Translations under genes and position numbers: made by a program | Assembly: GCA_964615615.1 (NCBI GenBank) | Contig: CAZTQJ010000001.1 | Coordinates: 1-40,617 of the forward strand | Reading direction: 5' to 3' | Length of the DNA: 40,617 bases | Source of the DNA: an uncultured Acidimicrobiaceae bacterium | GTDB lineage: Bacteria > Actinomycetota > Acidimicrobiia > Acidimicrobiales > RAAP-2 | Part shown: piece by piece, positions 1 to 40,617 of the stretch | How the letters are laid out: each line of letters starts with the position of its first letter | Numbering within the stretch: position 1 is the stretch's first letter | The notes under the pieces: model-generated | What the model was told of the DNA's origin: nothing | Databases searched by the model: none | The model's input: only the letters and a program-made list of their open reading frames with translations

Positions 1-55
1 GATATCTACGTCATTAACCCTGAGGGATTGGACTGGCTTATTGCGGAGGGTCGCC
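1..55. repeat. 55-bp exact terminal direct repeat, identical to 40563..40617. This is a circular-contig overlap or terminal redundancy.
   Basis: Direct comparison of the first and last 55 nt shows identity. The helicase reading frame is continuous across the junction. Confidence 0.95.
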
Positions 56-1110
56 TTAAGAGCCTCCAGGTGGACACCCTCGTCGTTGACGAATCGTCAA
101 AGTTCAAACACACGAGCACGAAAAGGTTTAAGAATCTCAAACCTCATCTTAATAAGTTTGCACGACGGTGGATTCTTACTGGTACTCCGGCCCCCAATGG
201 ACTCATGGACTTGTTTGGACAGATCTTTATACTCGACCTTGGGCGATCTTTTACACCATACATTACGAAGTTCAGACTTGAGTTCTTTAACTCCGTCGGT
301 TTCGGTGGCTATACCTATGTCCCCAAACCTGGGACCGACGAACGAATCCATGAACTGCTAAAGCCTATGACGCTAAGGCTTGAGGCTCGCGACTACTTGG
401 AGTTGCCGCAGCTCATCGAGAACCGTATCGTGGTGGAGCTCCCCCCAGCGGCACGGAAAATCTATGACGAGATGGAGCAGCAACTCTTCGCCCTCATTGA
501 CAACGGGGAAATCGCTGTCGCACAGACTGCGGCGGCGGCGAGCATCAAGTGTAGGCAGGTCGCGAATGGGGGAATCTACCGGCAGCTCTCCTACACCCCA
601 GCCGTGAACAGCGACCGCTGGCAAGACATACACATGGAGAAGGCGAATGCAGCGTATGACTTGGTCGAAGAACTGAACGGCCAGCCTGTCCTCGTAGCCT
701 ACGACTTCGAGCATGACAAGGCCCGGCTTCTTCATGTGTTTGGGAAGGACACCCCATACATCGGCGGCGGTGTCTCCGCAAAGCGTGGCGCAGAGATCGA
801 AGCCGAGTGGAACCTGGGGAACATCCCCGTCCTGCTGGTCCACCCAGCCGCCGCAGGTCATGGCCTGAATCTGCAGGGGAATTGCCAGCACGTTCTCTGG
901 CACAGCATGACTTGGGATCTGGAACTCTACGAGCAAACCATCGCTCGAGTCTTGCGCCAGGGTAACAAGTATGACCATGTCACAGTCCATCACATTATCG
1001 CCAAGGACACCATCGATGAAGTCATGATGAGGGCTCTTCGGGGCAAGGCGAAGGTCCAAAATCGATTGCTTACAGCTCTTAAGGAATATCGCGAAGTGCG
1101 AGAAAAATAG
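1..1110 (+). CDS. SNF2/DEAD-like helicase, C-terminal part. The N-terminal part is at 40239..40617 and the joined gene is about 477 aa.
   Basis: In frame from base 1. Motifs VVDESSKFK (DExx), LTGTPAPNG, HPAAAGHGLNLQ and QTIARVLRQGN are present. Stop at 1108-1110. Confidence 0.9.
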   Translation, partial: DIYVINPEGLDWLIAEGRLKSLQVDTLVVDESSKFKHTSTKRFKNLKPHLNKFARRWILTGTPAPNGLMDLFGQIFILDLGRSFTPYITKFRLEFFNSVGFGGYTYVPKPGTDERIHELLKPMTLRLEARDYLELPQLIENRIVVELPPAARKIYDEMEQQLFALIDNGEIAVAQTAAAASIKCRQVANGGIYRQLSYTPAVNSDRWQDIHMEKANAAYDLVEELNGQPVLVAYDFEHDKARLLHVFGKDTPYIGGGVSAKRGAEIEAEWNLGNIPVLLVHPAAAGHGLNLQGNCQHVLWHSMTWDLELYEQTIARVLRQGNKYDHVTVHHIIAKDTIDEVMMRALRGKAKVQNRLLTALKEYREVREK

Positions 1111-1123
1111 TTGCAAAAAAGAT

Positions 1124-1152
1124 TTGCGCCTGAGGGCAAAAGAACCCATAAT
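1124..1152 (+). promoter_or_regulatory. Sigma70-like promoter candidate, TTGCGC-N17-CATAAT.
   Basis: The -35-like hexamer is at 1124-1129, followed by a 17-nt spacer and a -10-like hexamer at 1147-1152. It sits just after the helicase stop. Confidence 0.3.
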
Positions 1153-1203
1153 TTAGGTCCGGTAGCAAACAGAAATTCAACTGAGGTTCCAGTGACAAGT
1201 TTC

Positions 1204-1767
1204 ATGGTTATGAGTGACGCGAACAGGCACACCATCCTTCGGGTGGACGTTGGACCGAAGTTCACGTCTTTCATTGGCCGCACCAAGAAGAACATTGACT
1301 TCCGCAAACTGCCGAACAAGCAGTTTGAGGAAACCTATCTCTGGCAGTATCCGGAGCACCCGATTGTCGGGTTTGCGAATTCGATCTGGAGCCTGCTGGA
1401 ATATGGGGTGCTCGTCACCCTTCGCGCGAGGAAGATCCTCGCCACTTTCTCCAAGGAGCCTTCAATGGCCTCTCCCACCCCCACCCCTGCCAAGATCGCC
1501 AAGGACGCTGAGTTCAAGCCCGTCAAGGCTCCCAAGGTCGCGGCCCCTGTCGCCGAGGGCTCCGAGCCCAAGGCTCGTGGCAAGCGCATCGAGAACCAGA
1601 AGATCCGCCTCCTGGTCAAGAGCAACCCCAAGCGTCCCTCCAGCGCCTCCTTCGGCCGCTTCGAGCTCTACACCACCAACAAGACCACCGACGAGTTCCT
1701 CGCCGCTGGGGGCCTCAGCGCCGACCTGCGCTACGACGTCGAGCACGAGTTCATCGAGCTCTACTAG
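1204..1767 (+). CDS. Hypothetical protein with an N-terminal region of unknown function, a Lys/Ala/Pro-rich segment and a C-terminal domain of about 55 aa paralogous to 27294..27536. A strong in-frame internal start lies at 1465.
   Basis: The frame is open from 1111, and the first ATG is at 1204. AAGGAG lies 6 nt before the ATG at 1465. In 1465-1767 I counted 91 of 100 sense codons ending in C or G and none in A. The alignment I.LLV..NPKR...ELY..T...F.AAGG.SADL..D...FI.L matches the 27294 protein. Confidence 0.6.
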   Translation: MVMSDANRHTILRVDVGPKFTSFIGRTKKNIDFRKLPNKQFEETYLWQYPEHPIVGFANSIWSLLEYGVLVTLRARKILATFSKEPSMASPTPTPAKIAKDAEFKPVKAPKVAAPVAEGSEPKARGKRIENQKIRLLVKSNPKRPSSASFGRFELYTTNKTTDEFLAAGGLSADLRYDVEHEFIELY

Positions 1768-1779
1768 TCCCAGGTTCAA

Positions 1780-1816
1780 GGGCCGCATCCTTCACGGGGT
1801 GCGGCCCTTTCTTTTG
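1780..1816 (+). terminator. Intrinsic terminator.
   Basis: Stem GGGCCGCA (1780-1787) pairs with TGCGGCCC (1800-1807), followed by TTTCTTTTG. Confidence 0.7.
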
Positions 1817-1828
1817 TGAGGTAAGCAA

Positions 1829-2599
1829 GTGATCATTTACATCCCCACACTAAACCGCACACGCAAGCAGATCACCTACGAGAACCTACCCGCCGCCATC
1901 CGCAAGATTGCGGTCTTTGTTGCGAATGAGGCTGATGCGTCGATGCTCAAGCAGAAATACCCACTGTGCAAGGTCATGGTCTGCCTGAAGCATGGCATTG
2001 GCCGGACCCGCCAGTTCATCATCGACAACCACGACTTCGCGAACAGCGGCCCCCAGATCTGCATGCTCGACGATGACCTGAAGTTCTTTGACCGTCGCGA
2101 GGATGACCCCACGAAGTTCGAACTGGCAGGGGAAGAGTCCATTATCGCCATGTTCAACATGATCGCTACCCAGCTTCTGAACCACGCGCTCGTGAGCGTC
2201 ATGACCCGAGAGGGTGGCAACCGGAACACCGAGAACAGCTACAACACTCGTTGCCTGAGAGTGCTGGCCTATGATGCCGGCATCCTACGGCAGGAGAACA
2301 TCAAGTTCGACCGACTACCTGTCATGGAAGACTTTGATGTTGCCCTCCAGCTTCTCCGCAAGGGCTACCCGAATGTCAGCCTCGCCGCATGGGTGCAGGA
2401 TCAGGGTGGCAGCAACACAGCCGGAGGCTGCTCCGGCTATCGCACCATGGAAGTCCAAGCCGAGGGAGCTCATGGCCTGCGGGGATACCATCCCCAGTTC
2501 GTGCGCATCGTAGAGAAAGAGACCAAGGTCGCCTGGGGCGGCAAGAAGCGCACCGATGTCGTGGTCGCTTGGAAGAAGGCATTCAATGCGGACGTCTGA
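1829..2599 (+). CDS. GT-A-fold glycosyltransferase-like protein, resembling TET/JBP-associated glycosyltransferase (TAGT)-type phage proteins.
   Basis: GTG start. The N-terminus IYIPTLNR is Rossmann-like. ICMLDDDLKF is a DxD-like motif, and VMEDFDVALQLL is also present. It is the first gene of the 1829-5317 cassette. Confidence 0.5.
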   Translation: MIIYIPTLNRTRKQITYENLPAAIRKIAVFVANEADASMLKQKYPLCKVMVCLKHGIGRTRQFIIDNHDFANSGPQICMLDDDLKFFDRREDDPTKFELAGEESIIAMFNMIATQLLNHALVSVMTREGGNRNTENSYNTRCLRVLAYDAGILRQENIKFDRLPVMEDFDVALQLLRKGYPNVSLAAWVQDQGGSNTAGGCSGYRTMEVQAEGAHGLRGYHPQFVRIVEKETKVAWGGKKRTDVVVAWKKAFNADV

Positions 2600-3422
2600 G
2601 CTCTGGGCCTTTATCCGCGAGCGACACAATATCTACCTCGCGAAAACCGCTGGCCTTCCCAAGCCTTGGACCCAGGACAAGATCCTGGGTTCTTACCGTT
2701 TCTGCAATATGTATCGGGAGTTGGACTCGGTGACCCTATGGGTGGCTGAGAACTGGCGCAAGCCGCATGAATGGGACAACGACCTCTGGTTCGCTATGGT
2801 CGTGGCCCGACTGGTGAACTGGCCCGACACGCTGGAGATGATTGGCTACCCTGTTCCCTACGACAGCCACCGTTTCGTGAACGAGCTTCACTGCCAGAAG
2901 GCCCTCGGCAAAAAGGCGTTCAGTGGGGCATACATCGTCAGCACCAATGGTCATGCCATGGACAAAGCCGAGTATCTCGACAAGTATGTCCTGAAGCCCC
3001 TGTGGGATAACCGAGCCACCATCCGGCCCACGGAAGGCGACCACCTTGAGGACTTCTTCAACCGTCTCAACAAGTATAACGGGATGGGAAGTTTCATGGC
3101 TGGGCAGGTGATTGCGGATGCGAAATACGCTGGATGCCTCTTTAACGCACCTGATTGGTGGGCGTGGGCAGCTAGTGGACCGGGTAGTCGCAGGGGTCTC
3201 AACCGGGTCACCAGCCGTCCTGTTGATGCATCGTGGCCCGGTAACACATGGCACAAAACACTGTCGGAACTCAAGGTGCAGATCGACCACTTCGTGAACG
3301 CCGCTGGCTGGCCTGAGCTCCATGCCCAGGATCTCCAGAACTGTCTCTGCGAGTGGGATAAGTATGAGCGGACTCGGTTGGGCGAGGGCAAGCCCCGCTC
3401 CGGCTACCCTGGAGGTCTGTGA
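2586..3422 (+). CDS. Alpha-glutamyl/putrescinyl thymine pyrophosphorylase (aGPT-Pplase)-like protein. This is a tentative family call.
   Basis: The ORF is open from 2556, and ATGs lie at 2556 and 2586. The N-terminal motif PKPWTQDKILGSYRFCNMYRELDSVT, followed by DLWFAMVVARLVNWPDT, matches my recollection of this family. Its stop overlaps the next start as TGATG. Confidence 0.45.
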   Translation: MRTSELWAFIRERHNIYLAKTAGLPKPWTQDKILGSYRFCNMYRELDSVTLWVAENWRKPHEWDNDLWFAMVVARLVNWPDTLEMIGYPVPYDSHRFVNELHCQKALGKKAFSGAYIVSTNGHAMDKAEYLDKYVLKPLWDNRATIRPTEGDHLEDFFNRLNKYNGMGSFMAGQVIADAKYAGCLFNAPDWWAWAASGPGSRRGLNRVTSRPVDASWPGNTWHKTLSELKVQIDHFVNAAGWPELHAQDLQNCLCEWDKYERTRLGEGKPRSGYPGGL

Positions 3423-4414
3423 TGTATGTGATCCAGGCACTGAATGTGAACCATGCTCTCGCCGCTGGCCTGCGCTATCTGAACGAGCATGGGGAGCATG
3501 AAGAAAGCCGAAACGGTCCGGTGCTGGTCTCCCCCACGCCGGTCACTACGATGTATGCGATGCCCGAGCAGCGGGTGATGTTCAACCCCTTGCGAGAGGC
3601 CAACCCTTTCTTCCACCTTATGGAAGCCCTGTGGATGATGGCTGGCCGAAACGACCTCGCATGGCCCCTCTACTTCAACAAGCGATTCGTCGATTACAGT
3701 GACGACGGACAGACCATCCACGGAGCCTACGGCTACCGATGGCGGCAGCACTTCGAGATTGACCAGATCCACCAAGTCGTCAAGGAACTGCAGAACAACC
3801 CCAACTCTCGCCGCGCTGTGATCGGGATGTGGGATCCCGTTGCCGACTGTGGGGCGAACTTCCTGGACCTTCCCTGCAACACGACTATCTACTTCCGTGT
3901 GCGAAGTCGGTGCCTTGACATGACGGTGTGCAACCGTAGCAATGACATCTACTGGGGAGCCTATGGTGCGAACGCTGTCCACATGAGCATCCTGCAAGAG
4001 TTTGTCGCCAGGGCTCTCGGCCTGGGCATGGGATACTACTATCAAGTGAGCAACAACTATCACCTCTATACCGGCCTCATCGAGTTGGAGTCCAATTCTG
4101 CACGTGAGACGATGGCCCACCATAGCCTCAAGAATGACCACTACTCGGCACCCTTCATTGAGACGGTCAGCACCTATCCGCTGATGACCACAGCCGCTAC
4201 CTCATGGATGGCCGACCTCGCCCAGTTCATGACCCTGCCCACCAAGCGAGATGGATACACCGACCCCTTCTTTACCGAGGTGGCTGTGCCGATGTTCTGT
4301 GCATGGCATGAACGCAAGCAGAAAGTGAGTGACGGAGCGCACTGGGTATCACAGATTGCCGCTGATGACTGGCGGCTGGCCTGCACTGAATGGATGGATC
4401 GGAGAGTCAAGTGA
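3422..4414 (+). CDS. Divergent thymidylate-synthase-superfamily enzyme, either ThyA-like or a deoxypyrimidylate hydroxymethylase-like enzyme.
   Basis: GGAGG lies 6 nt upstream of the start. Motifs EALWMMAGRND, YGYRWR, NPNSRRAVIGMWD, LPCNTTIYF (catalytic Cys context), CNRSNDIYWG and NNYHLY are colinear with E. coli ThyA. Confidence 0.75.
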   Translation: MYVIQALNVNHALAAGLRYLNEHGEHEESRNGPVLVSPTPVTTMYAMPEQRVMFNPLREANPFFHLMEALWMMAGRNDLAWPLYFNKRFVDYSDDGQTIHGAYGYRWRQHFEIDQIHQVVKELQNNPNSRRAVIGMWDPVADCGANFLDLPCNTTIYFRVRSRCLDMTVCNRSNDIYWGAYGANAVHMSILQEFVARALGLGMGYYYQVSNNYHLYTGLIELESNSARETMAHHSLKNDHYSAPFIETVSTYPLMTTAATSWMADLAQFMTLPTKRDGYTDPFFTEVAVPMFCAWHERKQKVSDGAHWVSQIAADDWRLACTEWMDRRVK

Positions 4415-4929
4415 GAGAAGAACTTCTTAAGCGTGTCGATTTCATCCGCAAGGGTGGGAACACCAAGCGATATCACACTATCAACACCATCAACGAGAAT
4501 ACCGTGGCGCACCACAGTTTCGGCGTGGCGTGGATGATCTGGATGATTGGCGTCCCCACTGTCAATCTCCTGATGGCAGCACTGGCTCACGACCTCGCCG
4601 AGCAGGTGACTGGGGACATATCCTCCCCCACCAAGCGGCGGTTCCCTGAGCTGGCCTCTATGGTTCAACTCATGGAGGATGAAGTCCTTGACTCCCACAA
4701 TATGTTCTACCAGCTTAACGAGGAAGAGGCTCGCACTCTTAAGATGGCTGACCGTATGGACGGGATGCTGTTCTGCACCAATGAATTCGAACTGGGGAAC
4801 AGGGCGATTATCGAAGTCTACAACCGATACGTCTCCTATGTCGCCGAACTGAAACCCGTAGGCCGCGAGTGGGAAGTGTATCAGGCCATTCGCGCCATTA
4901 TGATGAGGCACACCGATGCAATCAGCTAA
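4390..4929 (+). CDS. HD-domain phosphohydrolase, YfbR-like 5-prime-deoxynucleotidase family.
   Basis: Motifs KRYH..NENTVAHHSFGVAW and ALAHDLAEQVTGDISSPTKR are present. The alternative GTG start at 4411 overlaps the upstream stop as GTGA. Confidence 0.75.
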   Translation: MDGSESQVREELLKRVDFIRKGGNTKRYHTINTINENTVAHHSFGVAWMIWMIGVPTVNLLMAALAHDLAEQVTGDISSPTKRRFPELASMVQLMEDEVLDSHNMFYQLNEEEARTLKMADRMDGMLFCTNEFELGNRAIIEVYNRYVSYVAELKPVGREWEVYQAIRAIMMRHTDAIS

Positions 4930-5317
4930 TAACAAACAGGAAGGTGGGTCTCACTATGCAGGCGAGTATCAGCACTGGGACTTCGTCTGTGAGTGCCTGG
5001 GCGGTAGGTATCTGGAGGGGAACCTCACCAAGTATATCGCTCGCTGGCGCAAGAAGAACGGGCTCCAGGACATCAGGAAAGCCCTGCACTACTTACTCAA
5101 GATTCGCGAGCTCTTTGCGGACGGTGATCTGACAGCCCCGCCTATTGCTCGGCGATCAGGCTCCGTCGAGCGTTTCTGCCTTGTAAACAATCTCGGCTCC
5201 CTAGAGAGCCGAGTGATGTGGATGGCAGCGAACTGGGAAGGAACGCGTGATTTGGATGTTCTCCAATCGGTGCTTCAGGAACTGGAATCTGAGGCCCTGT
5301 TGATCGCTATGTCCTAG
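4916..5317 (+). CDS. DUF3310-like small phage protein.
   Basis: Motif GGSHY...YQHWDFV...GNLTKYIARWRKKNGLQDIRKALHYL is present. It overlaps the upstream gene by 14 nt. Confidence 0.6.
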   Translation: MQSANNKQEGGSHYAGEYQHWDFVCECLGGRYLEGNLTKYIARWRKKNGLQDIRKALHYLLKIRELFADGDLTAPPIARRSGSVERFCLVNNLGSLESRVMWMAANWEGTRDLDVLQSVLQELESEALLIAMS

Positions 5318-5720
5318 CCACCCCCTGAGTCTTTTCATAGGTGCGAAGCGCACCCATACCAAGAAGTCCCATCAACAGAGGTAGCATCTGCGTCAAGTCT
5401 GCAGGTGCTACCTCTAAGACTTTGCCGAAACTGGAGAAGACGAACTTGCCGATGGGCAGGCCAATCCAGTTCCAAGCGCAGGAGACACCGCAGACCCAGC
5501 CGACAAAGGGACGCCAGCCAGAGACGAAAACGCTGGGGCTGGCGGCTTCAATCTTATTGATGTCCATCTGCCCCTGATTCATCGCCATCTGGTTCTGCAT
5601 GGTCGTGAGTATCAAGGACATCTGGGCCTTCTCTTGCTCTGTCTTGTCAGGGAAGAACTTCCCCACCAAATCCTTAGCAAGATCAGCTATCGCACCAATT
5701 CCTAAAGCGTCCAGCCCCAT
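5307..5720 (-). CDS. Holin of the 3-TM type (gene-transfer-agent release holin family).
   Basis: AGGAG lies 5 nt before the ATG at 5720. Motif FFPDKTEQEKAQ...DINKIEAASPSVFVSGWRPFVGWVC is followed by hydrophobic segments. The longer ORF to 5993 overlaps the upstream gene and is not supported. Confidence 0.8.
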   Translation of the reverse strand: MGLDALGIGAIADLAKDLVGKFFPDKTEQEKAQMSLILTTMQNQMAMNQGQMDINKIEAASPSVFVSGWRPFVGWVCGVSCAWNWIGLPIGKFVFSSFGKVLEVAPADLTQMLPLLMGLLGMGALRTYEKTQGVART

Positions 5721-5728
5721 ATCAACTC

Positions 5729-6040
5729 CTAGGTCGCGGTAATGACGGAGACGATGTAACCGGCCCCTTCGGGAACGGCATAGTATTCCGTCTGACCAGC
5801 GACCATCCGGGACATGAGCGCAGTTGCCACCGCACTCGGTCCGATAACGACGCTGCAGATGGCATCGGTATGCACACGGATGACCTTCGTGGCAACATTC
5901 AGCGCAGCACTCTCCAAATGGCCTGCGCCAATGGTGATCTGCTGGTAGGCCAAGGCCGGATTCATGGGGATGCCGACTGGCGTGTTCCCCCACGACTCGT
6001 GCATGACGTCTGCGAACTCGGTGATGTATAACTTAGCCAT
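5729..6040 (-). CDS. Hypothetical conserved phage protein (103 aa).
   Basis: The ORF has a GGGGG Shine-Dalgarno (SD) sequence 4 nt before the ATG and codon usage like its neighbours. Confidence 0.6.
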   Translation of the reverse strand: MAKLYITEFADVMHESWGNTPVGIPMNPALAYQQITIGAGHLESAALNVATKVIRVHTDAICSVVIGPSAVATALMSRMVAGQTEYYAVPEGAGYIVSVITAT

Positions 6041-6134
6041 AATGCCCCCAAATGATGCTTACTGGTGAACGCTGGATGGGTCTTAAAGGCCCGGGAATAA
6101 ACATTTGGCCCCACAGGGTAGGGCTTAAAGCCTT

Positions 6135-6263
6135 CTACTTCTTGGCTTTGCGCGCGACACTCAGCGCGATTGCCACAGCCTGTTTCTGGGGCTTCCCAGC
6201 GGTCTTCTCGGTCTTGATGTTCTGGCTGACGGCCTTCTTGGACCCACTTTTGATGAGCGGCAT
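6135..6263 (-). CDS. Small basic protein (42 aa) with a KPQKQAVAIALSVARKAKK C-terminus.
   Basis: This ORF is not in the supplied track. Its start shares TGATG with the upstream stop. The KQAVAIALS.AR motif recalls a widespread small basic protein family. Confidence 0.5.
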   Translation of the reverse strand: MPLIKSGSKKAVSQNIKTEKTAGKPQKQAVAIALSVARKAKK

Positions 6264-6418
6264 CACTTCTTACCGTATTTCTTCATGATGGCCTTGTCGG
6301 CCTTGAGGTCAGCCTTGCTTCCCTCCTTTATGCCCTTGGCCTTATCCATCTTCTCGTCGGCCTTCTTAGCCGCCTTGGGAGCATTCTTCGGAATGCCGAT
6401 TTCTTTGAGTTGCTTCAT
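6263..6418 (-). CDS. Lysine-rich small protein (51 aa).
   Basis: This ORF is not in the supplied track. It is joined by TGATG to genes on both sides. Sequence: MKQLKEIGIPKNAPKAAKKADEKMDKAKGIKEGSKADLKADKAIMKKYGKK. Confidence 0.45.
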   Translation of the reverse strand: MKQLKEIGIPKNAPKAAKKADEKMDKAKGIKEGSKADLKADKAIMKKYGKK

Positions 6419-6729
6419 CACCGTCCCCTTTCAACAAGTTTGTTTACCTGCCCTTTGATCTCCTTGATGTCGTCGCGCATCTCAGAGCGTTCTGCGGCAA
6501 TCCTGGAGTTGAGAGTACCAACTACTTCTACTAGATGCTTAACACCCTCCTCCTGGGTGACCATGCGCCCCTCCTGCTTCATCATCCACAGCAGGAAACT
6601 TCCGCTGATAATGACCATAGCGATGAGGGTGTCCATTGAAATACCTCGGTTGAGATGCCACTTGCGGCGACGGTCATGCTCCTCCGTCTTCGGGCAATCG
6701 TCGATATTGGGGGGACAGTCTGACATCAT
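6418..6729 (-). CDS. Single-pass membrane protein with a C-terminal coiled coil, possibly i-spanin-like or a holin partner.
   Basis: The TM segment is LIAMVIISGSFLLWMM. The alternative start at 6636 has GAGG 7 nt upstream and would place the TM at the N-terminus. It overlaps the upstream gene as ATGA. Confidence 0.6.
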   Translation of the reverse strand: MMSDCPPNIDDCPKTEEHDRRRKWHLNRGISMDTLIAMVIISGSFLLWMMKQEGRMVTQEEGVKHLVEVVGTLNSRIAAERSEMRDDIKEIKGQVNKLVERGR

Positions 6730-7100
6730 GCCTCCGTCACGGTGATGGTTGTGGGATTGAGGTCTTTGACCTCTTCACGATCAGTGTGGGTCAGCACGAT
6801 GCAACCCTTGGACTCCTCGCCAAACTTGTCAGGATTTCTACTAGCTCCATGAATGAAGAACTCGCTCCGACCAAAGGTCTCCCCCTCGACTTGGGTGAGC
6901 TGGGTGACCATCACCCCCAGCCGAGGGTGGTCATGCCAGGGACCGACGGTGTAGACGCCTTGAGGCAGAGGCCCCGTAGACTTCACCGCTTGCATGGCTG
7001 GATTGTTCTTGCCCTTCCCACGGCCAGCCCACCCTACGGCGACGAGGGTGCCGTCATCCAAGGTGACCTTGCCAGTGGATTGAGCGTAGTTGAGGTTCAT
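6726..7100 (-). CDS. Tlde1/DUF2778-like (YkuD L,D-transpeptidase fold) peptidoglycan-acting enzyme and candidate endolysin.
   Basis: Motifs GRGKGKNNP, GPLPQGVYTV and FFIHGASRNPDKFGEESKGCIVL (H...SxGC catalytic pattern) are present. Confidence 0.6.
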   Translation of the reverse strand: MNLNYAQSTGKVTLDDGTLVAVGWAGRGKGKNNPAMQAVKSTGPLPQGVYTVGPWHDHPRLGVMVTQLTQVEGETFGRSEFFIHGASRNPDKFGEESKGCIVLTHTDREEVKDLNPTTITVTEA

Positions 7101-7108
7101 TGAAGATC

Positions 7109-7660
7109 CTAGATGGTAGTCGAGTTAGTGATCAGCCCGTAGTTCGCCAGAGCCGTCAGCAGGGAGGCCAGGGCGGCGTTGCCAGCTCGGGAGCCGGTGA
7201 TGGTGGGTTTAGCGATGGCCGTGATGTTGTTGAAGCCTACCCCACCGTAGAAGGTGGTGTTGCCCGTAGCATCGACGGAGATGTGGGAAGTGGTGCCATC
7301 GTTAGACAAGAAGAAATACCCAGCGGCGCTAGTCAGGTAAGAGGCTGTTGTCCCGTTATAGTTGAGGATTTTAACCGCACCATCGGAAAAGCTATTGCCT
7401 ATCGCCTTTAGCATCAGACGAGGCCCAGCGGCGGGGGTGCCAACGCCCACGTTCCCATTGAACGTCTTATCGCCATCAAACGCCTGGGCGGTAGTGGAGA
7501 CATATCCAGACACCCCAGCAGCCGCAGCCGCCATGCTGATGGCTGGCGCAGTCCCCCCAGATGACACGACAGGAGCCGTCCCGGTTACAGATGACACCGA
7601 AGCATCCGTGACCTCTGTGATGATGCCACCAGCCGAAAGGGTCAGAATCTTCTGGGTCAT
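7109..7660 (-). CDS. Tail-fiber-like protein (183 aa).
   Basis: The G/T/A/S-rich sequence shares the motif TGTAPVV..G..A..ISMAAA..GVSGY with the 633-aa fiber. It overlaps the upstream gene as ATGA. Confidence 0.6.
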   Translation of the reverse strand: MTQKILTLSAGGIITEVTDASVSSVTGTAPVVSSGGTAPAISMAAAAAGVSGYVSTTAQAFDGDKTFNGNVGVGTPAAGPRLMLKAIGNSFSDGAVKILNYNGTTASYLTSAAGYFFLSNDGTTSHISVDATGNTTFYGGVGFNNITAIAKPTITGSRAGNAALASLLTALANYGLITNSTTI

Positions 7661-9468
7661 GTCAGACCGATCTGATACTGGAAGGTGATGATGTGCGTCC
7701 CGACAGCGTTAGCCCAGACGGGGGTGAAGATGACCCCCTGTAGACCTCCGACATTCCCATAGATAACCGTCCCATTCCCAGAACTCGCAACCGTGGTAGC
7801 GTTCGACGCGGAGCAAGTTCCGAGGATGTCATTGGCCGACCCGGAACCGGGGAGGGTCGGTGATCCAATGATGTAGGAACTGTTCGCAACAGATCCAATG
7901 CCGGTCCCGCCAGTGCTGACGATCTTCACCACACCGAAGATGGTTGACCCGATTTTTGAATACCTACCAGTAACCACATTGGTCCCGCTTCCCGTGAACC
8001 CCGTGAGCGTGGGGATGAACGGGATCTCATAAGACAGGGCCACCCGTGCCGCATTGATCGAGGGATCGCTGACCTGGGAAGCGTAAGTCCCAGATGGTGC
8101 GTTCCAGTTGATCGTTCCGTAGGCCCCATTCTCAATCAGGATCGGAACGGCATAGGATGAGTCGATAACGGGAGTCCCGATATAGAACCCCTTCACGGCT
8201 GGCCCATTGAAGTGGATCACCAGCGGAGAGGTAGCGTCAGACCCAAAGTGGCAGTCCTTCACAAAGACCTGGATGTATGCACCGGACATCGCCGTTCCGT
8301 CACCAGCGGTAAGGTGGTAATAGATCGTGGGGCGGCTGGCGGCAGCAATCGAAGTCCAGTTGTTTTCAAACCAGCAGCCTTCAAATCTACAGGGTAGGAG
8401 CCTACCTGCCGCTGCTCCAATATTCACTCCTTGCTGGGCATTGGATTCAAACACAGTCTCGCGGAACAGAATGTCAGACCCATCGCTGACTTGGCACCCA
8501 AGGGTGAGAGCCGTCCTGATTGCACAACCGTAGAACCTGACCGTCGTGCATTGGTGAAGCGAGACGGGGTTGACCAGGACGTTCAGCGTATTGCCAAGGA
8601 ACCGACAGTGCTTGATGTCTGCGGTGACTAGGTTCCCAACCCGGAAGCCCACCGCACCCGTTCCAGTGAATCCTTCAACAACCACATCTTCCATATTGAC
8701 GAAGTTGGATACATCAGTGGACAACGCAGCGGCATAGCCCCAAAAGATGCCAACCGCACTAGCCGTAGCGTTGCCAGTGATCCCAATGCCGCGCATATCT
8801 CGGAAGTCGAGTGAGTTGGTGGCAGAAATCTGGAAAAGCGCAGTTACCGAAGACGAACAGGTAATGAGGGTAAGAGTCGCACCATCACCGATGATCCCGG
8901 CGCACTTGGGTTCATCAAGGTTTGCCGTGACTCGGTAGGTTCCCGCTGGCATATAGATTACCTTGCCAACCTGGGCAAATGCAAGATTTAACATTGCCGT
9001 GTCCTCTACTCCGGTGATCGTTCCGAAGTCCTTGACGCTCACGGTTCTGGCGTTGACCTCATGCTGAGTAGTCCCCACACCTCCCGTGAGCGTGGACTTA
9101 ACCCCCACCAAGAAATCCCCCAGCGCAGCCGAGGCCGTGGAGGCGAGGTCATTCCGCAACTGCGTTGCGGCGGCGTCTGGCTGAACATTGTCAATGGGGT
9201 AGGGGTAGATCGTAGCCCCGACTGAGTCCGTGAGCAGGAACTTGTAGGACGCCGTCCCCAAGTAGATCTGTGCGATGCCGTTGGCGTCGAGAATCACAGG
9301 ATTGGCGAGCGGAGTTGCCCCACCCGCATCGGAGTAAGTCGCCAGAGGAGTAGTTGTGCCTGCCGCGTAGGTATAGAGTTTTCCACCCGGGATAGGCACC
9401 ATCTGTCCAGTGGTGGAACTCTTCTGCATGGGCTGGAAAACCAGCATGGGAATGAGCGCGGCGGTCAT
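7657..9468 (-). CDS. Tailspike or tail fiber with a right-handed beta-helix (pectate-lyase-like) domain.
   Basis: The N-terminus GGKLYTYAAGTTTPLATYSD..NPVILDANG is typical of fibers. VKDFG...DTAMLNLAFAQVGKVIYMPAGTYRV is followed by repetitive beta-helix-like sequence. Confidence 0.75.
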   Translation of the reverse strand: MTAALIPMLVFQPMQKSSTTGQMVPIPGGKLYTYAAGTTTPLATYSDAGGATPLANPVILDANGIAQIYLGTASYKFLLTDSVGATIYPYPIDNVQPDAAATQLRNDLASTASAALGDFLVGVKSTLTGGVGTTQHEVNARTVSVKDFGTITGVEDTAMLNLAFAQVGKVIYMPAGTYRVTANLDEPKCAGIIGDGATLTLITCSSSVTALFQISATNSLDFRDMRGIGITGNATASAVGIFWGYAAALSTDVSNFVNMEDVVVEGFTGTGAVGFRVGNLVTADIKHCRFLGNTLNVLVNPVSLHQCTTVRFYGCAIRTALTLGCQVSDGSDILFRETVFESNAQQGVNIGAAAGRLLPCRFEGCWFENNWTSIAAASRPTIYYHLTAGDGTAMSGAYIQVFVKDCHFGSDATSPLVIHFNGPAVKGFYIGTPVIDSSYAVPILIENGAYGTINWNAPSGTYASQVSDPSINAARVALSYEIPFIPTLTGFTGSGTNVVTGRYSKIGSTIFGVVKIVSTGGTGIGSVANSSYIIGSPTLPGSGSANDILGTCSASNATTVASSGNGTVIYGNVGGLQGVIFTPVWANAVGTHIITFQYQIGLT

Positions 9469-12071
9469 TGTTTCTCCTCGGGGAATGCTTCGGGTGCGAC
9501 GACCTTACCAACTTCAACAGCTTTCGTAGACAGAGCCTTGTCCATTCGCTCTATGAGAGTAGCGAACTGGGGGGAGCCAGCCTTAAGATCAGAGGCCTGG
9601 AGAAGCAGTTGCTTCCCAGCTTTCGTAGTGAGAAGCCACTTCATCGCGGCGGCGGGGGCAGAGACCCAAGCCGTCGTCCTCGTCAATTCGTGGCCTGCCT
9701 TAGAGACCTGCCCAGCAGTCCTCATGTGGTGCATGACCTCCACCAAGCCCTCCAGCCCATCCAGAGCCCACTTGTCTTCCCCACCCTTGGGCGCAGTCAG
9801 CCCTAAGAACTCCATGAACTTAGGATCCTTCATCTTCTTGGCGAACTCGATGGGCATGAACTGGTGGTCAGGGTTAGGGTTCGTTCGGTCAGTAGCGAAC
9901 TCTACGGCTCGCTGAATCTTGAGCAGGCGAGCCGCCGCCTTCCCCTTCTCACCAAGTTCGGGGACAATCTGCGCCAGTTGGTCCTCAGTCATATTCATCA
10001 TACGATTGGCGGCGACATCCGGCGTCTCAGAGCCTAACAGATTGATGAGAGCTCTTTTCTTGTAGGGGACAATGGTCTCGGTGTAGTTGGCCCGAGCCTC
10101 TTTGAGCTTCGTCAGTGTGCCAGGGCTGAGTTCAGCGACATTCAACTGTGCTTGATCGGTGGCATTCCGCAATCTCTGCAGAGCATTGGTTGCCATGTTA
10201 CCCGTGAGCTCGTCCTCGCCCTTTAGAGCCGCAATCCGTTTATCCTGGATGCCCTTGCGGTATCGCTCTAGTCCCGTGACGGTGGGCTCGAATCCACTCT
10301 TTGCGGCGAGGGCTTCCTCAGCCGCAGTTGCCGCCTTCGCCGTCTCGTTAGTGAATTCTTTGGTCTCAGGGTTAAAAGAGATCGTAGGTTTAGTCCCAGC
10401 AGGAGGGGCTTCAGGAATGGGGCCAGCCGCAGTGACATCCCGCTTGACCTCCTTTAGATAGGCCACCAACTTCTTATCAGCCTGTGCGCCGAGTTTCGCC
10501 TGCTCCGCCAACAAAGCATCAGCTTCATCAATCAGCGGCTTCAGGTGCTCAGGGCCGCCGACTGCGCCAGTGTCAGAGGCGATGGCGGCTCCATACTTCT
10601 TATTAGAGACCTGCTGGGCCTGCCATCGGTTGATGTTCCCATTGACAGCGATGATCTTAGGCAAGTCATTCCCAGCATCATTAGCGAGTTTGAGCAACTT
10701 TCCCGCCTGTGACGCTGGGCCTTCAGCCTCTGCCGCCGCAGTCAGGGCTTCGATGTTATCGTAGCCAAGTGCCTTCACCTTCACCATGAGTTGCTTCTGG
10801 AAGTTCCGGACTGCACGAGTGGCCTGGACTTGCTCCGCGACATTCTTAGGCCCAAGGCTGGCGACAGGGGAGGCGGTGGAGTGCTCAGCCAGCGAAACAA
10901 TCTTAGAAGAGGGGTCATCCACCAAATCTGAGGCCAGAGGATCGATGCCATGAGTCTTAAATGCCTCGTTCAACTGTCCAGCCCTGCCAGGAAGAGGAGC
11001 GAGGTCTTTCTGAAAGAATGACTTACCGAAGTTGAATAAGGCGGCGATGCCAGGATAAAGCCCAGCCTGAAGGCCAGTCTCGATCAAGGGCTGGGCGATG
11101 CCAGCCGCCAACCCTGCCTGAGTTCGGTCAGCAACAGAGCCAGGAGTCGTAGCGGCAACCACACCCGAGGAGCGGACAGACTCAGGAAGCGACGCACGAT
11201 AGATATCCTTAGCCGTATTCCAAAGAGAAGGTGTTTCCCGGCCTGCTTTCGTAGCCGCTTCTTCGAGAGCAATCTGGCGACCCTGCCCAGCAAGAGTCGC
11301 AGCTGTCTGTTCCGTAGCTGTAGTGACATTCGGCCCACGACCGAGGGCGAAGCCGCCAGCCATGTGGAGGGGATCGATCCCACCCTCAAGAGCCGCACGA
11401 CTCTGAGACTGATTCTGTGCCACCTGGAGGAGTTTGGACTGCGCGTTGCTCCAGAGTTCAGCAGCAGGGCTCCCCATCCAGGATAGTGGCTTCATAGCAA
11501 GACTAGTGATATCCTGTGCGCTTTTCTTCGCGCCCAGCATGATGCTACGAGCCGGGGCAACGATGTCGCGAATAGTAGCGTTCTCAGCCGGGGCTTCCAT
11601 CTTCAGAAGATTCTGCATATCGCCGGGCTTATAGGTTCCAGCCGTCGACATCTGCAGATACTGCTCAGGGGTCATGCCCAGCAGTTGTGTCGCGATTTGA
11701 GCATCGCCCATCTCCTTGGGATCGTTGGTAGGTTTCCAATCCTTAGGAGCATCGGGGCCAGACTTCCACCCACCCCAGAGATCAGGAGTCTTCCACCCCG
11801 GCTTTCCGTGGGTATTCTTTTCGCCAGGGGCGACTTTGGTTTCGTCCAGCCAGACATAGCCATCAGGCCGAATGACAGTGGAGATTCCGTTGGGGAGTTT
11901 CACAGGCTTCACGGCATCTTGCCAAGTGGGGTTGTCTAACTTCGCACCGGGAGGCAGGGGAGGAAGCGCAGAAGTGCCATCGAGCTTCGCACCCATAGGA
12001 AGAGGAGGAAGGCCAGCGGCCTCATCTAACACCGCACCGGGAGGCAGGGGAGGAAGCGCGAGGTCTGCCAT
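9465..12071 (-). CDS. Large internal virion or ejection protein (868 aa, P22 gp16-position analogue).
   Basis: TAATG couples it to the upstream gene at 12071. The call rests on size and position in the virion module, plus an N-terminal proline-rich triple repeat. Confidence 0.65.
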   Translation of the reverse strand: MADLALPPLPPGAVLDEAAGLPPLPMGAKLDGTSALPPLPPGAKLDNPTWQDAVKPVKLPNGISTVIRPDGYVWLDETKVAPGEKNTHGKPGWKTPDLWGGWKSGPDAPKDWKPTNDPKEMGDAQIATQLLGMTPEQYLQMSTAGTYKPGDMQNLLKMEAPAENATIRDIVAPARSIMLGAKKSAQDITSLAMKPLSWMGSPAAELWSNAQSKLLQVAQNQSQSRAALEGGIDPLHMAGGFALGRGPNVTTATEQTAATLAGQGRQIALEEAATKAGRETPSLWNTAKDIYRASLPESVRSSGVVAATTPGSVADRTQAGLAAGIAQPLIETGLQAGLYPGIAALFNFGKSFFQKDLAPLPGRAGQLNEAFKTHGIDPLASDLVDDPSSKIVSLAEHSTASPVASLGPKNVAEQVQATRAVRNFQKQLMVKVKALGYDNIEALTAAAEAEGPASQAGKLLKLANDAGNDLPKIIAVNGNINRWQAQQVSNKKYGAAIASDTGAVGGPEHLKPLIDEADALLAEQAKLGAQADKKLVAYLKEVKRDVTAAGPIPEAPPAGTKPTISFNPETKEFTNETAKAATAAEEALAAKSGFEPTVTGLERYRKGIQDKRIAALKGEDELTGNMATNALQRLRNATDQAQLNVAELSPGTLTKLKEARANYTETIVPYKKRALINLLGSETPDVAANRMMNMTEDQLAQIVPELGEKGKAAARLLKIQRAVEFATDRTNPNPDHQFMPIEFAKKMKDPKFMEFLGLTAPKGGEDKWALDGLEGLVEVMHHMRTAGQVSKAGHELTRTTAWVSAPAAAMKWLLTTKAGKQLLLQASDLKAGSPQFATLIERMDKALSTKAVEVGKVVAPEAFPEEKQ
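11945..12059. repeat. Direct repeats inside the CDS: a 26-nt exact copy at 11945-11970 and 12034-12059, with a degenerate middle copy.
   Basis: GCACCGGGAGGCAGGGGAGGAAGCGC occurs twice. The repeats encode three copies of (A/G)LPPLP(P/M)GA(K/V)LD. Confidence 0.9.
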
Positions 12072-13615
12072 TACTTCACCGGTTCCCAAGATTTGCCGTC
12101 TGCAGACAGTTGGACTTGGCTACCGTCCGCAAGGGTAGCCGTTTTGACCGCCGTGGTGACCGGGGGAGGTATCGTGGGCGCGTTTGAACTAACTTTGCTG
12201 CCCACCGGTGGCAGCGTAATCCCGTATTTCGCCATGAGTGTCCTAGCTTCTGGATCCAGCCGCTCAGCAATCGATCCTCCGCGATTATACTTCGCGTAGT
12301 TCGTCTGCATGGAAATCAAGCGGTCGCCCATCAAGTGAGCCATCGTGTTAATGAACCCCTGCATCTGGGCAGGGGAGCTGACATTGGAGTTCGCAGCCAG
12401 AAGTCGCTCTTCTTCCTTCTCACCGATGACACCGGCAGTCTTCGCAGCCTTGAGCACTTCAGGCACGATCAGGGCAGACGCACCCGCATAATTCGTGGGG
12501 GCAGCCTTGCCCGTTTCTTTAGCGATCAGCTGCTTGAAGCGGTTGGCGGCAATCGTATCATTATTCTGAAGAGCGGTGCCCAGACCTTCCAGGTAGCTAA
12601 GATGGCGAGTGGCGGTCGCAGATGCAGTGATCGTCTTGCCAGAACCACCAGCAGGGCCGTAGTCCTTCCGGCCAGCTACGACATCCGCCACATCAGCTCG
12701 GCCAGGAAGCCCTTCCGGATGACCATACTCAGTCTTCGCAAGATATGCGGCGGCGGCATTCACTTTATCAGCATCAGGGGTGCGAGTGGACTTCGTAGCA
12801 GGTAGGTCTTCCCACGCCGCTATGTTGCGCGCCCGAGCGAGCTGACCCTGGTCCAGCCCCGCAAGAATCTGCTGGTCCGTCTGCCCAGGCTGGATGCCCT
12901 GCTGTTGAAAAATGAAAGCGGCATTCGGCTTTTTGGCCTGAATCTCCGCGATACGGTTTCGCTCACGACCAAGTTCGCCAGTCAAGGCAAGCTGGGCGGC
13001 TTGATGGGCCTGAAGCTGGGCCTGGGCCGTCATCACATTCCGCTCTTTGGTGGAAAGTGTGTGCTGGAACATGCTCTCGACAATCTGATCTCCGGGATAC
13101 TGGGGGTACTTCTCCGCCACAGCCTTCGCCTTATTCGGGTCAATAGCCGCGAGATCAGCCAAAGCACGAGGCCAATCAGCGGCCTTCTGCTCAGGAGGAA
13201 GAGCCTGGATGCCGCCAATCACACGGTTCGCCGCATCATTGTGGGCATCTTCGACTTTAAGTTGCGCCAGAGTTGCTTCACGCTCAGCCGTAGTCTGGGC
13301 AGTGATAGCCTGCTGTGCTTCGTGAGCGGCCTTGATTGCATTAGGGGTGCCGAGGGCGCGATATGCCGCCACGAATTCGGCAGGGAAAGGGGCTCGGCCA
13401 TTAGCATTGGCATTGGCGGCGACTTCCTGGGCCGCTTTCTGCATGGCCTGGGCCTCGACCTGAGTCTGTGCCAGACCGAGTTGCTGAGTTTCCAGCATCC
13501 CAGTCTGCGCCTTCATCTGGCGCATCTGCTGGTTCTGGAGGTCCATCTCCTGAGGAGTCTTAATGGGGGTGACCCCATGCCCTAACATCTGGTAGATACT
13601 GGTATCAACAGGCAT
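12071..13615 (-). CDS. Internal virion or ejection protein (514 aa, P22 gp20-position analogue).
   Basis: The protein is Q/A-rich and coiled-coil-like. The call rests on synteny and size only. Confidence 0.55.
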   Translation of the reverse strand: MPVDTSIYQMLGHGVTPIKTPQEMDLQNQQMRQMKAQTGMLETQQLGLAQTQVEAQAMQKAAQEVAANANANGRAPFPAEFVAAYRALGTPNAIKAAHEAQQAITAQTTAEREATLAQLKVEDAHNDAANRVIGGIQALPPEQKAADWPRALADLAAIDPNKAKAVAEKYPQYPGDQIVESMFQHTLSTKERNVMTAQAQLQAHQAAQLALTGELGRERNRIAEIQAKKPNAAFIFQQQGIQPGQTDQQILAGLDQGQLARARNIAAWEDLPATKSTRTPDADKVNAAAAYLAKTEYGHPEGLPGRADVADVVAGRKDYGPAGGSGKTITASATATRHLSYLEGLGTALQNNDTIAANRFKQLIAKETGKAAPTNYAGASALIVPEVLKAAKTAGVIGEKEEERLLAANSNVSSPAQMQGFINTMAHLMGDRLISMQTNYAKYNRGGSIAERLDPEARTLMAKYGITLPPVGSKVSSNAPTIPPPVTTAVKTATLADGSQVQLSADGKSWEPVK

Positions 13616-13618
13616 CGG

Positions 13619-14281
13619 TTATCCCTTCTTGTTGGTCCAGCCGTAGGTCCACGCATTGACCCCGGTGTTCAGAGAGTTGGAAATCGCATTGGCAGAGGCG
13701 ATCTGTGCCGCACCGGAGGCGTTCGCCGCTCCCATGAGGTTGTTGGAGAAGGTGTTCGTGTAGTTCTGGCTCGCCTGCTGATTGGCGGCGTTCGCCTGCT
13801 GACCTAGGCCAGCGATGGAGGACAACCGGCCGAACTGCTGATTGTTCTCTTGGTTCCACCGGCTGAAGGAGTTGTTGTATTCCTGTGAGGCGAAGTCCTG
13901 GTTGTAGCGGCTGAGTGCCTTCAGCGTCCCGCCACCAAGAACTCCTCCGCGAGCCGCCGCAGATCGCTCAATAGCCTTCGCACCTTCTGACATACGGAAG
14001 TCATAGCCAGGGTCCTTGATGAAGTCAGCCATCGTGAACCGACGGTTGAGGTCGCCGCCTGCGGCAGTCAACGATCCCAACTGGCCGAGAGCCGTTGCTC
14101 CAGCCAATCGCCAGGGCTCCTGATCAGCACGAGTCTGGTCAAACTGTGAAGTGGCGAGTGCGTTGGAGGCAGATGCCGCCGTAGACTGACCAGCCGCCGC
14201 AGATCGTGCCGCACTTGAAGAAATCAGCGCACTACCGACTGTGCCGACTACGACGGCCCCAGCAACCCATCCACTCATCAT
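13619..14281 (-). CDS. Internal virion protein (220 aa, P22 gp7-position analogue) with an N-terminal hydrophobic helix.
   Basis: It has the N-terminus MMSGWVAGAVVVGTVGSALI and a Q/N/A-rich remainder. The call rests on synteny and size. Confidence 0.55.
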   Translation of the reverse strand: MMSGWVAGAVVVGTVGSALISSSAARSAAAGQSTAASASNALATSQFDQTRADQEPWRLAGATALGQLGSLTAAGGDLNRRFTMADFIKDPGYDFRMSEGAKAIERSAAARGGVLGGGTLKALSRYNQDFASQEYNNSFSRWNQENNQQFGRLSSIAGLGQQANAANQQASQNYTNTFSNNLMGAANASGAAQIASANAISNSLNTGVNAWTYGWTNKKG

Positions 14282-15081
14282 TGACCCCCGTAGATTCGTG
14301 CTTCAAGTTTGGCGATGTCGCGCTCATTGTCAGGATTCGGATGAACGGTGTGGGCGAGAACATCATCGGCCGCAAAGATCACACGCTTAGTTCCAGGCTT
14401 GGTGAGCACGAAGGTGGGAGGGACGATGCCAGCCGCCCCTTCCTCGGTGATAATGACAAGACGGCCCTGGAGCATAGTAAGTATACACTCTTCGCGGTAT
14501 TCAGGCGTGGTAAATAACGTCCCTTTTTGTATTTTTGCGACACGAATGTAAAGACCGTCAGTGAATAGGTGCTCGAGGCCGTGATCAGCCTGGGGCATCA
14601 GAAGGAGCTCACGCTCCACTAGGTCAATAGCAGTCCGGAGCTCTTCGCAAGAGCCCCCATTGTCAACGAGCGAAATGAGGGAGCAGAAGGAGTTCTGAAC
14701 ACCGATGGAGGCCAGCACCTGATACTCAGCCCGACGAGCCTCGTTGACAGCACACCGATAATCGATGGTGATTTCCTCGTCAGCCTGGATGGGGCGCAGA
14801 GTTCTCATATAACCGCCGCCATCTGGGAGTGCTACCGTTTCAGCATTTGGCTCGTCGGAGTGGTTGGTCTTGTAGCCCAGCGGAGTTCGGTTGAGGCCGA
14901 GGCGCACCGCACCCACAACCTCATTCGCCGCATAGTCCTCGATGGCGAACACGCCCTCGCCATGGATCGGGGACTTGGCGACGATGAACTTGTAGTAGTC
15001 ATCGGGCATGGGGACGCAGTCTGCTCGTTCAGCAGAGTGAGCGGCCACGAGGTCGGCCGACATCCCGATGTCTACGAGCAT
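14278..15081 (-). CDS. SET-domain (lysine methyltransferase-like) protein fused to a C-terminal cupin-like beta-barrel region.
   Basis: Motifs SPIHGEGVFAIEDY, TNHSDEPNAE and ADEEITIDYR are present. The ATG at 15081 lies 12 nt after the upstream stop, and the longer ORF to 15201 overlaps the upstream gene. The C-terminal half (HLFTDGLYIRV..GTLF..H..ECILTMLQGRLVI) looks cupin-like. Confidence 0.7.
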   Translation of the reverse strand: MLVDIGMSADLVAAHSAERADCVPMPDDYYKFIVAKSPIHGEGVFAIEDYAANEVVGAVRLGLNRTPLGYKTNHSDEPNAETVALPDGGGYMRTLRPIQADEEITIDYRCAVNEARRAEYQVLASIGVQNSFCSLISLVDNGGSCEELRTAIDLVERELLLMPQADHGLEHLFTDGLYIRVAKIQKGTLFTTPEYREECILTMLQGRLVIITEEGAAGIVPPTFVLTKPGTKRVIFAADDVLAHTVHPNPDNERDIAKLEARIYGGQ

Positions 15082-15092
15082 ACTGTCAAAAC

Positions 15093-15428
15093 TCACACGA
15101 CCTCCGCAATCGCACCCTGGATGCTGATGGAAGTAGCGGCACTCGCCAGAGCCTGGAGCAAGCCCCCAGCCTGAAGCACCTGACCCTGAGCCTCGAAGCA
15201 CTCGTAGGTCTCGCCTGCACCGATGGAGCGAGCAGAGACCAGGGTGTTCGTGGCCGAGGCCGTTCCCGCAGAAGGCACGAGGTAGACGGTGACGGTCAAG
15301 GCCCCGGCAGTCGTGTTCGTGAAGGTAAGCTTCTTGATCAGCGAACGAGTGTTCGCCGGAGCCGTGTAGTAGGTCGTCGCAGTTGCGGCAACCTGGGCAG
15401 CAGTGATGGTCTTAGGGGTGACGCTCAT
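15093..15428 (-). CDS. Hypothetical virion-module protein (111 aa).
   Basis: AGGAG lies 7 nt before the ATG. The protein is T/A-rich and beta-like. Confidence 0.6.
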   Translation of the reverse strand: MSVTPKTITAAQVAATATTYYTAPANTRSLIKKLTFTNTTAGALTVTVYLVPSAGTASATNTLVSARSIGAGETYECFEAQGQVLQAGGLLQALASAATSISIQGAIAEVV

Positions 15429-15438
15429 GGGAGGGCTC

Positions 15439-17340
15439 CTAGGCTCTTACGATTCCGGGGGAATTGGTGAAATTAACTATGACAGTGGTCCCTACGGCAT
15501 CCACCCAGCCGACCTGCTGGAGGAGGTTGCCGGTAGTCGTTGGCGGTGTGAGCGTAGTTCCGCCAGCAGTAGAAAGGAACACCGGCTTGCCTACATCAGC
15601 GGCGGCATACGCACCAACTGGGATCACGGTATTGACACCGTAGAGATAGACCGTAGCAGTAGCCGCTGATGCGAAGCCAGCTAGAACAAATCCCTGAGCA
15701 GGCTTGGTGGCATCCGTAGAGTCAGCCGGTCTGGCGTTCTTGACCCCAGCGACGTTGTGGAAGTTGACCCACTGACCCGCCGTGAGCGTAGCAGAGACGA
15801 CCGCAGTCGTAGTGGGAAGTGCCGTGTATAGCGCGGAGTCCACCGTGCCATCGGCCTTGAGGAACTGAGCCGCAGTTCCACCTGTCTTCGCCACGGTGAG
15901 GGCAGTCAAGGCCCCGAGCGAGGTGATCTTCGCCACCTCAGCATCGGCGTAATTGTGGAGTGACCAAGCAGTAGCCCCGATGCTGTCGCCGAGTCGGTCG
16001 ATGATTCCGCTTCCAACCCCAACTCCACGGACTGCGCTTTCCAGCCCTCCGTAGACCAGGAGTTTCCCGGCAGGGTAGTTAGCCCGAACCGTCACAATCC
16101 CAGCGTGACGCACCTCACCAGAGGTTGGCTCAGTAGAGGTCAGGGCTCCAGCCGTAGAGACGTAGAGCTCCGTTCCTACCGCCCAGGCGTTTGTCTCAGC
16201 GTCACACTGGCCGGAGGTCGCTATAAATCCGTCAGCTTGGTGAGCGATGGGAGCGATGGTGATACCAATGACGTTGTGCTTCGCTTCGTCGGTATTGTCA
16301 GCCAGCAAGATCAGCGGGAGATTGTTGAACCCATTGACATAGACTGCTCTCGTGGAAGCGATGGTGACGCCAGTCTCGTTACGGACGTTCAGGCGGGTCT
16401 TATTCACACCAAGAATGCCAGCGTTGCTCATGGCCGCATCACCAGTGACAGCAACTCCCGTTGCGACATTGGATGCGTTGCCAACGAAGATGAAACCAGA
16501 GGTGAGTGCCGAAGTGAGCTTGCCGTTGAAGGTATTCCAGTCAGCCGCTGTCAGATACCCAGGAACTAGAGTCGTTGCCGCCGCCATGGAGATTGCCTGG
16601 GACTTCGCGGTGACCGCCCCCACCACGACTGGAGCAGTTCCAGAAACACTCTCTAGCACATTGACCTGAGCTCCGGCGGCGATGCCATCGAGCTTCGTGA
16701 TTTGCGTTGAAGTTGCGTAACCATCAACTGAAGCAGTAGCGGCAGGAATCGCAAAGGTGCGATTGGCTGAGAGATCTCCGCCGCCTGTGAGCGGAGCCGT
16801 GGTGCTGATGGTGCGGGTCGTGGGGACATAGCCCACCACAGAAGTAAGATAGTGCTGGGCCAGCACCCACTGACGGACGTCGGGCGCAGGCCAAAGGTCT
16901 TCGGGGTTAGTAGGACGAGGCGACGGATCTACCTGCCACTCCATAAAAGGAGCAGGGCGGGGCGAGACGTCGAAACTCAGATCATGAGAGGGCTCGATAG
17001 AGCGAGGATAGGGGTCATAGGCCAGAACTGCGGCATCATCAGTAGGAGAGGCTGAGAACCCGCCTACTCGTTGCTGAAGCTTGAGTAGCCAGATGTAGAA
17101 CGCCTGAGAGAAGCTATGCCCATCAGCCGTGATACACGCATTGGGAAGAGGCGGGGGAGGAAGAAGCGTCTGCTGGACAATCGCCGTCGTCGCCGCAGTT
17201 TGTGTCTGCTGATCTGTCGTAGCCGTGGGAGCTGTAGGATCAGCGGGGTCGGGTATCACAGTTGCCAGATCACCATCTAAAGCTGGGACAAACCCCCAGC
17301 CACCAATGATATCTGCATCAGTCTTGATTATCGGCCTCAT
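15439..17340 (-). CDS. Tail fiber protein (633 aa).
   Basis: Fiber-type motifs TAPLTGGGDLSANRTFAIP, SVDGYATSTQITKLDG and PGYLTAADWNTFNGK are present. Confidence 0.75.
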   Translation of the reverse strand: MRPIIKTDADIIGGWGFVPALDGDLATVIPDPADPTAPTATTDQQTQTAATTAIVQQTLLPPPPLPNACITADGHSFSQAFYIWLLKLQQRVGGFSASPTDDAAVLAYDPYPRSIEPSHDLSFDVSPRPAPFMEWQVDPSPRPTNPEDLWPAPDVRQWVLAQHYLTSVVGYVPTTRTISTTAPLTGGGDLSANRTFAIPAATASVDGYATSTQITKLDGIAAGAQVNVLESVSGTAPVVVGAVTAKSQAISMAAATTLVPGYLTAADWNTFNGKLTSALTSGFIFVGNASNVATGVAVTGDAAMSNAGILGVNKTRLNVRNETGVTIASTRAVYVNGFNNLPLILLADNTDEAKHNVIGITIAPIAHQADGFIATSGQCDAETNAWAVGTELYVSTAGALTSTEPTSGEVRHAGIVTVRANYPAGKLLVYGGLESAVRGVGVGSGIIDRLGDSIGATAWSLHNYADAEVAKITSLGALTALTVAKTGGTAAQFLKADGTVDSALYTALPTTTAVVSATLTAGQWVNFHNVAGVKNARPADSTDATKPAQGFVLAGFASAATATVYLYGVNTVIPVGAYAAADVGKPVFLSTAGGTTLTPPTTTGNLLQQVGWVDAVGTTVIVNFTNSPGIVRA

Positions 17341-18782
17341 GAGGTCCCCGACTTGAGCTCAAGTTCAGCTCCTGTAGCCGTGAACTTAATGGGGTCGGTG
17401 ATGCGGATTTCGTAGACACGGTTTCGTGACTGTCCCTGCTTATACCACATGACCCGAGTTCGGTAGTTGCCGATGGGGCCAAGCGAGCGAGCGACATAGG
17501 GCGACCAAGTGAACCCAAAATCATCAGACCAGCGCAGTTCAGCAATAGGATCTTGACCTACCACTGGAGAACCATCCAACCCCTGACCCATGGAGCCAGC
17601 GAGCTGGAAGTGCTGATAGAAGACACGATTCATGTTAGCTGAGAGATGTGGGGCGCGGCGGATCCGCACGATCGGGGCGCTATCGAAAGTGACAAGCGTG
17701 GGCGACATCTGGTAGATGTCTCCCGTAGCATAGTCGCCAATCACCTGAACACCGTAGGCTAGAGCATAGTTCTCTGCCCGATGCCGCTGCTCTATGCCAT
17801 TGTAGAGGAATACGCGCTCGCTCCACTGTTCGGTAGCCCCATCGTAGACCCAGGTCGCTGGAGTGTTCGGTAGATTCAGGCAATAGAAAGTGTGGCCGTT
17901 CTCCTGATAAGTCCAGGCAGTCGCCGTAGACAAGTCGGACTGTTGCTGAATAGCGAACTCTACGGCATGATTACTGATGCGCTTGGGAGTGAATCCCTGC
18001 GTAGTCCAGACAATACCCTTGGCCTTCGGTCCGCCACCAAGCCAGACGATAGCATTGTTGAACTTCTGGGCAGTATTCGCCGCCGCACACCCATACTCAA
18101 TGAATGCGCCATCAATGCGCTGGAAAGGAAAGTCAACATTGCCGGTATTCCACCAGACTTCGATAGTCTCTTGGCCTAGAAGCCAGACCTGTCGCATATT
18201 GGATACTACGGACACAATGTTATCAGGAGAACCCTCGGCGACGCCAAAGTCCAGGCCATCCCAGGTGAATCCATCATAAAGGCTAGAGATAGCGAACTGG
18301 TTAGAGTTCGCCGAGCCGGCAATGAAGTAGCCATCCTGGAATACGACGGTAGAGGATGCCGTGAAGTATTCGTTGGTAATCTTAGTCAGTTTGCCATCGA
18401 CTAGCGAAATGATATAGCCAGCCACCCCATCAACGATGATGAGTTGGGTGCCGTTATCCGCCATGGAGACGAAACCCGTAGAAGTGCCGATCGTGCCAGC
18501 AAGCGCAGAGGTCCAAACCCCAGCGGCCAACTGGACACGATAGACTTCGTTACCAGAAACAACGGCAAGCCGCCCCGAGGAAGTAAACCACATTCCACGG
18601 ATGGGGCCGAGACCTAGCGTGAGGAGTTTCTGATACCCAGGAACCTGAACTAGCGCGGCGACCTCACCATCGGCCTGCGTCTGGAGTTCGTTCACCTCAG
18701 GATACCAATTCACGCACCTCTGGCAGTCAGCAACCACTGACTGAAGTGTGTAGCCGGGGCCGATGAACCCAGGGAATCTCAC
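17337..18782 (-). CDS. P22 gp10-like tail hub (DNA stabilisation protein).
   Basis: It is 481 aa with a GTG start. The C-terminus YRTRVMWYKQGQSRNRVYEIRITDPIKFTATGAELEL parallels the P22 gp10 C-terminus, and the position after the adaptor fits. Confidence 0.65.
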   Translation of the reverse strand: MRFPGFIGPGYTLQSVVADCQRCVNWYPEVNELQTQADGEVAALVQVPGYQKLLTLGLGPIRGMWFTSSGRLAVVSGNEVYRVQLAAGVWTSALAGTIGTSTGFVSMADNGTQLIIVDGVAGYIISLVDGKLTKITNEYFTASSTVVFQDGYFIAGSANSNQFAISSLYDGFTWDGLDFGVAEGSPDNIVSVVSNMRQVWLLGQETIEVWWNTGNVDFPFQRIDGAFIEYGCAAANTAQKFNNAIVWLGGGPKAKGIVWTTQGFTPKRISNHAVEFAIQQQSDLSTATAWTYQENGHTFYCLNLPNTPATWVYDGATEQWSERVFLYNGIEQRHRAENYALAYGVQVIGDYATGDIYQMSPTLVTFDSAPIVRIRRAPHLSANMNRVFYQHFQLAGSMGQGLDGSPVVGQDPIAELRWSDDFGFTWSPYVARSLGPIGNYRTRVMWYKQGQSRNRVYEIRITDPIKFTATGAELELKSGTS

Positions 18783-19501
18783 TACTTCCCCGTCAGCCAG
18801 TTGAACGCCGCAGGGGGAGAGAGTAGCGCAGGATCACAGTCCAGATAGAGGGGAATAGAGTTGATACGCTTGACCTGGGCCAGCGAGTCCACGGCAATCT
18901 GGGAGACTATCGGGCTGGGCATCAACCCATACTCAGCAGAGAGCTCCATCGCCAAGTTGTAGATGATGGCTCGCTCATAGCCAGGGGGTAGACTCAGGTC
19001 AGTATTGATGTCGGCCACAGCCAAGACCTGATTCCAGGTCCATAGAATCAACTGATTGGCCTCGGACGGAATCGGCCATAGGTAGAGCGTGATATTCGGG
19101 AAGTCGCCAGTCGAATACATCTTCGTGGGATACGTAGACGATAGAGTTTTGACGGCGAGTTCTGACCACTCCTCATCCTCGATCATCTTGATGGGCAGTT
19201 CGATGTTTGGCACAGTAGACAGCACCCGCAGCAGAGCCCGATCGATACTCGTCGGGCGCAGTTGCGGGGCTGTCTGGATATCGCCAGTAGGGCCGACCGT
19301 GTAGGTCTGCTTACCGACGATGAGCGTGTATGCGTCGAAATTCTTGGTGTAGATGTTGAGGCTGTTGATATTCCATGCTTCAAGCATAGAATTCAATGCT
19401 GACAAGCCGTCCGCCGCATCACCAGCAGGTAAGGGAGTTCCCTGTGCCACGGCGCCGAGAAGGCGAACCGCTCGTGTGATGATGCTACGGACAGCAGTCA
19501 T
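18782..19501 (-). CDS. Head-to-tail adaptor-like protein (P22 gp4-position analogue).
   Basis: The call rests on its position between the head genes and the gp10-like gene. It is 239 aa. Confidence 0.5.
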   Translation of the reverse strand: MTAVRSIITRAVRLLGAVAQGTPLPAGDAADGLSALNSMLEAWNINSLNIYTKNFDAYTLIVGKQTYTVGPTGDIQTAPQLRPTSIDRALLRVLSTVPNIELPIKMIEDEEWSELAVKTLSSTYPTKMYSTGDFPNITLYLWPIPSEANQLILWTWNQVLAVADINTDLSLPPGYERAIIYNLAMELSAEYGLMPSPIVSQIAVDSLAQVKRINSIPLYLDCDPALLSPPAAFNWLTGK

Positions 19502-19503
19502 GG

Positions 19504-19722
19504 CTACTCCTTGACCTTGGGCCGGAACTTGAACTGGTCAGCAGAGGGGCAGGTTATGAGGCCGAAGTCGGAGGGGTTGGAATACCACCCATCCAGTTCT
19601 TCGAGCTCCTGCTCATCGTTGACAAGGATCGGTTCGTAGTCGGGGTGATACCTCCAAGTTGGGAAATGCTGAACGACGATGGCCTTGGGCTCGGGCTCAG
19701 CCTGTGCCTTTGGCGTCGCCAT
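19504..19722 (-). CDS. Hypothetical protein (72 aa).
   Basis: TAATG couples it to the upstream gene. Confidence 0.55.
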   Translation of the reverse strand: MATPKAQAEPEPKAIVVQHFPTWRYHPDYEPILVNDEQELEELDGWYSNPSDFGLITCPSADQFKFRPKVKE

Positions 19723-20006
19723 TAAGCACCGCCCTTCCAGAGACCGAGGCCAGTCAGGGTGGCGATGATCTCATTGACCTTGGCGATCAGCGAGTCACCG
19801 TGGGCCTTGTCGGAGAACCCATAAGGAGTCGTGGCCGTGAGGGTGTCGGCGAAAGCGACCTGGACAGCAGAGGCACGGCGAGCGACAGGAGTCGTGAGAC
19901 CGTAGAACCCGATGAGGTCGGTGGAGTTGGGGCCGAGGACGTAGCCATCCGGGGTGCTGGACGACACGACCTTGGTGCTAGAAGTGACGATATTGGGGTC
20001 AGCCAT
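19722..20006 (-). CDS. Hypothetical head-associated protein (94 aa).
   Basis: GGAGA lies 5-6 nt before the ATG at 20006. It is immediately downstream of the coat gene. Confidence 0.55.
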   Translation of the reverse strand: MADPNIVTSSTKVVSSSTPDGYVLGPNSTDLIGFYGLTTPVARRASAVQVAFADTLTATTPYGFSDKAHGDSLIAKVNEIIATLTGLGLWKGGA

Positions 20007-20057
20007 TTGATTCTCCAAAGATGCCCCGGCCGAAGCCGGGGCGTGAGGGGTTGAGGA

Positions 20058-21275
20058 CTAGGCTCCCTGAACTCGGCAAGCCAGTTCGGGGTAGATAGCG
20101 GCCCAGCCGTAGAGGACATCGAGGCGGCAGGGGAAGATGTCATTGACGATGTCGTATGCCCGGACCATGCGGACCGAGAGGCCGACTTTCTTGGAGCTCA
20201 CTCGGGCGGCCATGTCCACACCACCGGGGAGGGGCAGATCGGCGGAGCAGAGAGTGAAGGCGGCGGGGTGGTAGATCAGGTTAGTGGCGACCACCTGAGC
20301 CGTGGTGCCAAGAACGGTGATCAGAGCACCATCGGCCGGGAGAGCGTTGACCGTGGGGGTCTGGACGCCAGTGCCAGCGACCGTGAGAGGAGGATACACG
20401 GCGATGGAGCCGGTGCCGTCGGACAGCGAGCTGAACTGCGAGGTCACGACGAACTGGCGCAGATGGCCGGTGGTCTCGCGGGTCTGGGGGTTGACGGCGT
20501 AGACACTGGCGATGGTGAAGACGTCGCCCTTGTTGAGCCGAACGGCGGCGGCAGAGGTCCAAGCCTTGGTAGCGAGGCTGGAACCGGAGACAGCCGCACC
20601 ATCAATGGCCGGGGAGCCGCCCTGAACGCCGTAGGTGTGATTGTAGACGTTCTGATCCATGCTGAACTTCTGCCCAGCGGCGAGGCCCATGTTGCCCTGC
20701 TCATACTGGTCAGAGATCTGGCTGGAGCTGTGGAACAAGCCCTTCAGACCCTGAACCATGGAAGCTTCGCTCCAGGGGCTGAGGACGGTGGAGAGCTGGC
20801 CGTCCTGAGGACAGGCATTGTCAGCGAGGAGAGCCTTGCCCTTGAGGAAGTAATCGAGGTCGGTAAGTGCCGCCCCGGTTCCGGTCGTGTTGGCGACGGA
20901 CTGGTAGAGCAGGAGGCCATCACGGTCAATCTTGTTTGCGACCACGGCCATCGCAGGCTTGATGAACCGCTTGCTGAAGTCGTCGATGTTGAGCAGGAGG
21001 TCCTTGCTGGAGAACTGAATGTCGACGCCGAACTGGGTGGTGAGGACCACAGGGACGCTGGTCTCCACGGAGTTCTCGATCTTCAGGGTCTGTCCGGAGC
21101 GGCCGATGTAGCGGGGCGGCTTTCGGGCATTGACGGTATCGCCGACCTTGGCCCCAGCGACGGCGAACTTGTCGTCGTAGTCACGGTTCGCGCCCTTGGC
21201 AAAAGTGAGGTTGTTCTCCAGAACCATCGTCGCTTCGCGCGTGATGGTGCTGATAGTAAGAAGAGTATTGGACAT
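20058..21275 (-). CDS. Major capsid protein, P22 coat-protein-like.
   Basis: The N-terminal pattern ITREATMVLENNLTFAKGANRDYDDKF..GAKVGDTVNARKPPRY matches the family. It follows the scaffold gene and has a strong C-ending codon bias. Confidence 0.85.
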   Translation of the reverse strand: MSNTLLTISTITREATMVLENNLTFAKGANRDYDDKFAVAGAKVGDTVNARKPPRYIGRSGQTLKIENSVETSVPVVLTTQFGVDIQFSSKDLLLNIDDFSKRFIKPAMAVVANKIDRDGLLLYQSVANTTGTGAALTDLDYFLKGKALLADNACPQDGQLSTVLSPWSEASMVQGLKGLFHSSSQISDQYEQGNMGLAAGQKFSMDQNVYNHTYGVQGGSPAIDGAAVSGSSLATKAWTSAAAVRLNKGDVFTIASVYAVNPQTRETTGHLRQFVVTSQFSSLSDGTGSIAVYPPLTVAGTGVQTPTVNALPADGALITVLGTTAQVVATNLIYHPAAFTLCSADLPLPGGVDMAARVSSKKVGLSVRMVRAYDIVNDIFPCRLDVLYGWAAIYPELACRVQGA

Positions 21276-21286
21276 CTAGATCCCCT

Positions 21287-22108
21287 TCAGGATTGTTTGG
21301 CTCGCCACGCTCGGTATTCATCCAGGTCCATATCGTCGGGGGACTTCTGACCCCCTGAACCCTTACCTCCCGTGACAGGCGAGATTGGTTTCTTGGCTTG
21401 AGTGACCTTCAGTTGCGGGATTTCGTCTTTGGGTTCTGCCGCCTTGATCAGCCGGTCTTCAATAAGGCCAAGGGCTTTCGCGGCAGCGATAGGGCCTTTC
21501 TTGGAGATTTCTGTAAGTTCGTCAGGGTTGGAGGCGAGGTAGTAAAGGAGCTCGCCACCAATTTCCGATTCAATCAGCACGTCGTTCACAATGGGGCTGA
21601 CTGGAAGGTCTTGCTCTAGCAGTTCGGCGAGGTCAGGGTGCGTCTTGTGAGCGGCCTGCACTCGTTCCTGCCAAGAAGAGGTCTTAACCTCTTCCTTTTC
21701 TTTCTCTACTGCCTTGACGGTCTCGGCCCGAAGTTCCGCGATTGCATCCTTCTTGGCCTTGGCAGTTTCGAACTTGACGAGTGCGGCGATGTAGTCAGCC
21801 TGCGATTCAAAGAACAGGGGGTCGGGTGCCGTCTCCTCTGTTACTGCCGTCTCGGTCTTGGGCGTTTTCAGGGCCGCGAGTTCGGCTTCAAGTTCATGCT
21901 GGCGAGTGACCAGCTTGTCGATGCGCTTCTGAAAGCCGCCCTTCTTCTTTATTGCGGGAACTTCCTCTTCGTCTTCCTCTGCCGGTTCTTCTACCTTGGG
22001 AGGAACTGCTTCTTCCTTCTCAGGAGGCACAATGCCTGCGGCACTCAGCACCTGTTCATCGGAATCAGTGGTCGAGGAAATTTCAAGATCGGACATGGAG
22101 TTCTCCAT
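21287..22108 (-). CDS. Scaffolding protein.
   Basis: The protein is E/K/A-rich and helical and lies between the portal and coat genes. The alternative start at 22096 has a GGAG SD. Confidence 0.7.
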   Translation of the reverse strand: MENSMSDLEISSTTDSDEQVLSAAGIVPPEKEEAVPPKVEEPAEEDEEEVPAIKKKGGFQKRIDKLVTRQHELEAELAALKTPKTETAVTEETAPDPLFFESQADYIAALVKFETAKAKKDAIAELRAETVKAVEKEKEEVKTSSWQERVQAAHKTHPDLAELLEQDLPVSPIVNDVLIESEIGGELLYYLASNPDELTEISKKGPIAAAKALGLIEDRLIKAAEPKDEIPQLKVTQAKKPISPVTGGKGSGGQKSPDDMDLDEYRAWRAKQS

Positions 22109-22136
22109 GAATTACCCCGGTGAACTCGCCGGTAAG

Positions 22137-24302
22137 TTACTGAGGAGGCGGTGGACCAACCGGGGAGCCCGGACCAGTCGGAACGCTTGCATCAGTGTAG
22201 GTCGGTGGAGCAGTTGGCGCAAGGGTAGATTGCGCTTCTTGAGGGCTTTTTGTTTCACTGGAGGCTTCAGATGCGTCGGCCTCGGACTGACTAGCCTGCA
22301 GCTGCATATCGATCCACTTTAACTCGTTCTGCGCTAGGACATGAGAGTCCTTTTGGTCGATCTTCATGGTCTCAATCAGGAGGGCGTTACGGAGTTTCGC
22401 GAATTCGATCTTCTCGCGGCTCTCACGTTCTTCTTCCTTCTCCTTGTTCTCGTCAAGGGCGTGTTGAAGAGCCTTGGTCTGTGTCTCGATCATGAGCTGC
22501 ATATCCTGGATCTTCTTGATGGCCTCAGGAGGCATTTCCTCGCCACCCTGCTCGTCCTTCGCGTAGCCAGGAGGTAGGGTCTTCTTGAGCCGCTCGGAAA
22601 TTTCGAGCGCACCCTCCCAATCCATGTTGCCAACCACGATATCACCCGCAACTTCCATGAGTTTCGGGTAATTCTGGGACAATTGGAGCATTGAGGCCAG
22701 GGCTTCTTCTCGCTTGGTGTGGTAGGAGGGCCCTGCCTCGACGACGACATCGTATTTCCCGACTCCTAGAGCGTAAATCCGCTCGACCTTCGTGATAGGG
22801 TCGGTTCCATTGACTGGAGTCTGCCCAGGAGGGGCCTGCCCAGCTTGGCCGTTGATTTCCACCATTTTCTGACCCCCATCGGGGGCGATGATGCGGACGA
22901 TTCGCTTGGTGTCGTAGATTTTCGGGATGAGGTCCACTAAAATCCGCCCGACGTGGCGAATGGCCCGAGTCATGTTGTCGATGTAGTGAAAATTGCTGAT
23001 CTGGCCCTGATGTTGCCGAGCCAGAATCGCCCTGCCGGTCTGCTCGTTGCCCTGCTCGCCGAGGCTAGAGGCATAGATGCCAGTGGTAGCCTTGAGGTCG
23101 TCACGGCTCGCCATCCGGGCATGGTTGATGGCCTGGATGGGGGGCTCATACTGATTGCGCTGAGGCGGCGGGGCCAGATTCCCAGCCACAGTCTTCGGAT
23201 TGTATTCCAGATAGGCCAGATTCTTCCGGTTGGCCTGCGTCCATTTCTCCTCGTAGCCCTCGAACTGCCCAGCCACGCCGATGAAAGGGGCTTTCGGGGC
23301 CAGAGCGATCATCTCAGTCTCTGCGCTCACCCAGTAGTTATACATCCGGGCCGGATCCTTGGCATGGCGGACGATACCCTCCAGCACACGCTTCCCATTG
23401 ACGTCCAACTCATCGCCCAGCACAGGCACGATGGGGATCCAAATCCCGGGCCAGTCTGTTTCCTCGAGGACTTCGATGCCGTTCATCTTGCACCACTTGA
23501 CCTGAGGCACCGAAACGGTCCGCCTCATCTTGATGGCATTGGGCGGGGGAGTCTGGCCTTCCGGCAAGTCCTCCACATACCCAGAGGAACCGTCGGTCAG
23601 GAGCATCAGGGTCTTCTGGACGGTTTCCTTGTAGAAATACTCCATCACCCGACAGCCATCTTTGGCGCACCATCCCGGAAGCTGGTCGCCAACCGACTCC
23701 CAGTCAACGATCTGGGACATCTTCGACTTGGGGAACTCCTGCTTATACTCGTCTTTCGTGTAGTCGGCCGCTACGAAGCACCAATTGGAGTCACTCCCAT
23801 CAGGAGACTGACTGCTCGGGTCCATGTAGACGGTGAAAGGGTTCCGCACCCGCTTGAACTTGATGACTTGGTTAAAGGACTTCACGTCCTCGAACTCAGT
23901 CACGATGCGTAGATAGCCCAGGCCGGAGGTGACGGCCGACTGCCCAGCCGTGTCGTAGGCGATGTCGGCGTCGCTGTCATACTCGATGTGCCGGATCATG
24001 CCCTGGAAGACCATCGCCGTGTCCTTCGTGGCACCGTCGCCAGTGGGGGAGACATTGACGGCGGCACGATTCTGCCGTTGCTCGTTGGTCACCTGCCTGA
24101 TGAACTGCGGCAACTGGTTGATCGTCAGACAGGGCCGCTTGTCGAGGTCACGGTCGGACTTGATGTTCACTTCCCACTGTTCCCCGGCCCGAAACTTCAG
24201 GTCGTCCAGGGCCTTCTTCCGATTCTCGGCTTCCTCGTCGGACGCCATAGTCCATCGAGCACGAGCAACATTCAGGAACTCGGTATCGTCGCGCTTAGGC
24301 AT
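22137..24302 (-). CDS. Portal protein.
   Basis: It is 721 aa and lies downstream of terL. The N-terminal pattern ARARW...EAENRKKALDDLKFRAGEQWE...RPCLTINQLPQFIRQVTN is present. Confidence 0.85.
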   Translation of the reverse strand: MPKRDDTEFLNVARARWTMASDEEAENRKKALDDLKFRAGEQWEVNIKSDRDLDKRPCLTINQLPQFIRQVTNEQRQNRAAVNVSPTGDGATKDTAMVFQGMIRHIEYDSDADIAYDTAGQSAVTSGLGYLRIVTEFEDVKSFNQVIKFKRVRNPFTVYMDPSSQSPDGSDSNWCFVAADYTKDEYKQEFPKSKMSQIVDWESVGDQLPGWCAKDGCRVMEYFYKETVQKTLMLLTDGSSGYVEDLPEGQTPPPNAIKMRRTVSVPQVKWCKMNGIEVLEETDWPGIWIPIVPVLGDELDVNGKRVLEGIVRHAKDPARMYNYWVSAETEMIALAPKAPFIGVAGQFEGYEEKWTQANRKNLAYLEYNPKTVAGNLAPPPQRNQYEPPIQAINHARMASRDDLKATTGIYASSLGEQGNEQTGRAILARQHQGQISNFHYIDNMTRAIRHVGRILVDLIPKIYDTKRIVRIIAPDGGQKMVEINGQAGQAPPGQTPVNGTDPITKVERIYALGVGKYDVVVEAGPSYHTKREEALASMLQLSQNYPKLMEVAGDIVVGNMDWEGALEISERLKKTLPPGYAKDEQGGEEMPPEAIKKIQDMQLMIETQTKALQHALDENKEKEEERESREKIEFAKLRNALLIETMKIDQKDSHVLAQNELKWIDMQLQASQSEADASEASSETKSPQEAQSTLAPTAPPTYTDASVPTGPGSPVGPPPPQ

Positions 24303-25929
24303 TCATCCACCCCGTAGTTTCAAAGGAATAAGTGACATACTCTGGGTTCTTGGCGTCCTTCTTCAACAGACCTGTCCGTGCGACTTCCCTGCCACTCGCC
24401 ACTAGATAGCGGGTGCAGTCCATCAAGTGATCAAAGTCCTTAACGACCTTGCCCTTGTCATCGCGTCGATACATCCGGAACTCAGTGAACCAGTTCTGCA
24501 TACTGGAACATACCTTGATCTTACCAGTGGAGAGCCCCTGCCAGACCTTGTAGATCCCACTCTCCACACCGTTGTCCGCAGGTTGGAGAATCAGACCGTT
24601 GTCCTCGTAAAGGGACAGCAACTGGACGCCATCGGCCTGACTCTTACCTCGGCTTGCAGGGTCAATCACACCATGGATCCACTTACCTCGGGCGTGGATG
24701 CCCTGCACATGGATGATCGGCTCGGCCTGGGAGCGATAATACTCGCTATAGAGGTAGAGCGTCCCAGTCTCCAGGTCCCATGCTCCCCAGACAGCGGCGG
24801 TCTTATTCCACCCGACGTCCAGGGCGAACGCTCGGGGCCAGTGCTCAGGAATCTCAAAGTCGGCGCAGGTAATCTCGCTCTCGAGGACAGGGTAGATGGC
24901 ACCACTACCGAGCTGAGGAATCCCCTTCGAACGAGCGTCCCGCTGAAATGGGGGGATCGACTCCCAGAGCTCGGCCTTCACCTTGTCGTCCAGGTGAGGC
25001 GCATCGTCCCAGGTCGCCATCACCACATACTTCGATGAGTTCGGCGCACTCGGATCGTCGATCGCCATGTCGTCCTTGAGCCGGCCTCCTGGGAGGAAGT
25101 CTAGCACCACCTCGCTCATGCCTTGGAGGGGCGTGAAGGTCAGGAGCATGATCCCATCGTTCGTCATCGTTCGGATGAGACACTCGGTATGGATCGCGAG
25201 TGGCGGCTCCTCGTCCTCTAGGATCACGTCCTGCTCGGTCCCCTCGAACGCTTTCCGCCCCTGCTCGTAGGACTTGAATTCTAGCTGACTGACCCCGCCC
25301 CAGCGGGAGGCGACATATATGATAGAGACTGAGTCGGCGACACCGCCAGCGGCAGTGACCTTGACGATCTTATCGTGCGGTATCAGGCCCTCGCCCCAGT
25401 GACCCACAGGCCCGAGGATCTTGTCCTGCAGAATTTCTCTGACCTTCTGCTGACTGACAGCGCAGGCCCATGCCTTAATCGGCTTGTGGAACTTCCGCCC
25501 GACCCACCAGTCCGGATAGTCACCCGTGAGGTGGAGGGTGAGCTCATAGAGCCCGACTCCCTCTGTCTTGCCGACTCGGTTCGCTGCCAGCATCAGCCGC
25601 TGACGATGTCTCGCCCCAGCGGCGAAGAACTTCATGTGCTTCACGTAGAGTTCTCGTCGCAGCGGCCCAGTGTCCGGGTAGAACGTCCGGATCTTGTTTC
25701 GCCGCTTCCGGCTGGCCTGCTCACGAAGGAGCGTAATCTGCTGAATCTTCTGCTCACGGGAGAGCTCGACCTGCGCCTCGGGCGTCACCTTCAGGTTCCT
25801 GACAGCTGGATCGTCGCTCAGGAAGACCACATCATCAACGAACGACTCATCCGTCGGCTTGGGAGGAGCCTTCTTCCGGCTACTCTTCGCCCTGGGCTTA
25901 GGAGTCTTGATGGTGATGGGCTTCACCAT
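24295..25929 (-). CDS. terL: Terminase large subunit.
   Basis: The Walker A-like motif AANRVGKTEG is present. The start at 25929 shares TGATG with the terS stop. The longer ORF to 26061 overlaps terS and is rejected. Confidence 0.9.
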   Translation of the reverse strand: MVKPITIKTPKPRAKSSRKKAPPKPTDESFVDDVVFLSDDPAVRNLKVTPEAQVELSREQKIQQITLLREQASRKRRNKIRTFYPDTGPLRRELYVKHMKFFAAGARHRQRLMLAANRVGKTEGVGLYELTLHLTGDYPDWWVGRKFHKPIKAWACAVSQQKVREILQDKILGPVGHWGEGLIPHDKIVKVTAAGGVADSVSIIYVASRWGGVSQLEFKSYEQGRKAFEGTEQDVILEDEEPPLAIHTECLIRTMTNDGIMLLTFTPLQGMSEVVLDFLPGGRLKDDMAIDDPSAPNSSKYVVMATWDDAPHLDDKVKAELWESIPPFQRDARSKGIPQLGSGAIYPVLESEITCADFEIPEHWPRAFALDVGWNKTAAVWGAWDLETGTLYLYSEYYRSQAEPIIHVQGIHARGKWIHGVIDPASRGKSQADGVQLLSLYEDNGLILQPADNGVESGIYKVWQGLSTGKIKVCSSMQNWFTEFRMYRRDDKGKVVKDFDHLMDCTRYLVASGREVARTGLLKKDAKNPEYVTYSFETTGWMNA

Positions 25930-26282
25930 CACTTCCCCGACATCAGTGCTTCGAGTTGGCGAGCGATATCTTCGTCGCTGAGCTCCTCGGCTCCGTCGAT
26001 ATTCTCTACCTGCTGAGCGGTGAGCTTCGGGGCGAAGTAGTTCGCACACGCAGTCGCACACTCCACCCGATCAGTGAAGTTCGGGTAGTAGACTCGCTCA
26101 CGGAGGGAACCATCCTCTCGCTCCTCGACCAGATCAATGCCCTCACCTCGCGCCACACGCAGAAGGAACTCATGGGGGAGCTCACCGCCATCTCTGGCTC
26201 GCTTTCGTGACTCCTCGGCCCATCGGCCCGTCGCTCCCTTGCCCCTCGCTCCTAGGCCGGTTCGTGCGCTGAGATCTGCCAT
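25929..26282 (-). CDS. terS: Terminase small subunit-like protein.
   Basis: It is the first gene of the structural arm and is coupled to terL. GGAG lies 5 nt before the ATG. Confidence 0.6.
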   Translation of the reverse strand: MADLSARTGLGARGKGATGRWAEESRKRARDGGELPHEFLLRVARGEGIDLVEEREDGSLRERVYYPNFTDRVECATACANYFAPKLTAQQVENIDGAEELSDEDIARQLEALMSGK

Positions 26283-26299
26283 ATGAACTCCGAGCCCCT

Positions 26300-26328
26300 A
26301 GTATACGCTCGAATGAATCCAGATGCAA
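26300..26328 (-). promoter_or_regulatory. Sigma70-like promoter candidate for the structural arm, TTGCAT-N17-TATACT.
   Basis: On the minus strand the -35 hexamer is at 26328-26323 and the -10 hexamer at 26305-26300, with an exact 17-nt spacer. The GGAG SD and the terS ATG follow directly. Confidence 0.4.
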
Positions 26329-26432
26329 GTGGTGATTTAGTGTAATTCGTGACTTACATGAACATTGATTCGGCGGCCACTGTGACGAGGGAGGCGACGC
26401 TGACCGCCGACGCCGCAAGGGGTGGCCCCGGA

Positions 26433-26460
26433 GGGCGAAGATTGCCGGGCGAAGATTGCC
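26433..26460. repeat. Tandem 14-bp repeat GGGCGAAGATTGCC, two copies.
   Basis: The exact adjacent copies are at 26433-26446 and 26447-26460. Confidence 0.9.
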
Positions 26461-26463
26461 GGG

Positions 26464-26510
26464 TGACGCAGAACGACCATTGAGTGACGAACTACGACCA
26501 CTGAGTGACG
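26464..26510. repeat. 21-bp phased repeats: TGACG three times and the 17-mer ACGACCAYTGAGTGACG twice.
   Basis: TGACG starts at 26464, 26485 and 26506. The 17-mers are at 26473-26489 and 26494-26510 and differ at one base. Confidence 0.85.
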
Positions 26511-26760
26511 TGCTACGACACGAGGCAAGAAGTGCATGACCCGGTGCATAGAAGACGTTGCAATATGCCACGGCGGACCGTTTATGCAGGGAACGGGCAA
26601 ATTATGCATGACTAAAAAGTATGCACTTAACACTAAGCCATGCCATGCCAGCACTTAGCATTAACACTAGCTACGAAAACAATGCATAATTTACCACTGT
26701 TAAATGGGGGAGCATATGCAAGCCGCTGTAAACAATGCACTTAGTAACGCATATAACAGT

Positions 26761-26860
26761 ATTACAGTTTACACTACTTTTAAATAATAATAATAAATAA
26801 TAATATATAGGGTAACAATATATAGTATATGGTTTTAAACAGTGTAAAACTGTAAATGTG
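26761..26860. other. Extremely AT-rich tract with an (AAT)n-like run. This is a candidate DNA unwinding element.
   Basis: I counted 9 G/C in 26761-26820 (15%) and 17 of 60 in 26821-26880, whereas the rest of the genome is visibly GC-rich. Confidence 0.6.
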
Positions 26861-26862
26861 TT

Positions 26863-26942
26863 TAAGTGCATTGTTTGCAGCATTACCAAGCCTAAGCCCA
26901 AAATAAACTGTTATTTACTTGGTGCTGCAAACAATGCACTTA
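26863..26942. repeat. Large inverted repeat with a perfect 19-bp core, extendable to arms of about 25 bp with a 3-nt bulge.
   Basis: TAAGTGCATTGTTTGCAGC (26863-26881) is the reverse complement of 26924-26942. ACCAAG (26885-26890) pairs with CTTGGT (26918-26923). Confidence 0.9.
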
Positions 26943-26970
26943 GCAAAATGTTACTGCAAACAATACACTT

Positions 26971-27001
26971 GCAAACCTTAGTGCATTGTGCTAAGGTTTG
27001 C
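26971..27001. repeat. Perfect 11-bp stem hairpin/palindrome with a 9-nt loop that carries the repeat word.
   Basis: GCAAACCTTAG (26971-26981) pairs with CTAAGGTTTGC (26991-27001). The loop is TGCATTGTG. Confidence 0.85.
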
Positions 27002-27140
27002 ACCCCATAGGCTACCCAAGGGTAAACAACGCACCCCATAAACACAGTTTGCAGTAACAATGGGCATTGTTACCCTGCACAGTAACAATGCGCCTAATTT
27101 TTATACAGACAAAATAATAAAAGTATTTTGAAATTAGGGC

Positions 27141-27169
27141 TTGCACAGCGCCGCCCAATGGCTTAACCT
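27141..27169 (+). promoter_or_regulatory. Promoter candidate TTGCAC-N17-TAACCT.
   Basis: It has the same architecture, and the same TAACCTTTAGGTA-like -10 context, as the candidate at 27849-27877. Confidence 0.3.
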
Positions 27170-27227
27170 TTAGGTAATAAGTAGTGCCGGTCTTTGCCAA
27201 ACCCATAGCGCATAAAACCTTTTTACC

Positions 27228-27253
27228 GTAACAATGCAATACCGCATTGTTAC
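27228..27253. promoter_or_regulatory. Operator-like palindrome GTAACAATGC-N6-GCATTGTTAC.
   Basis: It is a perfect 10-bp inverted repeat ending 4 nt before the -35-like TTGCGG of the adjacent promoter candidate. It is built from the iteron word. Confidence 0.6.
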
Positions 27254-27256
27254 AAC

Positions 27257-27285
27257 TTGCGGCCACAATGCCGCACCACTATAAG
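27257..27285 (+). promoter_or_regulatory. Promoter candidate TTGCGG-N17-TATAAG immediately upstream of the 27294 gene.
   Basis: The spacer is exactly 17 nt. The -10 hexamer ends 8 nt before the ATG, which implies a very short or absent leader. Confidence 0.35.
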
Positions 27286-27293
27286 GGGCTAAC

Positions 27294-27536
27294 ATGCCCA
27301 AGCAAGCTACCACGCCCAGCACCACGCCCAGCACCCCTAAGGTGCCTAAGGTGGCAAACCAAGCCATTACCCTACTGGTAACGGTAAATCCCAAACGTGG
27401 CAAAAGCCAAGCCCGTTACGAGCTGTATAAAACCTGCACCACTACCCATGCTTTTATTGCGGCAGGTGGTTACAGCGCCGACCTTGCCTGGGACACCCAG
27501 CGCAAGTTTATTAGCCTTGCACCCATTACCGCCTAA
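27294..27536 (+). CDS. Small protein (80 aa) paralogous to the C-terminus of 1204..1767. It is a candidate DNA-binding regulator or origin-binding protein.
   Basis: It is a clean ORF between the operator-like palindrome and an intrinsic terminator, with the shared motif LLV..NPKR...ELY...F.AAGG.SADL. I counted 32 of 80 codons ending in A or T. Confidence 0.75.
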   Translation: MPKQATTPSTTPSTPKVPKVANQAITLLVTVNPKRGKSQARYELYKTCTTTHAFIAAGGYSADLAWDTQRKFISLAPITA

Positions 27537-27541
27537 CACCA

Positions 27542-27570
27542 AAAGCCCGGCTACACAGCCGGGCTTTTTT
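27542..27570 (+). terminator. Intrinsic terminator.
   Basis: AGCCCGGCT (27544-27552), loop ACAC, AGCCGGGCT (27557-27565), then TTTTT. Confidence 0.85.
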
Positions 27571-27741
27571 GTGCTTGCACCCATAAACACCCATATGCAT
27601 ACCTATGCATACTTGCACCAATGCCTGCACCCATACTTGCAAACCGCAATATTGTAAAAACAATTTTCGTTGCCTAAAACCGCGAGGATTCACCTGGGCC
27701 TTCCCACATCGCTATTTCCGTATGGCCTACGAAGAAAACTC

Positions 27742-27786
27742 CAAGACGCGAGGATCGTTTTGAAAATTGGCCCGGCGATTTCACGC
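27742..27786 (+). promoter_or_regulatory. Conserved intergenic element, copy 1. Its partner is at 29102..29145.
   Basis: CAAGACGCGAG-GATC-GTTTT...TCACGC. The first 20 nt match the partner at 18 positions. It lies upstream of the early gene block. Confidence 0.45.
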
Positions 27787-27848
27787 GAGCGCGAGAGTGA
27801 TCCCCTAGGCTTGCCGCAAACTATTTGCTATCAACCGTAACTTAACCC

Positions 27849-27877
27849 TTGCGTTAGATGCCCCATGATTGTAACCT
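27849..27877 (+). promoter_or_regulatory. Promoter candidate TTGCGT-N17-TAACCT for the early operon.
   Basis: The spacer is exactly 17 nt. The -10 hexamer lies about 39 nt upstream of the ATG at 27916, which has a GGAGG SD. Confidence 0.35.
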
Positions 27878-27915
27878 TTAAGGTATAGGGTATTACCCCT
27901 ACCACGGAGGCTATC

Positions 27916-28074
27916 ATGCCTAACTTGTTTAGAAGTTTCAGTTCCCTGAACACCACCAATGGGGTGCTAGTTCGCACCAATGCCCGGTGGATCCTTACCA
28001 ATACTTACGTTCGCATAGGTCGCATTCCTAATTCCCTGCGGCTGGCGGCTACCAGTATTATAGTGGTGCTGTAA
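27916..28074 (+). CDS. Small early protein (52 aa).
   Basis: This ORF is not in the supplied track. GGAGG lies 5 nt upstream, and TAATG couples it to the next ORF. Confidence 0.5.
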   Translation: MPNLFRSFSSLNTTNGVLVRTNARWILTNTYVRIGRIPNSLRLAATSIIVVL

Positions 28075-28226
28075 TGTTCATCACTAGAGGCATGGTTGCT
28101 CGTTGCGTCAACACCCGCAAGTTCTATTCTAACCGTAACTGGTTCATCGCCCCCATGCGCCACAGGTTTGCTGAAGTTGGTAGCTGGGGATCACAGGCTT
28201 TGCAGTATTTACTGGGAGGTTTCTAA
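28074..28226 (+). CDS. Small early protein (50 aa).
   Basis: This ORF is not in the supplied track. It is coupled by TAATG at both ends. Confidence 0.5.
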   Translation: MFITRGMVARCVNTRKFYSNRNWFIAPMRHRFAEVGSWGSQALQYLLGGF

Positions 28227-28450
28227 TGACCGTCGCGGAACTCATTTCCATCCTGCAAACTGTGCCTGATCCCTCCCATGCGCCAGTGGTAATCCTGGCT
28301 GAGCCTGGGCAAGCCTACCACATCACCCAGATCTTTAACACTGGCGGCGAGTATGAGATCGTGCTTGTGCCTGCCAGCCCCGCCATTGATCAGGACATGG
28401 TCCTTGATCAGGGCGATCACAGTATGTATTGTAACCGTGAGGTGCTCTAA
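28226..28450 (+). CDS. Hypothetical early protein (74 aa).
   Basis: GGGAGG SD upstream. TAATG couples it on both sides. Confidence 0.65.
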   Translation: MTVAELISILQTVPDPSHAPVVILAEPGQAYHITQIFNTGGEYEIVLVPASPAIDQDMVLDQGDHSMYCNREVL

Positions 28451-28827
28451 TGTCAGTTCGCCTGCGTAAGTTCACCCCCACCAGCATTGAAGTCGGCCTT
28501 CTTGTGCGTGCCTACAGCGATGGCTTCATCAAGGAGATCATCGCCATCAGCGGCAACATGGTCACGCTTCGTAGCGTGGGCAAGGCTCACAGCGGTGAAA
28601 TCCGCAAACCCAAGCGTGTTGTGATCAGCAAGGTTGAACTCACCGATCTTGGTAAAGGGCCTGTGCTGATTCCTAATGGCCACAAACACATTGAATCGTA
28701 TGTCTGCCCCTTGCGCTGGATCCAAATTCAACATTGCTGCAACTGGTGCGGCGAAATCTTGATCTACACACTTAACTGCCCAGAAATCTTCCAAACAACC
28801 TGCAATGATCATAAAGGATTGATATAA
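28450..28827 (+). CDS. Hypothetical early protein (125 aa) with a Cys/His-rich C-terminus.
   Basis: CPLRW...HCCNWCGE...NCPE...TCNDH suggests metal binding. It is coupled to both flanking genes. Confidence 0.65.
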   Translation: MSVRLRKFTPTSIEVGLLVRAYSDGFIKEIIAISGNMVTLRSVGKAHSGEIRKPKRVVISKVELTDLGKGPVLIPNGHKHIESYVCPLRWIQIQHCCNWCGEILIYTLNCPEIFQTTCNDHKGLI

Positions 28828-29096
28828 TGCTCATCCCACTCGAAGTTCATGAGCTCACCAGCCTGTGCCTAGCCATACTCACCAACGATAGCGGCCCACT
28901 TACCTACACGGACGCTCAGGTCACAGCGATCAAGGACTCGCTGCATGATGCCATGAACGCCGGATGGGGTCCTACCATGCAAGATCTGGAGACCCTTACC
29001 ATTGGCGAAGCGAGTGACATGGTGGCCCTACTGGCCCGATATCCACTTTTGCGCCCTGCGAATCTGGCCCTAGGCGAGATCTTCGACTGCGAGTAA
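28827..29096 (+). CDS. Hypothetical acidic early protein (89 aa).
   Basis: TAATG couples it to the upstream gene. The composition is D/E-rich. Confidence 0.65.
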   Translation: MLIPLEVHELTSLCLAILTNDSGPLTYTDAQVTAIKDSLHDAMNAGWGPTMQDLETLTIGEASDMVALLARYPLLRPANLALGEIFDCE

Positions 29097-29101
29097 ATCA
29101 G

Positions 29102-29145
29102 CAAGACGCGAGAACCGTTTTCAATTTCCACCAGGGCAATCACGC
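29102..29145 (+). promoter_or_regulatory. Conserved intergenic element, copy 2. Its partner is at 27742..27786.
   Basis: CAAGACGCGAG-AACC-GTTTT...TCACGC. It ends 20 nt upstream of the ATG at 29165. Confidence 0.45.
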
Positions 29146-29164
29146 CCACCCACAGGAGCACATC

Positions 29165-29932
29165 ATGTTCAACGAAGTAGAAATCGTCAACCTGGCCCCT
29201 CCCGAAAGGGCCGCCCATCGCTGTGAGGTCACAACCAGCGATGCCTACACCTTCCTCCCCACCGAGGTCATCAGTGCGGCCCTCATGGAGCGTGGCTGGG
29301 GCGTCTCCAGCGTCGTGACCACAAAGACCAAGTCCCCTTATCGCAAGGGGTTCCAGAAGCACATGGTTCGCTATCGGAACCAAGATCAGATGCTCAAGAT
29401 CGGTGACCGAACTGCCGAGCTCCTCATGGTCAACGCCCATGACGGAACCTGCACCTACCAGTTCAAGGGCGGCATTTTCGAGTTCATCTGCTCCAACGGC
29501 CTGATCGTGTGCTCCAAAGAGTTCCCCGGCATCAAGGTCGTCCACATGGGCACGAGCCTCCGGCAAGTGATCGACGCCAGCATGGAGGTCGCCGACAAGC
29601 TCCCCCTCTTGATCCATCAGGTCAATATAATGGAGGCCATCGGGATGACGCCCAACGAGCGTGAGCAGTTCGCACGGCAGGCTATCGAGCTCCGCTTCGG
29701 CCAGGACTCCCCCATAACGCCCGACCTCGTGTTGAACGCCCGTCGGCTAGAGGACACGCCCCAGAACCTATGGAAGACGCTGAACGTCGTGCAGGAGAAC
29801 CTCATGAAAGGCGGCTTCTACGCTCCCCATCGGGCTGGCGGCTGGCAACCTGTGAAGGCCATCAAGGGGATGGAGATGAACCTGAAGGTCAACGAAGGCC
29901 TCTGGGACCTCGCCGCTGGCATGATCCGCTAA
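29165..29932 (+). CDS. DUF932/DUF945-like protein (phage/plasmid family).
   Basis: AGGAG SD upstream. The motif NAHDGTCTYQFKGGIFEFICSNGLIV is typical of the family as I recall it. Confidence 0.65.
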   Translation: MFNEVEIVNLAPPERAAHRCEVTTSDAYTFLPTEVISAALMERGWGVSSVVTTKTKSPYRKGFQKHMVRYRNQDQMLKIGDRTAELLMVNAHDGTCTYQFKGGIFEFICSNGLIVCSKEFPGIKVVHMGTSLRQVIDASMEVADKLPLLIHQVNIMEAIGMTPNEREQFARQAIELRFGQDSPITPDLVLNARRLEDTPQNLWKTLNVVQENLMKGGFYAPHRAGGWQPVKAIKGMEMNLKVNEGLWDLAAGMIR

Positions 29933-29933
29933 C

Positions 29934-30134
29934 ATGCGCGACAAGGAGTATCTCCAGACATTGGAATACGCCATCAAGGTGCTCATCCGAAAGGTTGAGC
30001 ACCTTGAGTCACGCCTGGACGTGGATCAGCAGACAGGTCATGAAAATGGCTACATGAAGCCAGAAATTTGCCGCTATCAGCAGAGGTATCGCTGGGCCAC
30101 AGGGATTAAACATAGACCTAGTCGCCTGAAGTAA
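29934..30134 (+). CDS. Hypothetical protein (66 aa).
   Basis: The ORF starts 1 nt after the upstream stop. Confidence 0.55.
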   Translation: MRDKEYLQTLEYAIKVLIRKVEHLESRLDVDQQTGHENGYMKPEICRYQQRYRWATGIKHRPSRLK

Positions 30135-30173
30135 ACGATGTTACCATTAAGTTACACCACCAAGGAGCCCCAC

Positions 30174-30425
30174 ATGAATGCCGCCATGACTGCTCTTCTA
30201 CAAGATGAAGCGAGGAAGTCAGCAGACGACCTGTTCGCCGCTGTCAAGGACGCCTCCTTCTCTGCTGCCAACCTACTCAGCGTCGCCGAGACTATCAGCG
30301 AGGTCCGCGGCGACCTGAAGGAAGTGCTCGTTGCCGCCTTCTCCATGCGCCTGTGCAAGATGGGCCCGATGGTGAAAGCCGACTGGCTGACTGCCCTGAC
30401 AGCCGTTGCCATGCGAGGTCGGTGA
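30174..30425 (+). CDS. Hypothetical protein (83 aa).
   Basis: AAGGAG lies 6 nt before the ATG at 30174. The ORF is open from 30138. Confidence 0.6.
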   Translation: MNAAMTALLQDEARKSADDLFAAVKDASFSAANLLSVAETISEVRGDLKEVLVAAFSMRLCKMGPMVKADWLTALTAVAMRGR

Positions 30426-30640
30426 TGGACGAGCCCATGCCCCGAGCCGCCAAGGTGTTCCTCTTCCTCGTCAAGGTCATGATCCTGGCGATGTTTGCCC
30501 TGCCCATCGTTGGGATGTTCCAACACGCTCATGCCATGCACGAGGCCGAAGAGGCCTTCAACAAGCAGCAGTCCGAGCATCGGCAAAAGATGGAAAAGAT
30601 GATCAAGGAGCTCAACCATGTCCGAACAGTCCAACACTGA
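30425..30640 (+). CDS. Small membrane protein (71 aa).
   Basis: TGATG coupling to the upstream gene. The TM segment is VFLFLVKVMILAMFALPIVGMF. Confidence 0.6.
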   Translation: MDEPMPRAAKVFLFLVKVMILAMFALPIVGMFQHAHAMHEAEEAFNKQQSEHRQKMEKMIKELNHVRTVQH

Positions 30641-30809
30641 GTGGCTTCAGGAAATCTACCGCAAAGCCGACGCCGCCAAAGTCCACTCTATGCGGCTGAG
30701 CCGCCAAGCACAAACGCTCCTATGGAGCGAGGTGAACTACCCCAAAGCACTCTGGATCTGGCGCAGTAAGCAATTCTTTAAATTCTGGAACGGGACCATC
30801 AATGAGTAG
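30618..30809 (+). CDS. Hypothetical protein (63 aa).
   Basis: AAGGAG lies 7 nt upstream of the start. Confidence 0.55.
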   Translation: MSEQSNTEWLQEIYRKADAAKVHSMRLSRQAQTLLWSEVNYPKALWIWRSKQFFKFWNGTINE

Positions 30810-32841
30810 CACCTTCAAGCTTCTCCCTGATGTCCACAATGCGATGTTGGACAAAGCCGCTGAGTCTGGGCTACCGCCTGACCTCGCAAAGCGGCTGTCC
30901 TTCAAAGCCTACCTCGCAGAAGAGGTCGGTAGCCTGGGCCTCCCCATCCAGAAGGCTGGCTTCAAGATTCCCTACCATGACTTCCAAGGCCTCCAGACTG
31001 CGTTCTGGAGGTTTCGGTTTCTGGAGCGCACCAACGAAGGGTTCGCCGCACTCACCGACAAGAAAGATGTCCGCTACCTCCAGCCCAAGAAGTCGGTCAA
31101 TGAGATCTACATACCGCCGATTATCAACTGGGGCAAAGTGATAGCTGACGCCACCATCCCGATTGTTATTACCGAGGGCGAGTTAAAAGCCGCCTGTGCC
31201 TGTGCCGTAGGGATACCCACGCTGGGCCTGGGAGGGGTCTGGTGCTTTCGGTCGGCGGCCCAGCACATGGTAATGCTACCCCAGTTCTCGCAGGTCACCT
31301 GGACCCAGCGGATGGTCTACATTTGCTATGATTCCGACGCCTCTAGCAACCACATGGTAATCCAGGCTGAGAATGCCCTGGCCCGGGAGCTCCTGGGCCT
31401 CGGTGCTATACCAATGATTGCACGGCTACCATCCCTATGCCCTCCACGTAAGACTGGTCTGGACGACTTCATTGTGTCCGAGGGCCTGGAGGAGTTCAAG
31501 CGCATCATTGAGCGAGCAGTTCCATGGAAGGCTGGGCAAGAGCTTCATGCCCTCAACGAGGAGGTAATCTATGTCAACAATCCGGGCTTGGTTCTGCGAC
31601 TTGATAATTTGCAGCGTCTGGCTCCTCGTGCCTTCACGGACCATGCGTTTGCGACTCGCAGGTATTTTGAGGAAGTTATCACGACAAATGGCACGAAGAT
31701 GGTTGAGCGTTCCGCCGCCCAAGAATGGCTCAAATGGCCGAGTCGCGCAACGGTAGAGAAGGTGACCTACAAACCTGGTCTCGCACGAATAACGGACCAG
31801 GGCGAGCTAAACATCTGGAGGGGCTGGGGTTGCACTCCTAGTGAGGGCGACATCAAGCCCTGGCAGGCACTCCTTTCCTACATATTCCCGACCGATGCCG
31901 AGCGGCTATGGTTTGAACGATGGCTGGCCTACCCTCTCCAGCACCCTGGGACCAAGATGGCAACGAGTGTCCTGATATGGGGCCGCGTTCATGGGACCGG
32001 GAAGTCAACGCTGGGCTACACGATGTTCAAGATCTACGGCGAGAATGCGGCTGAGATTCAAGACAAAGAACTCAGTGCCAGCTTCAACGAGTGGGCCGAG
32101 AACAAGCAGTTCGTACTGGGCGACGAAATCACTGGCGGTGACAAGCGAGCCAGTGCCGACCGCATGAAGTCCATGATTACCCAGAAGCAGTTGCGGCTGA
32201 ATGTCAAGTATATCCCCAGCTACACGATTCCCGACTGCATAAACTACCTCTTCACAAGCAACCATCCCGATGCCTTCTTCCTTGAGGATGCCGACCGCCG
32301 GTTCTTTATCCACGAGGTCAAGCAGAGGCCAATGCCCGATAGTTTCTACGAAAAGTATAACAAGTGGATGAATGGGTCCGGCCCCCATGCGCTGTTTCAT
32401 CGACTACTCAACTTAGACATGGGGGACTTCAATCACCAAGCCCCTGCCCCTATGACCGAGGCCAAGCAGACAATGATTGACAGCGGACGTAGTGACCTCG
32501 GCACATGGATCGCCATGCTCCGGGACACGCCAGAGGTCGTGCTACGGCTCGGCGAAAAGGTGCTCCCGTATAAACTCTGGACAGCCAGCGAGCTCCACGC
32601 TCTCTACGATACCCGCCAAACTGGGAAGGTCACTGTAAACGGCCTCTCGCGCGAGTTAGCCCGAGCAGGGTTCGAGCGAGTCTACAAGGGCCAGCCCTGC
32701 CAGACCTCTATTGGCGGCCAACGACTTTGGATGATCCGGCCATTTAACGATCTCAACATGACCGGCCTGCAACTCGGCCAACTCTACACCAAAGAGAGGG
32801 GACTGATATGGCCGAAAACCTCTTCTGCGTCCTCGGAGTAA
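30802..32841 (+). CDS. DNA primase-helicase (TOPRIM domain plus D5/P4-like SF3 P-loop NTPase).
   Basis: Motifs IVITEGELKAACA and ICYDSDASSN (TOPRIM), GRVHGTGKST (Walker A) and FVLGDEITGG (Walker B) are present. Confidence 0.85.
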   Translation: MSSTFKLLPDVHNAMLDKAAESGLPPDLAKRLSFKAYLAEEVGSLGLPIQKAGFKIPYHDFQGLQTAFWRFRFLERTNEGFAALTDKKDVRYLQPKKSVNEIYIPPIINWGKVIADATIPIVITEGELKAACACAVGIPTLGLGGVWCFRSAAQHMVMLPQFSQVTWTQRMVYICYDSDASSNHMVIQAENALARELLGLGAIPMIARLPSLCPPRKTGLDDFIVSEGLEEFKRIIERAVPWKAGQELHALNEEVIYVNNPGLVLRLDNLQRLAPRAFTDHAFATRRYFEEVITTNGTKMVERSAAQEWLKWPSRATVEKVTYKPGLARITDQGELNIWRGWGCTPSEGDIKPWQALLSYIFPTDAERLWFERWLAYPLQHPGTKMATSVLIWGRVHGTGKSTLGYTMFKIYGENAAEIQDKELSASFNEWAENKQFVLGDEITGGDKRASADRMKSMITQKQLRLNVKYIPSYTIPDCINYLFTSNHPDAFFLEDADRRFFIHEVKQRPMPDSFYEKYNKWMNGSGPHALFHRLLNLDMGDFNHQAPAPMTEAKQTMIDSGRSDLGTWIAMLRDTPEVVLRLGEKVLPYKLWTASELHALYDTRQTGKVTVNGLSRELARAGFERVYKGQPCQTSIGGQRLWMIRPFNDLNMTGLQLGQLYTKERGLIWPKTSSASSE

Positions 32842-33134
32842 CGCCCTCCGTCACTCAAGACCAGCTTGCCGTCGCTTTCCGCGATGTTAGCCGGGAGTGC
32901 CATCCTGATATTGGCGGCGACCCTACCTCCTACCAAGAAGTAGTTGATGCCTACAACGCACTGAAAGACCCTGCGAACCGTGCCGCCTATGTTCAGTGGC
33001 TTGAGTTAACACAGGATCAATGCCCGAGTTGCAAAGGTCTCGGGATGCGCTGGCAGCAGCGAGGGTTTCGGGGCGGCACGTTCTTCTTATGCACCACTTG
33101 TAAAGGAGCTGGATTCCATGAACGCTGTTCTTGA
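32808..33134 (+). CDS. J-domain protein with a DnaJ-type CxxCxGxG zinc finger (mini-DnaJ).
   Basis: Motifs LFCVLGV...CHPDIGGD (HPD), CPSCKGLG and CTTCKGAG are present. Confidence 0.75.
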   Translation: MAENLFCVLGVTPSVTQDQLAVAFRDVSRECHPDIGGDPTSYQEVVDAYNALKDPANRAAYVQWLELTQDQCPSCKGLGMRWQQRGFRGGTFFLCTTCKGAGFHERCS

Positions 33135-33306
33135 AGCACTACAGAAAGCTGTAGAGGAGGCCGGCTCGCAGAAGGCTCTGGGCGAGCAGCTTGGTGTCTC
33201 GGGGCCATTTATCAGTATGATGCTGAGTGGCGACAAGAAGGTTCCCGATAGTATTCTCAATCAGTTAGGATTCGAACGCATCGTCGTTGAAAAGGAGCAA
33301 GAATGA
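33118..33306 (+). CDS. Small helix-turn-helix protein (Cro/YdaS-like).
   Basis: GSQKALGEQLGVSGPFISMMLSGDKKVP is an HTH-like pattern. Confidence 0.55.
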   Translation: MNAVLEALQKAVEEAGSQKALGEQLGVSGPFISMMLSGDKKVPDSILNQLGFERIVVEKEQE

Positions 33307-34199
33307 AGCCAATGCTCGCAGGCAGAGCGGACCTCAACAACCTGAGGTTCCCCATGATGGCAAGCCCCAAGCTGGACGGCATCCGGGCCGTAATCATCGA
33401 GGGACAGGTGTTCAGCCGCAAACTGCTACTCATCCCCAATGGTCATGTCCAAGACCTGTTCGGCATGGCCGAGCTCAATGGCCTGGATGGGGAGCTAATT
33501 GTCGGCCCTGCCCACGCTCCCGATGCCTACCGCAAGACGATGTCTGGCGTCATGTCCAAGTATGACTTCCCTGAGGTGACCTACCATGTATTCGATGATT
33601 TTAGCCTGCCCAGCCATCTGGGGTACGCTCCCCGGTATAACGCCCTCAAAGACCGGCTTAGGAAAACACGGTTCTGCCACCTTGGGGAGAATATTAGCCT
33701 CGTCGCGCACGTTTACCTTGCGGATAAGGACCAACTCCTTGAGTATGAGGCGGCTTGCCTCGCGAAAGGCTACGAGGGTATCATGCTTCGTAGCCTTGCT
33801 GGTCCTTACAAGCAAGGGAGGTCTACGGCGAATGAAGGCTGGCTTCTCAAGGTCAAGCAGTTCGCAGACAGCGAGGCCGAGGTCATAGGCTTCCAGGAAC
33901 TCCTGCACAACGCGAACGAGGCCACCGTGGGCGAGCTCGGTCAGACCAAGCGAAGCTCGCACAAGGCGAACAAGCAACTGACTGGGAAGTTGGGCGCACT
34001 CAAGGTCCGCGACCTAAAGAGTGGAGAAGTGTTTGACGTCGGCACAGGATTCGACGATGCCCAACGATGGCAGTATTGGCAGGATCGCGAGAACCTCTTG
34101 GGCAAGCTGATCGTCTACAAGTATTTCCCGATGGGGAACCTCGCCGCACCCCGGTTCCCGACCTTCAAAGGATTTAGGGCTCCAGAAGATGTAATTTAG
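33303..34199 (+). CDS. ATP-dependent DNA ligase.
   Basis: The adenylation motif SPKLDGIRAV (KxDG) is present, along with LDGELIV and EGIMLR. Confidence 0.9.
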   Translation: MKPMLAGRADLNNLRFPMMASPKLDGIRAVIIEGQVFSRKLLLIPNGHVQDLFGMAELNGLDGELIVGPAHAPDAYRKTMSGVMSKYDFPEVTYHVFDDFSLPSHLGYAPRYNALKDRLRKTRFCHLGENISLVAHVYLADKDQLLEYEAACLAKGYEGIMLRSLAGPYKQGRSTANEGWLLKVKQFADSEAEVIGFQELLHNANEATVGELGQTKRSSHKANKQLTGKLGALKVRDLKSGEVFDVGTGFDDAQRWQYWQDRENLLGKLIVYKYFPMGNLAAPRFPTFKGFRAPEDVI

Positions 34200-34267
34200 G
34201 CTTTACAAAGAGCCATTCTAGCCTTACACTTAACTATGCCCCCGTGGGGCTTTTCAAGGAGGCCATC

Positions 34268-34666
34268 GTGCCCAAAGAAGTTAAACCGTTTCAAGTTCCA
34301 AGTTCGCTGCCCTTGTGCGCCGACCTGCTCTATTCTACACGAATTGCCCGACTCGCCCTGCAGAAACAGGTGGATGAGTTGGAAACCCGGGAGAAGGCCA
34401 TTCGCGCCCACCTCATCGAAACCTTCCTGAACGGCGACGCCACCGGGACCGCCGGGAAGCTGGCGAACTGCTCCCTGGTGGAGAAGGAGGAGCCCACGCC
34501 TGAGGACTGGGAGGCCACCTGGAAGTATATCTCCAAGAAGAAGGCGTGGGACTTGATTCAGAAGCGGCTGTCGGCCCCTGCTGTCAAGGCTCGCTGGGAG
34601 AACGGCGAAGAAATCCCTGGTATCGGCCACATCCGTGTCCACACCATCTCGGTTACCAAGGTCTAG
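34268..34666 (+). CDS. Hypothetical conserved replication-module protein (132 aa).
   Basis: AAGGAGG lies 5 nt before the GTG at 34268. The ORF is open from 34244. Confidence 0.55.
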   Translation: MPKEVKPFQVPSSLPLCADLLYSTRIARLALQKQVDELETREKAIRAHLIETFLNGDATGTAGKLANCSLVEKEEPTPEDWEATWKYISKKKAWDLIQKRLSAPAVKARWENGEEIPGIGHIRVHTISVTKV

Positions 34667-34719
34667 GCAAGACCGAGCCGGGGCGGTATCCCCGGCACTG
34701 TTCAAGTTGGAGTTACATC

Positions 34720-35478
34720 ATGGTCAAGACCTTCACCAAAGCACCGGCATCCGCTGGGCTCAACAAGTGGGACGAGGATCTGGCGAAGTTTGCCAGCGAA
34801 GCGTCTGCCAAGGAATCCGTGGGCGGAGGCTCGTTCCTCAGCTTCAAGAGCGGCATGCTCTCCTTCGGCGGTAGCGCAATCCCCGGCAACAAGCTGGACG
34901 TCATCGTGCTGGGCGATGTCCACGAGAACGCCTACTACGACCAGCCGTTTGACGCTGACAACCCGGTCAGCCCCGCCTGCTTCGCCTTCGGCAACGACGC
35001 CAGCACCATGGAGCCCCATGAGGGTGCCAAGGATCCCCAGTCGGCGAAGTGCGCGACTTGCAAGTGGAACGCCTTCGGGTCGGCCGACAATGGCAAGGGC
35101 AAGAAGTGCCGGAACATCCGGAAGCTGGCCGTGATTGCGGCGGACCAGCTGAGCGATGTGGTCGGGGCCGAGCTGGCCTTTGCCAAGATCCCGCCCACTA
35201 GCGTGACGAACTTCTCCACGCACACGAAGCGTGTCGCTGACGTCGCGCACCGTCCCCTGTGGGCCGCGATCACCAGCATCTCCTGCGCCCCGCACCTCAA
35301 GAAGCAGGTGGAGGTTTCCTTCGCCTTCGTGGACAGCATCAAGGACGGCGAGCAGTTGGGAGCTCTCAAGGCCCGAGTCGACAGCATCCAGGCCAGCTTG
35401 CAGGTTGCCTACACTTACAGCGAGGCCACTCCCGCCCCCTCGACTGCCTCAGCAAGCAAGGTGAAGGGCCGCCGGTAG
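34720..35478 (+). CDS. Hypothetical protein, possibly a ssDNA-binding or annealing protein with a CxxC-containing motif.
   Basis: The ATG is at 34720. The longer ORF from 34546 overlaps the upstream gene. The motif is CATCKWNAFGSADNGKGKKCRNIRKLA. The functional suggestion rests on position only. Confidence 0.45.
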   Translation: MVKTFTKAPASAGLNKWDEDLAKFASEASAKESVGGGSFLSFKSGMLSFGGSAIPGNKLDVIVLGDVHENAYYDQPFDADNPVSPACFAFGNDASTMEPHEGAKDPQSAKCATCKWNAFGSADNGKGKKCRNIRKLAVIAADQLSDVVGAELAFAKIPPTSVTNFSTHTKRVADVAHRPLWAAITSISCAPHLKKQVEVSFAFVDSIKDGEQLGALKARVDSIQASLQVAYTYSEATPAPSTASASKVKGRR

Positions 35479-35545
35479 CCCAACCATGCGCCACAGGTTT
35501 CAGGCGTGTCCTGGAGCTTGTGGCGTTCCTCTATAAAGGTGCAAT

Positions 35546-35746
35546 ATGCCCAATGACGAAACCCTGCGCTCTTGGCGGACACTTGACCGCCAGATTTTGC
35601 ATCTAAGCGAGAAGGAGCTGTGGGAACTTCTTAAACTAGAGCACAGCACCGCACGACGTCGCTTGTTCATAGCCCGAATCTTCGGGAGAGCCAACAAACT
35701 CCGAGCAACACGGGAGTTAAAAGAGTATTTGAAGGGAAGCCTGTGA
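35546..35746 (+). CDS. Hypothetical protein (66 aa).
   Basis: It is an ORF whose stop overlaps the HNH gene start as GTGA. Confidence 0.5.
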   Translation: MPNDETLRSWRTLDRQILHLSEKELWELLKLEHSTARRRLFIARIFGRANKLRATRELKEYLKGSL

Positions 35747-36150
35747 GCATACCCATAGAAAGGTTTGAATCCAAGATAGCATACTGCCCGATAACTGGGT
35801 GCCATCTATGGACTGGCGGTATTCGTGATGGTTACGGTCAGTTTTGCTTTAATAGTAGAATGATGCAAGCTCACCGCTGGGCCTACGAACAAGCGAATGG
35901 CCCGGTTCCCAAAGAGTTTGATTTAGACCACACCTGTAGAATTCGTAACTGCGTAAACCCTGAGCATCTCCGACCAGTAACTAGGCTTGAAAATCTACAC
36001 GCCCCAGGAAGTCTGCACCACGGCGCAAGAGCTTTCTGTAAGAAATGTGGGGGCTCATACACTATAGAATCTGGAAGAGGCTATTCACAGCGGACTTGTG
36101 TGCCGTGTAAAAGGAGTCGCTATGCGCGTTCCAAGCCCAATAACGATTGA
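35743..36150 (+). CDS. HNH homing endonuclease.
   Basis: Motifs GCHLWTGG..DGYGQF, AHRWAYE and DLDHTCRIRNCVNPEHL are present. Confidence 0.85.
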   Translation: MSIPIERFESKIAYCPITGCHLWTGGIRDGYGQFCFNSRMMQAHRWAYEQANGPVPKEFDLDHTCRIRNCVNPEHLRPVTRLENLHAPGSLHHGARAFCKKCGGSYTIESGRGYSQRTCVPCKRSRYARSKPNND

Positions 36151-37993
36151 TTTCGAAACAGAGAGCATAGAAACCCGACCGAAATACCCGCCCGTCCCAG
36201 TTGGGTTCAGCATCCTGGCGTCCGTAGCAACGAAGGCCCGATACTATGCCTGGGGTCACCCCACTGGGAACAACTGCACTTTTGAGGAAGCCAAGGCTGT
36301 TCTCCTCAAGGCCTGGAACGGAACCAAACCCCTGCTCTTCCACAATGCCAAGTTTGATGTGGATGTGGCCCAGACCCACATGGGATGCGGCGACATCACC
36401 TGGGACCGTGTCCACGACACCATGTTCCTGCTGTTCCTGCGCGACCCCCATGCGGCGACCCTGGCCCTGAAGCCTGCGGCGGCAGAACTCCTTGACATGC
36501 CAGCCGTCGAACGTGATGCTGTCAAGGAGTGGATATTCGCCAATGCCCACCTGCTCCCAGAAGGCACGAAGTTGAGCGAACGCTCCTGGGGCGCGTGGAT
36601 CTCCAAAGCCCCCGGGAAGTTGGTTGGCGACTATGCCATCGGCGATGTGGTCCGCACCCGACTGCTCTTTGACAGGCTTTACGCTGAGGTCGCCGAGCGT
36701 GGCATGGTCCCGGCTTACGACCGGGAACGGGAGTTACTTCCATTTCTTATGGAAAACGAACGCAACGGTATTCGCGTGGATCTCAAGGAATTACGACGAG
36801 ACCTCCGAGATTATGAGGCGGCTTCGGCGAAGTGCGATGCTTACCTTCGTGAGCGTCTGGGCGTGGCAGAACTTAATATTGACAGCGACCCCGAACTTGC
36901 GGCGGCACTCAAGACCTCAGGTGTAGTCAAGAACTTTGCCCAGACCCCCGGTGGCCGGGACAGCGTCAGCAAGCAGAATCTGACCCCTGACATGTTCGAT
37001 GACCAGCAGGTCTCCCAAGCCCTCGGCTACCGGAATCGGCTGGCAACCTGCCTGTCCACTTTCATCCGGCCTTGGCTGATGGTCGCGGAGGCCAACGATG
37101 GCAAGATTTTCACCAACTGGAACCAAGTGCGGACGATGGGTTCAGGCAAGGATAGCAAGGGCGCGAGAACTGGGCGTATGTCCTCCAATCCAAATTTTCA
37201 GAACATCCCCAAGTCATTTTCGGATAAAGACGACGGTTATACGCATCCTGAATTCTTGGGTGTTCCGGAGTTACCGAATATGCGCCGCTACATCCTACCT
37301 GATCCGGGTCAAGTCCTTCTGCATCGTGATTACAATCAGCAGGAACTTAGAATCCTGGCGCACTTCGAGGATGCTTCTCTGTGTGCTGCCTATAATGCAG
37401 ACCCGACCCTTGATGTCCATACCTTCGTCCAAACAGAAATCAAGCGTATTTGTGGGTTGGATCTGGAGCGCCGCGCTGTCAAAATCCTGAACTTCGGCAT
37501 GATCTATGGGATGGGGCTGGCGAAACTTGCCATTGGCATCCACGCCGACCTAGCGATGGCTAAGACCATCAAGAACGCCCAACGCAAGGCCATCCCCGGA
37601 CTAGCGGCCCTGGAGAAGCTGGTGAAGCAAATTGGCTCCACTGGGGACCACATCACCACCTGGGGCGGACGAGCCTACTTTACCGAAGCACCAAAGATGA
37701 TTGGCACCCGCCTAGTCAGCTTCGAATACAAACTGCTGAACTACTTGATTCAAGGAAGTGCGGCGGACGTCACCAAGCAAGCCCTCATCAATTACAGCAA
37801 GGTGCGAAAGCATGGCCGGTTCCTCAGCACCGTCCATGACGAAATCAATATTAGCGTAGCACCCGAGCATGCCGACGAGGAAATGGCCCTGCTCAAGCAG
37901 GCCATGAATTCAGTGCAACTGGATGTTCCCCTGCTGTCCGATGGCAAGATTGGCAAGAACTGGGGCGCACTGAAGTCCTACACGGAGAAGTGA
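36122..37993 (+). CDS. Family A (T7-like) DNA polymerase with a 3-prime-5-prime exonuclease domain.
   Basis: AGGAG lies 5 nt before the ATG at 36122. Motifs DFETES, HNAKFD, DYNQQELRILAH, KILNFGMIYG and VHDEI are present. Confidence 0.95.
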   Translation: MRVPSPITIDFETESIETRPKYPPVPVGFSILASVATKARYYAWGHPTGNNCTFEEAKAVLLKAWNGTKPLLFHNAKFDVDVAQTHMGCGDITWDRVHDTMFLLFLRDPHAATLALKPAAAELLDMPAVERDAVKEWIFANAHLLPEGTKLSERSWGAWISKAPGKLVGDYAIGDVVRTRLLFDRLYAEVAERGMVPAYDRERELLPFLMENERNGIRVDLKELRRDLRDYEAASAKCDAYLRERLGVAELNIDSDPELAAALKTSGVVKNFAQTPGGRDSVSKQNLTPDMFDDQQVSQALGYRNRLATCLSTFIRPWLMVAEANDGKIFTNWNQVRTMGSGKDSKGARTGRMSSNPNFQNIPKSFSDKDDGYTHPEFLGVPELPNMRRYILPDPGQVLLHRDYNQQELRILAHFEDASLCAAYNADPTLDVHTFVQTEIKRICGLDLERRAVKILNFGMIYGMGLAKLAIGIHADLAMAKTIKNAQRKAIPGLAALEKLVKQIGSTGDHITTWGGRAYFTEAPKMIGTRLVSFEYKLLNYLIQGSAADVTKQALINYSKVRKHGRFLSTVHDEINISVAPEHADEEMALLKQAMNSVQLDVPLLSDGKIGKNWGALKSYTEK

Positions 37994-38607
37994 TGCAAGC
38001 CTACGGCGCAACCCGAAAGAAAGCTGATAGCTACCAGAATGAGGACGCATTCACGATTGTTCGTGACCCTGTTCTCGTGGTCGCTATGGCCGACGGATCG
38101 GGCTGCGCCTATGGAGCCGCCCCGCGAGCCCTTTCTGCGCTCACGAAAATGGTCCGCAATACTGAGACCCAGGTGCTGAAGTATTACCCGACATGGGAGG
38201 GCATCGCGAAGGCACTGGACACCTACCTCGCTGGAGGTAGGCAGACGACCCTAGTAGCGGCGACAGTCATTGGGGAGGGCGTCTATGGCGTCCAAGTTGG
38301 TGATTCTCGGTGCTTTCATGTTAAGGACGCCGATCAGTATCTCACCTCGGTAGGTAGCGATACCAAAGAACTCATCGGGAGCGGCGAATGTGCCTGCTCC
38401 CCCATACACACGAAACTTCTACAGAACGAATACCTGATTTTCGCTACCGATGGTGCCTGGAGGGGCTTTGACCGCCTATCACTTAAGAAGGCCAAGCGAG
38501 AGTCCAAGCAATTCAGCGACTTACCCACACTCCTGCTCCGGCAAACCTTGAAATCTGAACACGGTAAAGCAGAAGATGATATGACAATCGTAGTAGTCCG
38601 GAGGTAG
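37993..38607 (+). CDS. PP2C-family (PPM/SpoIIE-like) protein phosphatase.
   Basis: TGATG couples it to the polymerase stop. Motifs YQNEDAF, MADGSG, VGDSRCF, FATDGAW and EDDMTIVVV are present. Confidence 0.75.
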   Translation: MQAYGATRKKADSYQNEDAFTIVRDPVLVVAMADGSGCAYGAAPRALSALTKMVRNTETQVLKYYPTWEGIAKALDTYLAGGRQTTLVAATVIGEGVYGVQVGDSRCFHVKDADQYLTSVGSDTKELIGSGECACSPIHTKLLQNEYLIFATDGAWRGFDRLSLKKAKRESKQFSDLPTLLLRQTLKSEHGKAEDDMTIVVVRR

Positions 38608-38608
38608 C

Positions 38609-39271
38609 ATGGGGCTTATCACTCAATGGTCGTTTTCACGGTGGTCCACTTATTCGGACTGCCCCGCCAAAATCAAGTTTCGCTATATCGACAAGATGGT
38701 TGAGCCAGGGTCGCCTGCCATGGACCGAGGAACGGCCATTCACAAGATGGCTGAGGACTATGTCCTGGCCCCTGGCCGAACGCAGAAGCCCCACGACTGC
38801 CTGAAACTCTACGCCGAGGAATTCAAGCTGGCCCGGAAATCCAAGCCCATCGTAGAAAAAGAGTGGGCCTTCACTGAGTCATGGGAGCCGACCGGCTGGT
38901 TCGCGAAAGACGCATGGCTCCGCATTAAGACCGACTTGATATTCCAGCCCAAGAAAGCCCCCTGCGTCGTGGTGGACCACAAGACTGGCAAGAGGTATGA
39001 CAAGCACAAGGATCAGCTCAGTATCGAGGCACTGACCACCTTCATCATGCTGGAGCATGTGGACGAAATCGACGCCCAGATCTGGTATCTGGACCAGGGC
39101 AAGCCGAACCTCGCCAGCAAGTTTGTCCGTGAGGATGTGCCATTCCTAAAACTGGAATGGGAAGACAAGGTGCGCCCCATGCTCAATGACGAGGAATTCG
39201 CTCCTAAGCCGAACTACGGTTGCCGATGGTGCCACTACCGAAAAGCGAATGGCGGACCCTGTGAGTTTTGA
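38609..39271 (+). CDS. PD-(D/E)XK exonuclease, Cas4/RecB-like, with a four-Cys cluster.
   Basis: The N-terminal YSDCP, VVVDHKTGK and the C-terminal CRWCHYRKANGGPC are present. Confidence 0.8.
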   Translation: MGLITQWSFSRWSTYSDCPAKIKFRYIDKMVEPGSPAMDRGTAIHKMAEDYVLAPGRTQKPHDCLKLYAEEFKLARKSKPIVEKEWAFTESWEPTGWFAKDAWLRIKTDLIFQPKKAPCVVVDHKTGKRYDKHKDQLSIEALTTFIMLEHVDEIDAQIWYLDQGKPNLASKFVREDVPFLKLEWEDKVRPMLNDEEFAPKPNYGCRWCHYRKANGGPCEF

Positions 39272-39412
39272 TGAAGCTGCGAACCAAGCTGCAATTGAAA
39301 TGATGGGTGCTGGGGTTGCTCCCGTATGATGCGTCCCCAGATTCTGCCGAGCAGACACATCAAACCGTAACACGTGTTCAAACCCACCCCCTGAATAATG
39401 TCCAGGAGTCCC

Positions 39413-39655
39413 ATGAGCACCCAAGTTTACCGACTCATCAACGAAGCCGAAGTCGAGCTATGCCGGGGCGTCCGAGCCTCCTACTGGCAACCCGTAATTG
39501 ATGCCGCCCGGCGCGAGAACGAGAGCAACGAAAAGCTTGGGCAAGCATTCGATGACCAGGGCCGAGAACTGGAGATCGCTTGCGAGGTGATGACGCCCGA
39601 GCAGTTGACCGAGTTCAGGCACCGCGCCTATCCCACCCTTCACCCGCGCAAGTAG
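39413..39655 (+). CDS. Hypothetical protein (80 aa).
   Basis: AGGAG lies 4 nt before the ATG at 39413. Confidence 0.55.
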   Translation: MSTQVYRLINEAEVELCRGVRASYWQPVIDAARRENESNEKLGQAFDDQGRELEIACEVMTPEQLTEFRHRAYPTLHPRK

Positions 39656-39680
39656 CGCATCTGTCCAGGAGTCTGACCCC

Positions 39681-39803
39681 ATGAAAAGAAGCCCATACCA
39701 CATCCAATTTATCGCCGCCTGGGACAGTTCTGCCCTTGGTCGCCTTCTTAGTCTGCTGATTTTCCCATTTGCCTGGATTTTCACTGGCAAAGCCCGTCTG
39801 TAA
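39681..39803 (+). CDS. Tiny membrane peptide (40 aa).
   Basis: This ORF is not in the supplied track. An AGGAG SD lies upstream. The hydrophobic segment is LGRLLSLLIFPFAWIF. Confidence 0.45.
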   Translation: MKRSPYHIQFIAAWDSSALGRLLSLLIFPFAWIFTGKARL

Positions 39804-39835
39804 CTGTCCTTAATTGGGAACCACTGGAGGAAGCC

Positions 39836-39931
39836 ATGAGCAACGGGACAGCAGCCCTTATTTTCGTCTTCACCCTTGTCTGTTTTGCCGCATCCATGTG
39901 GCGTATCTTCCCGCGCAAGCGCAAACCGTAA
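39836..39931 (+). CDS. Tiny membrane peptide (31 aa).
   Basis: This ORF is not in the supplied track. GGAGG lies 6 nt upstream. The hydrophobic segment AALIFVFTLVCFAA is followed by a basic tail. Confidence 0.45.
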   Translation: MSNGTAALIFVFTLVCFAASMWRIFPRKRKP

Positions 39932-40009
39932 CTGTCCAGCAAGCCCCTAAACCGCTCAGATGGTGGGGACGCTGGGAGCGTGAACTCTTCAAGATCTTAG
40001 GAGTGGCTG

Positions 40010-40495
40010 ATGGTTCTGGAAAAGCAGATCGAGGGTCCGGTGGTAGCGTGGGCCAGGAAGTTCATGCTAGTGAGCAAGATGAACGGGATGGGAAGTCGGG
40101 GCTATCCTGACAGGTGCTTCTGGATCCCAGGCGGCAGGCCATTCTTCATAGAATTCAAGGCACCTGGGGGTAGATGCACCCCACTCCAGCTCTTAACGCA
40201 CGAACAACTCCGCGACGCCGGATATGAGGTAGAAGTTCATGACAACAAACTACTCGCTAAAGCAGCTATCCAGCATCGCCTGGACGCCGCATCAGTATCA
40301 GCAGAACGCAATCAAGTTCCTGCTGTCCCATGCGGCGGCTGGCCTGTTCCTGGATCCCGGCCTGGGCAAGACATCCATTGTCCTCGGTGCCGTAAAGATC
40401 TTGAAGGCCCAGAAACTCTTGAAGCGAGTGCTAGTGATAGCACCCCTGAGGGTATGCTACGGAGTCTGGCCGAACGAGGCCAGGAAATGGCTTGA
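40010..40495 (+). CDS. VRR-NUC nuclease with an unusual C-terminal extension of about 75 aa that overlaps the helicase gene.
   Basis: AGGAGTGG SD upstream. The motif GYPDRCFWIPGGRPFFIEFKAPGG..TPLQ (D...ExK) is present. There is no stop until 40495, although the domain appears to end near 40260. Confidence 0.75.
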   Translation: MVLEKQIEGPVVAWARKFMLVSKMNGMGSRGYPDRCFWIPGGRPFFIEFKAPGGRCTPLQLLTHEQLRDAGYEVEVHDNKLLAKAAIQHRLDAASVSAERNQVPAVPCGGWPVPGSRPGQDIHCPRCRKDLEGPETLEASASDSTPEGMLRSLAERGQEMA

Positions 40496-40617
40496 CTTCA
40501 ATGGTCTGCGGGTGAAGGTGCTTCATGGCAAAGACAAAAACGCCTTGGTGAAACAAGATGCAGATATCTACGTCATTAACCCTGAGGGATTGGACTGGCT
40601 TATTGCGGAGGGTCGCC
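40239..40617 (+). CDS. SNF2/DEAD-like helicase, N-terminal part, which continues at base 56 of the window.
   Basis: Motifs PHQYQQNAIKFL and LDPGLGKTS (motif I) are present. The frame is continuous with 1..1110 through the 55-bp overlap. Confidence 0.9.
   Translation, partial: MTTNYSLKQLSSIAWTPHQYQQNAIKFLLSHAAAGLFLDPGLGKTSIVLGAVKILKAQKLLKRVLVIAPLRVCYGVWPNEARKWLDFNGLRVKVLHGKDKNALVKQDADIYVINPEGLDWLIAEGR
40563..40617. repeat. Second copy of the 55-bp terminal direct repeat.
   Basis: Identical to 1..55. Confidence 0.95.

Follow-up and report, generated by a model that had tools for sequence, protein, structure and literature searches.

Does one phage gene, read in a single frame, encode one protein or two, and what would the shorter product do? 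The gene in question lies on the plus strand of the window (the whole stretch of DNA that was analyzed, 40,617 nt), the genome of a ~40.6-kb phage with a P22-type coat. It sits in the replication and DNA modification arm, with an SNF2 helicase gene on one side and a hydroxymethyluracil (hmU) glycosylation cassette on the other, the downstream neighbor being a glycosyltransferase gene that starts at GTG 1829. Phages of the group carrying this gene are common in freshwater and other metagenomes. The ORF listing gives a frame of 187 amino acids (positions 1204 to 1767), and the gene calls of relatives suggest that GTG 1192, which is preceded by GAGG with a 5-nt gap, may be an alternative start that would lengthen the protein to 191 amino acids. 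Fourteen full-length homologues of 181 to 226 amino acids were found, and in all of them the stretch from domain to domain is without a stop codon. A first-pass annotation of this DNA had proposed that two nested products are made from the frame, the short one from ATG 1465. The reading that we favor, at slightly better than even odds for the model as a whole, is that one mRNA gives a scarce long form and an abundant short form and that the short form is associated with DNA. The features discussed below are collected in Table 1.

Table 1. Positions of the gene, its predicted parts, its flanking signals, and its paralogue in the window
Feature	Positions	Strand	Remarks
Sigma-70-type promoter candidate	1124..1152	+	TTGCGC-17 nt-CATAAT; conserved in 8 close relatives
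Long reading frame	1192..1767	+	N-domain, linker, C-domain; 191 aa (GTG 1192) or 187 aa (ATG 1204)
N-terminal alpha/beta domain, ~85 aa	1204..1452	+	AlphaFold2 pLDDT ~79-93 over residues 1-80; ordinary codons
Predicted internal translation initiation region	1453..1467	+	AAGGAG, 6-nt A/T-ending spacer CCTTCA, ATG; conserved in relatives
Nested short frame	1465..1767	+	100 aa, 11.0 kDa, pI 9.4; linker plus C-domain; predicted abundant product
Disordered linker/tail rich in Pro, Thr, Ala, and Lys	1465..1590	+	pLDDT 51-64
C-terminal domain, ~55 aa, beta-helix-helix-helix-beta	1591..1764	+	AlphaFold2, 70-sequence alignment, pLDDT ~90
Intrinsic terminator	1778..1819	+	14-bp GC-rich stem plus T-run; ends 10 nt before the glycosyltransferase GTG
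Paralogue, 80 aa, short-form-like	27294..27536	+	Pro/Thr/Lys-rich N-tail, ordinary codons, own terminator

Domain architecture and the C-domain family

No fold for the N-domain was recovered by Foldseek against the PDB at an E value of ≤0.001 (best, 0.24), and an HMM search against PDB sequences gave nothing significant (best E value, 0.095). A relationship to Crl or GNAT was discarded, with Foldseek E values of >0.2 and TM scores of <0.2. Homologous N-domains were found in nine lineages, each time together with the C-domain, and a search for proteins consisting of the N-domain only returned none, the C-domain being present in every match.

The C-domain belongs to a large phage family that is described in no database, with at least 3017 cluster representatives (clusters at 50% identity) at an E value of ≤1e-3. 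It has no match in Pfam, PHROGs, NCBIfam, or the PDB sequences. The best Foldseek match in the PDB was the MetAP2/Ebp1 insert (E values of 1.8 to 8, TM scores of 0.3 to 0.4), the matches in BFVD were uncharacterized phage proteins only, and a tblastn search of 50,697 phage records returned no annotated relative for either domain, only PhiJL001 gp18 and uncharacterized proteins. Literature searches found no description of the domain. When both forms of the protein, the paralogue, and 70 family members were scanned with Pfam-A, HU/IHF (PF00216) was not matched even at an E value of ≤1, and neither linker histone H1/H5 (PF00538) nor a bacterial H1-like family was matched in Pfam or NCBIfam, the only resemblance to H1 being in the Ala/Lys/Pro-rich (AKP) tail.

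In the model, the elements of the C-domain follow in the order beta1, H1, H2, GG turn, H3, and beta2. An Asn-Pro-Lys (NPK) motif is invariant and the Arg that follows it nearly so, and this Lys and Arg lie in a loop. In the family the C-domain is usually preceded by an AKP-rich tail. The first-pass annotation had compared this segment with histone H1, and the comparison stood in part: the segment MASPTPTPAKIAKDAEFKPVKAPKVAAPVAEGSEPKARGKR is present, with a pI of 10.1 and 55% Ala, Pro, and Lys, but the tail of this copy is only mildly basic (9 Lys and Arg against 4 Asp and Glu in 42 residues). The H1-like character is much clearer in the relatives, whose tails are far richer in lysine, and basic AKP-rich tails recur across the family. 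Some members carry tandem copies of the C-domain, and others have it fused to an SNF2 helicase (one member), an ADP-ribosyltransferase (one member), or PHD fingers (three members). Family members are located in replication or nucleotide metabolism modules. Taken together, the basic tails, the fusions, the tandem copies, the replication module loci, and the helix-GG turn-helix with Lys and Arg in its loop suggest that the short form binds DNA.

The same two products could, however, serve a different purpose. In that case the C-domain would be a protein-protein or oligomerization module, the linker would be a mere spacer, and the abundant short form would be a stoichiometric host takeover or counterdefense factor that titrates, for example, host polymerase, a nucleoid protein, or a restriction system. 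Such a role would suit a C-domain that is mildly acidic (pI 5.7), has a third helix rich in Asp and Glu, and matches no DNA-binding family or fold, and it would agree with the facts that most N-terminal partners in the family are uncharacterized domains and that Ala/Pro-rich segments are often passive linkers. A mere spacer does not fit well with the strongly lysine-rich tails of many members, nor does a protein-binding module explain why an SNF2 helicase and PHD fingers are among the fusion partners, why the genes are consistently found amid replication and DNA modification genes, or why the paralogue lies within a field of repeated DNA words. We consider this alternative unlikely, though it carries appreciable weight.

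Codon usage within the frame

The count that had been reported from ATG 1465 onward was confirmed: 91 of 100 codons have C or G at the end and none has A. The third positions of codons 1465 to 1764 are C in 65 cases, G in 26, T in 9, and A in 0. The 87 codons upstream had been called ordinary, and this also held (GC3 of 0.75 and a CAI-like index of 0.49, versus 0.91 and 0.88 from ATG 1465). Among 8167 segments of 100 codons, the GC3 of 1465 to 1764 ties for the genome maximum; GC3 alone is raised in the short frame, and GC1 and GC2 are not. The CAI-like index was computed against the codons of the coat gene, whose own GC3 is 0.80, and the value for 1465 to 1764 was the highest among the 19 scored genes and gene halves, the remaining 16 genes having values of 0.41 to 0.65. 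The codon usage of this stretch resembles that of the coat gene much more closely than average usage in the genome does. The earlier proposal of very high expression is supported by this match to the coat gene's own choices; no other gene scored has codons as coat-like as those of the short frame, so the short protein is predicted to rank with the most abundant proteins of the phage.

The predicted internal start and its conservation

The AAGGAG motif reported 6 nt before ATG 1465 was checked and occupies positions 1453 to 1458, with a spacer of 6 nt. The string AAG GAG CCw nnn ATG GC is invariant in all eight relatives, at protein identities down to ~58%. All nine lineages with an N-domain have an SD-like motif (AAGGAGG, AAGGAG, AGGAG, GAGGA, AAGGA, or GGAG) and an in-frame ATG at the start of the linker. 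A correctly spaced SD-like motif with an in-frame ATG at the domain boundary is conserved in the 8 relatives and the 9 lineages. Distant homologues have other internal in-frame ATGs, of which only one, the probable true start of L020, has a strong SD, and the other occurrences of AAGGAG with an ATG at 5 to 9 nt (frame of ≥60 amino acids) in the plus-strand arm of the genome all look like gene starts. On the other side, a strong internal SD-ATG is lacking in many of the longer family members whose N-terminal parts are of other kinds. Genes for the short form only are found at the equivalent position in L007, upstream of TAGT, and in L030 and L031, between SNF2 and TAGT. The 96-amino-acid database protein P0163, which starts at the internal Met, was rejected as a free-standing short form, its gene call being truncated by the end of the contig with the N-domain frame open upstream.

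That the relatives keep both the SD-ATG and the codon step supports the proposal of two nested in-frame products, and from it we infer that both starts are probably used and that one frame yields two proteins. Alternatively, only the full-length protein would be made, and the codon step and the AAGGAG-ATG would be by-products, for example, of recombination of the linker and C-domain from a source of higher GC3, with Lys-Glu-Pro-x-Met kept for protein reasons. The C-domain is indeed a mobile module with many partners, and the K-E-P-x-M peptide is conserved also as amino acids. However, acquired DNA should drift to genome usage, and the step in GC3 is kept in seven of the eight relatives (0.60 to 0.70 upstream versus 0.84 to 0.91 downstream) after up to ~40% protein divergence, being weak in L001 (0.66 and 0.71); the codon choices, moreover, fit the phage's own coat gene and not just high GC. 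In the C-domain, the GC3 of relatives reaches 0.93 to 0.97, and across the relatives the rise begins ~14 codons past the internal ATG, not at the ATG itself, which counts against the two-product model. AAG and GAG, too, are preferred codons anyway. On the other side, 15 of the 16 spacer codons in the eight relatives end in A or T, and they do so while the residue preceding the internal Met varies (S, F, L, T, V, or P). The junction peptides of the nine lineages are likewise unlike one another (KEPSM, KEDEM, GEVEM, GEDDIM, and KGNATM), and each encodes an SD-like motif and an ATG. The predicted accessibility of the mRNA is a point on the side of the full-length protein: better accessibility at the internal start was looked for by prediction and was not supported, with an opening cost of 8.6 kcal/mol at ATG 1465 versus 5.3 kcal/mol at GTG 1192. 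The short-form-only genes at the same locus argue in the other direction, and overall we regard production of the full-length protein only as improbable.

An overlapping gene protected by the third-position bias, whether the antisense ORF at 1462 to 1788 (108 amino acids) or the +2-frame ORF at 1214 to 1819, was rejected as the cause: the antisense -1 frame is open over the whole short frame in eight of eight relatives, but this is automatic when TTA, CTA, and TCA are absent from the sense strand, the +2, +3, -2, and -3 frames contain stops in several relatives, the antisense product is a low-complexity shadow sequence with its ATG within the terminator stem, and the preference for AAG over AAA, GAG over GAA, and C over T in two-fold codons would have no explanation, so that we give this reading hardly any credence.

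Promoter and terminator

The gene had been described as bracketed by a promoter and a terminator. Both elements are conserved and the 14-bp terminator is present, but the promoter candidate falls below the scan threshold because its -35 hexamer matches at only three of six positions. The pattern TTGC(G/A)N-17-(C/T)A(T/C)A(A/C)T is common to all eight close relatives, with a diverging spacer sequence, and the orthologous sites in L009 and L010 pass the scan. The terminator at 1778 to 1809 consists of a 14-bp stem followed by TCTTTTGT and has a folding energy of -29.5 kcal/mol (z score of -4.0), which was equaled by none of 200 shuffled sequences. All eight close relatives have a hairpin at the equivalent site (-30 to -36 kcal/mol) with differing stem sequences, and in all eight it is followed by a T-rich run and then by the SD and GTG of the next gene. 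Because the modification cassette begins right after the terminator in these eight relatives, the suggestion that the cassette depends on read-through is plausible. A promoter scan of positions 900 to 2100 found no internal sigma-70 promoter from which a short mRNA could be made separately. A promoter-like match in L009 was ruled out for this role; it overlaps the ATG itself and cannot serve that ATG. The best explanation is that the gene forms a transcription unit of its own, running from its own promoter to a strong terminator.

A model for two products from one mRNA

In the favored model, the weak upstream site (GAGG-GTG/ATG) would give a scarce protein of 187 to 191 amino acids, consisting of the N-domain, a flexible Pro/Ala/Lys linker, and the C-domain, whereas the strong internal site (AAGGAG-6 nt-ATG 1465) would give a protein of 100 amino acids, consisting of the linker and C-domain, that is predicted to be very abundant. 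The terminator would pass only part of the transcription into the glycosyltransferase cassette. The short form would act as an architectural DNA-associated protein, like linker histone H1, phi29 p6, or SPO1 TF1, and would bind the phage's DNA while it is replicated and modified. The long form would be a minor partner whose N-domain adds an extra contact, and it may coassemble with copies of the short form by analogy with the two-polypeptide endolysins.

If this is true, a domain described in no database underlies one of this phage group's most abundant proteins, and a new class of phage "histone-like" protein is encoded beside a base-J-like DNA modification pathway. The two-polypeptides-per-gene strategy, so far found mainly in endolysins, scaffold/protease genes, and primase-helicases, would be extended to a DNA-associated protein. 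A codon bias step together with a conserved internal SD-ATG can also flag nested genes that gene callers have overlooked.

Comparison with known systems

Two-polypeptide phage endolysins are encoded by in-frame overlapping ORFs through an internal translation start and form heteromers; the short product is produced in excess and combines with the full-length chain, at 1:5 in LysP7951 (PMC9430671). The present gene is similar in that one gene with a shared stop would give a shorter product, the C-terminal module, from an SD-ATG inside the frame, where a linker or domain boundary lies. Unlike the endolysins, it does not encode a lysis enzyme and its domains are unrelated, and the two products are indicated here by conservation and codon bias and in the endolysins by protein gels. 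Older examples of in-frame phage genes with two products are T7 gene 4A/4B, lambda C/Nu3, and phiX174 A/A*.

The first-pass annotation had considered an abundant small DNA-binding protein unusual for a podovirus. This was overstated, as phi29 p6 and SPO1 TF1 are precedents. Protein p6 is a very abundant histone-like protein that organizes the DNA of a small podovirus, and TF1 is abundant in SPO1, a phage with hmU DNA. From its sequence, the gene is predicted to encode, as in-frame isoforms, an abundant "histone-like" phage protein, a kind of protein that already has precedents, on a domain that is described in no database. Like p6, it would be a small early/middle-expressed protein of a small podovirus, with its abundance predicted here and known for p6; in contrast, there is no detectable homology, and p6 has neither a nested long isoform nor an AKP tail. 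PMC3969353, citing Grove et al. (1996, J Mol Biol 260:196), describes TF1 as a phage-encoded DNA-binding protein of the HU type (type II) with a preference for hydroxymethyluracil DNA. The short form resembles TF1 as a small protein of a phage with hmU-derived bases, with abundance predicted from its codons and a gene beside those for hmU glycosylation, but the C-domain has no sequence relation to HU/IHF and its predicted fold, beta-3-helix-beta, is a different one.

H1-like proteins include linker histone H1, Chlamydia Hc1, Pseudomonas AlgP, and the mycobacterial HupB tail. They share with the short form a compact helical domain and a disordered, basic Ala/Lys/Pro-rich tail, which is very H1-like in the relatives. 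In contrast to them, the tail here is N-terminal to the domain and only mildly basic, and the H1/H5 globular domain is not matched.

The kinetoplastid base J machinery comprises JBP2 (an SNF2 ATPase), JBP1 (with a J-DNA-binding domain), and the glucosyltransferase JGT. In this phage, too, the gene of the small putative DNA-binding protein has those of an SNF2 ATPase and a TET-associated glycosyltransferase as neighbors, and the predicted product is glycosylated hmU. However, the phage has no TET/JBP dioxygenase, a thymidylate-synthase-like enzyme makes its hmU at the nucleotide level, and in the comparisons made, the C-domain showed no relation to the DNA-binding domain of JBP1. A more specific version of the DNA-associated reading, which we consider a long shot, is that the short protein would be a "chromatin" protein or reader of the glycosylated-hmU (base-J-like) phage DNA that coats or marks modified DNA or guides the adjacent glycosyltransferase, while the N-domain of the scarce long isoform tethers the coat to the SNF2 helicase or the transferase. 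The set would then be a phage counterpart of JBP2, J-binding protein, and JGT on an undescribed domain, and the NPK loop with its nearly invariant Arg might serve as a minor-groove hook of the H-NS/Lsr2 type. Gene order belongs with the broader case for DNA association: SNF2-gene-TAGT was found in 7 of the 20 viral loci, and the gene adjoins TAGT in 3 more. This conservation of gene order could mean that the loci descend from a single phage lineage, with no functional coupling. A general tie of the C-domain to TAGT cassettes was rejected, as it is confined to this phage lineage; in two distant members, the surrounding replication module has no TAGT.

The paralogue at 27294 to 27536

The similarity that had been noted between the C-terminal part of the gene and the product at 27294 to 27536 was borne out by BLASTP, with 31 of 59 residues identical (53%) at an E value of 7e-19. 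The paralogue has a GC3 of 0.60 and a CAI-like index of 0.41, and it is kept in the related phage L036 at 84% identity. It lies in a field of repeated DNA words, AACAATGC.

Codon bias and the putative internal start

The first-pass annotation had described a basic low-complexity segment and a second, internal start inside the gene under study, and its statements on the sequence of this gene all hold on recheck. The Pro/Thr/Ala/Lys-rich segment is present (pI 10.1, Ala, Pro and Lys together 55%), AAGGAG lies 6 nt before the ATG at 1465, and the 100 codons from this ATG (the short frame) end in C 65 times, in G 26 times, in T 9 times and never in A. The G/C share at third codon positions (GC3) is 0.75 in the 87 codons upstream of 1465 and 0.80 in the coat gene, and of the genome's 8167 100-codon windows the short-frame stretch has the joint highest GC3, with no rise in GC1 or GC2. 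With the coat gene as the reference, the CAI-like index of codon usage was 0.88 for the short frame, compared to 0.49 for the upstream half and 0.41 to 0.65 for the other 16 genes scored, including the paralogue. The bias therefore matches the phage's own coat-type codon choices and is not just high GC. An overlapping antisense gene was considered as a cause of the bias and rejected.

We found 15 homologues, 14 of which run the full length of both domains without an intervening stop codon, and expression signals were compared in the DNA of eight close relatives (58 to 98% protein identity). The codon step is present in seven of the eight (GC3 0.60 to 0.70 upstream of the internal ATG and 0.84 to 0.91 downstream) and amounts to 0.66/0.71 in the eighth, L001, which has a lower GC content. 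Within the C-domain of the relatives GC3 reaches 0.93 to 0.97. The rise begins about 14 codons past the internal ATG, which is compatible with, but does not prove, the relaxed codon region usual just after a start codon. The sequence AAG GAG CCw nnn ATG GC is kept exactly in all eight relatives, with a variable residue (S, F, L, T, V, or P) preceding the internal Met, and A or T is the last base in 15 of the 16 spacer codons, in surroundings with a GC3 of about 0.66. Every other AAGGAG in the plus-strand arm of the window with an ATG at 5 to 9 nt opening at least 60 aa resembles a gene start. Predicted mRNA accessibility did not favor the internal start.

For the long form there are three candidate starts in frame, GTG 1192, ATG 1204, and ATG 1210. 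The gene calls of relatives mostly take the first of these, giving M-T/P-S/D-F/Y-MVMSD. Since GAGG lies 5 nt before GTG 1192, the start may lie 12 nt upstream of 1204, where it was placed previously.

The comparison was extended to 20 viral and 52 metagenomic loci encoding the C-domain, among which an HMM search detected the N-domain in nine distinct lineages. All nine have an in-frame ATG between the domains, right where the low-complexity tail begins, with a Shine-Dalgarno (SD)-like motif (AAGGAGG, AAGGAG, AGGAG, GAGGA, AAGGA, or GGAG) 5 to 11 nt before it, and the junction peptides differ (KEPSM, KEDEM, GEVEM, GEDDIM, KGNATM, and others). Only one of the other internal in-frame ATGs of distant homologues, at locus L020, has a strong SD, and it is probably a true start. 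Genes for the short form only lie directly upstream of the TET-associated glycosyltransferase (TAGT) gene in L007 (136 aa) and between the SNF2 and TAGT genes in L030 and L031 (95 aa). A strong internal start is missing from many of the longer family members whose N-terminal parts are unrelated, indicating that the nested design belongs to the N-domain clade plus some others rather than to the family as a whole.

Candidate promoter and terminator

The proposed promoter, TTGCGC-17-CATAAT, fell below the scan threshold in the window, but its pattern is kept in all eight relatives as TTGC(G/A)N-17 nt-(C/T)A(T/C)A(A/C)T, though the spacer sequence diverges; the orthologous sites of L009 and L010 pass the scan. 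The terminator proposed behind the gene was recovered as a 14-bp stem with a T-run (-29.5 kcal/mol, z -4.0), with about 10 nt left between its end and the GTG of TAGT. All eight relatives have a hairpin of -30 to -36 kcal/mol whose stem sequence differs between them; a T-rich run comes directly behind it, and then the TAGT gene's SD and GTG. This conserved arrangement makes read-through into the cassette plausible.

Genome context

At about 40.6 kb and 56% GC, the window represents an essentially complete phage genome with a P22-type coat gene, and related metagenomic contigs are 38 to 40.7 kb in size. The five-gene module at 1829-5317 has been read as a hydroxymethyluracil (hmU) glycosylation cassette, and a Pfam scan bears out the gene content given for it. 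The order SNF2, C-domain gene, TAGT was found in 7 of the 20 viral loci, and in 3 further loci the C-domain gene is directly followed by TAGT; the TAGT proteins at these loci are merely 28 to 51% identical to that of the window. The neighborhoods of two distant family members contain helicase, ligase, thymidylate-synthase, and deaminase genes and no TAGT.

Features of the window
Feature	Position	Strand	Remark
SNF2 helicase gene	1-1110		precedes the gene under study
Gene under study	1204-1767	+	between the SNF2 helicase gene and five tightly packed genes
AAGGAG of the internal start	1453-1458
Terminator	1778-1809
TAGT	1829-2599		first of the five packed genes
Protein with helical domain of 5-hmdU DNA kinase	2556-3422
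Thymidylate-synthase-like enzyme	3419-4414
HD/YfbR-like hydrolase	4390-4929
DUF3310 protein	4916-5317
Inverted repeat	27228-27253
Paralogue	27294-27536	+	short-form-like
AAGGAG-ATG sites resembling gene starts	30174, 30618, 33118, 33303, 36122		plus-strand arm
Gene with a high-GC3 stretch	34546-35478		probable start ATG 34720

Protein domains and clues to function

AlphaFold2 predicted a small alpha/beta N-domain in the first ~80 residues (pLDDT ~79 to 93, 17-sequence alignment), a disordered linker, and a C-domain in the last ~55 residues with the order beta1, H1, H2, H3, beta2 (pLDDT ~90, 70-sequence alignment). For the N-domain, Foldseek returned nothing meaningful from the PDB (best E 0.24), its HMM found nothing significant among PDB sequences (best E 0.095), and every match in the profile search also carried the C-domain. 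In the 70-sequence alignment of the C-domain, invariance is seen for Asn-Pro-Lys in the loop after beta1, for the Tyr at the end of H1, and, in the GG turn that joins H2 to H3, for the first Gly. Its second Gly is nearly invariant, as are the loop Arg and an Asp in H3. The C-domain profile matched at least 3017 representatives of 50%-identity clusters at E <= 1e-3 (787 at 1e-10), nearly always at the C-terminus. It had no match in Pfam, PHROGs, NCBIfam, or PDB sequences; Foldseek gave only the insert domain of MetAP2/Ebp1 (E > 1), and the BFVD matches were uncharacterized phage proteins only. Among cultured phages (tblastn), PhiJL001 gp18 was the sole match.

Many members carry long Ala/Lys/Pro-rich, H1-like tails ahead of the C-domain, and some have a tandem pair of C-domains. 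Recognized fusion partners are rare among the 55 longer members scanned: SNF2 helicase (P0105), a helicase C-domain, PHD fingers (3 proteins), and ADP-ribosyltransferase (1 protein). Tails, tandem domains, fusions, and gene neighborhoods together point to a DNA-associated role, though this falls short of proof. A serious alternative to DNA binding is a role in protein interaction or host takeover; the compact C-domain is mildly acidic (pI 5.7), and the tail of the window copy is just moderately basic.

P0105 (645 aa), a homologue of the window's SNF2 helicase, has an Ala/Lys-rich linker and a C-domain at its own C-terminus; this fusion, along with the neighboring genes in the window, hints that helicase and C-domain work together. 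The domain is also found in P0016, P0017, P0029, P0044, and P0042. These comprise long proteins of eukaryotic or giant-virus look that contain acidic stretches and zinc fingers of PHD or RING-like type, and a protein of 1023 aa that includes an ADP-ribosyltransferase domain; the family thus extends well beyond tailed phages. In one lineage (L018/L062 and L068) the inter-domain region is expanded to ~230 residues, and over 100 of these consist almost entirely of Ala/Lys/Thr/Pro repeats, an extreme H1-like tail.

Proposed mechanism

We propose that the conserved promoter would yield a monocistronic mRNA, from which a weak upstream start (GAGG-GTG 1192 or ATG 1204) would give little full-length protein and the strong internal start much 11-kDa short protein, its codons optimized as in the coat gene, with the terminator restricting transcription into the modification cassette. 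Both starts are probably used and the short form is likely abundant. A single product with a codon step of recombinational origin is unlikely, as the step is kept in relatives that have diverged and follows the codon choices of the coat gene.

Under the two-product model, the short form may bind phage DNA, as do the phage proteins SPO1 TF1 and phi29 p6, and its layout of tail and compact domain resembles histone H1. We consider such binding an evenly balanced proposition, and specificity for modified DNA improbable. Abundant phage DNA-organizing proteins and in-frame nested phage genes are known kinds; the novelty is in the domain family and its pairing with H1-like tails, in a nested isoform design that is conserved, and in the place beside a glycosyl-hmU pathway. 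The long form would be a minor partner that could co-assemble with short copies. A model for this is provided by two-polypeptide endolysins, in which an internal in-frame start supplies extra C-terminal module copies, and these join the full-length chain in a ratio of up to 1:5 (PMC9430671).

Paralogue and additional observations

The suggested paralogy is borne out, with 59 residues aligned with the 27294-27536 product (80 aa) at 53% identity (E 7e-19), and this short-form-like copy is kept in the near relative L036. About 40 nt ahead of the ATG of the paralogue there is a perfect inverted repeat, GTAACAATGC-N6-GCATTGTTAC. The window has 9 copies of the word AACAATGC compared to 1.2 expected, with 8 of the 9 within 26678-27251. 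Because the paralogue has the C-domain too, it is a candidate binder of the AACAATGC words.

Codons 171 to 270 of a gene between the ligase and DNA polymerase genes (34546-35478) share the top GC3 of the genome with the short frame (0.91, no A-ending codon). This gene matches only PHROGs of unknown function and may encode another abundant replication-module protein, e.g., a single-strand-binding protein.

Among 185,579 species-representative genomes, the sole match to the window's protein was P0007 (69% identity), encoded on contig JANYKK010000146.1 (L037; 40,722 bp), which has the size of a phage genome and was binned into a Methylobacter sp. MAG. This binning is a weak hint at methanotrophic Gammaproteobacteria as hosts of this phage group.

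Follow-up and report, generated by a model that had tools for sequence, protein, structure and literature searches.

The window, that is, the whole stretch of DNA that was analysed, comprises 40,617 nt from the assembly of an uncultured Acidimicrobiaceae bacterium (GCA_964615615.1, contig CAZTQJ010000001.1, positions 1-40,617, forward strand); its ends share a 55-bp terminal overlap, so that it closes into a circle of 40,562 bp, the complete 40.6-kb genome of a phage. Near its start lie five plus-strand open reading frames, overlapping or tightly packed, in the order TAGT-HEL-TS-HD-DUF3310 (Table 1). Regarding their boundaries, TAGT starts with a GTG that has GAGG just 5' of it, and the HEL start at ATG 2586, supported by the length of its homologues (~278 aa), produces a 14-nt overlap with the end of TAGT (stop 2597-2599). 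The letters TGATG are common to the HEL stop and the TS start, which fixes the latter at ATG 3422, and the TS stop (4412-4414) falls within a GTGA, so that HD starts at either ATG 4390 or GTG 4411; finally, HD shares its last 14 nt with DUF3310. These coordinates agree with the compact arrangement and the TGATG/GTGA junctions described by an earlier sequence-only reading of this DNA.

Table 1. Genes of the cassette and of its surroundings in the window
Feature	Position	Strand	Basis
SNF2-family helicase, C-terminal part	28..1110	+	Pfam SNF2-rel_dom + Helicase_C
Conserved hypothetical protein between SNF2 helicase and cassette (context only)	1111..1767	+	Synteny in relatives
TAGT, TAGT-family GT-A glycosyltransferase, 256 aa	1829..2599	+	PF20691, phrog_842, AF2 fold
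HEL, stand-alone aGPT-Pplase clade 1 / HMUDK_hel protein, 278 aa	2586..3422	+	PF18723, AF2, Foldseek
TS, predicted TS-fold pyrimidine hydroxymethylase	3422..4414	+	Thymidylat_synt, phrog_5131
HD, YfbR-like HD-domain 5'-deoxynucleotidase	4390..4929 (alternative start GTG 4411)	+	PF12917, phrog_6047
DUF3310 protein, 133 aa	4916..5317	+	PF11753
Family A DNA polymerase	36098..37993	+	Pfam DNA_pol_A, E=1.2e-54

As for the surroundings, the SNF2 helicase starts at ~40233 and crosses the circular junction, with its Walker A motif (GLGKT) in the junction-spanning reading frame; its place next to the cassette, on the upstream side, is conserved across related loci. The protein encoded between the two had no match in Pfam and PHROG searches; its middle part is rich in Pro, Ala and Lys, its C-terminal segment is conserved, and it is 68% identical to its counterpart in the related locus L006, with weak C-terminal similarity to PhiJL001 gp18 and to a family that other loci encode at this position. 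The family A polymerase accompanies the cassette in most related loci.

TAGT belongs to PF20691 (75.5 bits for a Pfam cut-off of 27.5; E=7e-21) and matches phrog_842 (E=7.5e-41), while its AF2 model (pLDDT 95) has as its nearest PDB folds the GT-A enzymes TarP and TarS, two wall-teichoic-acid glycosyltransferases, one of which is phage-encoded. The DDD motif (D81-D83) is unchanged in 56 of 56 distinct homologues, and the stand-alone homologues number 280. The same family contains the DNA glucosyltransferase of T2/T6 (PMC13216743). Its sole biochemically defined member from a cultured coliphage attaches a second glucose to glucosyl-hmC, and not the first sugar to a hydroxymethyl base. According to Pyle et al., phage GT-A enzymes glycosylate 5hmC in DNA and are a structural match to the putative T. 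cruzi glucosyltransferase for base J (bioRxiv 10.1101/2023.12.21.572611).

HEL, the second protein of the cassette, is a member of PF18723 (HMUDK_hel, formerly aGPT-Pplase1; 150.3 bits, cut-off 25, E=1e-43) and is 36% identical to ORF055 (gp55) of M6. Its AF2 model (pLDDT 94) retrieved with Foldseek PaMx11 gp46, a solved transferase, as the top PDB match and, in BFVD, the clade-1 proteins of phiRSL1, PhiW-14 and SP10 (TM 0.76-0.91); HEL is all-helical, resembles HhH glycosylases and is a paralogue of the amino-acid:DNA transferases, and its invariant Cys255-Glu256 lines up with the catalytic Cys motif seen in gp46 and the clade-2 enzymes. All five family assignments made earlier were correct, each above the curated Pfam threshold: the first two genes did not fall into unrelated families, and modelling gave a GT-A fold for TAGT and a gp46-like fold for HEL. 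The placement of HEL among the aGPT-Pplase-like proteins thus stands at the level of the family, but not as that of a proven transferase, since it is a clade-1 homologue of M6 gp55.

The divergent TS-fold enzyme (Thymidylat_synt, 85.7 bits; phrog_5131, E=2.5e-118) has its catalytic residue, C153, in the LPCN context already recognised from the sequence, followed by an R173-S174-x-D176 motif. The YGAN segment, which had been reported not to align cleanly, carries indeed a one-residue insertion; the substrate, in contrast to what had been concluded from this, can be called, because Asn185 aligns with Asn177 of ThyA, where MilA has Asp. C153, R173, S174, D176 and N185 are invariant, and YGAN is unchanged across the clade. 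Together with the kinship to the enzymes of M6, Ab18 and Bordetella CN1 (45-47% identity), the first two being of a phage type whose modifications derive from 5-hmdU (PMC5889632, PMC8989533), and with the fusion of DUF3310 to a dCMP deaminase in the relative L007, Asn185 points towards dUMP and a predicted reaction from dUMP to 5-hmdUMP; that a hydroxymethyl and not a methyl group would be formed is suggested by clade membership. A cytosine pathway of the T-even kind, with a dCMP hydroxymethylase and a TAGT acting on 5-hmC, would agree with the best PDB sequence match of the TS-fold enzyme, the CMP 5-hydroxymethylase MilA (3e-26 vs 6e-13 for ThyA), and with the PHROG label of the TAGT relatives, beta-glucosyl-HMC-alpha-glucosyltransferase. 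It is nonetheless highly improbable: besides Asn185 and the clade shared with phages of proven 5-hmdU-derived bases, the cassette is linked to an enzyme that would remove the substrate of such a pathway, dCMP deaminase, and to a protein family not known outside 5-hmdU systems, and no dCTPase was found by Pfam scans of the genes of the genome.

The HD protein is YfbR-like (PF12917, 54.7 bits, E=1.3e-14; also HD_3, HD and phrog_6047), and in most loci its gene is found in synteny with that of the hydroxymethylase. The DUF3310 protein (PF11753, 31.5 bits, E=1.8e-7) matches several PHROGs labelled "nucleotide kinase", and the literature connects DUF3310 with T7 gp1.7, a nucleotide kinase that is not of the P-loop type (PMC10700055). 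In the comparison with T7 gp1.7, the match that carries this link spans just 36 aa (E=0.005).

No P-loop 5-hmdU DNA kinase had been recognised at the outset, and this held for the complete circular genome: a single kinase query in six frames reached a best E of 1.3, a 23-sequence kinase profile a best E of 0.052, corresponding to the Walker A of the primase-helicase, and Pfam scans of the remaining genes found no kinase. The statement applies to a DNA kinase only, given the nucleotide kinase to which DUF3310 has been linked. Likewise, the complete genome yielded no clade-2 amino-acid:DNA transferase, and the window is devoid of PLP, radical SAM and FAD tailoring genes; with the transferase of known chemistry also missing, the earlier suggestion that the chemistry differs from the described routes is a reasonable one.

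Many independent contigs carry these five genes in unchanged order, with proteins that are 45-75% identical, and the linkage is therefore far beyond chance. Among 57 IMG/VR loci of related hydroxymethylases, HEL is present in 57, with TAGT in 30, which makes this the commonest architecture, and with the kinase in 14; in a set anchored on HEL, TAGT occurs in 31 loci and the kinase in 21. TAGT and kinase were found together in 0 loci of either set, and this strict mutual exclusion suggests that they act on the same substrate. TAGT directly adjoins HEL in 46 of 68 loci, in either order; a Manatee Spring relative (MW202897) has TAGT-hydroxymethylase-HD-DUF3310 and no HEL in the 8.7 kb examined. 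These data bear on whether TAGT modifies instead a non-DNA acceptor, such as an envelope polymer or a protein, with the DNA carrying unglycosylated 5-hmdU as in SPO1/SP8. Its nearest solved structures are teichoic-acid enzymes, and most viral contigs with such glycosyltransferases do not have them beside base-modification genes, according to the survey of Pyle et al. (bioRxiv 10.1101/2023.12.21.572611); yet this reading is quite improbable for a gene that overlaps HEL inside a nucleotide-metabolism operon, keeps this linkage in dozens of loci, whichever of the two orders the genes take, and excludes the DNA kinase.

HEL belongs to the unvarying 5-hmdU core and not to the variable tailoring step. 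Neither the invariant residues nor the two sequence sub-types of HEL differ between loci with TAGT, the kinase or another gene as the partner, and its nearest neighbours often belong to a different partner class; since the conserved residues do not depend on the partner, HEL probably acts on 5-hmdU DNA itself. It should be noted that a glycosylation model leaves this universally conserved protein without a defined job. Two alternatives would provide one. In the first, unlikely, HEL reverts part of the 5-hmdU to thymine, or sets unmodified sites, and TAGT glycosylates the rest, which would give a mixed T/glycosyl-hmU genome; the mixed T/hypermodified genomes of PhiW-14 and SP10, the presence of HEL in all loci of the hydroxymethylase clade whatever the tailoring enzyme, its partner-independent residues, and the Cys-dependent exocyclic-methylene chemistry that yields thymidine when hydride is supplied (PMC8989533) agree with it, but neither a hydride-donating cofactor domain nor such a partner is evident, hydroxyl is a poor leaving group without prior activation, no experiment ties clade-1 proteins to thymine formation, and in jumbo-phage contigs, of which loci of 12.8-14.8 kb were examined, HEL has an IU-nucleoside hydrolase as its neighbour and the locus contains no hydroxymethylase. 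In the second, also unlikely, glycosylation is an activation: TAGT puts a sugar on 5-hmdU as the kinase puts on a phosphate, and the Cys of HEL attacks C6, expels the sugar and adds another nucleophile, or a hydride to give thymine, so that the virion base would not be a glycoside. TAGT and kinase do exclude each other at the same position beside HEL, HEL has the fold of gp46 with Cys255 at the catalytic Cys motif of clade-2 transferases, it could be the sole transferase in the ~14 of 35 kinase and HEL loci that have no detectable clade-2 enzyme, and gp51 with borohydride turns 5-PmdU into thymidine (PMC8989533). Against it, the likeness of HEL across partners is hard to fit with pockets for phosphate or sugar leaving groups, a sugar bound as a glycoside leaves poorly, the in vitro reconstitution worked without M6 gp55, a protein for which no activity has been demonstrated (PMC8989533), and MW202897 has TAGT with no HEL nearby.

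The reading preferred here, held with somewhat better than even confidence, is that the cassette replaces thymine with 5-hmdU before replication and O-glycosylates it afterwards, by enzymatic steps and with a final product that we infer as follows. Before replication, the TS-fold enzyme, whose sequence lies nearer to the hydroxymethylase MilA than to ThyA, would convert dUMP into 5-hmdUMP, in line with a dUMP-fed pathway into which the DUF3310-dCMP deaminase fusion of L007 fits; the HD nucleotidase would deplete the competing thymidine nucleotide pool, the DUF3310 protein, possibly as a T7 gp1.7-type nucleotide kinase domain, may assist phosphorylation of 5-hmdUMP, and the family A polymerase would incorporate 5-hmdUTP in place of dTTP. 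After replication, TAGT is predicted to use an NDP-sugar to glycosylate 5-hmdU in DNA at its 5-hydroxymethyl group, in place of the P-loop kinase and clade-2 transferase of M6-, ViI- and PhiW-14-type phages, and HEL most likely turns the 5-hmdU base out of the double helix and uses its conserved Cys-Glu to act on it. The product, O-glycosyl-5-hmdU, would be analogous to base J and would protect the phage DNA against nucleases of the host.

In M6/Yuavirus, PaMx11, ViI, PhiW-14 and SP10, the dUMP hydroxymethylase is followed by the 5-HMUDK P-loop kinase, a clade-2 aGPT-Pplase/AADT and tailoring enzymes. These systems share with the window the order of the pre-replicative core, clade-1 protein, TS, HD and DUF3310, with PolA nearby, and the Yuavirus order kinase-HEL-Nmad-TS-HD-DUF3310 places the kinase where the window has TAGT; unlike their amino-acid- or polyamine-derived groups, the product predicted here is an O-glycoside. 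The kinetoplastid route to base J, in which the thymidine hydroxylases JBP1/2 oxidise selected thymines in DNA and the GT-A enzyme JGT adds glucose, has in common with the window the predicted glycosyl-5-hydroxymethyluracil and a GT-A enzyme of the kind reported by Pyle et al. to match JGT structurally; in contrast, the window has no dioxygenase, and its 5-hmU would be made by the TS-fold enzyme at the nucleotide level, ahead of replication, and then be incorporated genome-wide. The T-even system (gp42 dCMP hydroxymethylase, dCTPase, dNMP kinase, alpha/beta-GT and the TAGT of T2/T6) follows the logic proposed for the window, with a TS-fold hydroxymethylase, clearance of the competing canonical nucleotide, a phage nucleotide kinase and post-replicative glycosylation, and T2/T6 likewise have a PF20691 enzyme. 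It differs in that the predicted base of the window is uracil, T-even phages have no clade-1 protein, and the window has no GT-B alpha/beta-GT, which would leave the addition of the first sugar to TAGT.

A precedent for the clustering of a GT-A DNA glycosyltransferase and a source of 5-hydroxymethylpyrimidines is the metavirome work of Pyle et al., which tallied GT-A and ThyS neighbourhoods, with GT-A matches about evenly split between 5mYOX and ThyS contexts (bioRxiv 10.1101/2023.12.21.572611; Cell Rep 2024). The characterised examples act on 5hmC made by a methyltransferase and TET, unlike what is predicted for the window, and the ThyS-linked class was counted and not dissected; the text consulted mentions neither the constant clade-1 presence nor the strict exclusion of the kinase. 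The cassette is not unique to the window: the cultured phage PhiJL001 (AY576273), a phage of alphaproteobacteria, has HEL (gp19), TAGT (gp22), TS (gp24), HD (gp25) and DUF3310 (gp26) in the region gp19-gp26, upstream of PolA, and Brevibacterium phage LuckyBarnes has TS, two TAGT copies and HEL (gp38-gp41). PhiJL001 differs by an additional Nmad5 and LuckyBarnes by its second GT, and gene order and virion types also vary; the DNA chemistry of both is not reported in the literature searched.

In conclusion, the version of this cassette that is predicted to add a sugar is a frequent, chemically uncharacterised alternative to the kinase-based hypermodification of thymine and, if the proposed pathway is true, it would represent the phage counterpart of trypanosome base J.

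The cassette joins two elements of known kind, the 5-hmdU core of thymidine-hypermodifying phages and a TAGT-type DNA glycosyltransferase; glycosyltransferases of this type are known from TET/JBP and T-even systems. The opening and closing 55 bases of the window are identical, and it is therefore a complete, circularly closed phage genome, with a unit of 40,562 bp; a near-identity DNA search with 20 kb of it gave no match among GenBank phages, where it has no close sequenced relative. Virion and lysis genes (terminase, portal, major head protein, head-closure, SU10-type adaptor and tail proteins, holin) occupy the minus strand, while the plus-strand replication block holds DUF932, a Toprim/DUF5906 primase-helicase, ligase, HNH endonuclease, family-A polymerase, PD-(D/E)XK and VRR-NUC nucleases and an SNF2 helicase across the circular junction, and ends with the cassette. 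The five open reading frames named by an earlier sequence-only reading are real: all match Pfam families above the curated cut-offs (TAGT, Thymidylat_synt, YfbR-like HD, DUF3310 and HMUDK_hel, the present name of aGPT-Pplase clade 1), PHROG agrees, and the tight or overlapping packing it described is present at each junction. The TAGT and clade-1 genes overlap by 14 nt, as do those for the HD and DUF3310 proteins; the clade-1 start is placed at ATG 2586, with support from homologues of ~278 aa, that of the thymidylate-synthase-fold gene at ATG 3422 because the two genes share TGATG, and that of the HD gene at 4390 or 4411 because the preceding stop falls in GTGA.

Features of the window and of related viral loci (L-numbers), with their positions
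Sequence	Positions	Strand	Feature	Details
Window	1-55; 40563-40617		identical ends
Window	~40233 to 1110	+	SNF2 helicase gene	spans the circular junction
Window	1829-2599	+	TAGT, GT-A glycosyltransferase	PF20691, 75.5 bits (cut-off 27.5), E = 7e-21, profile positions 1-186 of 205; phrog_842, E = 7.5e-41
Window	2586-3422	+	clade-1 protein, 278 aa	PF18723, 150.3 bits (cut-off 25), profile positions 5-277 of 281; phrog_2396, E = 1e-59
Window	3422-4414	+	thymidylate-synthase-fold hydroxymethylase	PF00303, 85.7 bits
Window	4390-4929	+	HD protein	PF12917, 54.7 bits (cut-off 25.9); AHHS and AHDLAE (HD metal-binding residues) in the translation
Window	4916-5317	+	DUF3310 protein	PF11753, 31.5 bits
Window	14278-15201	-	307-aa SET-domain protein	PF00856, E = 2.5e-8; inside the virion structural module
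Window	26001-28000		lowest G+C of the genome	0.488 (0.55-0.60 elsewhere); small ORFs only; separates the divergently oriented structural and replication modules
Window	32808-33134	+	108-aa DnaJ J-domain protein	E = 1.3e-10; part of the CXXCXGXG zinc-finger region; directly after the primase-helicase
Window	35743-36150	+	HNH_3 endonuclease	directly upstream of the polymerase gene, overlapping its start
Window	36098-37993	+	family-A DNA polymerase
Window	37990-38607	+	205-aa protein	weak PP2C/SpoIIE phosphatase-like matches below Pfam thresholds; between polymerase and PD-(D/E)XK nuclease; conserved in L006
L003 (PhiJL001)	5836-6435		gp23, Nmad5 domain	PF18757, E = 1.7e-16; between TAGT and hydroxymethylase
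L007	9531-10460		DUF3310 fused to a dCMP/cytidine deaminase domain	309 aa; 45-kb contig
L011; L013	6105-7834; 5105-6834		clade-1 gene overlapping an IU-nucleoside hydrolase gene (PF01156)	clade-1 protein 58% identical to the window's; jumbo-phage contigs of ~463 kb
L012	2290-3276		328-aa family without Pfam match	directly upstream of the clade-1 gene
L027; L052	4119-5093; 3655-4986		stand-alone radical SAM/SPASM and GT-B-like proteins	between SNF2 helicase and clade-1 gene
L079	3324-5063		TAGT-radical SAM/SPASM fusion, 579 aa	one contig

Outside the cassette, the gene among those for head and tail proteins encodes a SET domain, a lysine methyltransferase domain that is unusual in such company; the HNH_3 protein may be a homing endonuclease, and the stretch of low G+C is probably an early or regulatory region.

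As for the thymidylate-synthase-fold enzyme, its best solved relative is the CMP 5-hydroxymethylase MilA (E = 3e-26), with true thymidylate synthases well behind (6e-13); alignments with MilA and ThyA identify the catalytic Cys as C153 and the phosphate and pyrimidine ligands as R173, S174 and D176, all invariant. A rival reading, in which the cassette serves a cytosine pathway, could draw on MilA, a CMP enzyme, being nearer to it than any ThyA. The reading as a dCMP hydroxymethylase was rejected on Asn185 and on clade membership. The YGAN segment differs from the PFN of ThyA by a one-residue insertion, and Asn185 is thus placed on ThyA Asn177, a column occupied by Asp in MilA; in this superfamily, Asn at that position selects uracil and Asp cytosine. 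Neither Asn185 nor the residues around it vary among 20 clade members, an M6-type enzyme included, and the identity to the M6-, Ab18- and Bordetella CN1-type phage enzymes is 45-47%; the modified bases of those phages derive from 5-hmdU via dUMP hydroxymethyltransferase (PMC5889632, PMC8989533). In addition, the DUF3310-deaminase fusion of L007 ties DUF3310 to pyrimidine nucleotide metabolism and fits a dUMP-fed pathway. The residue, the clade, the identity to enzymes of 5-hmdU phages and the fusion thus lead us to call the substrate dUMP, a choice between dUMP and dCMP that the sequence-only reading had considered beyond call. The product would be hydroxymethyl, not methyl, judging from clade membership and, indirectly, from the closer match to MilA.

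Regarding the glycosyltransferase, the AF2 model of TAGT (pLDDT 95.2, pTM 0.92) has a GT-A fold, and its top Foldseek matches are the GT-A enzymes TarP, TarS and GnT-I, all with probability 1.0; the acidic DXD-type motif D81-D82-D83 is kept in 56 of 56 homologues, and also in a separate alignment (A5). Of solved structures, TarP, TarS and other GT2-like enzymes come nearest, and a rival reading in which TAGT has a non-DNA acceptor could look to these. Family, fold, operon position (0.8 kb further downstream, the operon holds the hydroxymethylase gene, and 30 of the 57 related loci repeat this linkage) and the strict mutual exclusion of TAGT and the DNA kinase all suggest that TAGT transfers a sugar to 5-hmdU in DNA. 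One member of PF20691 is the T2/T6 enzyme, which attaches a second glucose to glucosyl-hmC; TAGTs of the 'solitary' kind count as uncharacterised (PMC13216743). In DNA, 5hmC is glycosylated by phage GT-A enzymes, whose structures match that of the putative base-J glucosyltransferase; in metaviromes, about half of the GT-A matches have a dioxygenase neighbourhood and about half a ThyS one (bioRxiv 10.1101/2023.12.21.572611), and many phage dioxygenases, often beside glycosyltransferases, are now thought to make 5hmU (PMC13229309). A literature search of limited coverage brought up no ThyS-route phage in which glycosyl-5-hmU had been demonstrated; for glycosylated 5-hmU in phages, it returned kinetoplastid, synthetic or method papers only.

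Since the genome is complete, the earlier claim that it encodes no P-loop 5-hmdU DNA kinase can be tested, and it holds. Among the credible genes of the window, Walker A motifs are confined to those for the primase-helicase, SNF2 helicase and terminase; a single-sequence phmmer search with the kinase of Stenotrophomonas phage Sonora gave no match in any frame (best E = 1.3); a profile of 23 kinases, collected beside clade-1 homologues and run on all six frames of the circularised genome, had as its sole match the Walker A of the primase-helicase (E = 0.052); Pfam found no kinase among the remaining window genes. The profile of the clade-2 transferases, the aGPT-Pplase amino-acid:DNA transferases, did not find such an enzyme in the window either (best E 1.3). 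With neither profile finding its target, the window is without both enzymes of the described post-replicative thymidine hypermodification (PMC8989533).

The distribution of these genes was examined in two sets of 80 viral contigs each, with the clade-1 protein as anchor in one and the hydroxymethylase in the other; both were annotated with iterated local profiles. The clade-1-anchored set, counted with the reference loci and the window, has 31 loci with TAGT, 21 with the kinase, two with an IU-nucleoside hydrolase and 36 with none of the three. Of the hydroxymethylase-anchored loci, 57 have 3.5 kb or more of sequence upstream, and the clade-1 protein is never missing from these (0/57); it occurs with TAGT in 30, with the kinase in 14 (nine of which also have a clade-2 transferase) and with other partners in 13. 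TAGT and kinase were found together in no locus. The TAGT and clade-1 genes are directly adjacent, in either order, in 46 of 68 loci, and the kinase and clade-1 genes in 30 of 39; a TAGT/clade-1 fusion was found among none of the close homologues. The exact gene order of the window recurs on independent Pfam-annotated contigs, with 60-74% identity between the clade-1 proteins.

The loci with other partners contain a GT-B-like protein, a radical SAM/SPASM enzyme or, directly upstream of the clade-1 gene, a member of an unannotated 328-aa family. The radical SAM/SPASM and GT-B-like genes, together with the TAGT fusion of L079, suggest further elaboration of the sugar or base. The 328-aa family of L012, with homologues in L022, L024-L026, L028, L034, L035, L044, L045 and L075, is present in 11 loci having neither TAGT nor kinase, and may be a third kind of tailoring enzyme. 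In the two jumbo-phage loci with the overlapping hydrolase gene, hydroxymethylase, TAGT and kinase were not found within the 12.8-14.8 kb examined; about ten other clade-1-anchored loci (e.g. L017-L021, L023, L031, L057, L068) have the clade-1 gene without any cassette genes, several of them on contigs of 90-455 kb.

Among named relatives, the Yuavirus order is PLP enzyme, radical SAM enzyme, P-loop kinase, clade-1 protein, Nmad, thymidylate-synthase-fold enzyme, HD nucleotidase, small gene, DUF3310 and polymerase; the window shares this core, with TAGT in the exact place of the Yuavirus kinase. Two cultured phages are comparable: PhiJL001 has all five cassette genes, and Brevibacterium phage LuckyBarnes the thymidylate-synthase-fold enzyme, two TAGTs and the clade-1 protein. 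The placement of Nmad5 in PhiJL001 resembles that in M6-type phages, whereas the window has no Nmad5 gene; a 2025 paper retrieved under Nmad5 describes an anti-Tmn counter-defence protein of a Dhillonvirus phage (PMC11846954). Finally, the uncultured Manatee Spring phage MW202897.1 (40,378 bp, circular) matches the window in size and layout, and carries TAGT, hydroxymethylase, HD and DUF3310 genes with no clade-1 gene between or near them in the stretch examined, which means that the clade-1 protein is not strictly required alongside TAGT.

The clade-1 protein is 36% identical to M6 gp55, which could be left out of the in vitro reconstitution of the first steps by gp54 (the kinase) and gp51 (a clade-2 transferase) (PMC8989533). 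Its domain owes the name given in Pfam to SP10, where it is fused to the kinase (PMC5889632). The window has no such fusion or adjacency; as its genome has no kinase at all and only 14/57 hydroxymethylase-anchored loci have one, association with the kinase does not define the family. The AF2 model (pLDDT 94) is all-helical, with BFVD TM-scores of 0.91 to the phiRSL1 protein, 0.84 to that of PhiW-14 and 0.76 to the SP10 5-hmdU DNA kinase, a fusion that has this fold in its C-terminal half, against 0.43-0.57 to clade-2 transferases. Its top PDB fold in Foldseek is the clade-2 transferase PaMx11 gp46 (8z2n_B; probability 1.00, 257 aligned columns, TM 0.47), followed by OGG-type HhH DNA glycosylases and a queuine-salvage glycosylase; the link to gp46 needed structure comparison, as the clade-1 profile matched PDB sequences only at noise level, with no transferase, and hhalign to clade 2 was weak (probability 1.9%, E = 0.026). 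In gp46, the target nucleotide is flipped out to a pocket of the enzyme, and Cys247 serves as the nucleophile (PMC11472151). Near this Cys lies an essential Glu. The weak profile-profile alignment (E = 0.026) pairs the clade-1 segment 'GMGSFMAGQVIAD' with the clade-2 segment 'GFGPWIGFKIAD', and 'LQNCLCEWD' with 'ETVLCKWK'; Cys255-Glu256 would thereby sit on the clade-2 catalytic motif, a tentative, motif-level correspondence at ~14% identity. In the clade-2 transferases, a metal-binding Glu-Thr pair lies just upstream of the Cys (PMC13458397); at the positions that the weak alignment assigns to it, the window protein has Gln251-Asn252, and ~40% of clade-1 proteins have Glu-His.

Cys255, Glu256, Lys259, Asp178, Asp47 and Arg44 are invariant in 129 distinct clade-1 proteins, whatever the partner. 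The family has two sequence sub-types, each found with TAGT and with the kinase, and nearest neighbours often cross partner classes. The idea that Glu-Thr was lost for want of a phosphate in kinase-less systems fails, because Gln-Asn and Glu-His sub-types occur with TAGT and with kinase in similar proportions. A partner-specific DNA-targeting subunit of the kinase or glycosyltransferase is likewise weakened as a reading: proteins of different partners are interspersed and share their invariant residues, which are enzyme-like (Cys, Glu, Asp, Lys), and M6 gp54 works without gp55 (PMC8989533). The clade-1 protein is therefore probably an enzyme and not a passive adaptor, and most simply it would act on something common to all systems, namely 5-hmdU in DNA, rather than on the product of the kinase or glycosyltransferase. 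A rival in which the sugar is the leaving group for the clade-1 enzyme would suit the adjacency of its gene to that of TAGT; the residues invariant with every partner point back to 5-hmdU itself. With 5-hmdU as substrate, the clade-1 enzyme could also be a thymine-former: the in situ conversion of 5-hmdU to thymine in DNA is unexplained (PMC5889632), and we consider it unlikely, if worth stating, that this protein performs it.

The favoured reading, to which we incline on balance, is that 5-hmdU is synthesised, incorporated and then glycosylated in DNA by TAGT. On strong homology, the thymidylate-synthase-fold enzyme would hydroxymethylate dUMP, while the HD nucleotidase, going by its family, would deplete thymidine nucleotides. 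The 5-hmdUMP would then be phosphorylated, possibly with help from DUF3310, a domain linked to the T7 gp1.7 nucleotide kinase (PMC10700055); between the window protein and gp1.7, BLASTP aligns 36 residues only (E = 0.005), and the PHROG 'nucleotide kinase' families cover only residues 1-66. The family-A polymerase would incorporate 5-hmdUTP, and TAGT would finally glycosylate the base. A wider proposal, improbable as a whole, is that glycosylation and phosphorylation are interchangeable on one 5-hmdU core, that the class of the window makes a base-J-like glycosyl-5-hmdU throughout the phage genome by a thymidylate-synthase route, and that the clade-1 protein is an active, Cys-dependent enzyme working on 5-hmdU itself; its most interesting possibility is that this protein turns 5-hmdU to thymine and so sets the ratio of modified to unmodified base.

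Of the sequence-only reading, the observations (genes, junctions, absence of a kinase) stand and the interpretation, a chemistry apart from the described thymidine routes, is borne out in part. The cassette is no new category and is common rather than rare, since metavirome counts already include its class of gene neighbourhood and a phage sequenced in 2004 has it too. Within the limited coverage of the literature search, no account was found of the product chemistry, of the strict exclusivity of TAGT and kinase, or of the clade-1 protein as a kinase-independent constant of the core.

In conclusion, if the reading is true, many uncultured and at least two cultured phages would carry a glycosylated thymine analogue; such a base has hitherto been a hallmark of kinetoplastids, which are parasites, and the phage route to it would be entirely different. 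There would then be one more class of DNA resistant to restriction and CRISPR; modification-dependent defence systems would have new targets, and new DNA glycosyltransferases would become available for labelling 5-hmU. As for the clade-1 'kinase helical domain' protein, it is a constant member of the 5-hmdU core and not a kinase accessory, which suggests that the name HMUDK_hel is misleading, and it offers a concrete candidate for those steps of thymidine hypermodification that lack an explanation, the conversion of 5-hmdU to thymine in DNA among them.

Follow-up and report, generated by a model that had tools for sequence, protein, structure and literature searches.

An iterated two-orientation word in the early control region of an uncultured freshwater podovirus as a possible operator field

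The window, i.e. the whole stretch of 40,617 nucleotides analysed here, belongs to a podovirus of approximately 41 kb in which a non-coding control region separates two divergent gene arms (Table 1). The leftward arm comprises a small gene in the position of a terminase small subunit (25929-26282), the terminase large subunit gene (TerL) and the portal gene, and the rightward early arm begins with the gene at 27294. The GC content of the region is 36%, compared with 56% for the window. Open reading frames (ORFs) at 26182-26654 gave no family match, and in the equivalent 0.9-1.36 kb of the relatives gene callers predict no gene, the sole exception being a 66-aa call in L135. Among approximately 45 ORFs scanned, a set leaving out most of the leftward arm (5994-22136), neither an integrase nor a repressor was found, and the phage appears to be virulent.

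The comparison set consisted of 10 related phage contigs. No close DNA relative was found among the GenBank phages; a metagenome scan with the small gene returned nothing, and one with TerL returned relatives at 58% identity or less only. Rhodoferax phage P26218 was discarded as a model, since its genome organisation differs; the paper on this phage gives its ends as 'terminally redundant or circularly permuted' and does not describe an origin.

Table 1. Features of the control region and genes discussed in the text (window coordinates)
Positions	Strand	Feature	Basis or remark
26283-27293		non-coding control region, ~1 kb	ORF map; between leftward and rightward early arms
26678, 26731, 26930, 27084, 27230	+	exact AACAATGC	word count
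26868, 27064, 27244	-	exact AACAATGC	word count
26959, 27025, 27056	+	one-mismatch AACAATGC	within 26678-27253
26983	-	one-mismatch AACAATGC	within 26678-27253
26675-26687	+	lone word copy GAAAACAATGCAT	over spacer and -10 of TTAACA-18-CATAAT
26725-26744	+	class-A site GCTGTAAACAATGCACTTAG	left of AT tract; alignments
26755-26775	+	three tandem TTACAG/TTACAC heptads, -35-like	kept in all relatives
26775-26830		AT-rich tract, 75-100% A+T	composition; kept in all relatives
26838-26858	-	inverted heptads GTGTAAAACTGTAAATGTG, mirror of 26755-26775	repeat search
26863-26882	-	class-A site, inverted; GCTGCAAACAATGCACTTAA on - strand	repeat search
26923-26942	+	class-A site TGCTGCAAACAATGCACTTA(G)	repeat search
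26953-26972	+	degenerate class-A site ACTGCAAACAATACACTTGC	repeat search
26977-26995	-	degenerate site CTTAGTGCATTGTGCTAAG, itself palindromic	repeat search
27000-27040	+	two GCACCCCATA words (27000, 27031) and degenerate word copy GTAAACAACGCAC (27022-27034)	
27049-27076	+	promoter-like TTGCAG-N16-TACCCT	pattern match; spacer is dyad 27054-27073
27054-27073		perfect dyad GTAACAATG-GG-CATTGTTAC	spacer of promoter-like site 27049-27076
27064-27100	+	dyad GCATTGTTAC-N8-GTAACAATGC, then T-run (terminator-like)	terminator scan, folding
27141-27169	+	promoter-like TTGCAC-N17-TAACCT	pattern match; aligns with TTGCGC-N17-TATCCT of L003
27228-27253	+	perfect dyad GTAACAATGC-aatacc-GCATTGTTAC, inferred 5' leader	sequence, folding
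27258-27275	+	small GC-rich hairpin GCGGC-CACAAT-GCCGC	directly before ribosome-binding site (RBS)
27294-27536	+	first early gene, 80 aa	low-complexity N-terminus and conserved ~55-aa domain of unknown function
27541-27568		terminator	after first early gene
27577-27635	+	GCACCCATA words (27577, 27627), with TATGCATAC and CATACTTGCACC repeats	3' of first gene
27849-27892	+	promoter-like TTGCGT-N17-TAACCT, then TATAGGGTA (27884)	upstream of second early gene (27916)
30802-32841	+	primase-helicase, DUF3854 and DUF5906/VapE-like	family search; candidate initiator if the region is an origin
33118-33306	+	Cro/YdaS-like helix-turn-helix (HTH) protein, 62 aa	YdaS_toxin 1.4e-5, HTH_3 0.027

The sequence-only reading had reported about 12 copies of a short word, eight direct and four inverted, between 26678 and 27253, and no comparable cluster elsewhere in the window. 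With up to one mismatch allowed, this count was reproduced exactly, and eight of the copies are exact AACAATGC. The sole further exact copy in the 40.6-kb window lies at 18052 on the minus strand, and a one-mismatch copy at 27264 (+) falls slightly beyond the array. Dinucleotide shuffles of the region contained a mean of 0.12 exact copies (maximum 3), eight copies of any 8-mer were reached in just 2 of 2000 shuffles, and in 576-nt windows moved along the entire sequence an 8-mer exceeded three copies only inside about 26300-27580. The array stands as a unique, non-random cluster in non-coding DNA, between divergent arms and adjoining an AT-rich tract, and both palindromes quoted for it (27054-27073 and 27228-27253) are perfect. 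The second word reported, GCACCC(C)ATA, lies as described at 27000, 27031, 27577 and 27627, but has additional copies at 5350 and 11989 (+) and at 1402 (-). In 26500-27700 the tetramer TGCA is found 29 times, where 4.3 are expected, against 92 times (148 expected) in the rest of the window.

Two site classes can be distinguished among the copies. Class A consists of five sites of approximately 20 nucleotides, GCTG(C/T)AAACAATGCACTTAG, on either side of the AT-rich core; the second class consists of five 9-10-mers, GTAACAATG(C), arranged as dyads to the right of the class-A sites. The site at 26863-26882 is a perfect inverted repeat of 26923-26942 over 20 nt and a 95% inverted repeat of 26725-26743. 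The 20-mers are of mixed orientation, with irregular centre distances (138, 60 and 30 bp) and no helical phasing, and do not provide the three or more direct, helically phased repeats of ~17-22 bp that characterise iteron origins of the plasmid/lambda style. The half-sites of the three dyads lie 11, 17 and 17 bp apart from centre to centre, both head-to-head and tail-to-tail, and thus lack the uniform spacing expected for one dimer of the Cro/CI type; one rigid dimer could not occupy all three. The array is also heterogeneous in that at least one dyad acts as a structure-conserved, sequence-free element. Searched in IMG/VR, from which the lineage of the window is absent, the 15-mer AAACAATGCACTTAG gave 82 single matches and no contig with two; these were discarded as chance matches. 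Copies of TAACAATG in L256 proved to be part of an unrelated TTGTTACGTAAT repeat.

In the relatives, conservation concerns a skeleton formed by the AT tract, the flanking inverted TTACA(C/G) heptads and the GCACTTAG sites. At 26725-26744 the flanks GCCGCTG and GCACTTAG are invariant in the family, and the inner 8 nucleotides are different in each relative. Within a genome the copies appear homogenised: the left and right class-A sites carry one inner word, both in the window and in L003. The AACAATG word is lineage-specific, being common to the two closest relatives only, at differing positions, and GTAACAATG is present in L167 and L142/L143 and absent from L135, L003, L004, L005, L244 and L238. 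Conservation of the array in related phages, proposed earlier as a check, thus has a mixed outcome: it was found for the skeleton, and for the word it is restricted to the two closest relatives.

Promoters are given here as pattern matches to a sigma70-like early type, TTGCnn-N17-TAnCnT. On the plus strand of 26283-27900, TTGCnn-N16-18-TA[ACT]C[ACT]T occurs three times, with 0.107 expected and at least three found in 2 of 3000 shuffles. The same promoter type is found in L167, L135, L003, L244 and L238, always directed towards the early genes. We infer that the site at 27141-27169, preceded by an AT-rich stretch (27095-27135), is the promoter of the first early gene. A consensus scan added TTAACA-18-CATAAT at 26661-26690, and a -35/-10-like pair, TTGCAA-N17-TAAGGT, lies at 26969-26997. 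The window holds just two copies of the transcript-start motif of the family, TATAGGGTA, one within the AT tract (26806-26814) and one 7 nt past the -10 of the 27849 promoter. L003 has the same two-copy pattern, as does L135, where the copy in the AT tract is the variant TAGGGGGTA. Given this restriction, the core very likely holds a rightward transcript start, and the tract would be at least partly a promoter. The tract also holds a degenerate word copy, GGGTAACAATA (26810-26820). The word itself was dropped as a -10 hexamer for want of a -35 at 17 bp, and a sigma32-like reading of CCCCAT was dropped by eye, no suitable -35 being present.

The array is most reasonably explained by a protein-binding role of some kind, as operator field or as origin. 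Identical words in varied contexts and both orientations are typical of protein sites and not of independent RNA stems; the three near-identical 20-mers, moreover, are unable to all pair together. It is quite possible, if short of probable, that the AACAATGC array constitutes an operator field on which DNA-binding regulators of the phage, one or several, act at the early promoters and leader. The 20-mers bracket the core in mirror orientation, and the dyads lie in a promoter spacer, just after it and in the leader. The dyad sites 27054-27073 and 26977-26995 fall inside predicted promoter spacers and would thus overlap core promoter elements, as expected of a Cro/CI-type operator field, and that at 27228-27253 lies at about +52 to +77 relative to the start inferred for the 27141 site. 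In an operator field the copies would be recognised by one or more phage-encoded, sequence-specific proteins. A dimeric regulator would occupy the sites after early expression and, by occluding promoters and acting as a roadblock, would shut off rightward early transcription or re-route it. At the symmetric core its binding may in addition tip the balance between transcription to the right and to the left. The word would vary among related phages through co-evolution of sites and reader, with the copies homogenised within each genome, and at least dyad 27228-27253 would be maintained for its symmetry or hairpin and not for the word. Against an operator field stand the unequal half-site spacings, the distance of the HTH gene (6 kb), the apparently virulent nature of the phage, the number of sites (a simple switch would hardly need a dozen within 580 bp) and the L167 counterpart of dyad 27228-27253, which is not the word.

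Known systems close to the proposed operators are OR/OL (Cro/CI) of lambdoid and P22-type phages and the early shut-off operators of virulent phages, where dyads of ~17-20 bp also lie over or beside early promoters in a divergent region, closely related phages have different words on one architecture, and a small Cro-like HTH protein is encoded. Unlike these systems, the present phage shows no repressor/integrase module and carries its HTH gene far from the array, which has about 12 sites of two classes, all predicted, with inconsistent half-site spacing. The array is an ordinary, familiar kind of feature, and by itself reveals no new kind of system. With its two classes of site, its three dyads and the three promoter-like sites, it offers concrete targets in the region where the early/late transcription switch of these uncultured freshwater podoviruses, and possibly their origin, would most obviously be sought.

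The 27294 protein and a paralog had been put forward as readers of the array. The paralogy is real (52% identity to a domain at 1585-1761), but the protein is a poor candidate reader of AACAATGC, because its domain is 63-81% identical in relatives without the word and no known DNA-binding fold was recognised. It had no match in Pfam, PHROG or NCBIfam and no PDB sequence match; a first AlphaFold model was unusable (pLDDT 52), and a second, good one (pLDDT 85) matched no known fold, DNA-binding folds included. It was therefore rejected as an HTH protein. The only recognisable candidate reader of the dyads is the predicted HTH protein at 33118-33306, whose Pfam matches fall under the curated cut-offs; its homologs at the same position in L240 and L242 match HTH_3 at 2e-6 and 4e-7. 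The HTH gene and the control region are both sequenced in the window and L244 only, and few relatives carry the region together with the HTH or primase-helicase gene on one contig, P0174 and P0176 stopping shortly before the region. An operator for a host regulator was rejected, as the dyad is scattered over unrelated taxa among 185,579 bacterial genomes, with no taxon-specific enrichment.

The other protein-binding explanation, a replication origin, we consider unlikely, although it deserves serious weighing. The words would serve as the iterons of an initiator encoded by the phage, for which the D5/P4-alpha-like primase-helicase is the most plausible choice, and the AT tract would unwind; in a variant of this scheme, initiation would be primed by transcription from a promoter in the AT tract, in the style of the T7 primary origin. 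The tract at 26775-26830, reaching 100% A+T in a genome of 56% GC, qualifies as an AT-rich unwinding element. It is flanked by mirror-image repeats, is kept in ten of ten relatives, and lies where the two arms diverge, a position typical of origins. The phage encodes its own primase-helicase, whose core is SF3-like, as well as a polymerase of the DNA polymerase I type. In the ori/crr of P4 and in the origins of SaPIs, short element-specific words of 6-8 bp in both orientations flank an AT-rich segment, and these replicons encode an SF3/D5-type primase-helicase that could act as initiator; the array resembles them on all these points. It differs in lying 3.5 kb from the helicase gene, in the transcript-start motif TATAGGGTA within its AT tract, and in a word that partly differs where the helicases of two phages are 98% identical.

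The primase-helicase has a conserved C-terminus and a variable N-terminus (50 aa) and residues 350-400, these parts being 46-64% identical where overall identity is 75%. Its fastest-evolving parts are 90-98% identical in the cluster of relatives sharing 97% identity with the window, in keeping with an initiator. On the other hand, the inner word of class A differs between the window and L143, though the protein is 98% identical over the first 518 aa; L142 and L143, with a 98% identical primase-helicase, have the 9-mer but not the 20-mer word. Only its helicase core matched a solved structure (PDB 6K9C/6K9E), and no origin-binding domain was demonstrable. In 26283-27700 no DnaA box (up to one mismatch to TTATCCACA), IHF consensus or CtrA site was found, so that a phage-specific initiator would be needed. 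The GC skew, suggested earlier as a test of an origin, changes sign near 7 and 23 kb, away from the array at 26.8 kb, and the 20-mer spacing is irregular. The sequence-only reading had likened the array to replication origins and master-regulator operators; repeated words beside an AT tract are present, and nothing specific to an origin was found.

In T7, tandem host promoters (A1-A3) open the early region, and the primary origin consists of promoters and an AT-rich segment. The present phage is likewise a podovirus that encodes a primase-helicase and a polymerase of the DNA polymerase I type, and it has tandem host-type promoter-like sites before its first early gene, beside an AT-rich segment. 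In contrast to T7, no phage RNA polymerase gene was found and the arms diverge; iterated dyads are foreign to T7.

That the inverted copies act as stems in RNA, or in single-stranded DNA, within an early leader of ~480 nt starting in the AT tract is distinctly unlikely as an account of the array. The stems might serve as long RNase III-type substrates, as an attenuator or terminator (27064-27100) or as stabilising hairpins of the 5'-UTR, the word being a by-product of local duplication. Folding gave stable stems at 26855-26950 (-37.5 kcal/mol, z -5.9) and 27215-27300 (-32.1 kcal/mol, z -6.0), and the terminator scan picked the hairpin and T-run at 27064-27100. The L167 counterpart of dyad 27228-27253, GCACCTATGC-aataac-GCATAGGTGC, differs from it by three compensatory pairs and is not the word, so that for this dyad a hairpin fits better than a shared operator. 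The hairpin before the RBS (27258-27275), whose loop and start of 3' arm are covered by the one-mismatch copy CACAATGC (27264-27271), is kept in structure but not in sequence in L167, L244 and L143, and long perfect inverted repeats of unrelated sequence occur at similar positions in L167 (30-nt arms) and L135 (21-nt arms). Independent stems, however, need no identical arms, and the single copies at 26678, 26959 and 27025 and the third 20-mer are unpaired. The triplet of copies in + - + orientation is also found in L167; its arms are kept 9/9 in the window, L167 and L143 (in the latter as CATTGTTAC-N8-GTAACAATG for 27064-27100), while the loops vary, and the T-run after the third copy is kept in neither L167 nor L143. 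Perfect palindromes carry no G-U information by which a strand could be assigned, and neither Rfam covariance models nor a tRNA search gave a match in the region.

Very little credence is due to the view that the word as such has no function, with only the skeleton functional and the word turned over by slippage, short-homology recombination and quasi-palindrome correction. Even among the closest relatives the right half of the region is indeed rearranged: pieces such as CCATAGGCTACCCAAGGGTA precede the first gene in the window and follow it in L167 and L141, and assemblies of relatives break or gap here (L167 starts within the dyad, L142 has a 100-N gap). Nevertheless, eight perfect 8-mer copies are maintained, three diverged genomes have kept one 9-mer at differing positions, and copies coincide with promoter-like sites.

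In the equivalent stretch of nine relatives we observed 12 motifs of the -24/-12 type, compared with 0.66 expected, which marks it as promoter territory across the family. The control region of the window has no GG-N10-GC of acceptable quality (best 8/12), and a sigma54 promoter was accordingly rejected there; the homolog of the L167 site, TGTGCTAAGGTTTGCA (26984-26999), overlaps the site at 26977-26995 and has GT for GG, and 27000-27040 corresponds by homology to the stretch that forms the '-12 element plus start region' of promoter-like sites of L167 and L135. In Pseudomonas, CbrB subsites TGTTAC and GTAACA sit upstream of GG-N10-GC promoters (PMC6296734). The array shares these words in both orientations, and in the relatives GG-N10-GC lies downstream of repeat fields; in L255, an unrelated contig of phage DNA, two TGTAACAAT...ATTGTTACA dyads lie between six perfect -24/-12 motifs. 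It is nonetheless highly improbable that the array is an enhancer of half-sites for a CbrB-like host activator of sigma54, given that the window lacks the -24/-12 element, that the conserved word has 9-10 nt and not 6, that CbrAB is confined to pseudomonads (PMC6296734), and that the dyad shows no taxon-specific enrichment in bacteria. We also find it very unlikely that this podovirus group uses sigma54-type early promoters with repeat-field enhancers, the lineage of the window having swapped to sigma70-like promoters and kept and expanded the GTAACA/TGTTAC sites. If so, the array would serve a host enhancer-binding protein as a phage enhancer or as a decoy, tying early transcription to host physiology.

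Terminase sites known from other phages, such as the lambda cosB R sites and SPP1 pacL/pacR, are also short words in both orientations, and the region adjoins TerL and the gene in the position of the small subunit. The words could then be small-subunit sites of a pac/cos region, an extremely doubtful assignment, as the array begins ~400 bp from gene 25929-26282 and better candidates lie nearer, at 26433-26520 (GGGCGAAGATTGCC twice and GTGACG..ACGACCAYTGA two to three times).

Whatever reads the word, the comparison with the relatives shows a fast turnover of control words on a fixed skeleton, which bears on cross-regulation among co-infecting relatives and on the reason for which assemblies of these phages break here. 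The same podoviruses carry a thymidine-hypermodification cassette.

The array of the word AACAATGC (core AACAATG) in the control region between the two divergent gene arms is real and very probably represents functional DNA. Eight exact copies (five direct, three inverted) and four with one mismatch lie within 26678-27253, giving eight direct and four inverted copies as counted in the sequence-only reading, and both palindromes quoted there are present and perfect. Dinucleotide-preserving shuffles of the region yielded on average 0.12 copies of the word, and only 2 of 2000 contained any 8-mer reaching eight copies. The claim that the cluster is unique in the window also held, with a single further exact copy at 18052 and no 8-mer exceeding three copies in 576-nt stretches elsewhere. 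The copies form two classes, class A with a ~20-mer consensus, GCTG(C/T)AAACAATGCACTTAG, and class B with the consensus GTAACAATG(C). The class-A sites on the left and right enclose a symmetric core composed of three TTACAG/TTACAC heptads, ~55 nt with 75-100% A+T and three inverted heptads, in this order. TGCA, contained in nearly every repeated word of the region, occurs 29 times in 26500-27700 (4.3 expected, ~7-fold enrichment) and 92 times in the rest (148 expected, a depletion).

Coordinates of the array, its surroundings and related motifs (window positions unless a related contig is named)
Feature	Position	Strand	Remarks
Gene-free control region	26283-27293		~1 kb, between the arms; holds the array
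Leftward arm	~26282 down to 5307	-	Starts with 117-aa gene (terminase small-subunit position), terminase large subunit (TerL), P22-type portal
Rightward arm	from 27294 past window end, on from position 1 to ~5317	+
Thymidine-hypermodification cassette	28-5317	+	ORFs 28-1110, 1111-1767, 1829-2599, 2556-3422, 3419-4414, 4390-4929
Class A, good copies	26725, 26863, 26923	+, -, +
Class A, degenerate copies	26953, 26977	+, -
Class B, triplet	27054, 27065, 27082	+, -, +
Class B, dyad	27228/27245
Class B, degenerate copy	26810		Within AT tract
Cro/YdaS-like helix-turn-helix (HTH) gene, 62 aa	33118-33306		Candidate reader; between DnaJ-like gene (32808-33134) and ligase
-24/-12 motifs, L143	657, 943
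-24/-12 motif, L135	3935
-24/-12 motifs, L244	2690, 2900
-24/-12 motif, L167	214
-24/-12 motif, L141	98
-24/-12 motif, L003	2587	-
-24/-12 motif, L004	196	-
-24/-12 motif, L005	2415	-
-24/-12 motifs, L238	1241, 1021, 1571, 1599	-, -, +, +

The window's 40,617 bases are a near-complete podovirus-like phage genome, with no close DNA-level relative among GenBank phages; its portal is 40-47% identical to those of Rhodoferax phage P26218, EBPR podovirus 1 and spring- and lake-water phage assemblies. The rightward arm encodes small early proteins, a DUF932 protein, a DUF3854/DUF5906 primase-helicase, a DnaJ-like protein, a ligase, an HNH endonuclease, a DNA polymerase I-type polymerase, nucleases, an SNF2-like helicase and the hypermodification cassette.

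The equivalent region was taken from ten related phage contigs that vary widely in identity to the window, including L142/L143 (TerL 97% and primase-helicase 98% identical to the window's) and L244 (small-subunit-position gene 67%, primase-helicase 75%). All ten have a gene-free region of 0.9-1.36 kb with a common skeleton, in order a GC-rich block, CAGCACTTAG, AATGGGG, a class-A-type site, heptads, the AT tract and inverted heptads. In the class-A-type site the flanks GCCGCTG and GCACTTAG are constant and the inner 8 nt differ from phage to phage; to the right of the skeleton, the repeated words and the long, perfect inverted repeats are particular to each phage. Conservation, proposed earlier as a check on the array, thus extends to the skeleton but not to the word: AACAATG is absent from the control regions of L135/L001, L003, L004, L005, L244 and L238/L239, and the 9-mer GTAACAATG is retained only in the two closest relatives, as GTAACAATG-G-CATTGTTAC and further copies in L167 and as CATTGTTAC-N8-GTAACAATG in L142/L143, in numbers and positions unlike the window's. 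The dyad (inverted word pair) just 5' of the first gene reads GTAACAATGC-aatacc-GCATTGTTAC in the window and GCACCTATGC-aataac-GCATAGGTGC in L167; the three changes per arm are all compensatory, so that symmetry is upheld at this dyad and the word is not.

The relatives' assemblies tend to end or gap in or near the control region: L167 begins exactly at the dyad, L142 has a 100-N gap (about 2628-2727) in the right half, and contigs of P0174 and P0176 behave likewise. These breaks are consistent with repeats or microdiversity there.

Pattern matching revealed a family-wide, sigma70-like promoter type in the early region, always rightward, TTGCnn-N16-18-TA[ACT]C[ACT]T, with three sites in the window (27049, 27141 and 27849; 0.107 expected). 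The first dyad forms the spacer of the 27049 site. The 27141 site is preceded by an AT-rich stretch; transcripts starting there would carry in the gene 27294 leader both the second dyad and a small conserved hairpin. A role of the repeats as leader-RNA hairpins, best supported at this dyad (27228-27253), ranks third and appears rather improbable for the array. The motif TATAGGGTA lies 7 nt after the -10 element of the 27849 site, and its sole other window copy lies midway along the AT tract (26806); this pairing recurs in L003, and in L135 with a variant AT-tract copy. We infer from these patterns a putative rightward start site inside the AT tract, and much of the array probably lies in promoter or leader DNA.

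The sequence-only reading had offered an operator field or a replication origin. Origin iterons, a picture that fits the AT tract with its mirror repeats and the primase-helicase encoded by the phage, come second and seem unlikely, as no origin-specific features were found and the AT tract resembles a promoter. The first place goes, tentatively, to an operator field surrounding the early promoters, because the copies fall on the family's promoter-like sites and its start motif, and because the words behave like co-evolving, homogenised binding sites. Operator, origin and hairpin roles can coexist.

Where the window has class-A or class-B copies, the relatives carry -24/-12 (sigma54-type) motifs such as TGGCACGCCCAATGCA. 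In every relative they are canonical (TGGCAC-N5-TTGCA-like) and face the first early gene; nine relatives together have 12 on the early-ward strand (0.66 expected), and L238 and L239 have two facing leftward as well. None occurs in the window's control region, where the counterpart of the L167 motif is TGTGCT...TTGCA. The second word noted earlier, GCACCC(C)ATA, was found at 27000, 27031, 27577 and 27627, but three more copies lie elsewhere in the window; it matches the "-12 element plus start" part of the relatives' sites. It would be unusual for apparently virulent phages to use sigma54 promoters, and no published case turned up in our literature search. In an unrelated phage contig (L255, IMGVR_UViG_3300028388_004314), two TGTAACAAT..ATTGTTACA dyads at 5560-5760 are interleaved with six perfect -24/-12 motifs and lie ahead of a first gene whose N-terminus is similarly T/K-rich; when 18 window proteins were compared, none had a homolog in L255. 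GTAACA/TGTTAC are likewise the subsites of CbrB, a sigma54 activator of Pseudomonas (PMC6296734).

As a phage control region it is of an ordinary kind, and only candidates can be named for the reader of its word. The product of gene 27294 and its paralog (1585-1761), earlier suggested as binders, share a ~55-aa domain (..LLV..NPKR..S..R(F/Y)ELY....T...F.AAGG.SADL..D....FI.L) that, with 2146 cluster representatives at E≤1e-3, defines a large family, uncharacterised and missing from Pfam, NCBIfam and PHROGs. Low-complexity, K/P/A/T-rich tails often precede it, and in some proteins it is fused to an SNF2 helicase or a PHD finger; its confident model (pLDDT 85) matched no known structure. Since the domain is conserved even in relatives lacking the word, it appears a poor candidate for reading so variable a word; it could instead read a conserved one such as GCACTTAG. 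Other candidates are the HTH protein, whose gene position is conserved in relatives with only 29-50% protein identity, and the primase-helicase, which has an SF3-like core and fast-evolving N-terminal and central segments. A host reader is not indicated, as DnaA, IHF and CtrA sites are absent from the control region and copies of the dyad are dispersed among unrelated taxa of bacteria.

The cassette includes the SNF2-like helicase, which lacks its N-terminus at the window start, and the ORF carrying the paralogous domain, besides a TET-associated glycosyltransferase (PF20691), a 5-hmdU DNA kinase (PF18723), a thymidylate-synthase-like enzyme and an HD/YfbR-like phosphohydrolase. Modified thymines are probably present in the phage DNA and would influence any protein reading the T-rich words. 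Across the whole window some 4-bp palindromes are strongly avoided, namely GTAC (5 seen, ~148 expected), ACGT (47) and CTAG (60); GATC is absent from 26500-27700 and normal elsewhere (188).

The GC-rich block at 26370-26520, GGAGGCGACGC...AAGGGGnnCCCCGGAGGG, is kept in L143, L003, L244 and L238 and is followed by lineage-specific tandem repeats (GGGCGAAGATTGCC twice, GTGACG..ACGACCAYTGA two to three times) adjoining the gene in the terminase small-subunit position; block and repeats are the best candidate for a packaging signal. A ~130-nt block 3' of the first gene (27670-27800), CCGCGAGGA..CCCACATCGCTATTTC..AAGACGCGAGGATCGTTTTGAAAATTGGCCCGGCGATTTCACGCGAGCG, is kept in L141, L143, L167 and L003, contains only a doubtful TTG-start ORF and has no Rfam match; it might encode a small RNA or act as a further control element. 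The HNH endonuclease gene (35743-36150) extends into the DNA polymerase gene, which starts at 36098, and in L141 an HNH gene is instead inserted directly after the first early gene; these genes look like mobile endonucleases moving within the phage family.

Follow-up and report, generated by a model that had tools for sequence, protein, structure and literature searches.

The minigene that opens the early arm of this phage contig is a real, tidy, monocistronic early gene, and its product is the minimal stand-alone form of a large protein domain family that appears undescribed, marked by the motifs NPKR and WD. In our preferred reading, the minigene serves a lytic-type phage as an early monocistronic unit, with a structured leader initiated upstream and a product that grips nucleic acid; taken as a whole, this reading has about an even chance of being right. 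An earlier note, made from the letters alone, had described the minigene as self-contained, and this is borne out by a conserved Shine-Dalgarno (SD) sequence, a conserved and covarying terminator and its place as the first early-arm gene in every relative.

The window (the whole 40.6-kb stretch of DNA that was analysed) is an entire contig of a 1.67-Mb metagenomic bin and is the genome of a tailed phage, with a GC content of 56% compared with 58% in the remaining bin. Its two arms and the hub between them are listed in Table 1 with the other features. The plus-strand arm encodes DUF932, a DUF3854/DUF5906 primase-helicase, ligase, PolA, a PD-(D/E)XK nuclease and SNF2. It continues into a thymidine-hypermodification cluster, made up of TAGT, 5-hmdU DNA kinase, a ThyA-like enzyme, a YfbR-like HD phosphatase and DUF3310, and the phage DNA probably carries hypermodified thymidine. 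When PolA was compared, the closest cultured relatives (~45% identity) were Pseudoxanthomonas phage PW916 and Stenotrophomonas phage AXL3. A blastn search of GenBank phages with the 2-kb hub gave no match, and a scan of metagenome contigs gave no confirmed locus. No tRNA was found by a tRNA scan and nothing reached the gathering score in Rfam, the sub-threshold matches on the terminator being mere hairpin matches. Covariation that would mark the conserved element at 27672-27806 as a structured RNA was not found.

Table 1. Positions of the minigene, its control elements and the surrounding phage features in the window
Feature	Position	Strand	Description
80-aa gene (minigene)	27294-27536	+	ATG at 27294, stop codon at 27534-27536; homologues, codon differences, HMM match, AF2 model
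Residues 1-21 of minigene product			Variable Pro/Thr/Ser-rich tail; includes 12-nt tandem repeat (27309-27332)
Residues ~22-77 of minigene product	27357-27524		Conserved basic domain
Candidate sigma70-type promoter	27141-27169	+	TTGCAC-N17-TAACCT; pattern scan; ~125 nt upstream of ATG
Perfect 10-6-10 palindrome	27228-27253	n/a	GTAACAATGC (27228-27237), spacer AATACC, GCATTGTTAC (27244-27253)
Promoter candidate abutting the ATG	27257-27285	+	TTGCGG (27257-27262), 17-nt spacer, TATAAG (27280-27285); present; fails consensus scan, unconserved
Leader hairpin 2	27258-27275	+	TGCGGC-CACAAT-GCCGCA; ends 18 nt before ATG
SD	27283-27288	+	AAGGGG; 5 nt before ATG; conserved
Mini-hairpin	27286-27299	+	GGGC-UAACAU-GCCC; from 3' part of SD to start codon and codon 2
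Intrinsic terminator	27541-27570	+	12-bp stem (27541-27568), 4-nt loop, T6
Terminase, portal, capsid and tail genes	~6.4-26.3 kb	-
Inter-arm hub	26.3-28.2 kb		Low GC, repeat-dense; contains minigene
Early and replication arm	28.2 kb onward	+
Second domain copy	1111-1767	+	At C-terminus of ORF; hmmsearch 1.8e-24

The 80-codon ORF was read in the sequence exactly where the earlier note had placed it. A word-indexed search recovered homologues of its protein in three relatives (E = 1e-23 to 1e-45), and additional relatives came from contig look-ups and scans of viral contigs. Orthologues are syntenic in eight related lineages (L002, L008, L011, L016, L017, L025, L026 and L027). In all eight the orthologue opens the early arm, as the plus-strand gene that comes first beyond the hub, and wherever the contig extends far enough it has the terminase arm on one side and the DUF932 arm on the other. 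Over the 60-codon conserved part, the synonymous and nonsynonymous codon differences from the window number 13 and 1 in L011, 16 and 2 in L025, 21 and 9 in L002, and 27 and 16 in L008. Its homologues and codon differences mark the ORF as a genuine gene subject to purifying selection. In L025, the closest relative, the protein shares a 90%-identity cluster with that of the window, from which its domain differs at 2 residues only, and the L011 protein is 94% identical over the aligned part. The N-terminal 15-40 residues of the orthologues are variable in length and carry Pro/Thr/Ser/Ala repeats.

It had also been claimed that the codon usage of the minigene, with 32 of 80 codons ending in A or T, is unlike that of the rest of the genome. 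The count is correct but the usage is not unusual, as the A/T third-position fraction of 0.40 lies within the range of the contig's other genes (0.18-0.41).

The minigene product is small (8.6 kDa) and strongly basic (pI 10.0), and the unit that it shares with its relatives, ~55 aa long, is C-terminal. The consensus of this domain is ITLLV-x-NPKR-G-x-S-xx-R-F/Y-x-L-Y-xx-GMTV-xx-Y-x-AAGG-xx-AD-I/L-x-WD-xxxx-FI-x-V. A profile of the conserved part gave 1,235 hits (clusters at 50% identity, E ≤ 1e-3) in a metagenome protein library of 1.84 billion, and hmmsearch with a family profile of the full ~55-aa domain gave 1.1e-30 for the minigene ORF. Among 45 family sequences N32, P33, K34, Y45 and D67 are invariant, while R35, R41, T50, G58, G59, D63, W66 and I73 are at least 90% conserved; the minigene protein carries the family hallmarks, namely the N-P-K-R loop, the R, the Y, the GG turn and the D..WD helix. 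In a sample of 237 sequences the median pI of the domain is 9.5 (> 8 in 91%) and the domain is C-terminal in 82%. The 40 residues that precede it in this sample are composed of 21% A, 18% K and 9% P, resembling a histone H1 tail. The longer members include SNF2 helicases, with the domain at the C-terminus (P0131), and eukaryote-like proteins in which two copies of the domain occur with PHD fingers (P0029).

Neither the protein nor the 45 relatives matched a family in Pfam, PHROG or NCBIfam beyond scattered chance matches, and for the minigene protein no Pfam match was seen at E ≤ 10. A sequence search of the PDB with two profiles found nothing, tblastn with P0001 and P0015 gave no match in 50,697 GenBank phage records, and a literature search did not find a description of an NPKR...WD domain. 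The minigene thus exposes a large unannotated domain family, and its annotation would cover thousands of genes.

The AF2 model, built from a 70-sequence alignment, has a mean pLDDT of 83.8, with values > 90 over residues 21-77 and low confidence for the first 20 residues. The predicted fold is beta-alpha-alpha-alpha-beta (strand 23-27, helices 37-47, 51-56 and 61-69, strand 73-77), and its landmarks are the NPKR loop, a GxS helix cap, the AAGG turn and the WD helix. A Foldseek search of the PDB returned no match at E ≤ 0.001, ribosomal uL30 coming closest (E = 2.3, TM 0.37-0.47). There was no sequence-profile or structural match to a winged-helix or helix-turn-helix (HTH) protein; with three helices between two strands in the model, the domain could still be a divergent HTH. 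The product is also unlike iteron-binding replication initiators (RepA, pi, TrfA), which have tandem winged-helix domains and a mass of ~30-40 kDa, being a single 55-aa domain with no match to a Rep family. For the HU/TF1 Bac_DNA_binding family, there was again no Pfam match at E ≤ 10 and no PDB sequence match.

The genomic company of the domain gives some indication of its role. The second copy in the same genome (1111-1767), which is 53% identical to the minigene domain over 59 aa, lies directly after the SNF2 helicase, which is encoded at 40239-40617 plus 1-1110, and before the TAGT/thymidine-hypermodification genes. Thirteen further non-orthologous loci were examined and the domain was re-found in 12. 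Nine of these 12 have PolA, SNF2, ligase or primase-helicase in their flanks; PolA was present at 8, SNF2 at 6 and the HMUDK/TAGT/ThyA-like set at 5, and 3 loci had none of the tested genes, although these counts are not independent because the phages concerned are mutually related. The SNF2 and PHD fusions, together with the PolA, ligase, 5-hmdU kinase and TAGT neighbours, suggest that the domain acts on DNA, which may be modified. On charge, A/K/P-rich tails, SNF2/PHD fusions and gene neighbourhood taken together, a nucleic-acid-handling role is plausible and is our best guess.

Alternatively, the domain may be a protein-protein module, acting as a partner or decoy for SNF2 or polymerase, or as an early anti-defence factor. 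The domain is fused to SNF2 in some phages and encoded next to it in others, a classic sign of physical interaction; in addition, the position of first early gene is often used for host take-over or anti-defence, and no known DNA-binding fold was found for the domain. Against this, the high pI is family-wide, the tails are histone-H1-like and rich in A, K and P, and the eukaryote-like proteins have PHD fingers as partners. We consider a protein-protein module unlikely, but worth keeping in mind.

Turning to expression of the minigene, the position of AAGGGG is conserved as an SD in all lineages, which supports the suggestion that it could serve as one. Its counterparts in the relatives are AAGGGG, AAGGAG, CAGGAG, AAAGGAG, CCGGAG or AAAGGTG, and the spacing from SD to ATG is 5-7 nt in every lineage. 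Further upstream, a hairpin with differing stems precedes the ATG by 17-21 nt in the window, L011, L002, L008, L017, L025 and L026. In addition, the mini-hairpin that joins the SD to the start of the gene is predicted in all lineages, its stem being GGGC/GCCC in the window and AGCC/GGCU in L025 and L011, with 2 compensatory pairs between the window and L025. The unusual codon 2 of the window (CCC, Pro, in place of GCY, Ala) is matched in this way by an upstream change in the mini-hairpin. Overall, 97.5% of cells are paired, compared with 20-43% when the partners are slid. The compensated SD-ATG pairing implies that the SD is transcribed. The leaderless or near-leaderless mRNA proposed in the earlier note is not supported: this compensated pairing, the conserved SD and the lack of conservation of the promoter hexamers on which it relied speak indirectly against it.

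At the other end of the gene, the strong hairpin and T-run that had been pointed out directly after the stop codon were confirmed as an intrinsic terminator. Its 12-bp stem includes 7 GC pairs and has a folding energy of -23.1 kcal/mol (z = -5.95). A terminator with a different stem is kept in L025, L011, L002, L008, L016 and L027.

The promoter that had been proposed to abut the ATG, TTGCGG-N17-TATAAG, is made of elements that are present where they were said to be, with TATAAG ending 8 nt before the ATG, but its role as a promoter is not supported: its hexamers are at chance level and are lost in L025. TTGCGG matches the consensus at 3/6 positions and TATAAG at 5/6 (8/12 in total), and the final base of the -10 is G in place of the near-invariant T. 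For these reasons the site was omitted by a consensus promoter scan of the region, which found 4 sites compared with 3.0 expected. Neither hexamer is conserved in L025, L011, L002 or L008. The counterparts of TATAAG are TACAGG (L011), TACAAG (L002), TCCAAG (L008) and ACAAAG (L025), and in L025, where TTGCGG is replaced by CAGCGG, the gene, SD, hairpins and terminator are all kept. Furthermore, the proposed -35 lies inside the 5' arm of the lineage-covarying leader hairpin and the proposed -10 overlaps the conserved SD. TTGCGG-N17-TATAAG is probably not the functional promoter; its TTGCGG-N17-TAT part resembles the TTGCGC-N17-TATCCT of L016 and L027, promoters of this phage group typically having TTGCGN and a 17-nt spacer, and it could be a young, lineage-specific promoter.

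On pattern and position, the actual minigene promoter is most likely TTGCAC-N17-TAACCT (27141-27169). It has TAACCTTTAGGTA, which covers the -10 and the bases that follow it, in common with the conserved early promoter TTGCGT-N17-TAACCT at 27849-27877. The leader expected from this promoter is ~118 nt long and folds well (z = -4.4). The TTGCAC-N17-TAACCT sequence is seen at this place only in the window, the site being homologous to a TGGC-N8-TGCA element of L025 and L011.

The relatives together amount to a clean natural experiment on promoter turnover, in which one gene with one leader hairpin stands behind a -24/-12-like element in six lineages, behind the sigma70-like TTGCGC-N17-TATCCT in two and behind neither in the window. 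TGGC-N8-TGC[AT], which has the geometry of a sigma54 (-24/-12) promoter, is found upstream of the orthologue in L002, L008, L011, L017, L025 and L026. In L002, L008, L011, L017 and L026 the +1 predicted from it coincides with the first base of the leader hairpin or is only a few bases away, and the L025 element is ~285 nt upstream of the ATG. A second -24/-12 element, followed by ACGCGYGCGCGTTCCA, is common to L008, L016, L017 and L026. In L016 and L027 the gene is preceded by GTAATTTACCnCTTGCGC-N17-TATCCT, a copy of the conserved early promoter represented at 27849-27877 in the window. No -24/-12 element (TGGC-N8-TGC) was found in the window hub, and alignment of TGGCGCAGCCTTTGCA from L025 with TGGCTTAACCTTTAGG from the window shows that the latter lacks 9 nt, including the -12 TGCA. 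An rpoN gene (Sigma54_DBD/AID) was not found in the 1.67-Mb, 87%-complete bin, and PF00158 gave only weak, generic AAA+ matches in it; the absence of rpoN fits the loss of the element, yet the bin may not be the phage host. No activator protein was identified, and sigma54 early promoters in lytic phages were not found in a literature search. If the -24/-12 elements are genuine sigma54 promoters, it would be unusual for a lytic phage to use them for its first early gene.

The palindrome upstream of hairpin 2 had been interpreted as an operator made of the iteron word. The 10-bp inverted repeat is indeed present and perfect, and as a single strand it folds with -13.8 kcal/mol (z = -6.5; none of 200 shuffles was as good). 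The word AACAATGC occurs 9 times in the window compared with 1.2 expected (~8-fold enriched), and the minigene adjoins the iterons. In the same place L025 has a palindrome of the same 10-6-10 layout, GCACCTATGC-AATAAC-GCATAGGTGC, the arms of which differ from those of the window at 3 of 10 positions. Each difference is compensated, leaving 100% of positions paired compared with 20-43% when slid, and this weakens the view of an operator made of the iteron word. No palindrome is present in L011, L002 or L008, which retain the gene. Because the L025 arms are compensated while the domains are near-identical, and L011 is without the palindrome, it is the stem and not the iteron word that is conserved. 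These comparisons make it most likely that the palindrome forms a further stem-loop in the mRNA leader, 4 nt before hairpin 2. The iteron-like GTAACAATG words at 27054-27091, which are variably spaced and conserved across the hubs of L025, L008 and L002, may well be origin or regulatory sites, but they show no particular tie to the minigene protein.

The palindrome could alternatively be a DNA operator, as a homodimeric binder of shifted specificity would give the same symmetric changes. If so, it might act as an operator or roadblock for some other dimeric protein of phage or host, the minigene product not being its ligand. This would account for the perfect symmetry and for the change of both L025 arms in concert. 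It would also suit a hub dense with repeats of the protein-binding kind, and the L025 arm word ACCTATGC recurs 3' of the gene, as it does at ~27603 in the window. However, the palindrome is 4 nt from a hairpin whose structure clearly covaries in six lineages, no candidate binder was identified, and in L011, L002 and L008 the same gene is still expressed with no palindrome. An operator for another protein seems an improbable alternative, though not a negligible one.

Least favoured, and very doubtful, is the model of the earlier note, in which a AACAATGC-iteron-reading protein binds the palindrome as operator, is made from a (near-)leaderless mRNA and represses itself: all its elements are in place, the protein is basic and is kept along with the GTAACAATG words in L025, L008 and L002, and the spacing and -35 suit the phage group, but the hexamers are lost in L025 and other relatives and the -10 lacks its final T, the SD is conserved with compensated SD-ATG pairing, the L025 arms are not the iteron word although the domain differs at only 2 residues, L011 dispenses with the palindrome at 94% protein identity in the aligned part, and the family, which is very large and whose polar surface does not vary, is unlike sequence-specific regulators and has no winged-helix match. 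We do not think that the domain is a sequence-specific reader of iterons.

In the preferred reading, that of an upstream-initiated early unit, transcription of the minigene would start upstream of 27228, most likely from TTGCAC-N17-TAACCT. The resulting leader would contain two adjacent stem-loops, formed by the palindrome (27228-27253) and hairpin 2 (27258-27275). Translation would depend on the AAGGGG SD and would probably be tuned by the 4-bp hairpin between SD and start codon, and transcription would end at the terminator (27541-27570). The product consists of a disordered Pro/Thr tail and one copy of the widespread, unannotated domain. The domain is proposed to grip the nucleic-acid backbone and to work with the replication, SNF2 and DNA-modification machinery of the phage on phage DNA.

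A bolder proposal, which we regard as a long shot, is that the domain reads DNA containing hypermodified thymidine derived from 5-hydroxymethyluracil. Phages would employ it by itself, joined to an SNF2 motor or next to one, to mark or handle their own modified genome; in some eukaryotes it would be combined with PHD fingers for use on modified chromatin. The minigene product would then be the free-standing version, made in abundance and before all others once infection begins.

It is commonplace for phages to encode small basic early proteins under a promoter and terminator of their own. The interest of the minigene lies less in a lambda-like circuit, which is mostly contradicted by the comparisons, than in its product, which represents a large and seemingly undescribed family with links to SNF2 motors and to thymidine-hypermodifying phages. 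With lambda cI and PRM the minigene has in common a small regulator-sized gene beside palindromic sites and a divergent control region. It differs in that its SD and structured leader are conserved and the proposed promoter is not, in that its palindrome is upstream of the -35 instead of overlapping it, and in that no HTH is recognised.

The only named neighbour in the viral library is Gp18 of phage PhiJL001 (UniProt Q5DN87), with a Foldseek probability of 1.0, 26% identity and a TM of 0.68 on the query. Gp18 of this Alphaproteobacteria phage probably belongs to the family, as a longer protein (151 aa) that ends in the domain; it is uncharacterised, comes from a different phage type and gives no functional information. 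The HARP domain (PF07443) of SMARCAL1-type and phage SNF2 proteins is likewise small (~55-65 aa), basic and attached to SNF2, and is thought to recognise DNA structure. In contrast, the NPKR...WD domain has a beta-3 alpha-beta topology and is attached at the C-terminus of SNF2 rather than at the N-terminus. An identity with HARP was rejected, as 0/45 family sequences match PF07443, even at E ≤ 1.

TF1 of the Bacillus phage SPO1 is an HU-type protein that prefers 5-hydroxymethyluracil DNA. It has no sequence or fold relation to the minigene protein, yet for a phage with HMUDK, TAGT and ThyA-like genes it provides the closest working analogy, being a small, basic, abundant DNA-binding protein of a phage in which thymine is replaced or modified.

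Two of the repeat words upstream of the 80-aa minigene, the outer GTAACAATG pair, can pair into a stem of 10 bp with a T-run behind it, and because of this the site also scores as terminator-like; it lies a little upstream of the promoter candidate at 27141. Within the minigene, a perfect repeat specifies the TTPS-TTPS of the protein's tail. In the counterpart from the related phage lineage L025 (530-575), the Thr run is longer and PST is repeated three times, which indicates that tail length changes by repeat slippage.

Downstream of the minigene terminator, and upstream of the early promoter, is a strongly conserved non-coding element with a partial second copy at 29102-29145. RNAalifold showed no covariation in this element. 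The arrangement of early promoter and hairpin also occurs in L002, L008, L016 and L025, across which the -10 is TACCAT, TATAAT or TAACCT. On the opposite arm, the candidate promoter lies immediately upstream of the first structural gene (25929-26282).

Sigma54-like -24/-12 elements recur in the hubs (the low-GC, repeat-dense regions between the two arms) of related phages and are oriented to the plus strand. One class is immediately 5' of the minigene leader hairpin; in another the element is followed by ACGCGYGCGCGTTCCA. The hub of the window contains no such element.

Features in the window and sigma54-like elements (TGGC-N8-TGC) in related phage lineages (L numbers; positions on their own contigs)
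Feature	Position	Strand	Remark
ORF with C-terminal NPKR...WD domain	1111-1767	+	second such protein of the window
Thymidine-hypermodification genes	1829-5317	+	TAGT (PF20691), 5-hmdU DNA kinase (PF18723), ThyA-like enzyme, YfbR-like HD phosphatase, DUF3310
Candidate structural-arm promoter	26300-26328	-	TTGCAT-N17-TATACT
Three GTAACAATG words	27054-27100	+	forward, reverse, forward
Perfect 12-nt tandem repeat	27309-27332	+	ACCACGCCCAGC twice
Non-coding element	27672-27806	+	GAAGAAAACTCCAAGACGCGAGGATCGTTTTGAAAAT...CACGCGAGCGCGAG; six lineages
Conserved early promoter and hairpin	27849-27900	+	TTGCGT-N17-TAACCT; AGGG-TATTAC-CCCT (27887-27900)
Sigma54-like, L002	2935-2950	+	
Sigma54-like, L008	2895-2910, 2454-2469	+	
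Sigma54-like, L011	98-113	+	
Sigma54-like, L016	2192	+	
Sigma54-like, L017	2130, 2332, 2377	+	
Sigma54-like, L025	214-229	+	
Sigma54-like, L026	~2203, ~2425	+	

The phage DNA is probably thymine-modified, given its set of hypermodification genes, which is relevant to all protein-DNA recognition in the hub. The TAGT gene follows the second ORF encoding the NPKR...WD domain (the basic C-terminal domain of the minigene protein), and a SNF2 helicase gene (40239-40617, running on into 28-1110) is immediately 5' of that ORF. The N-terminal ~150 aa of this second protein had no family match. Two long, low-complexity, eukaryote-like metagenomic proteins, P0029 and P0032, each carry the domain twice. 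The presence of two PHD-type zinc fingers in P0029 as well suggests that the domain is also employed on chromatin outside phages.
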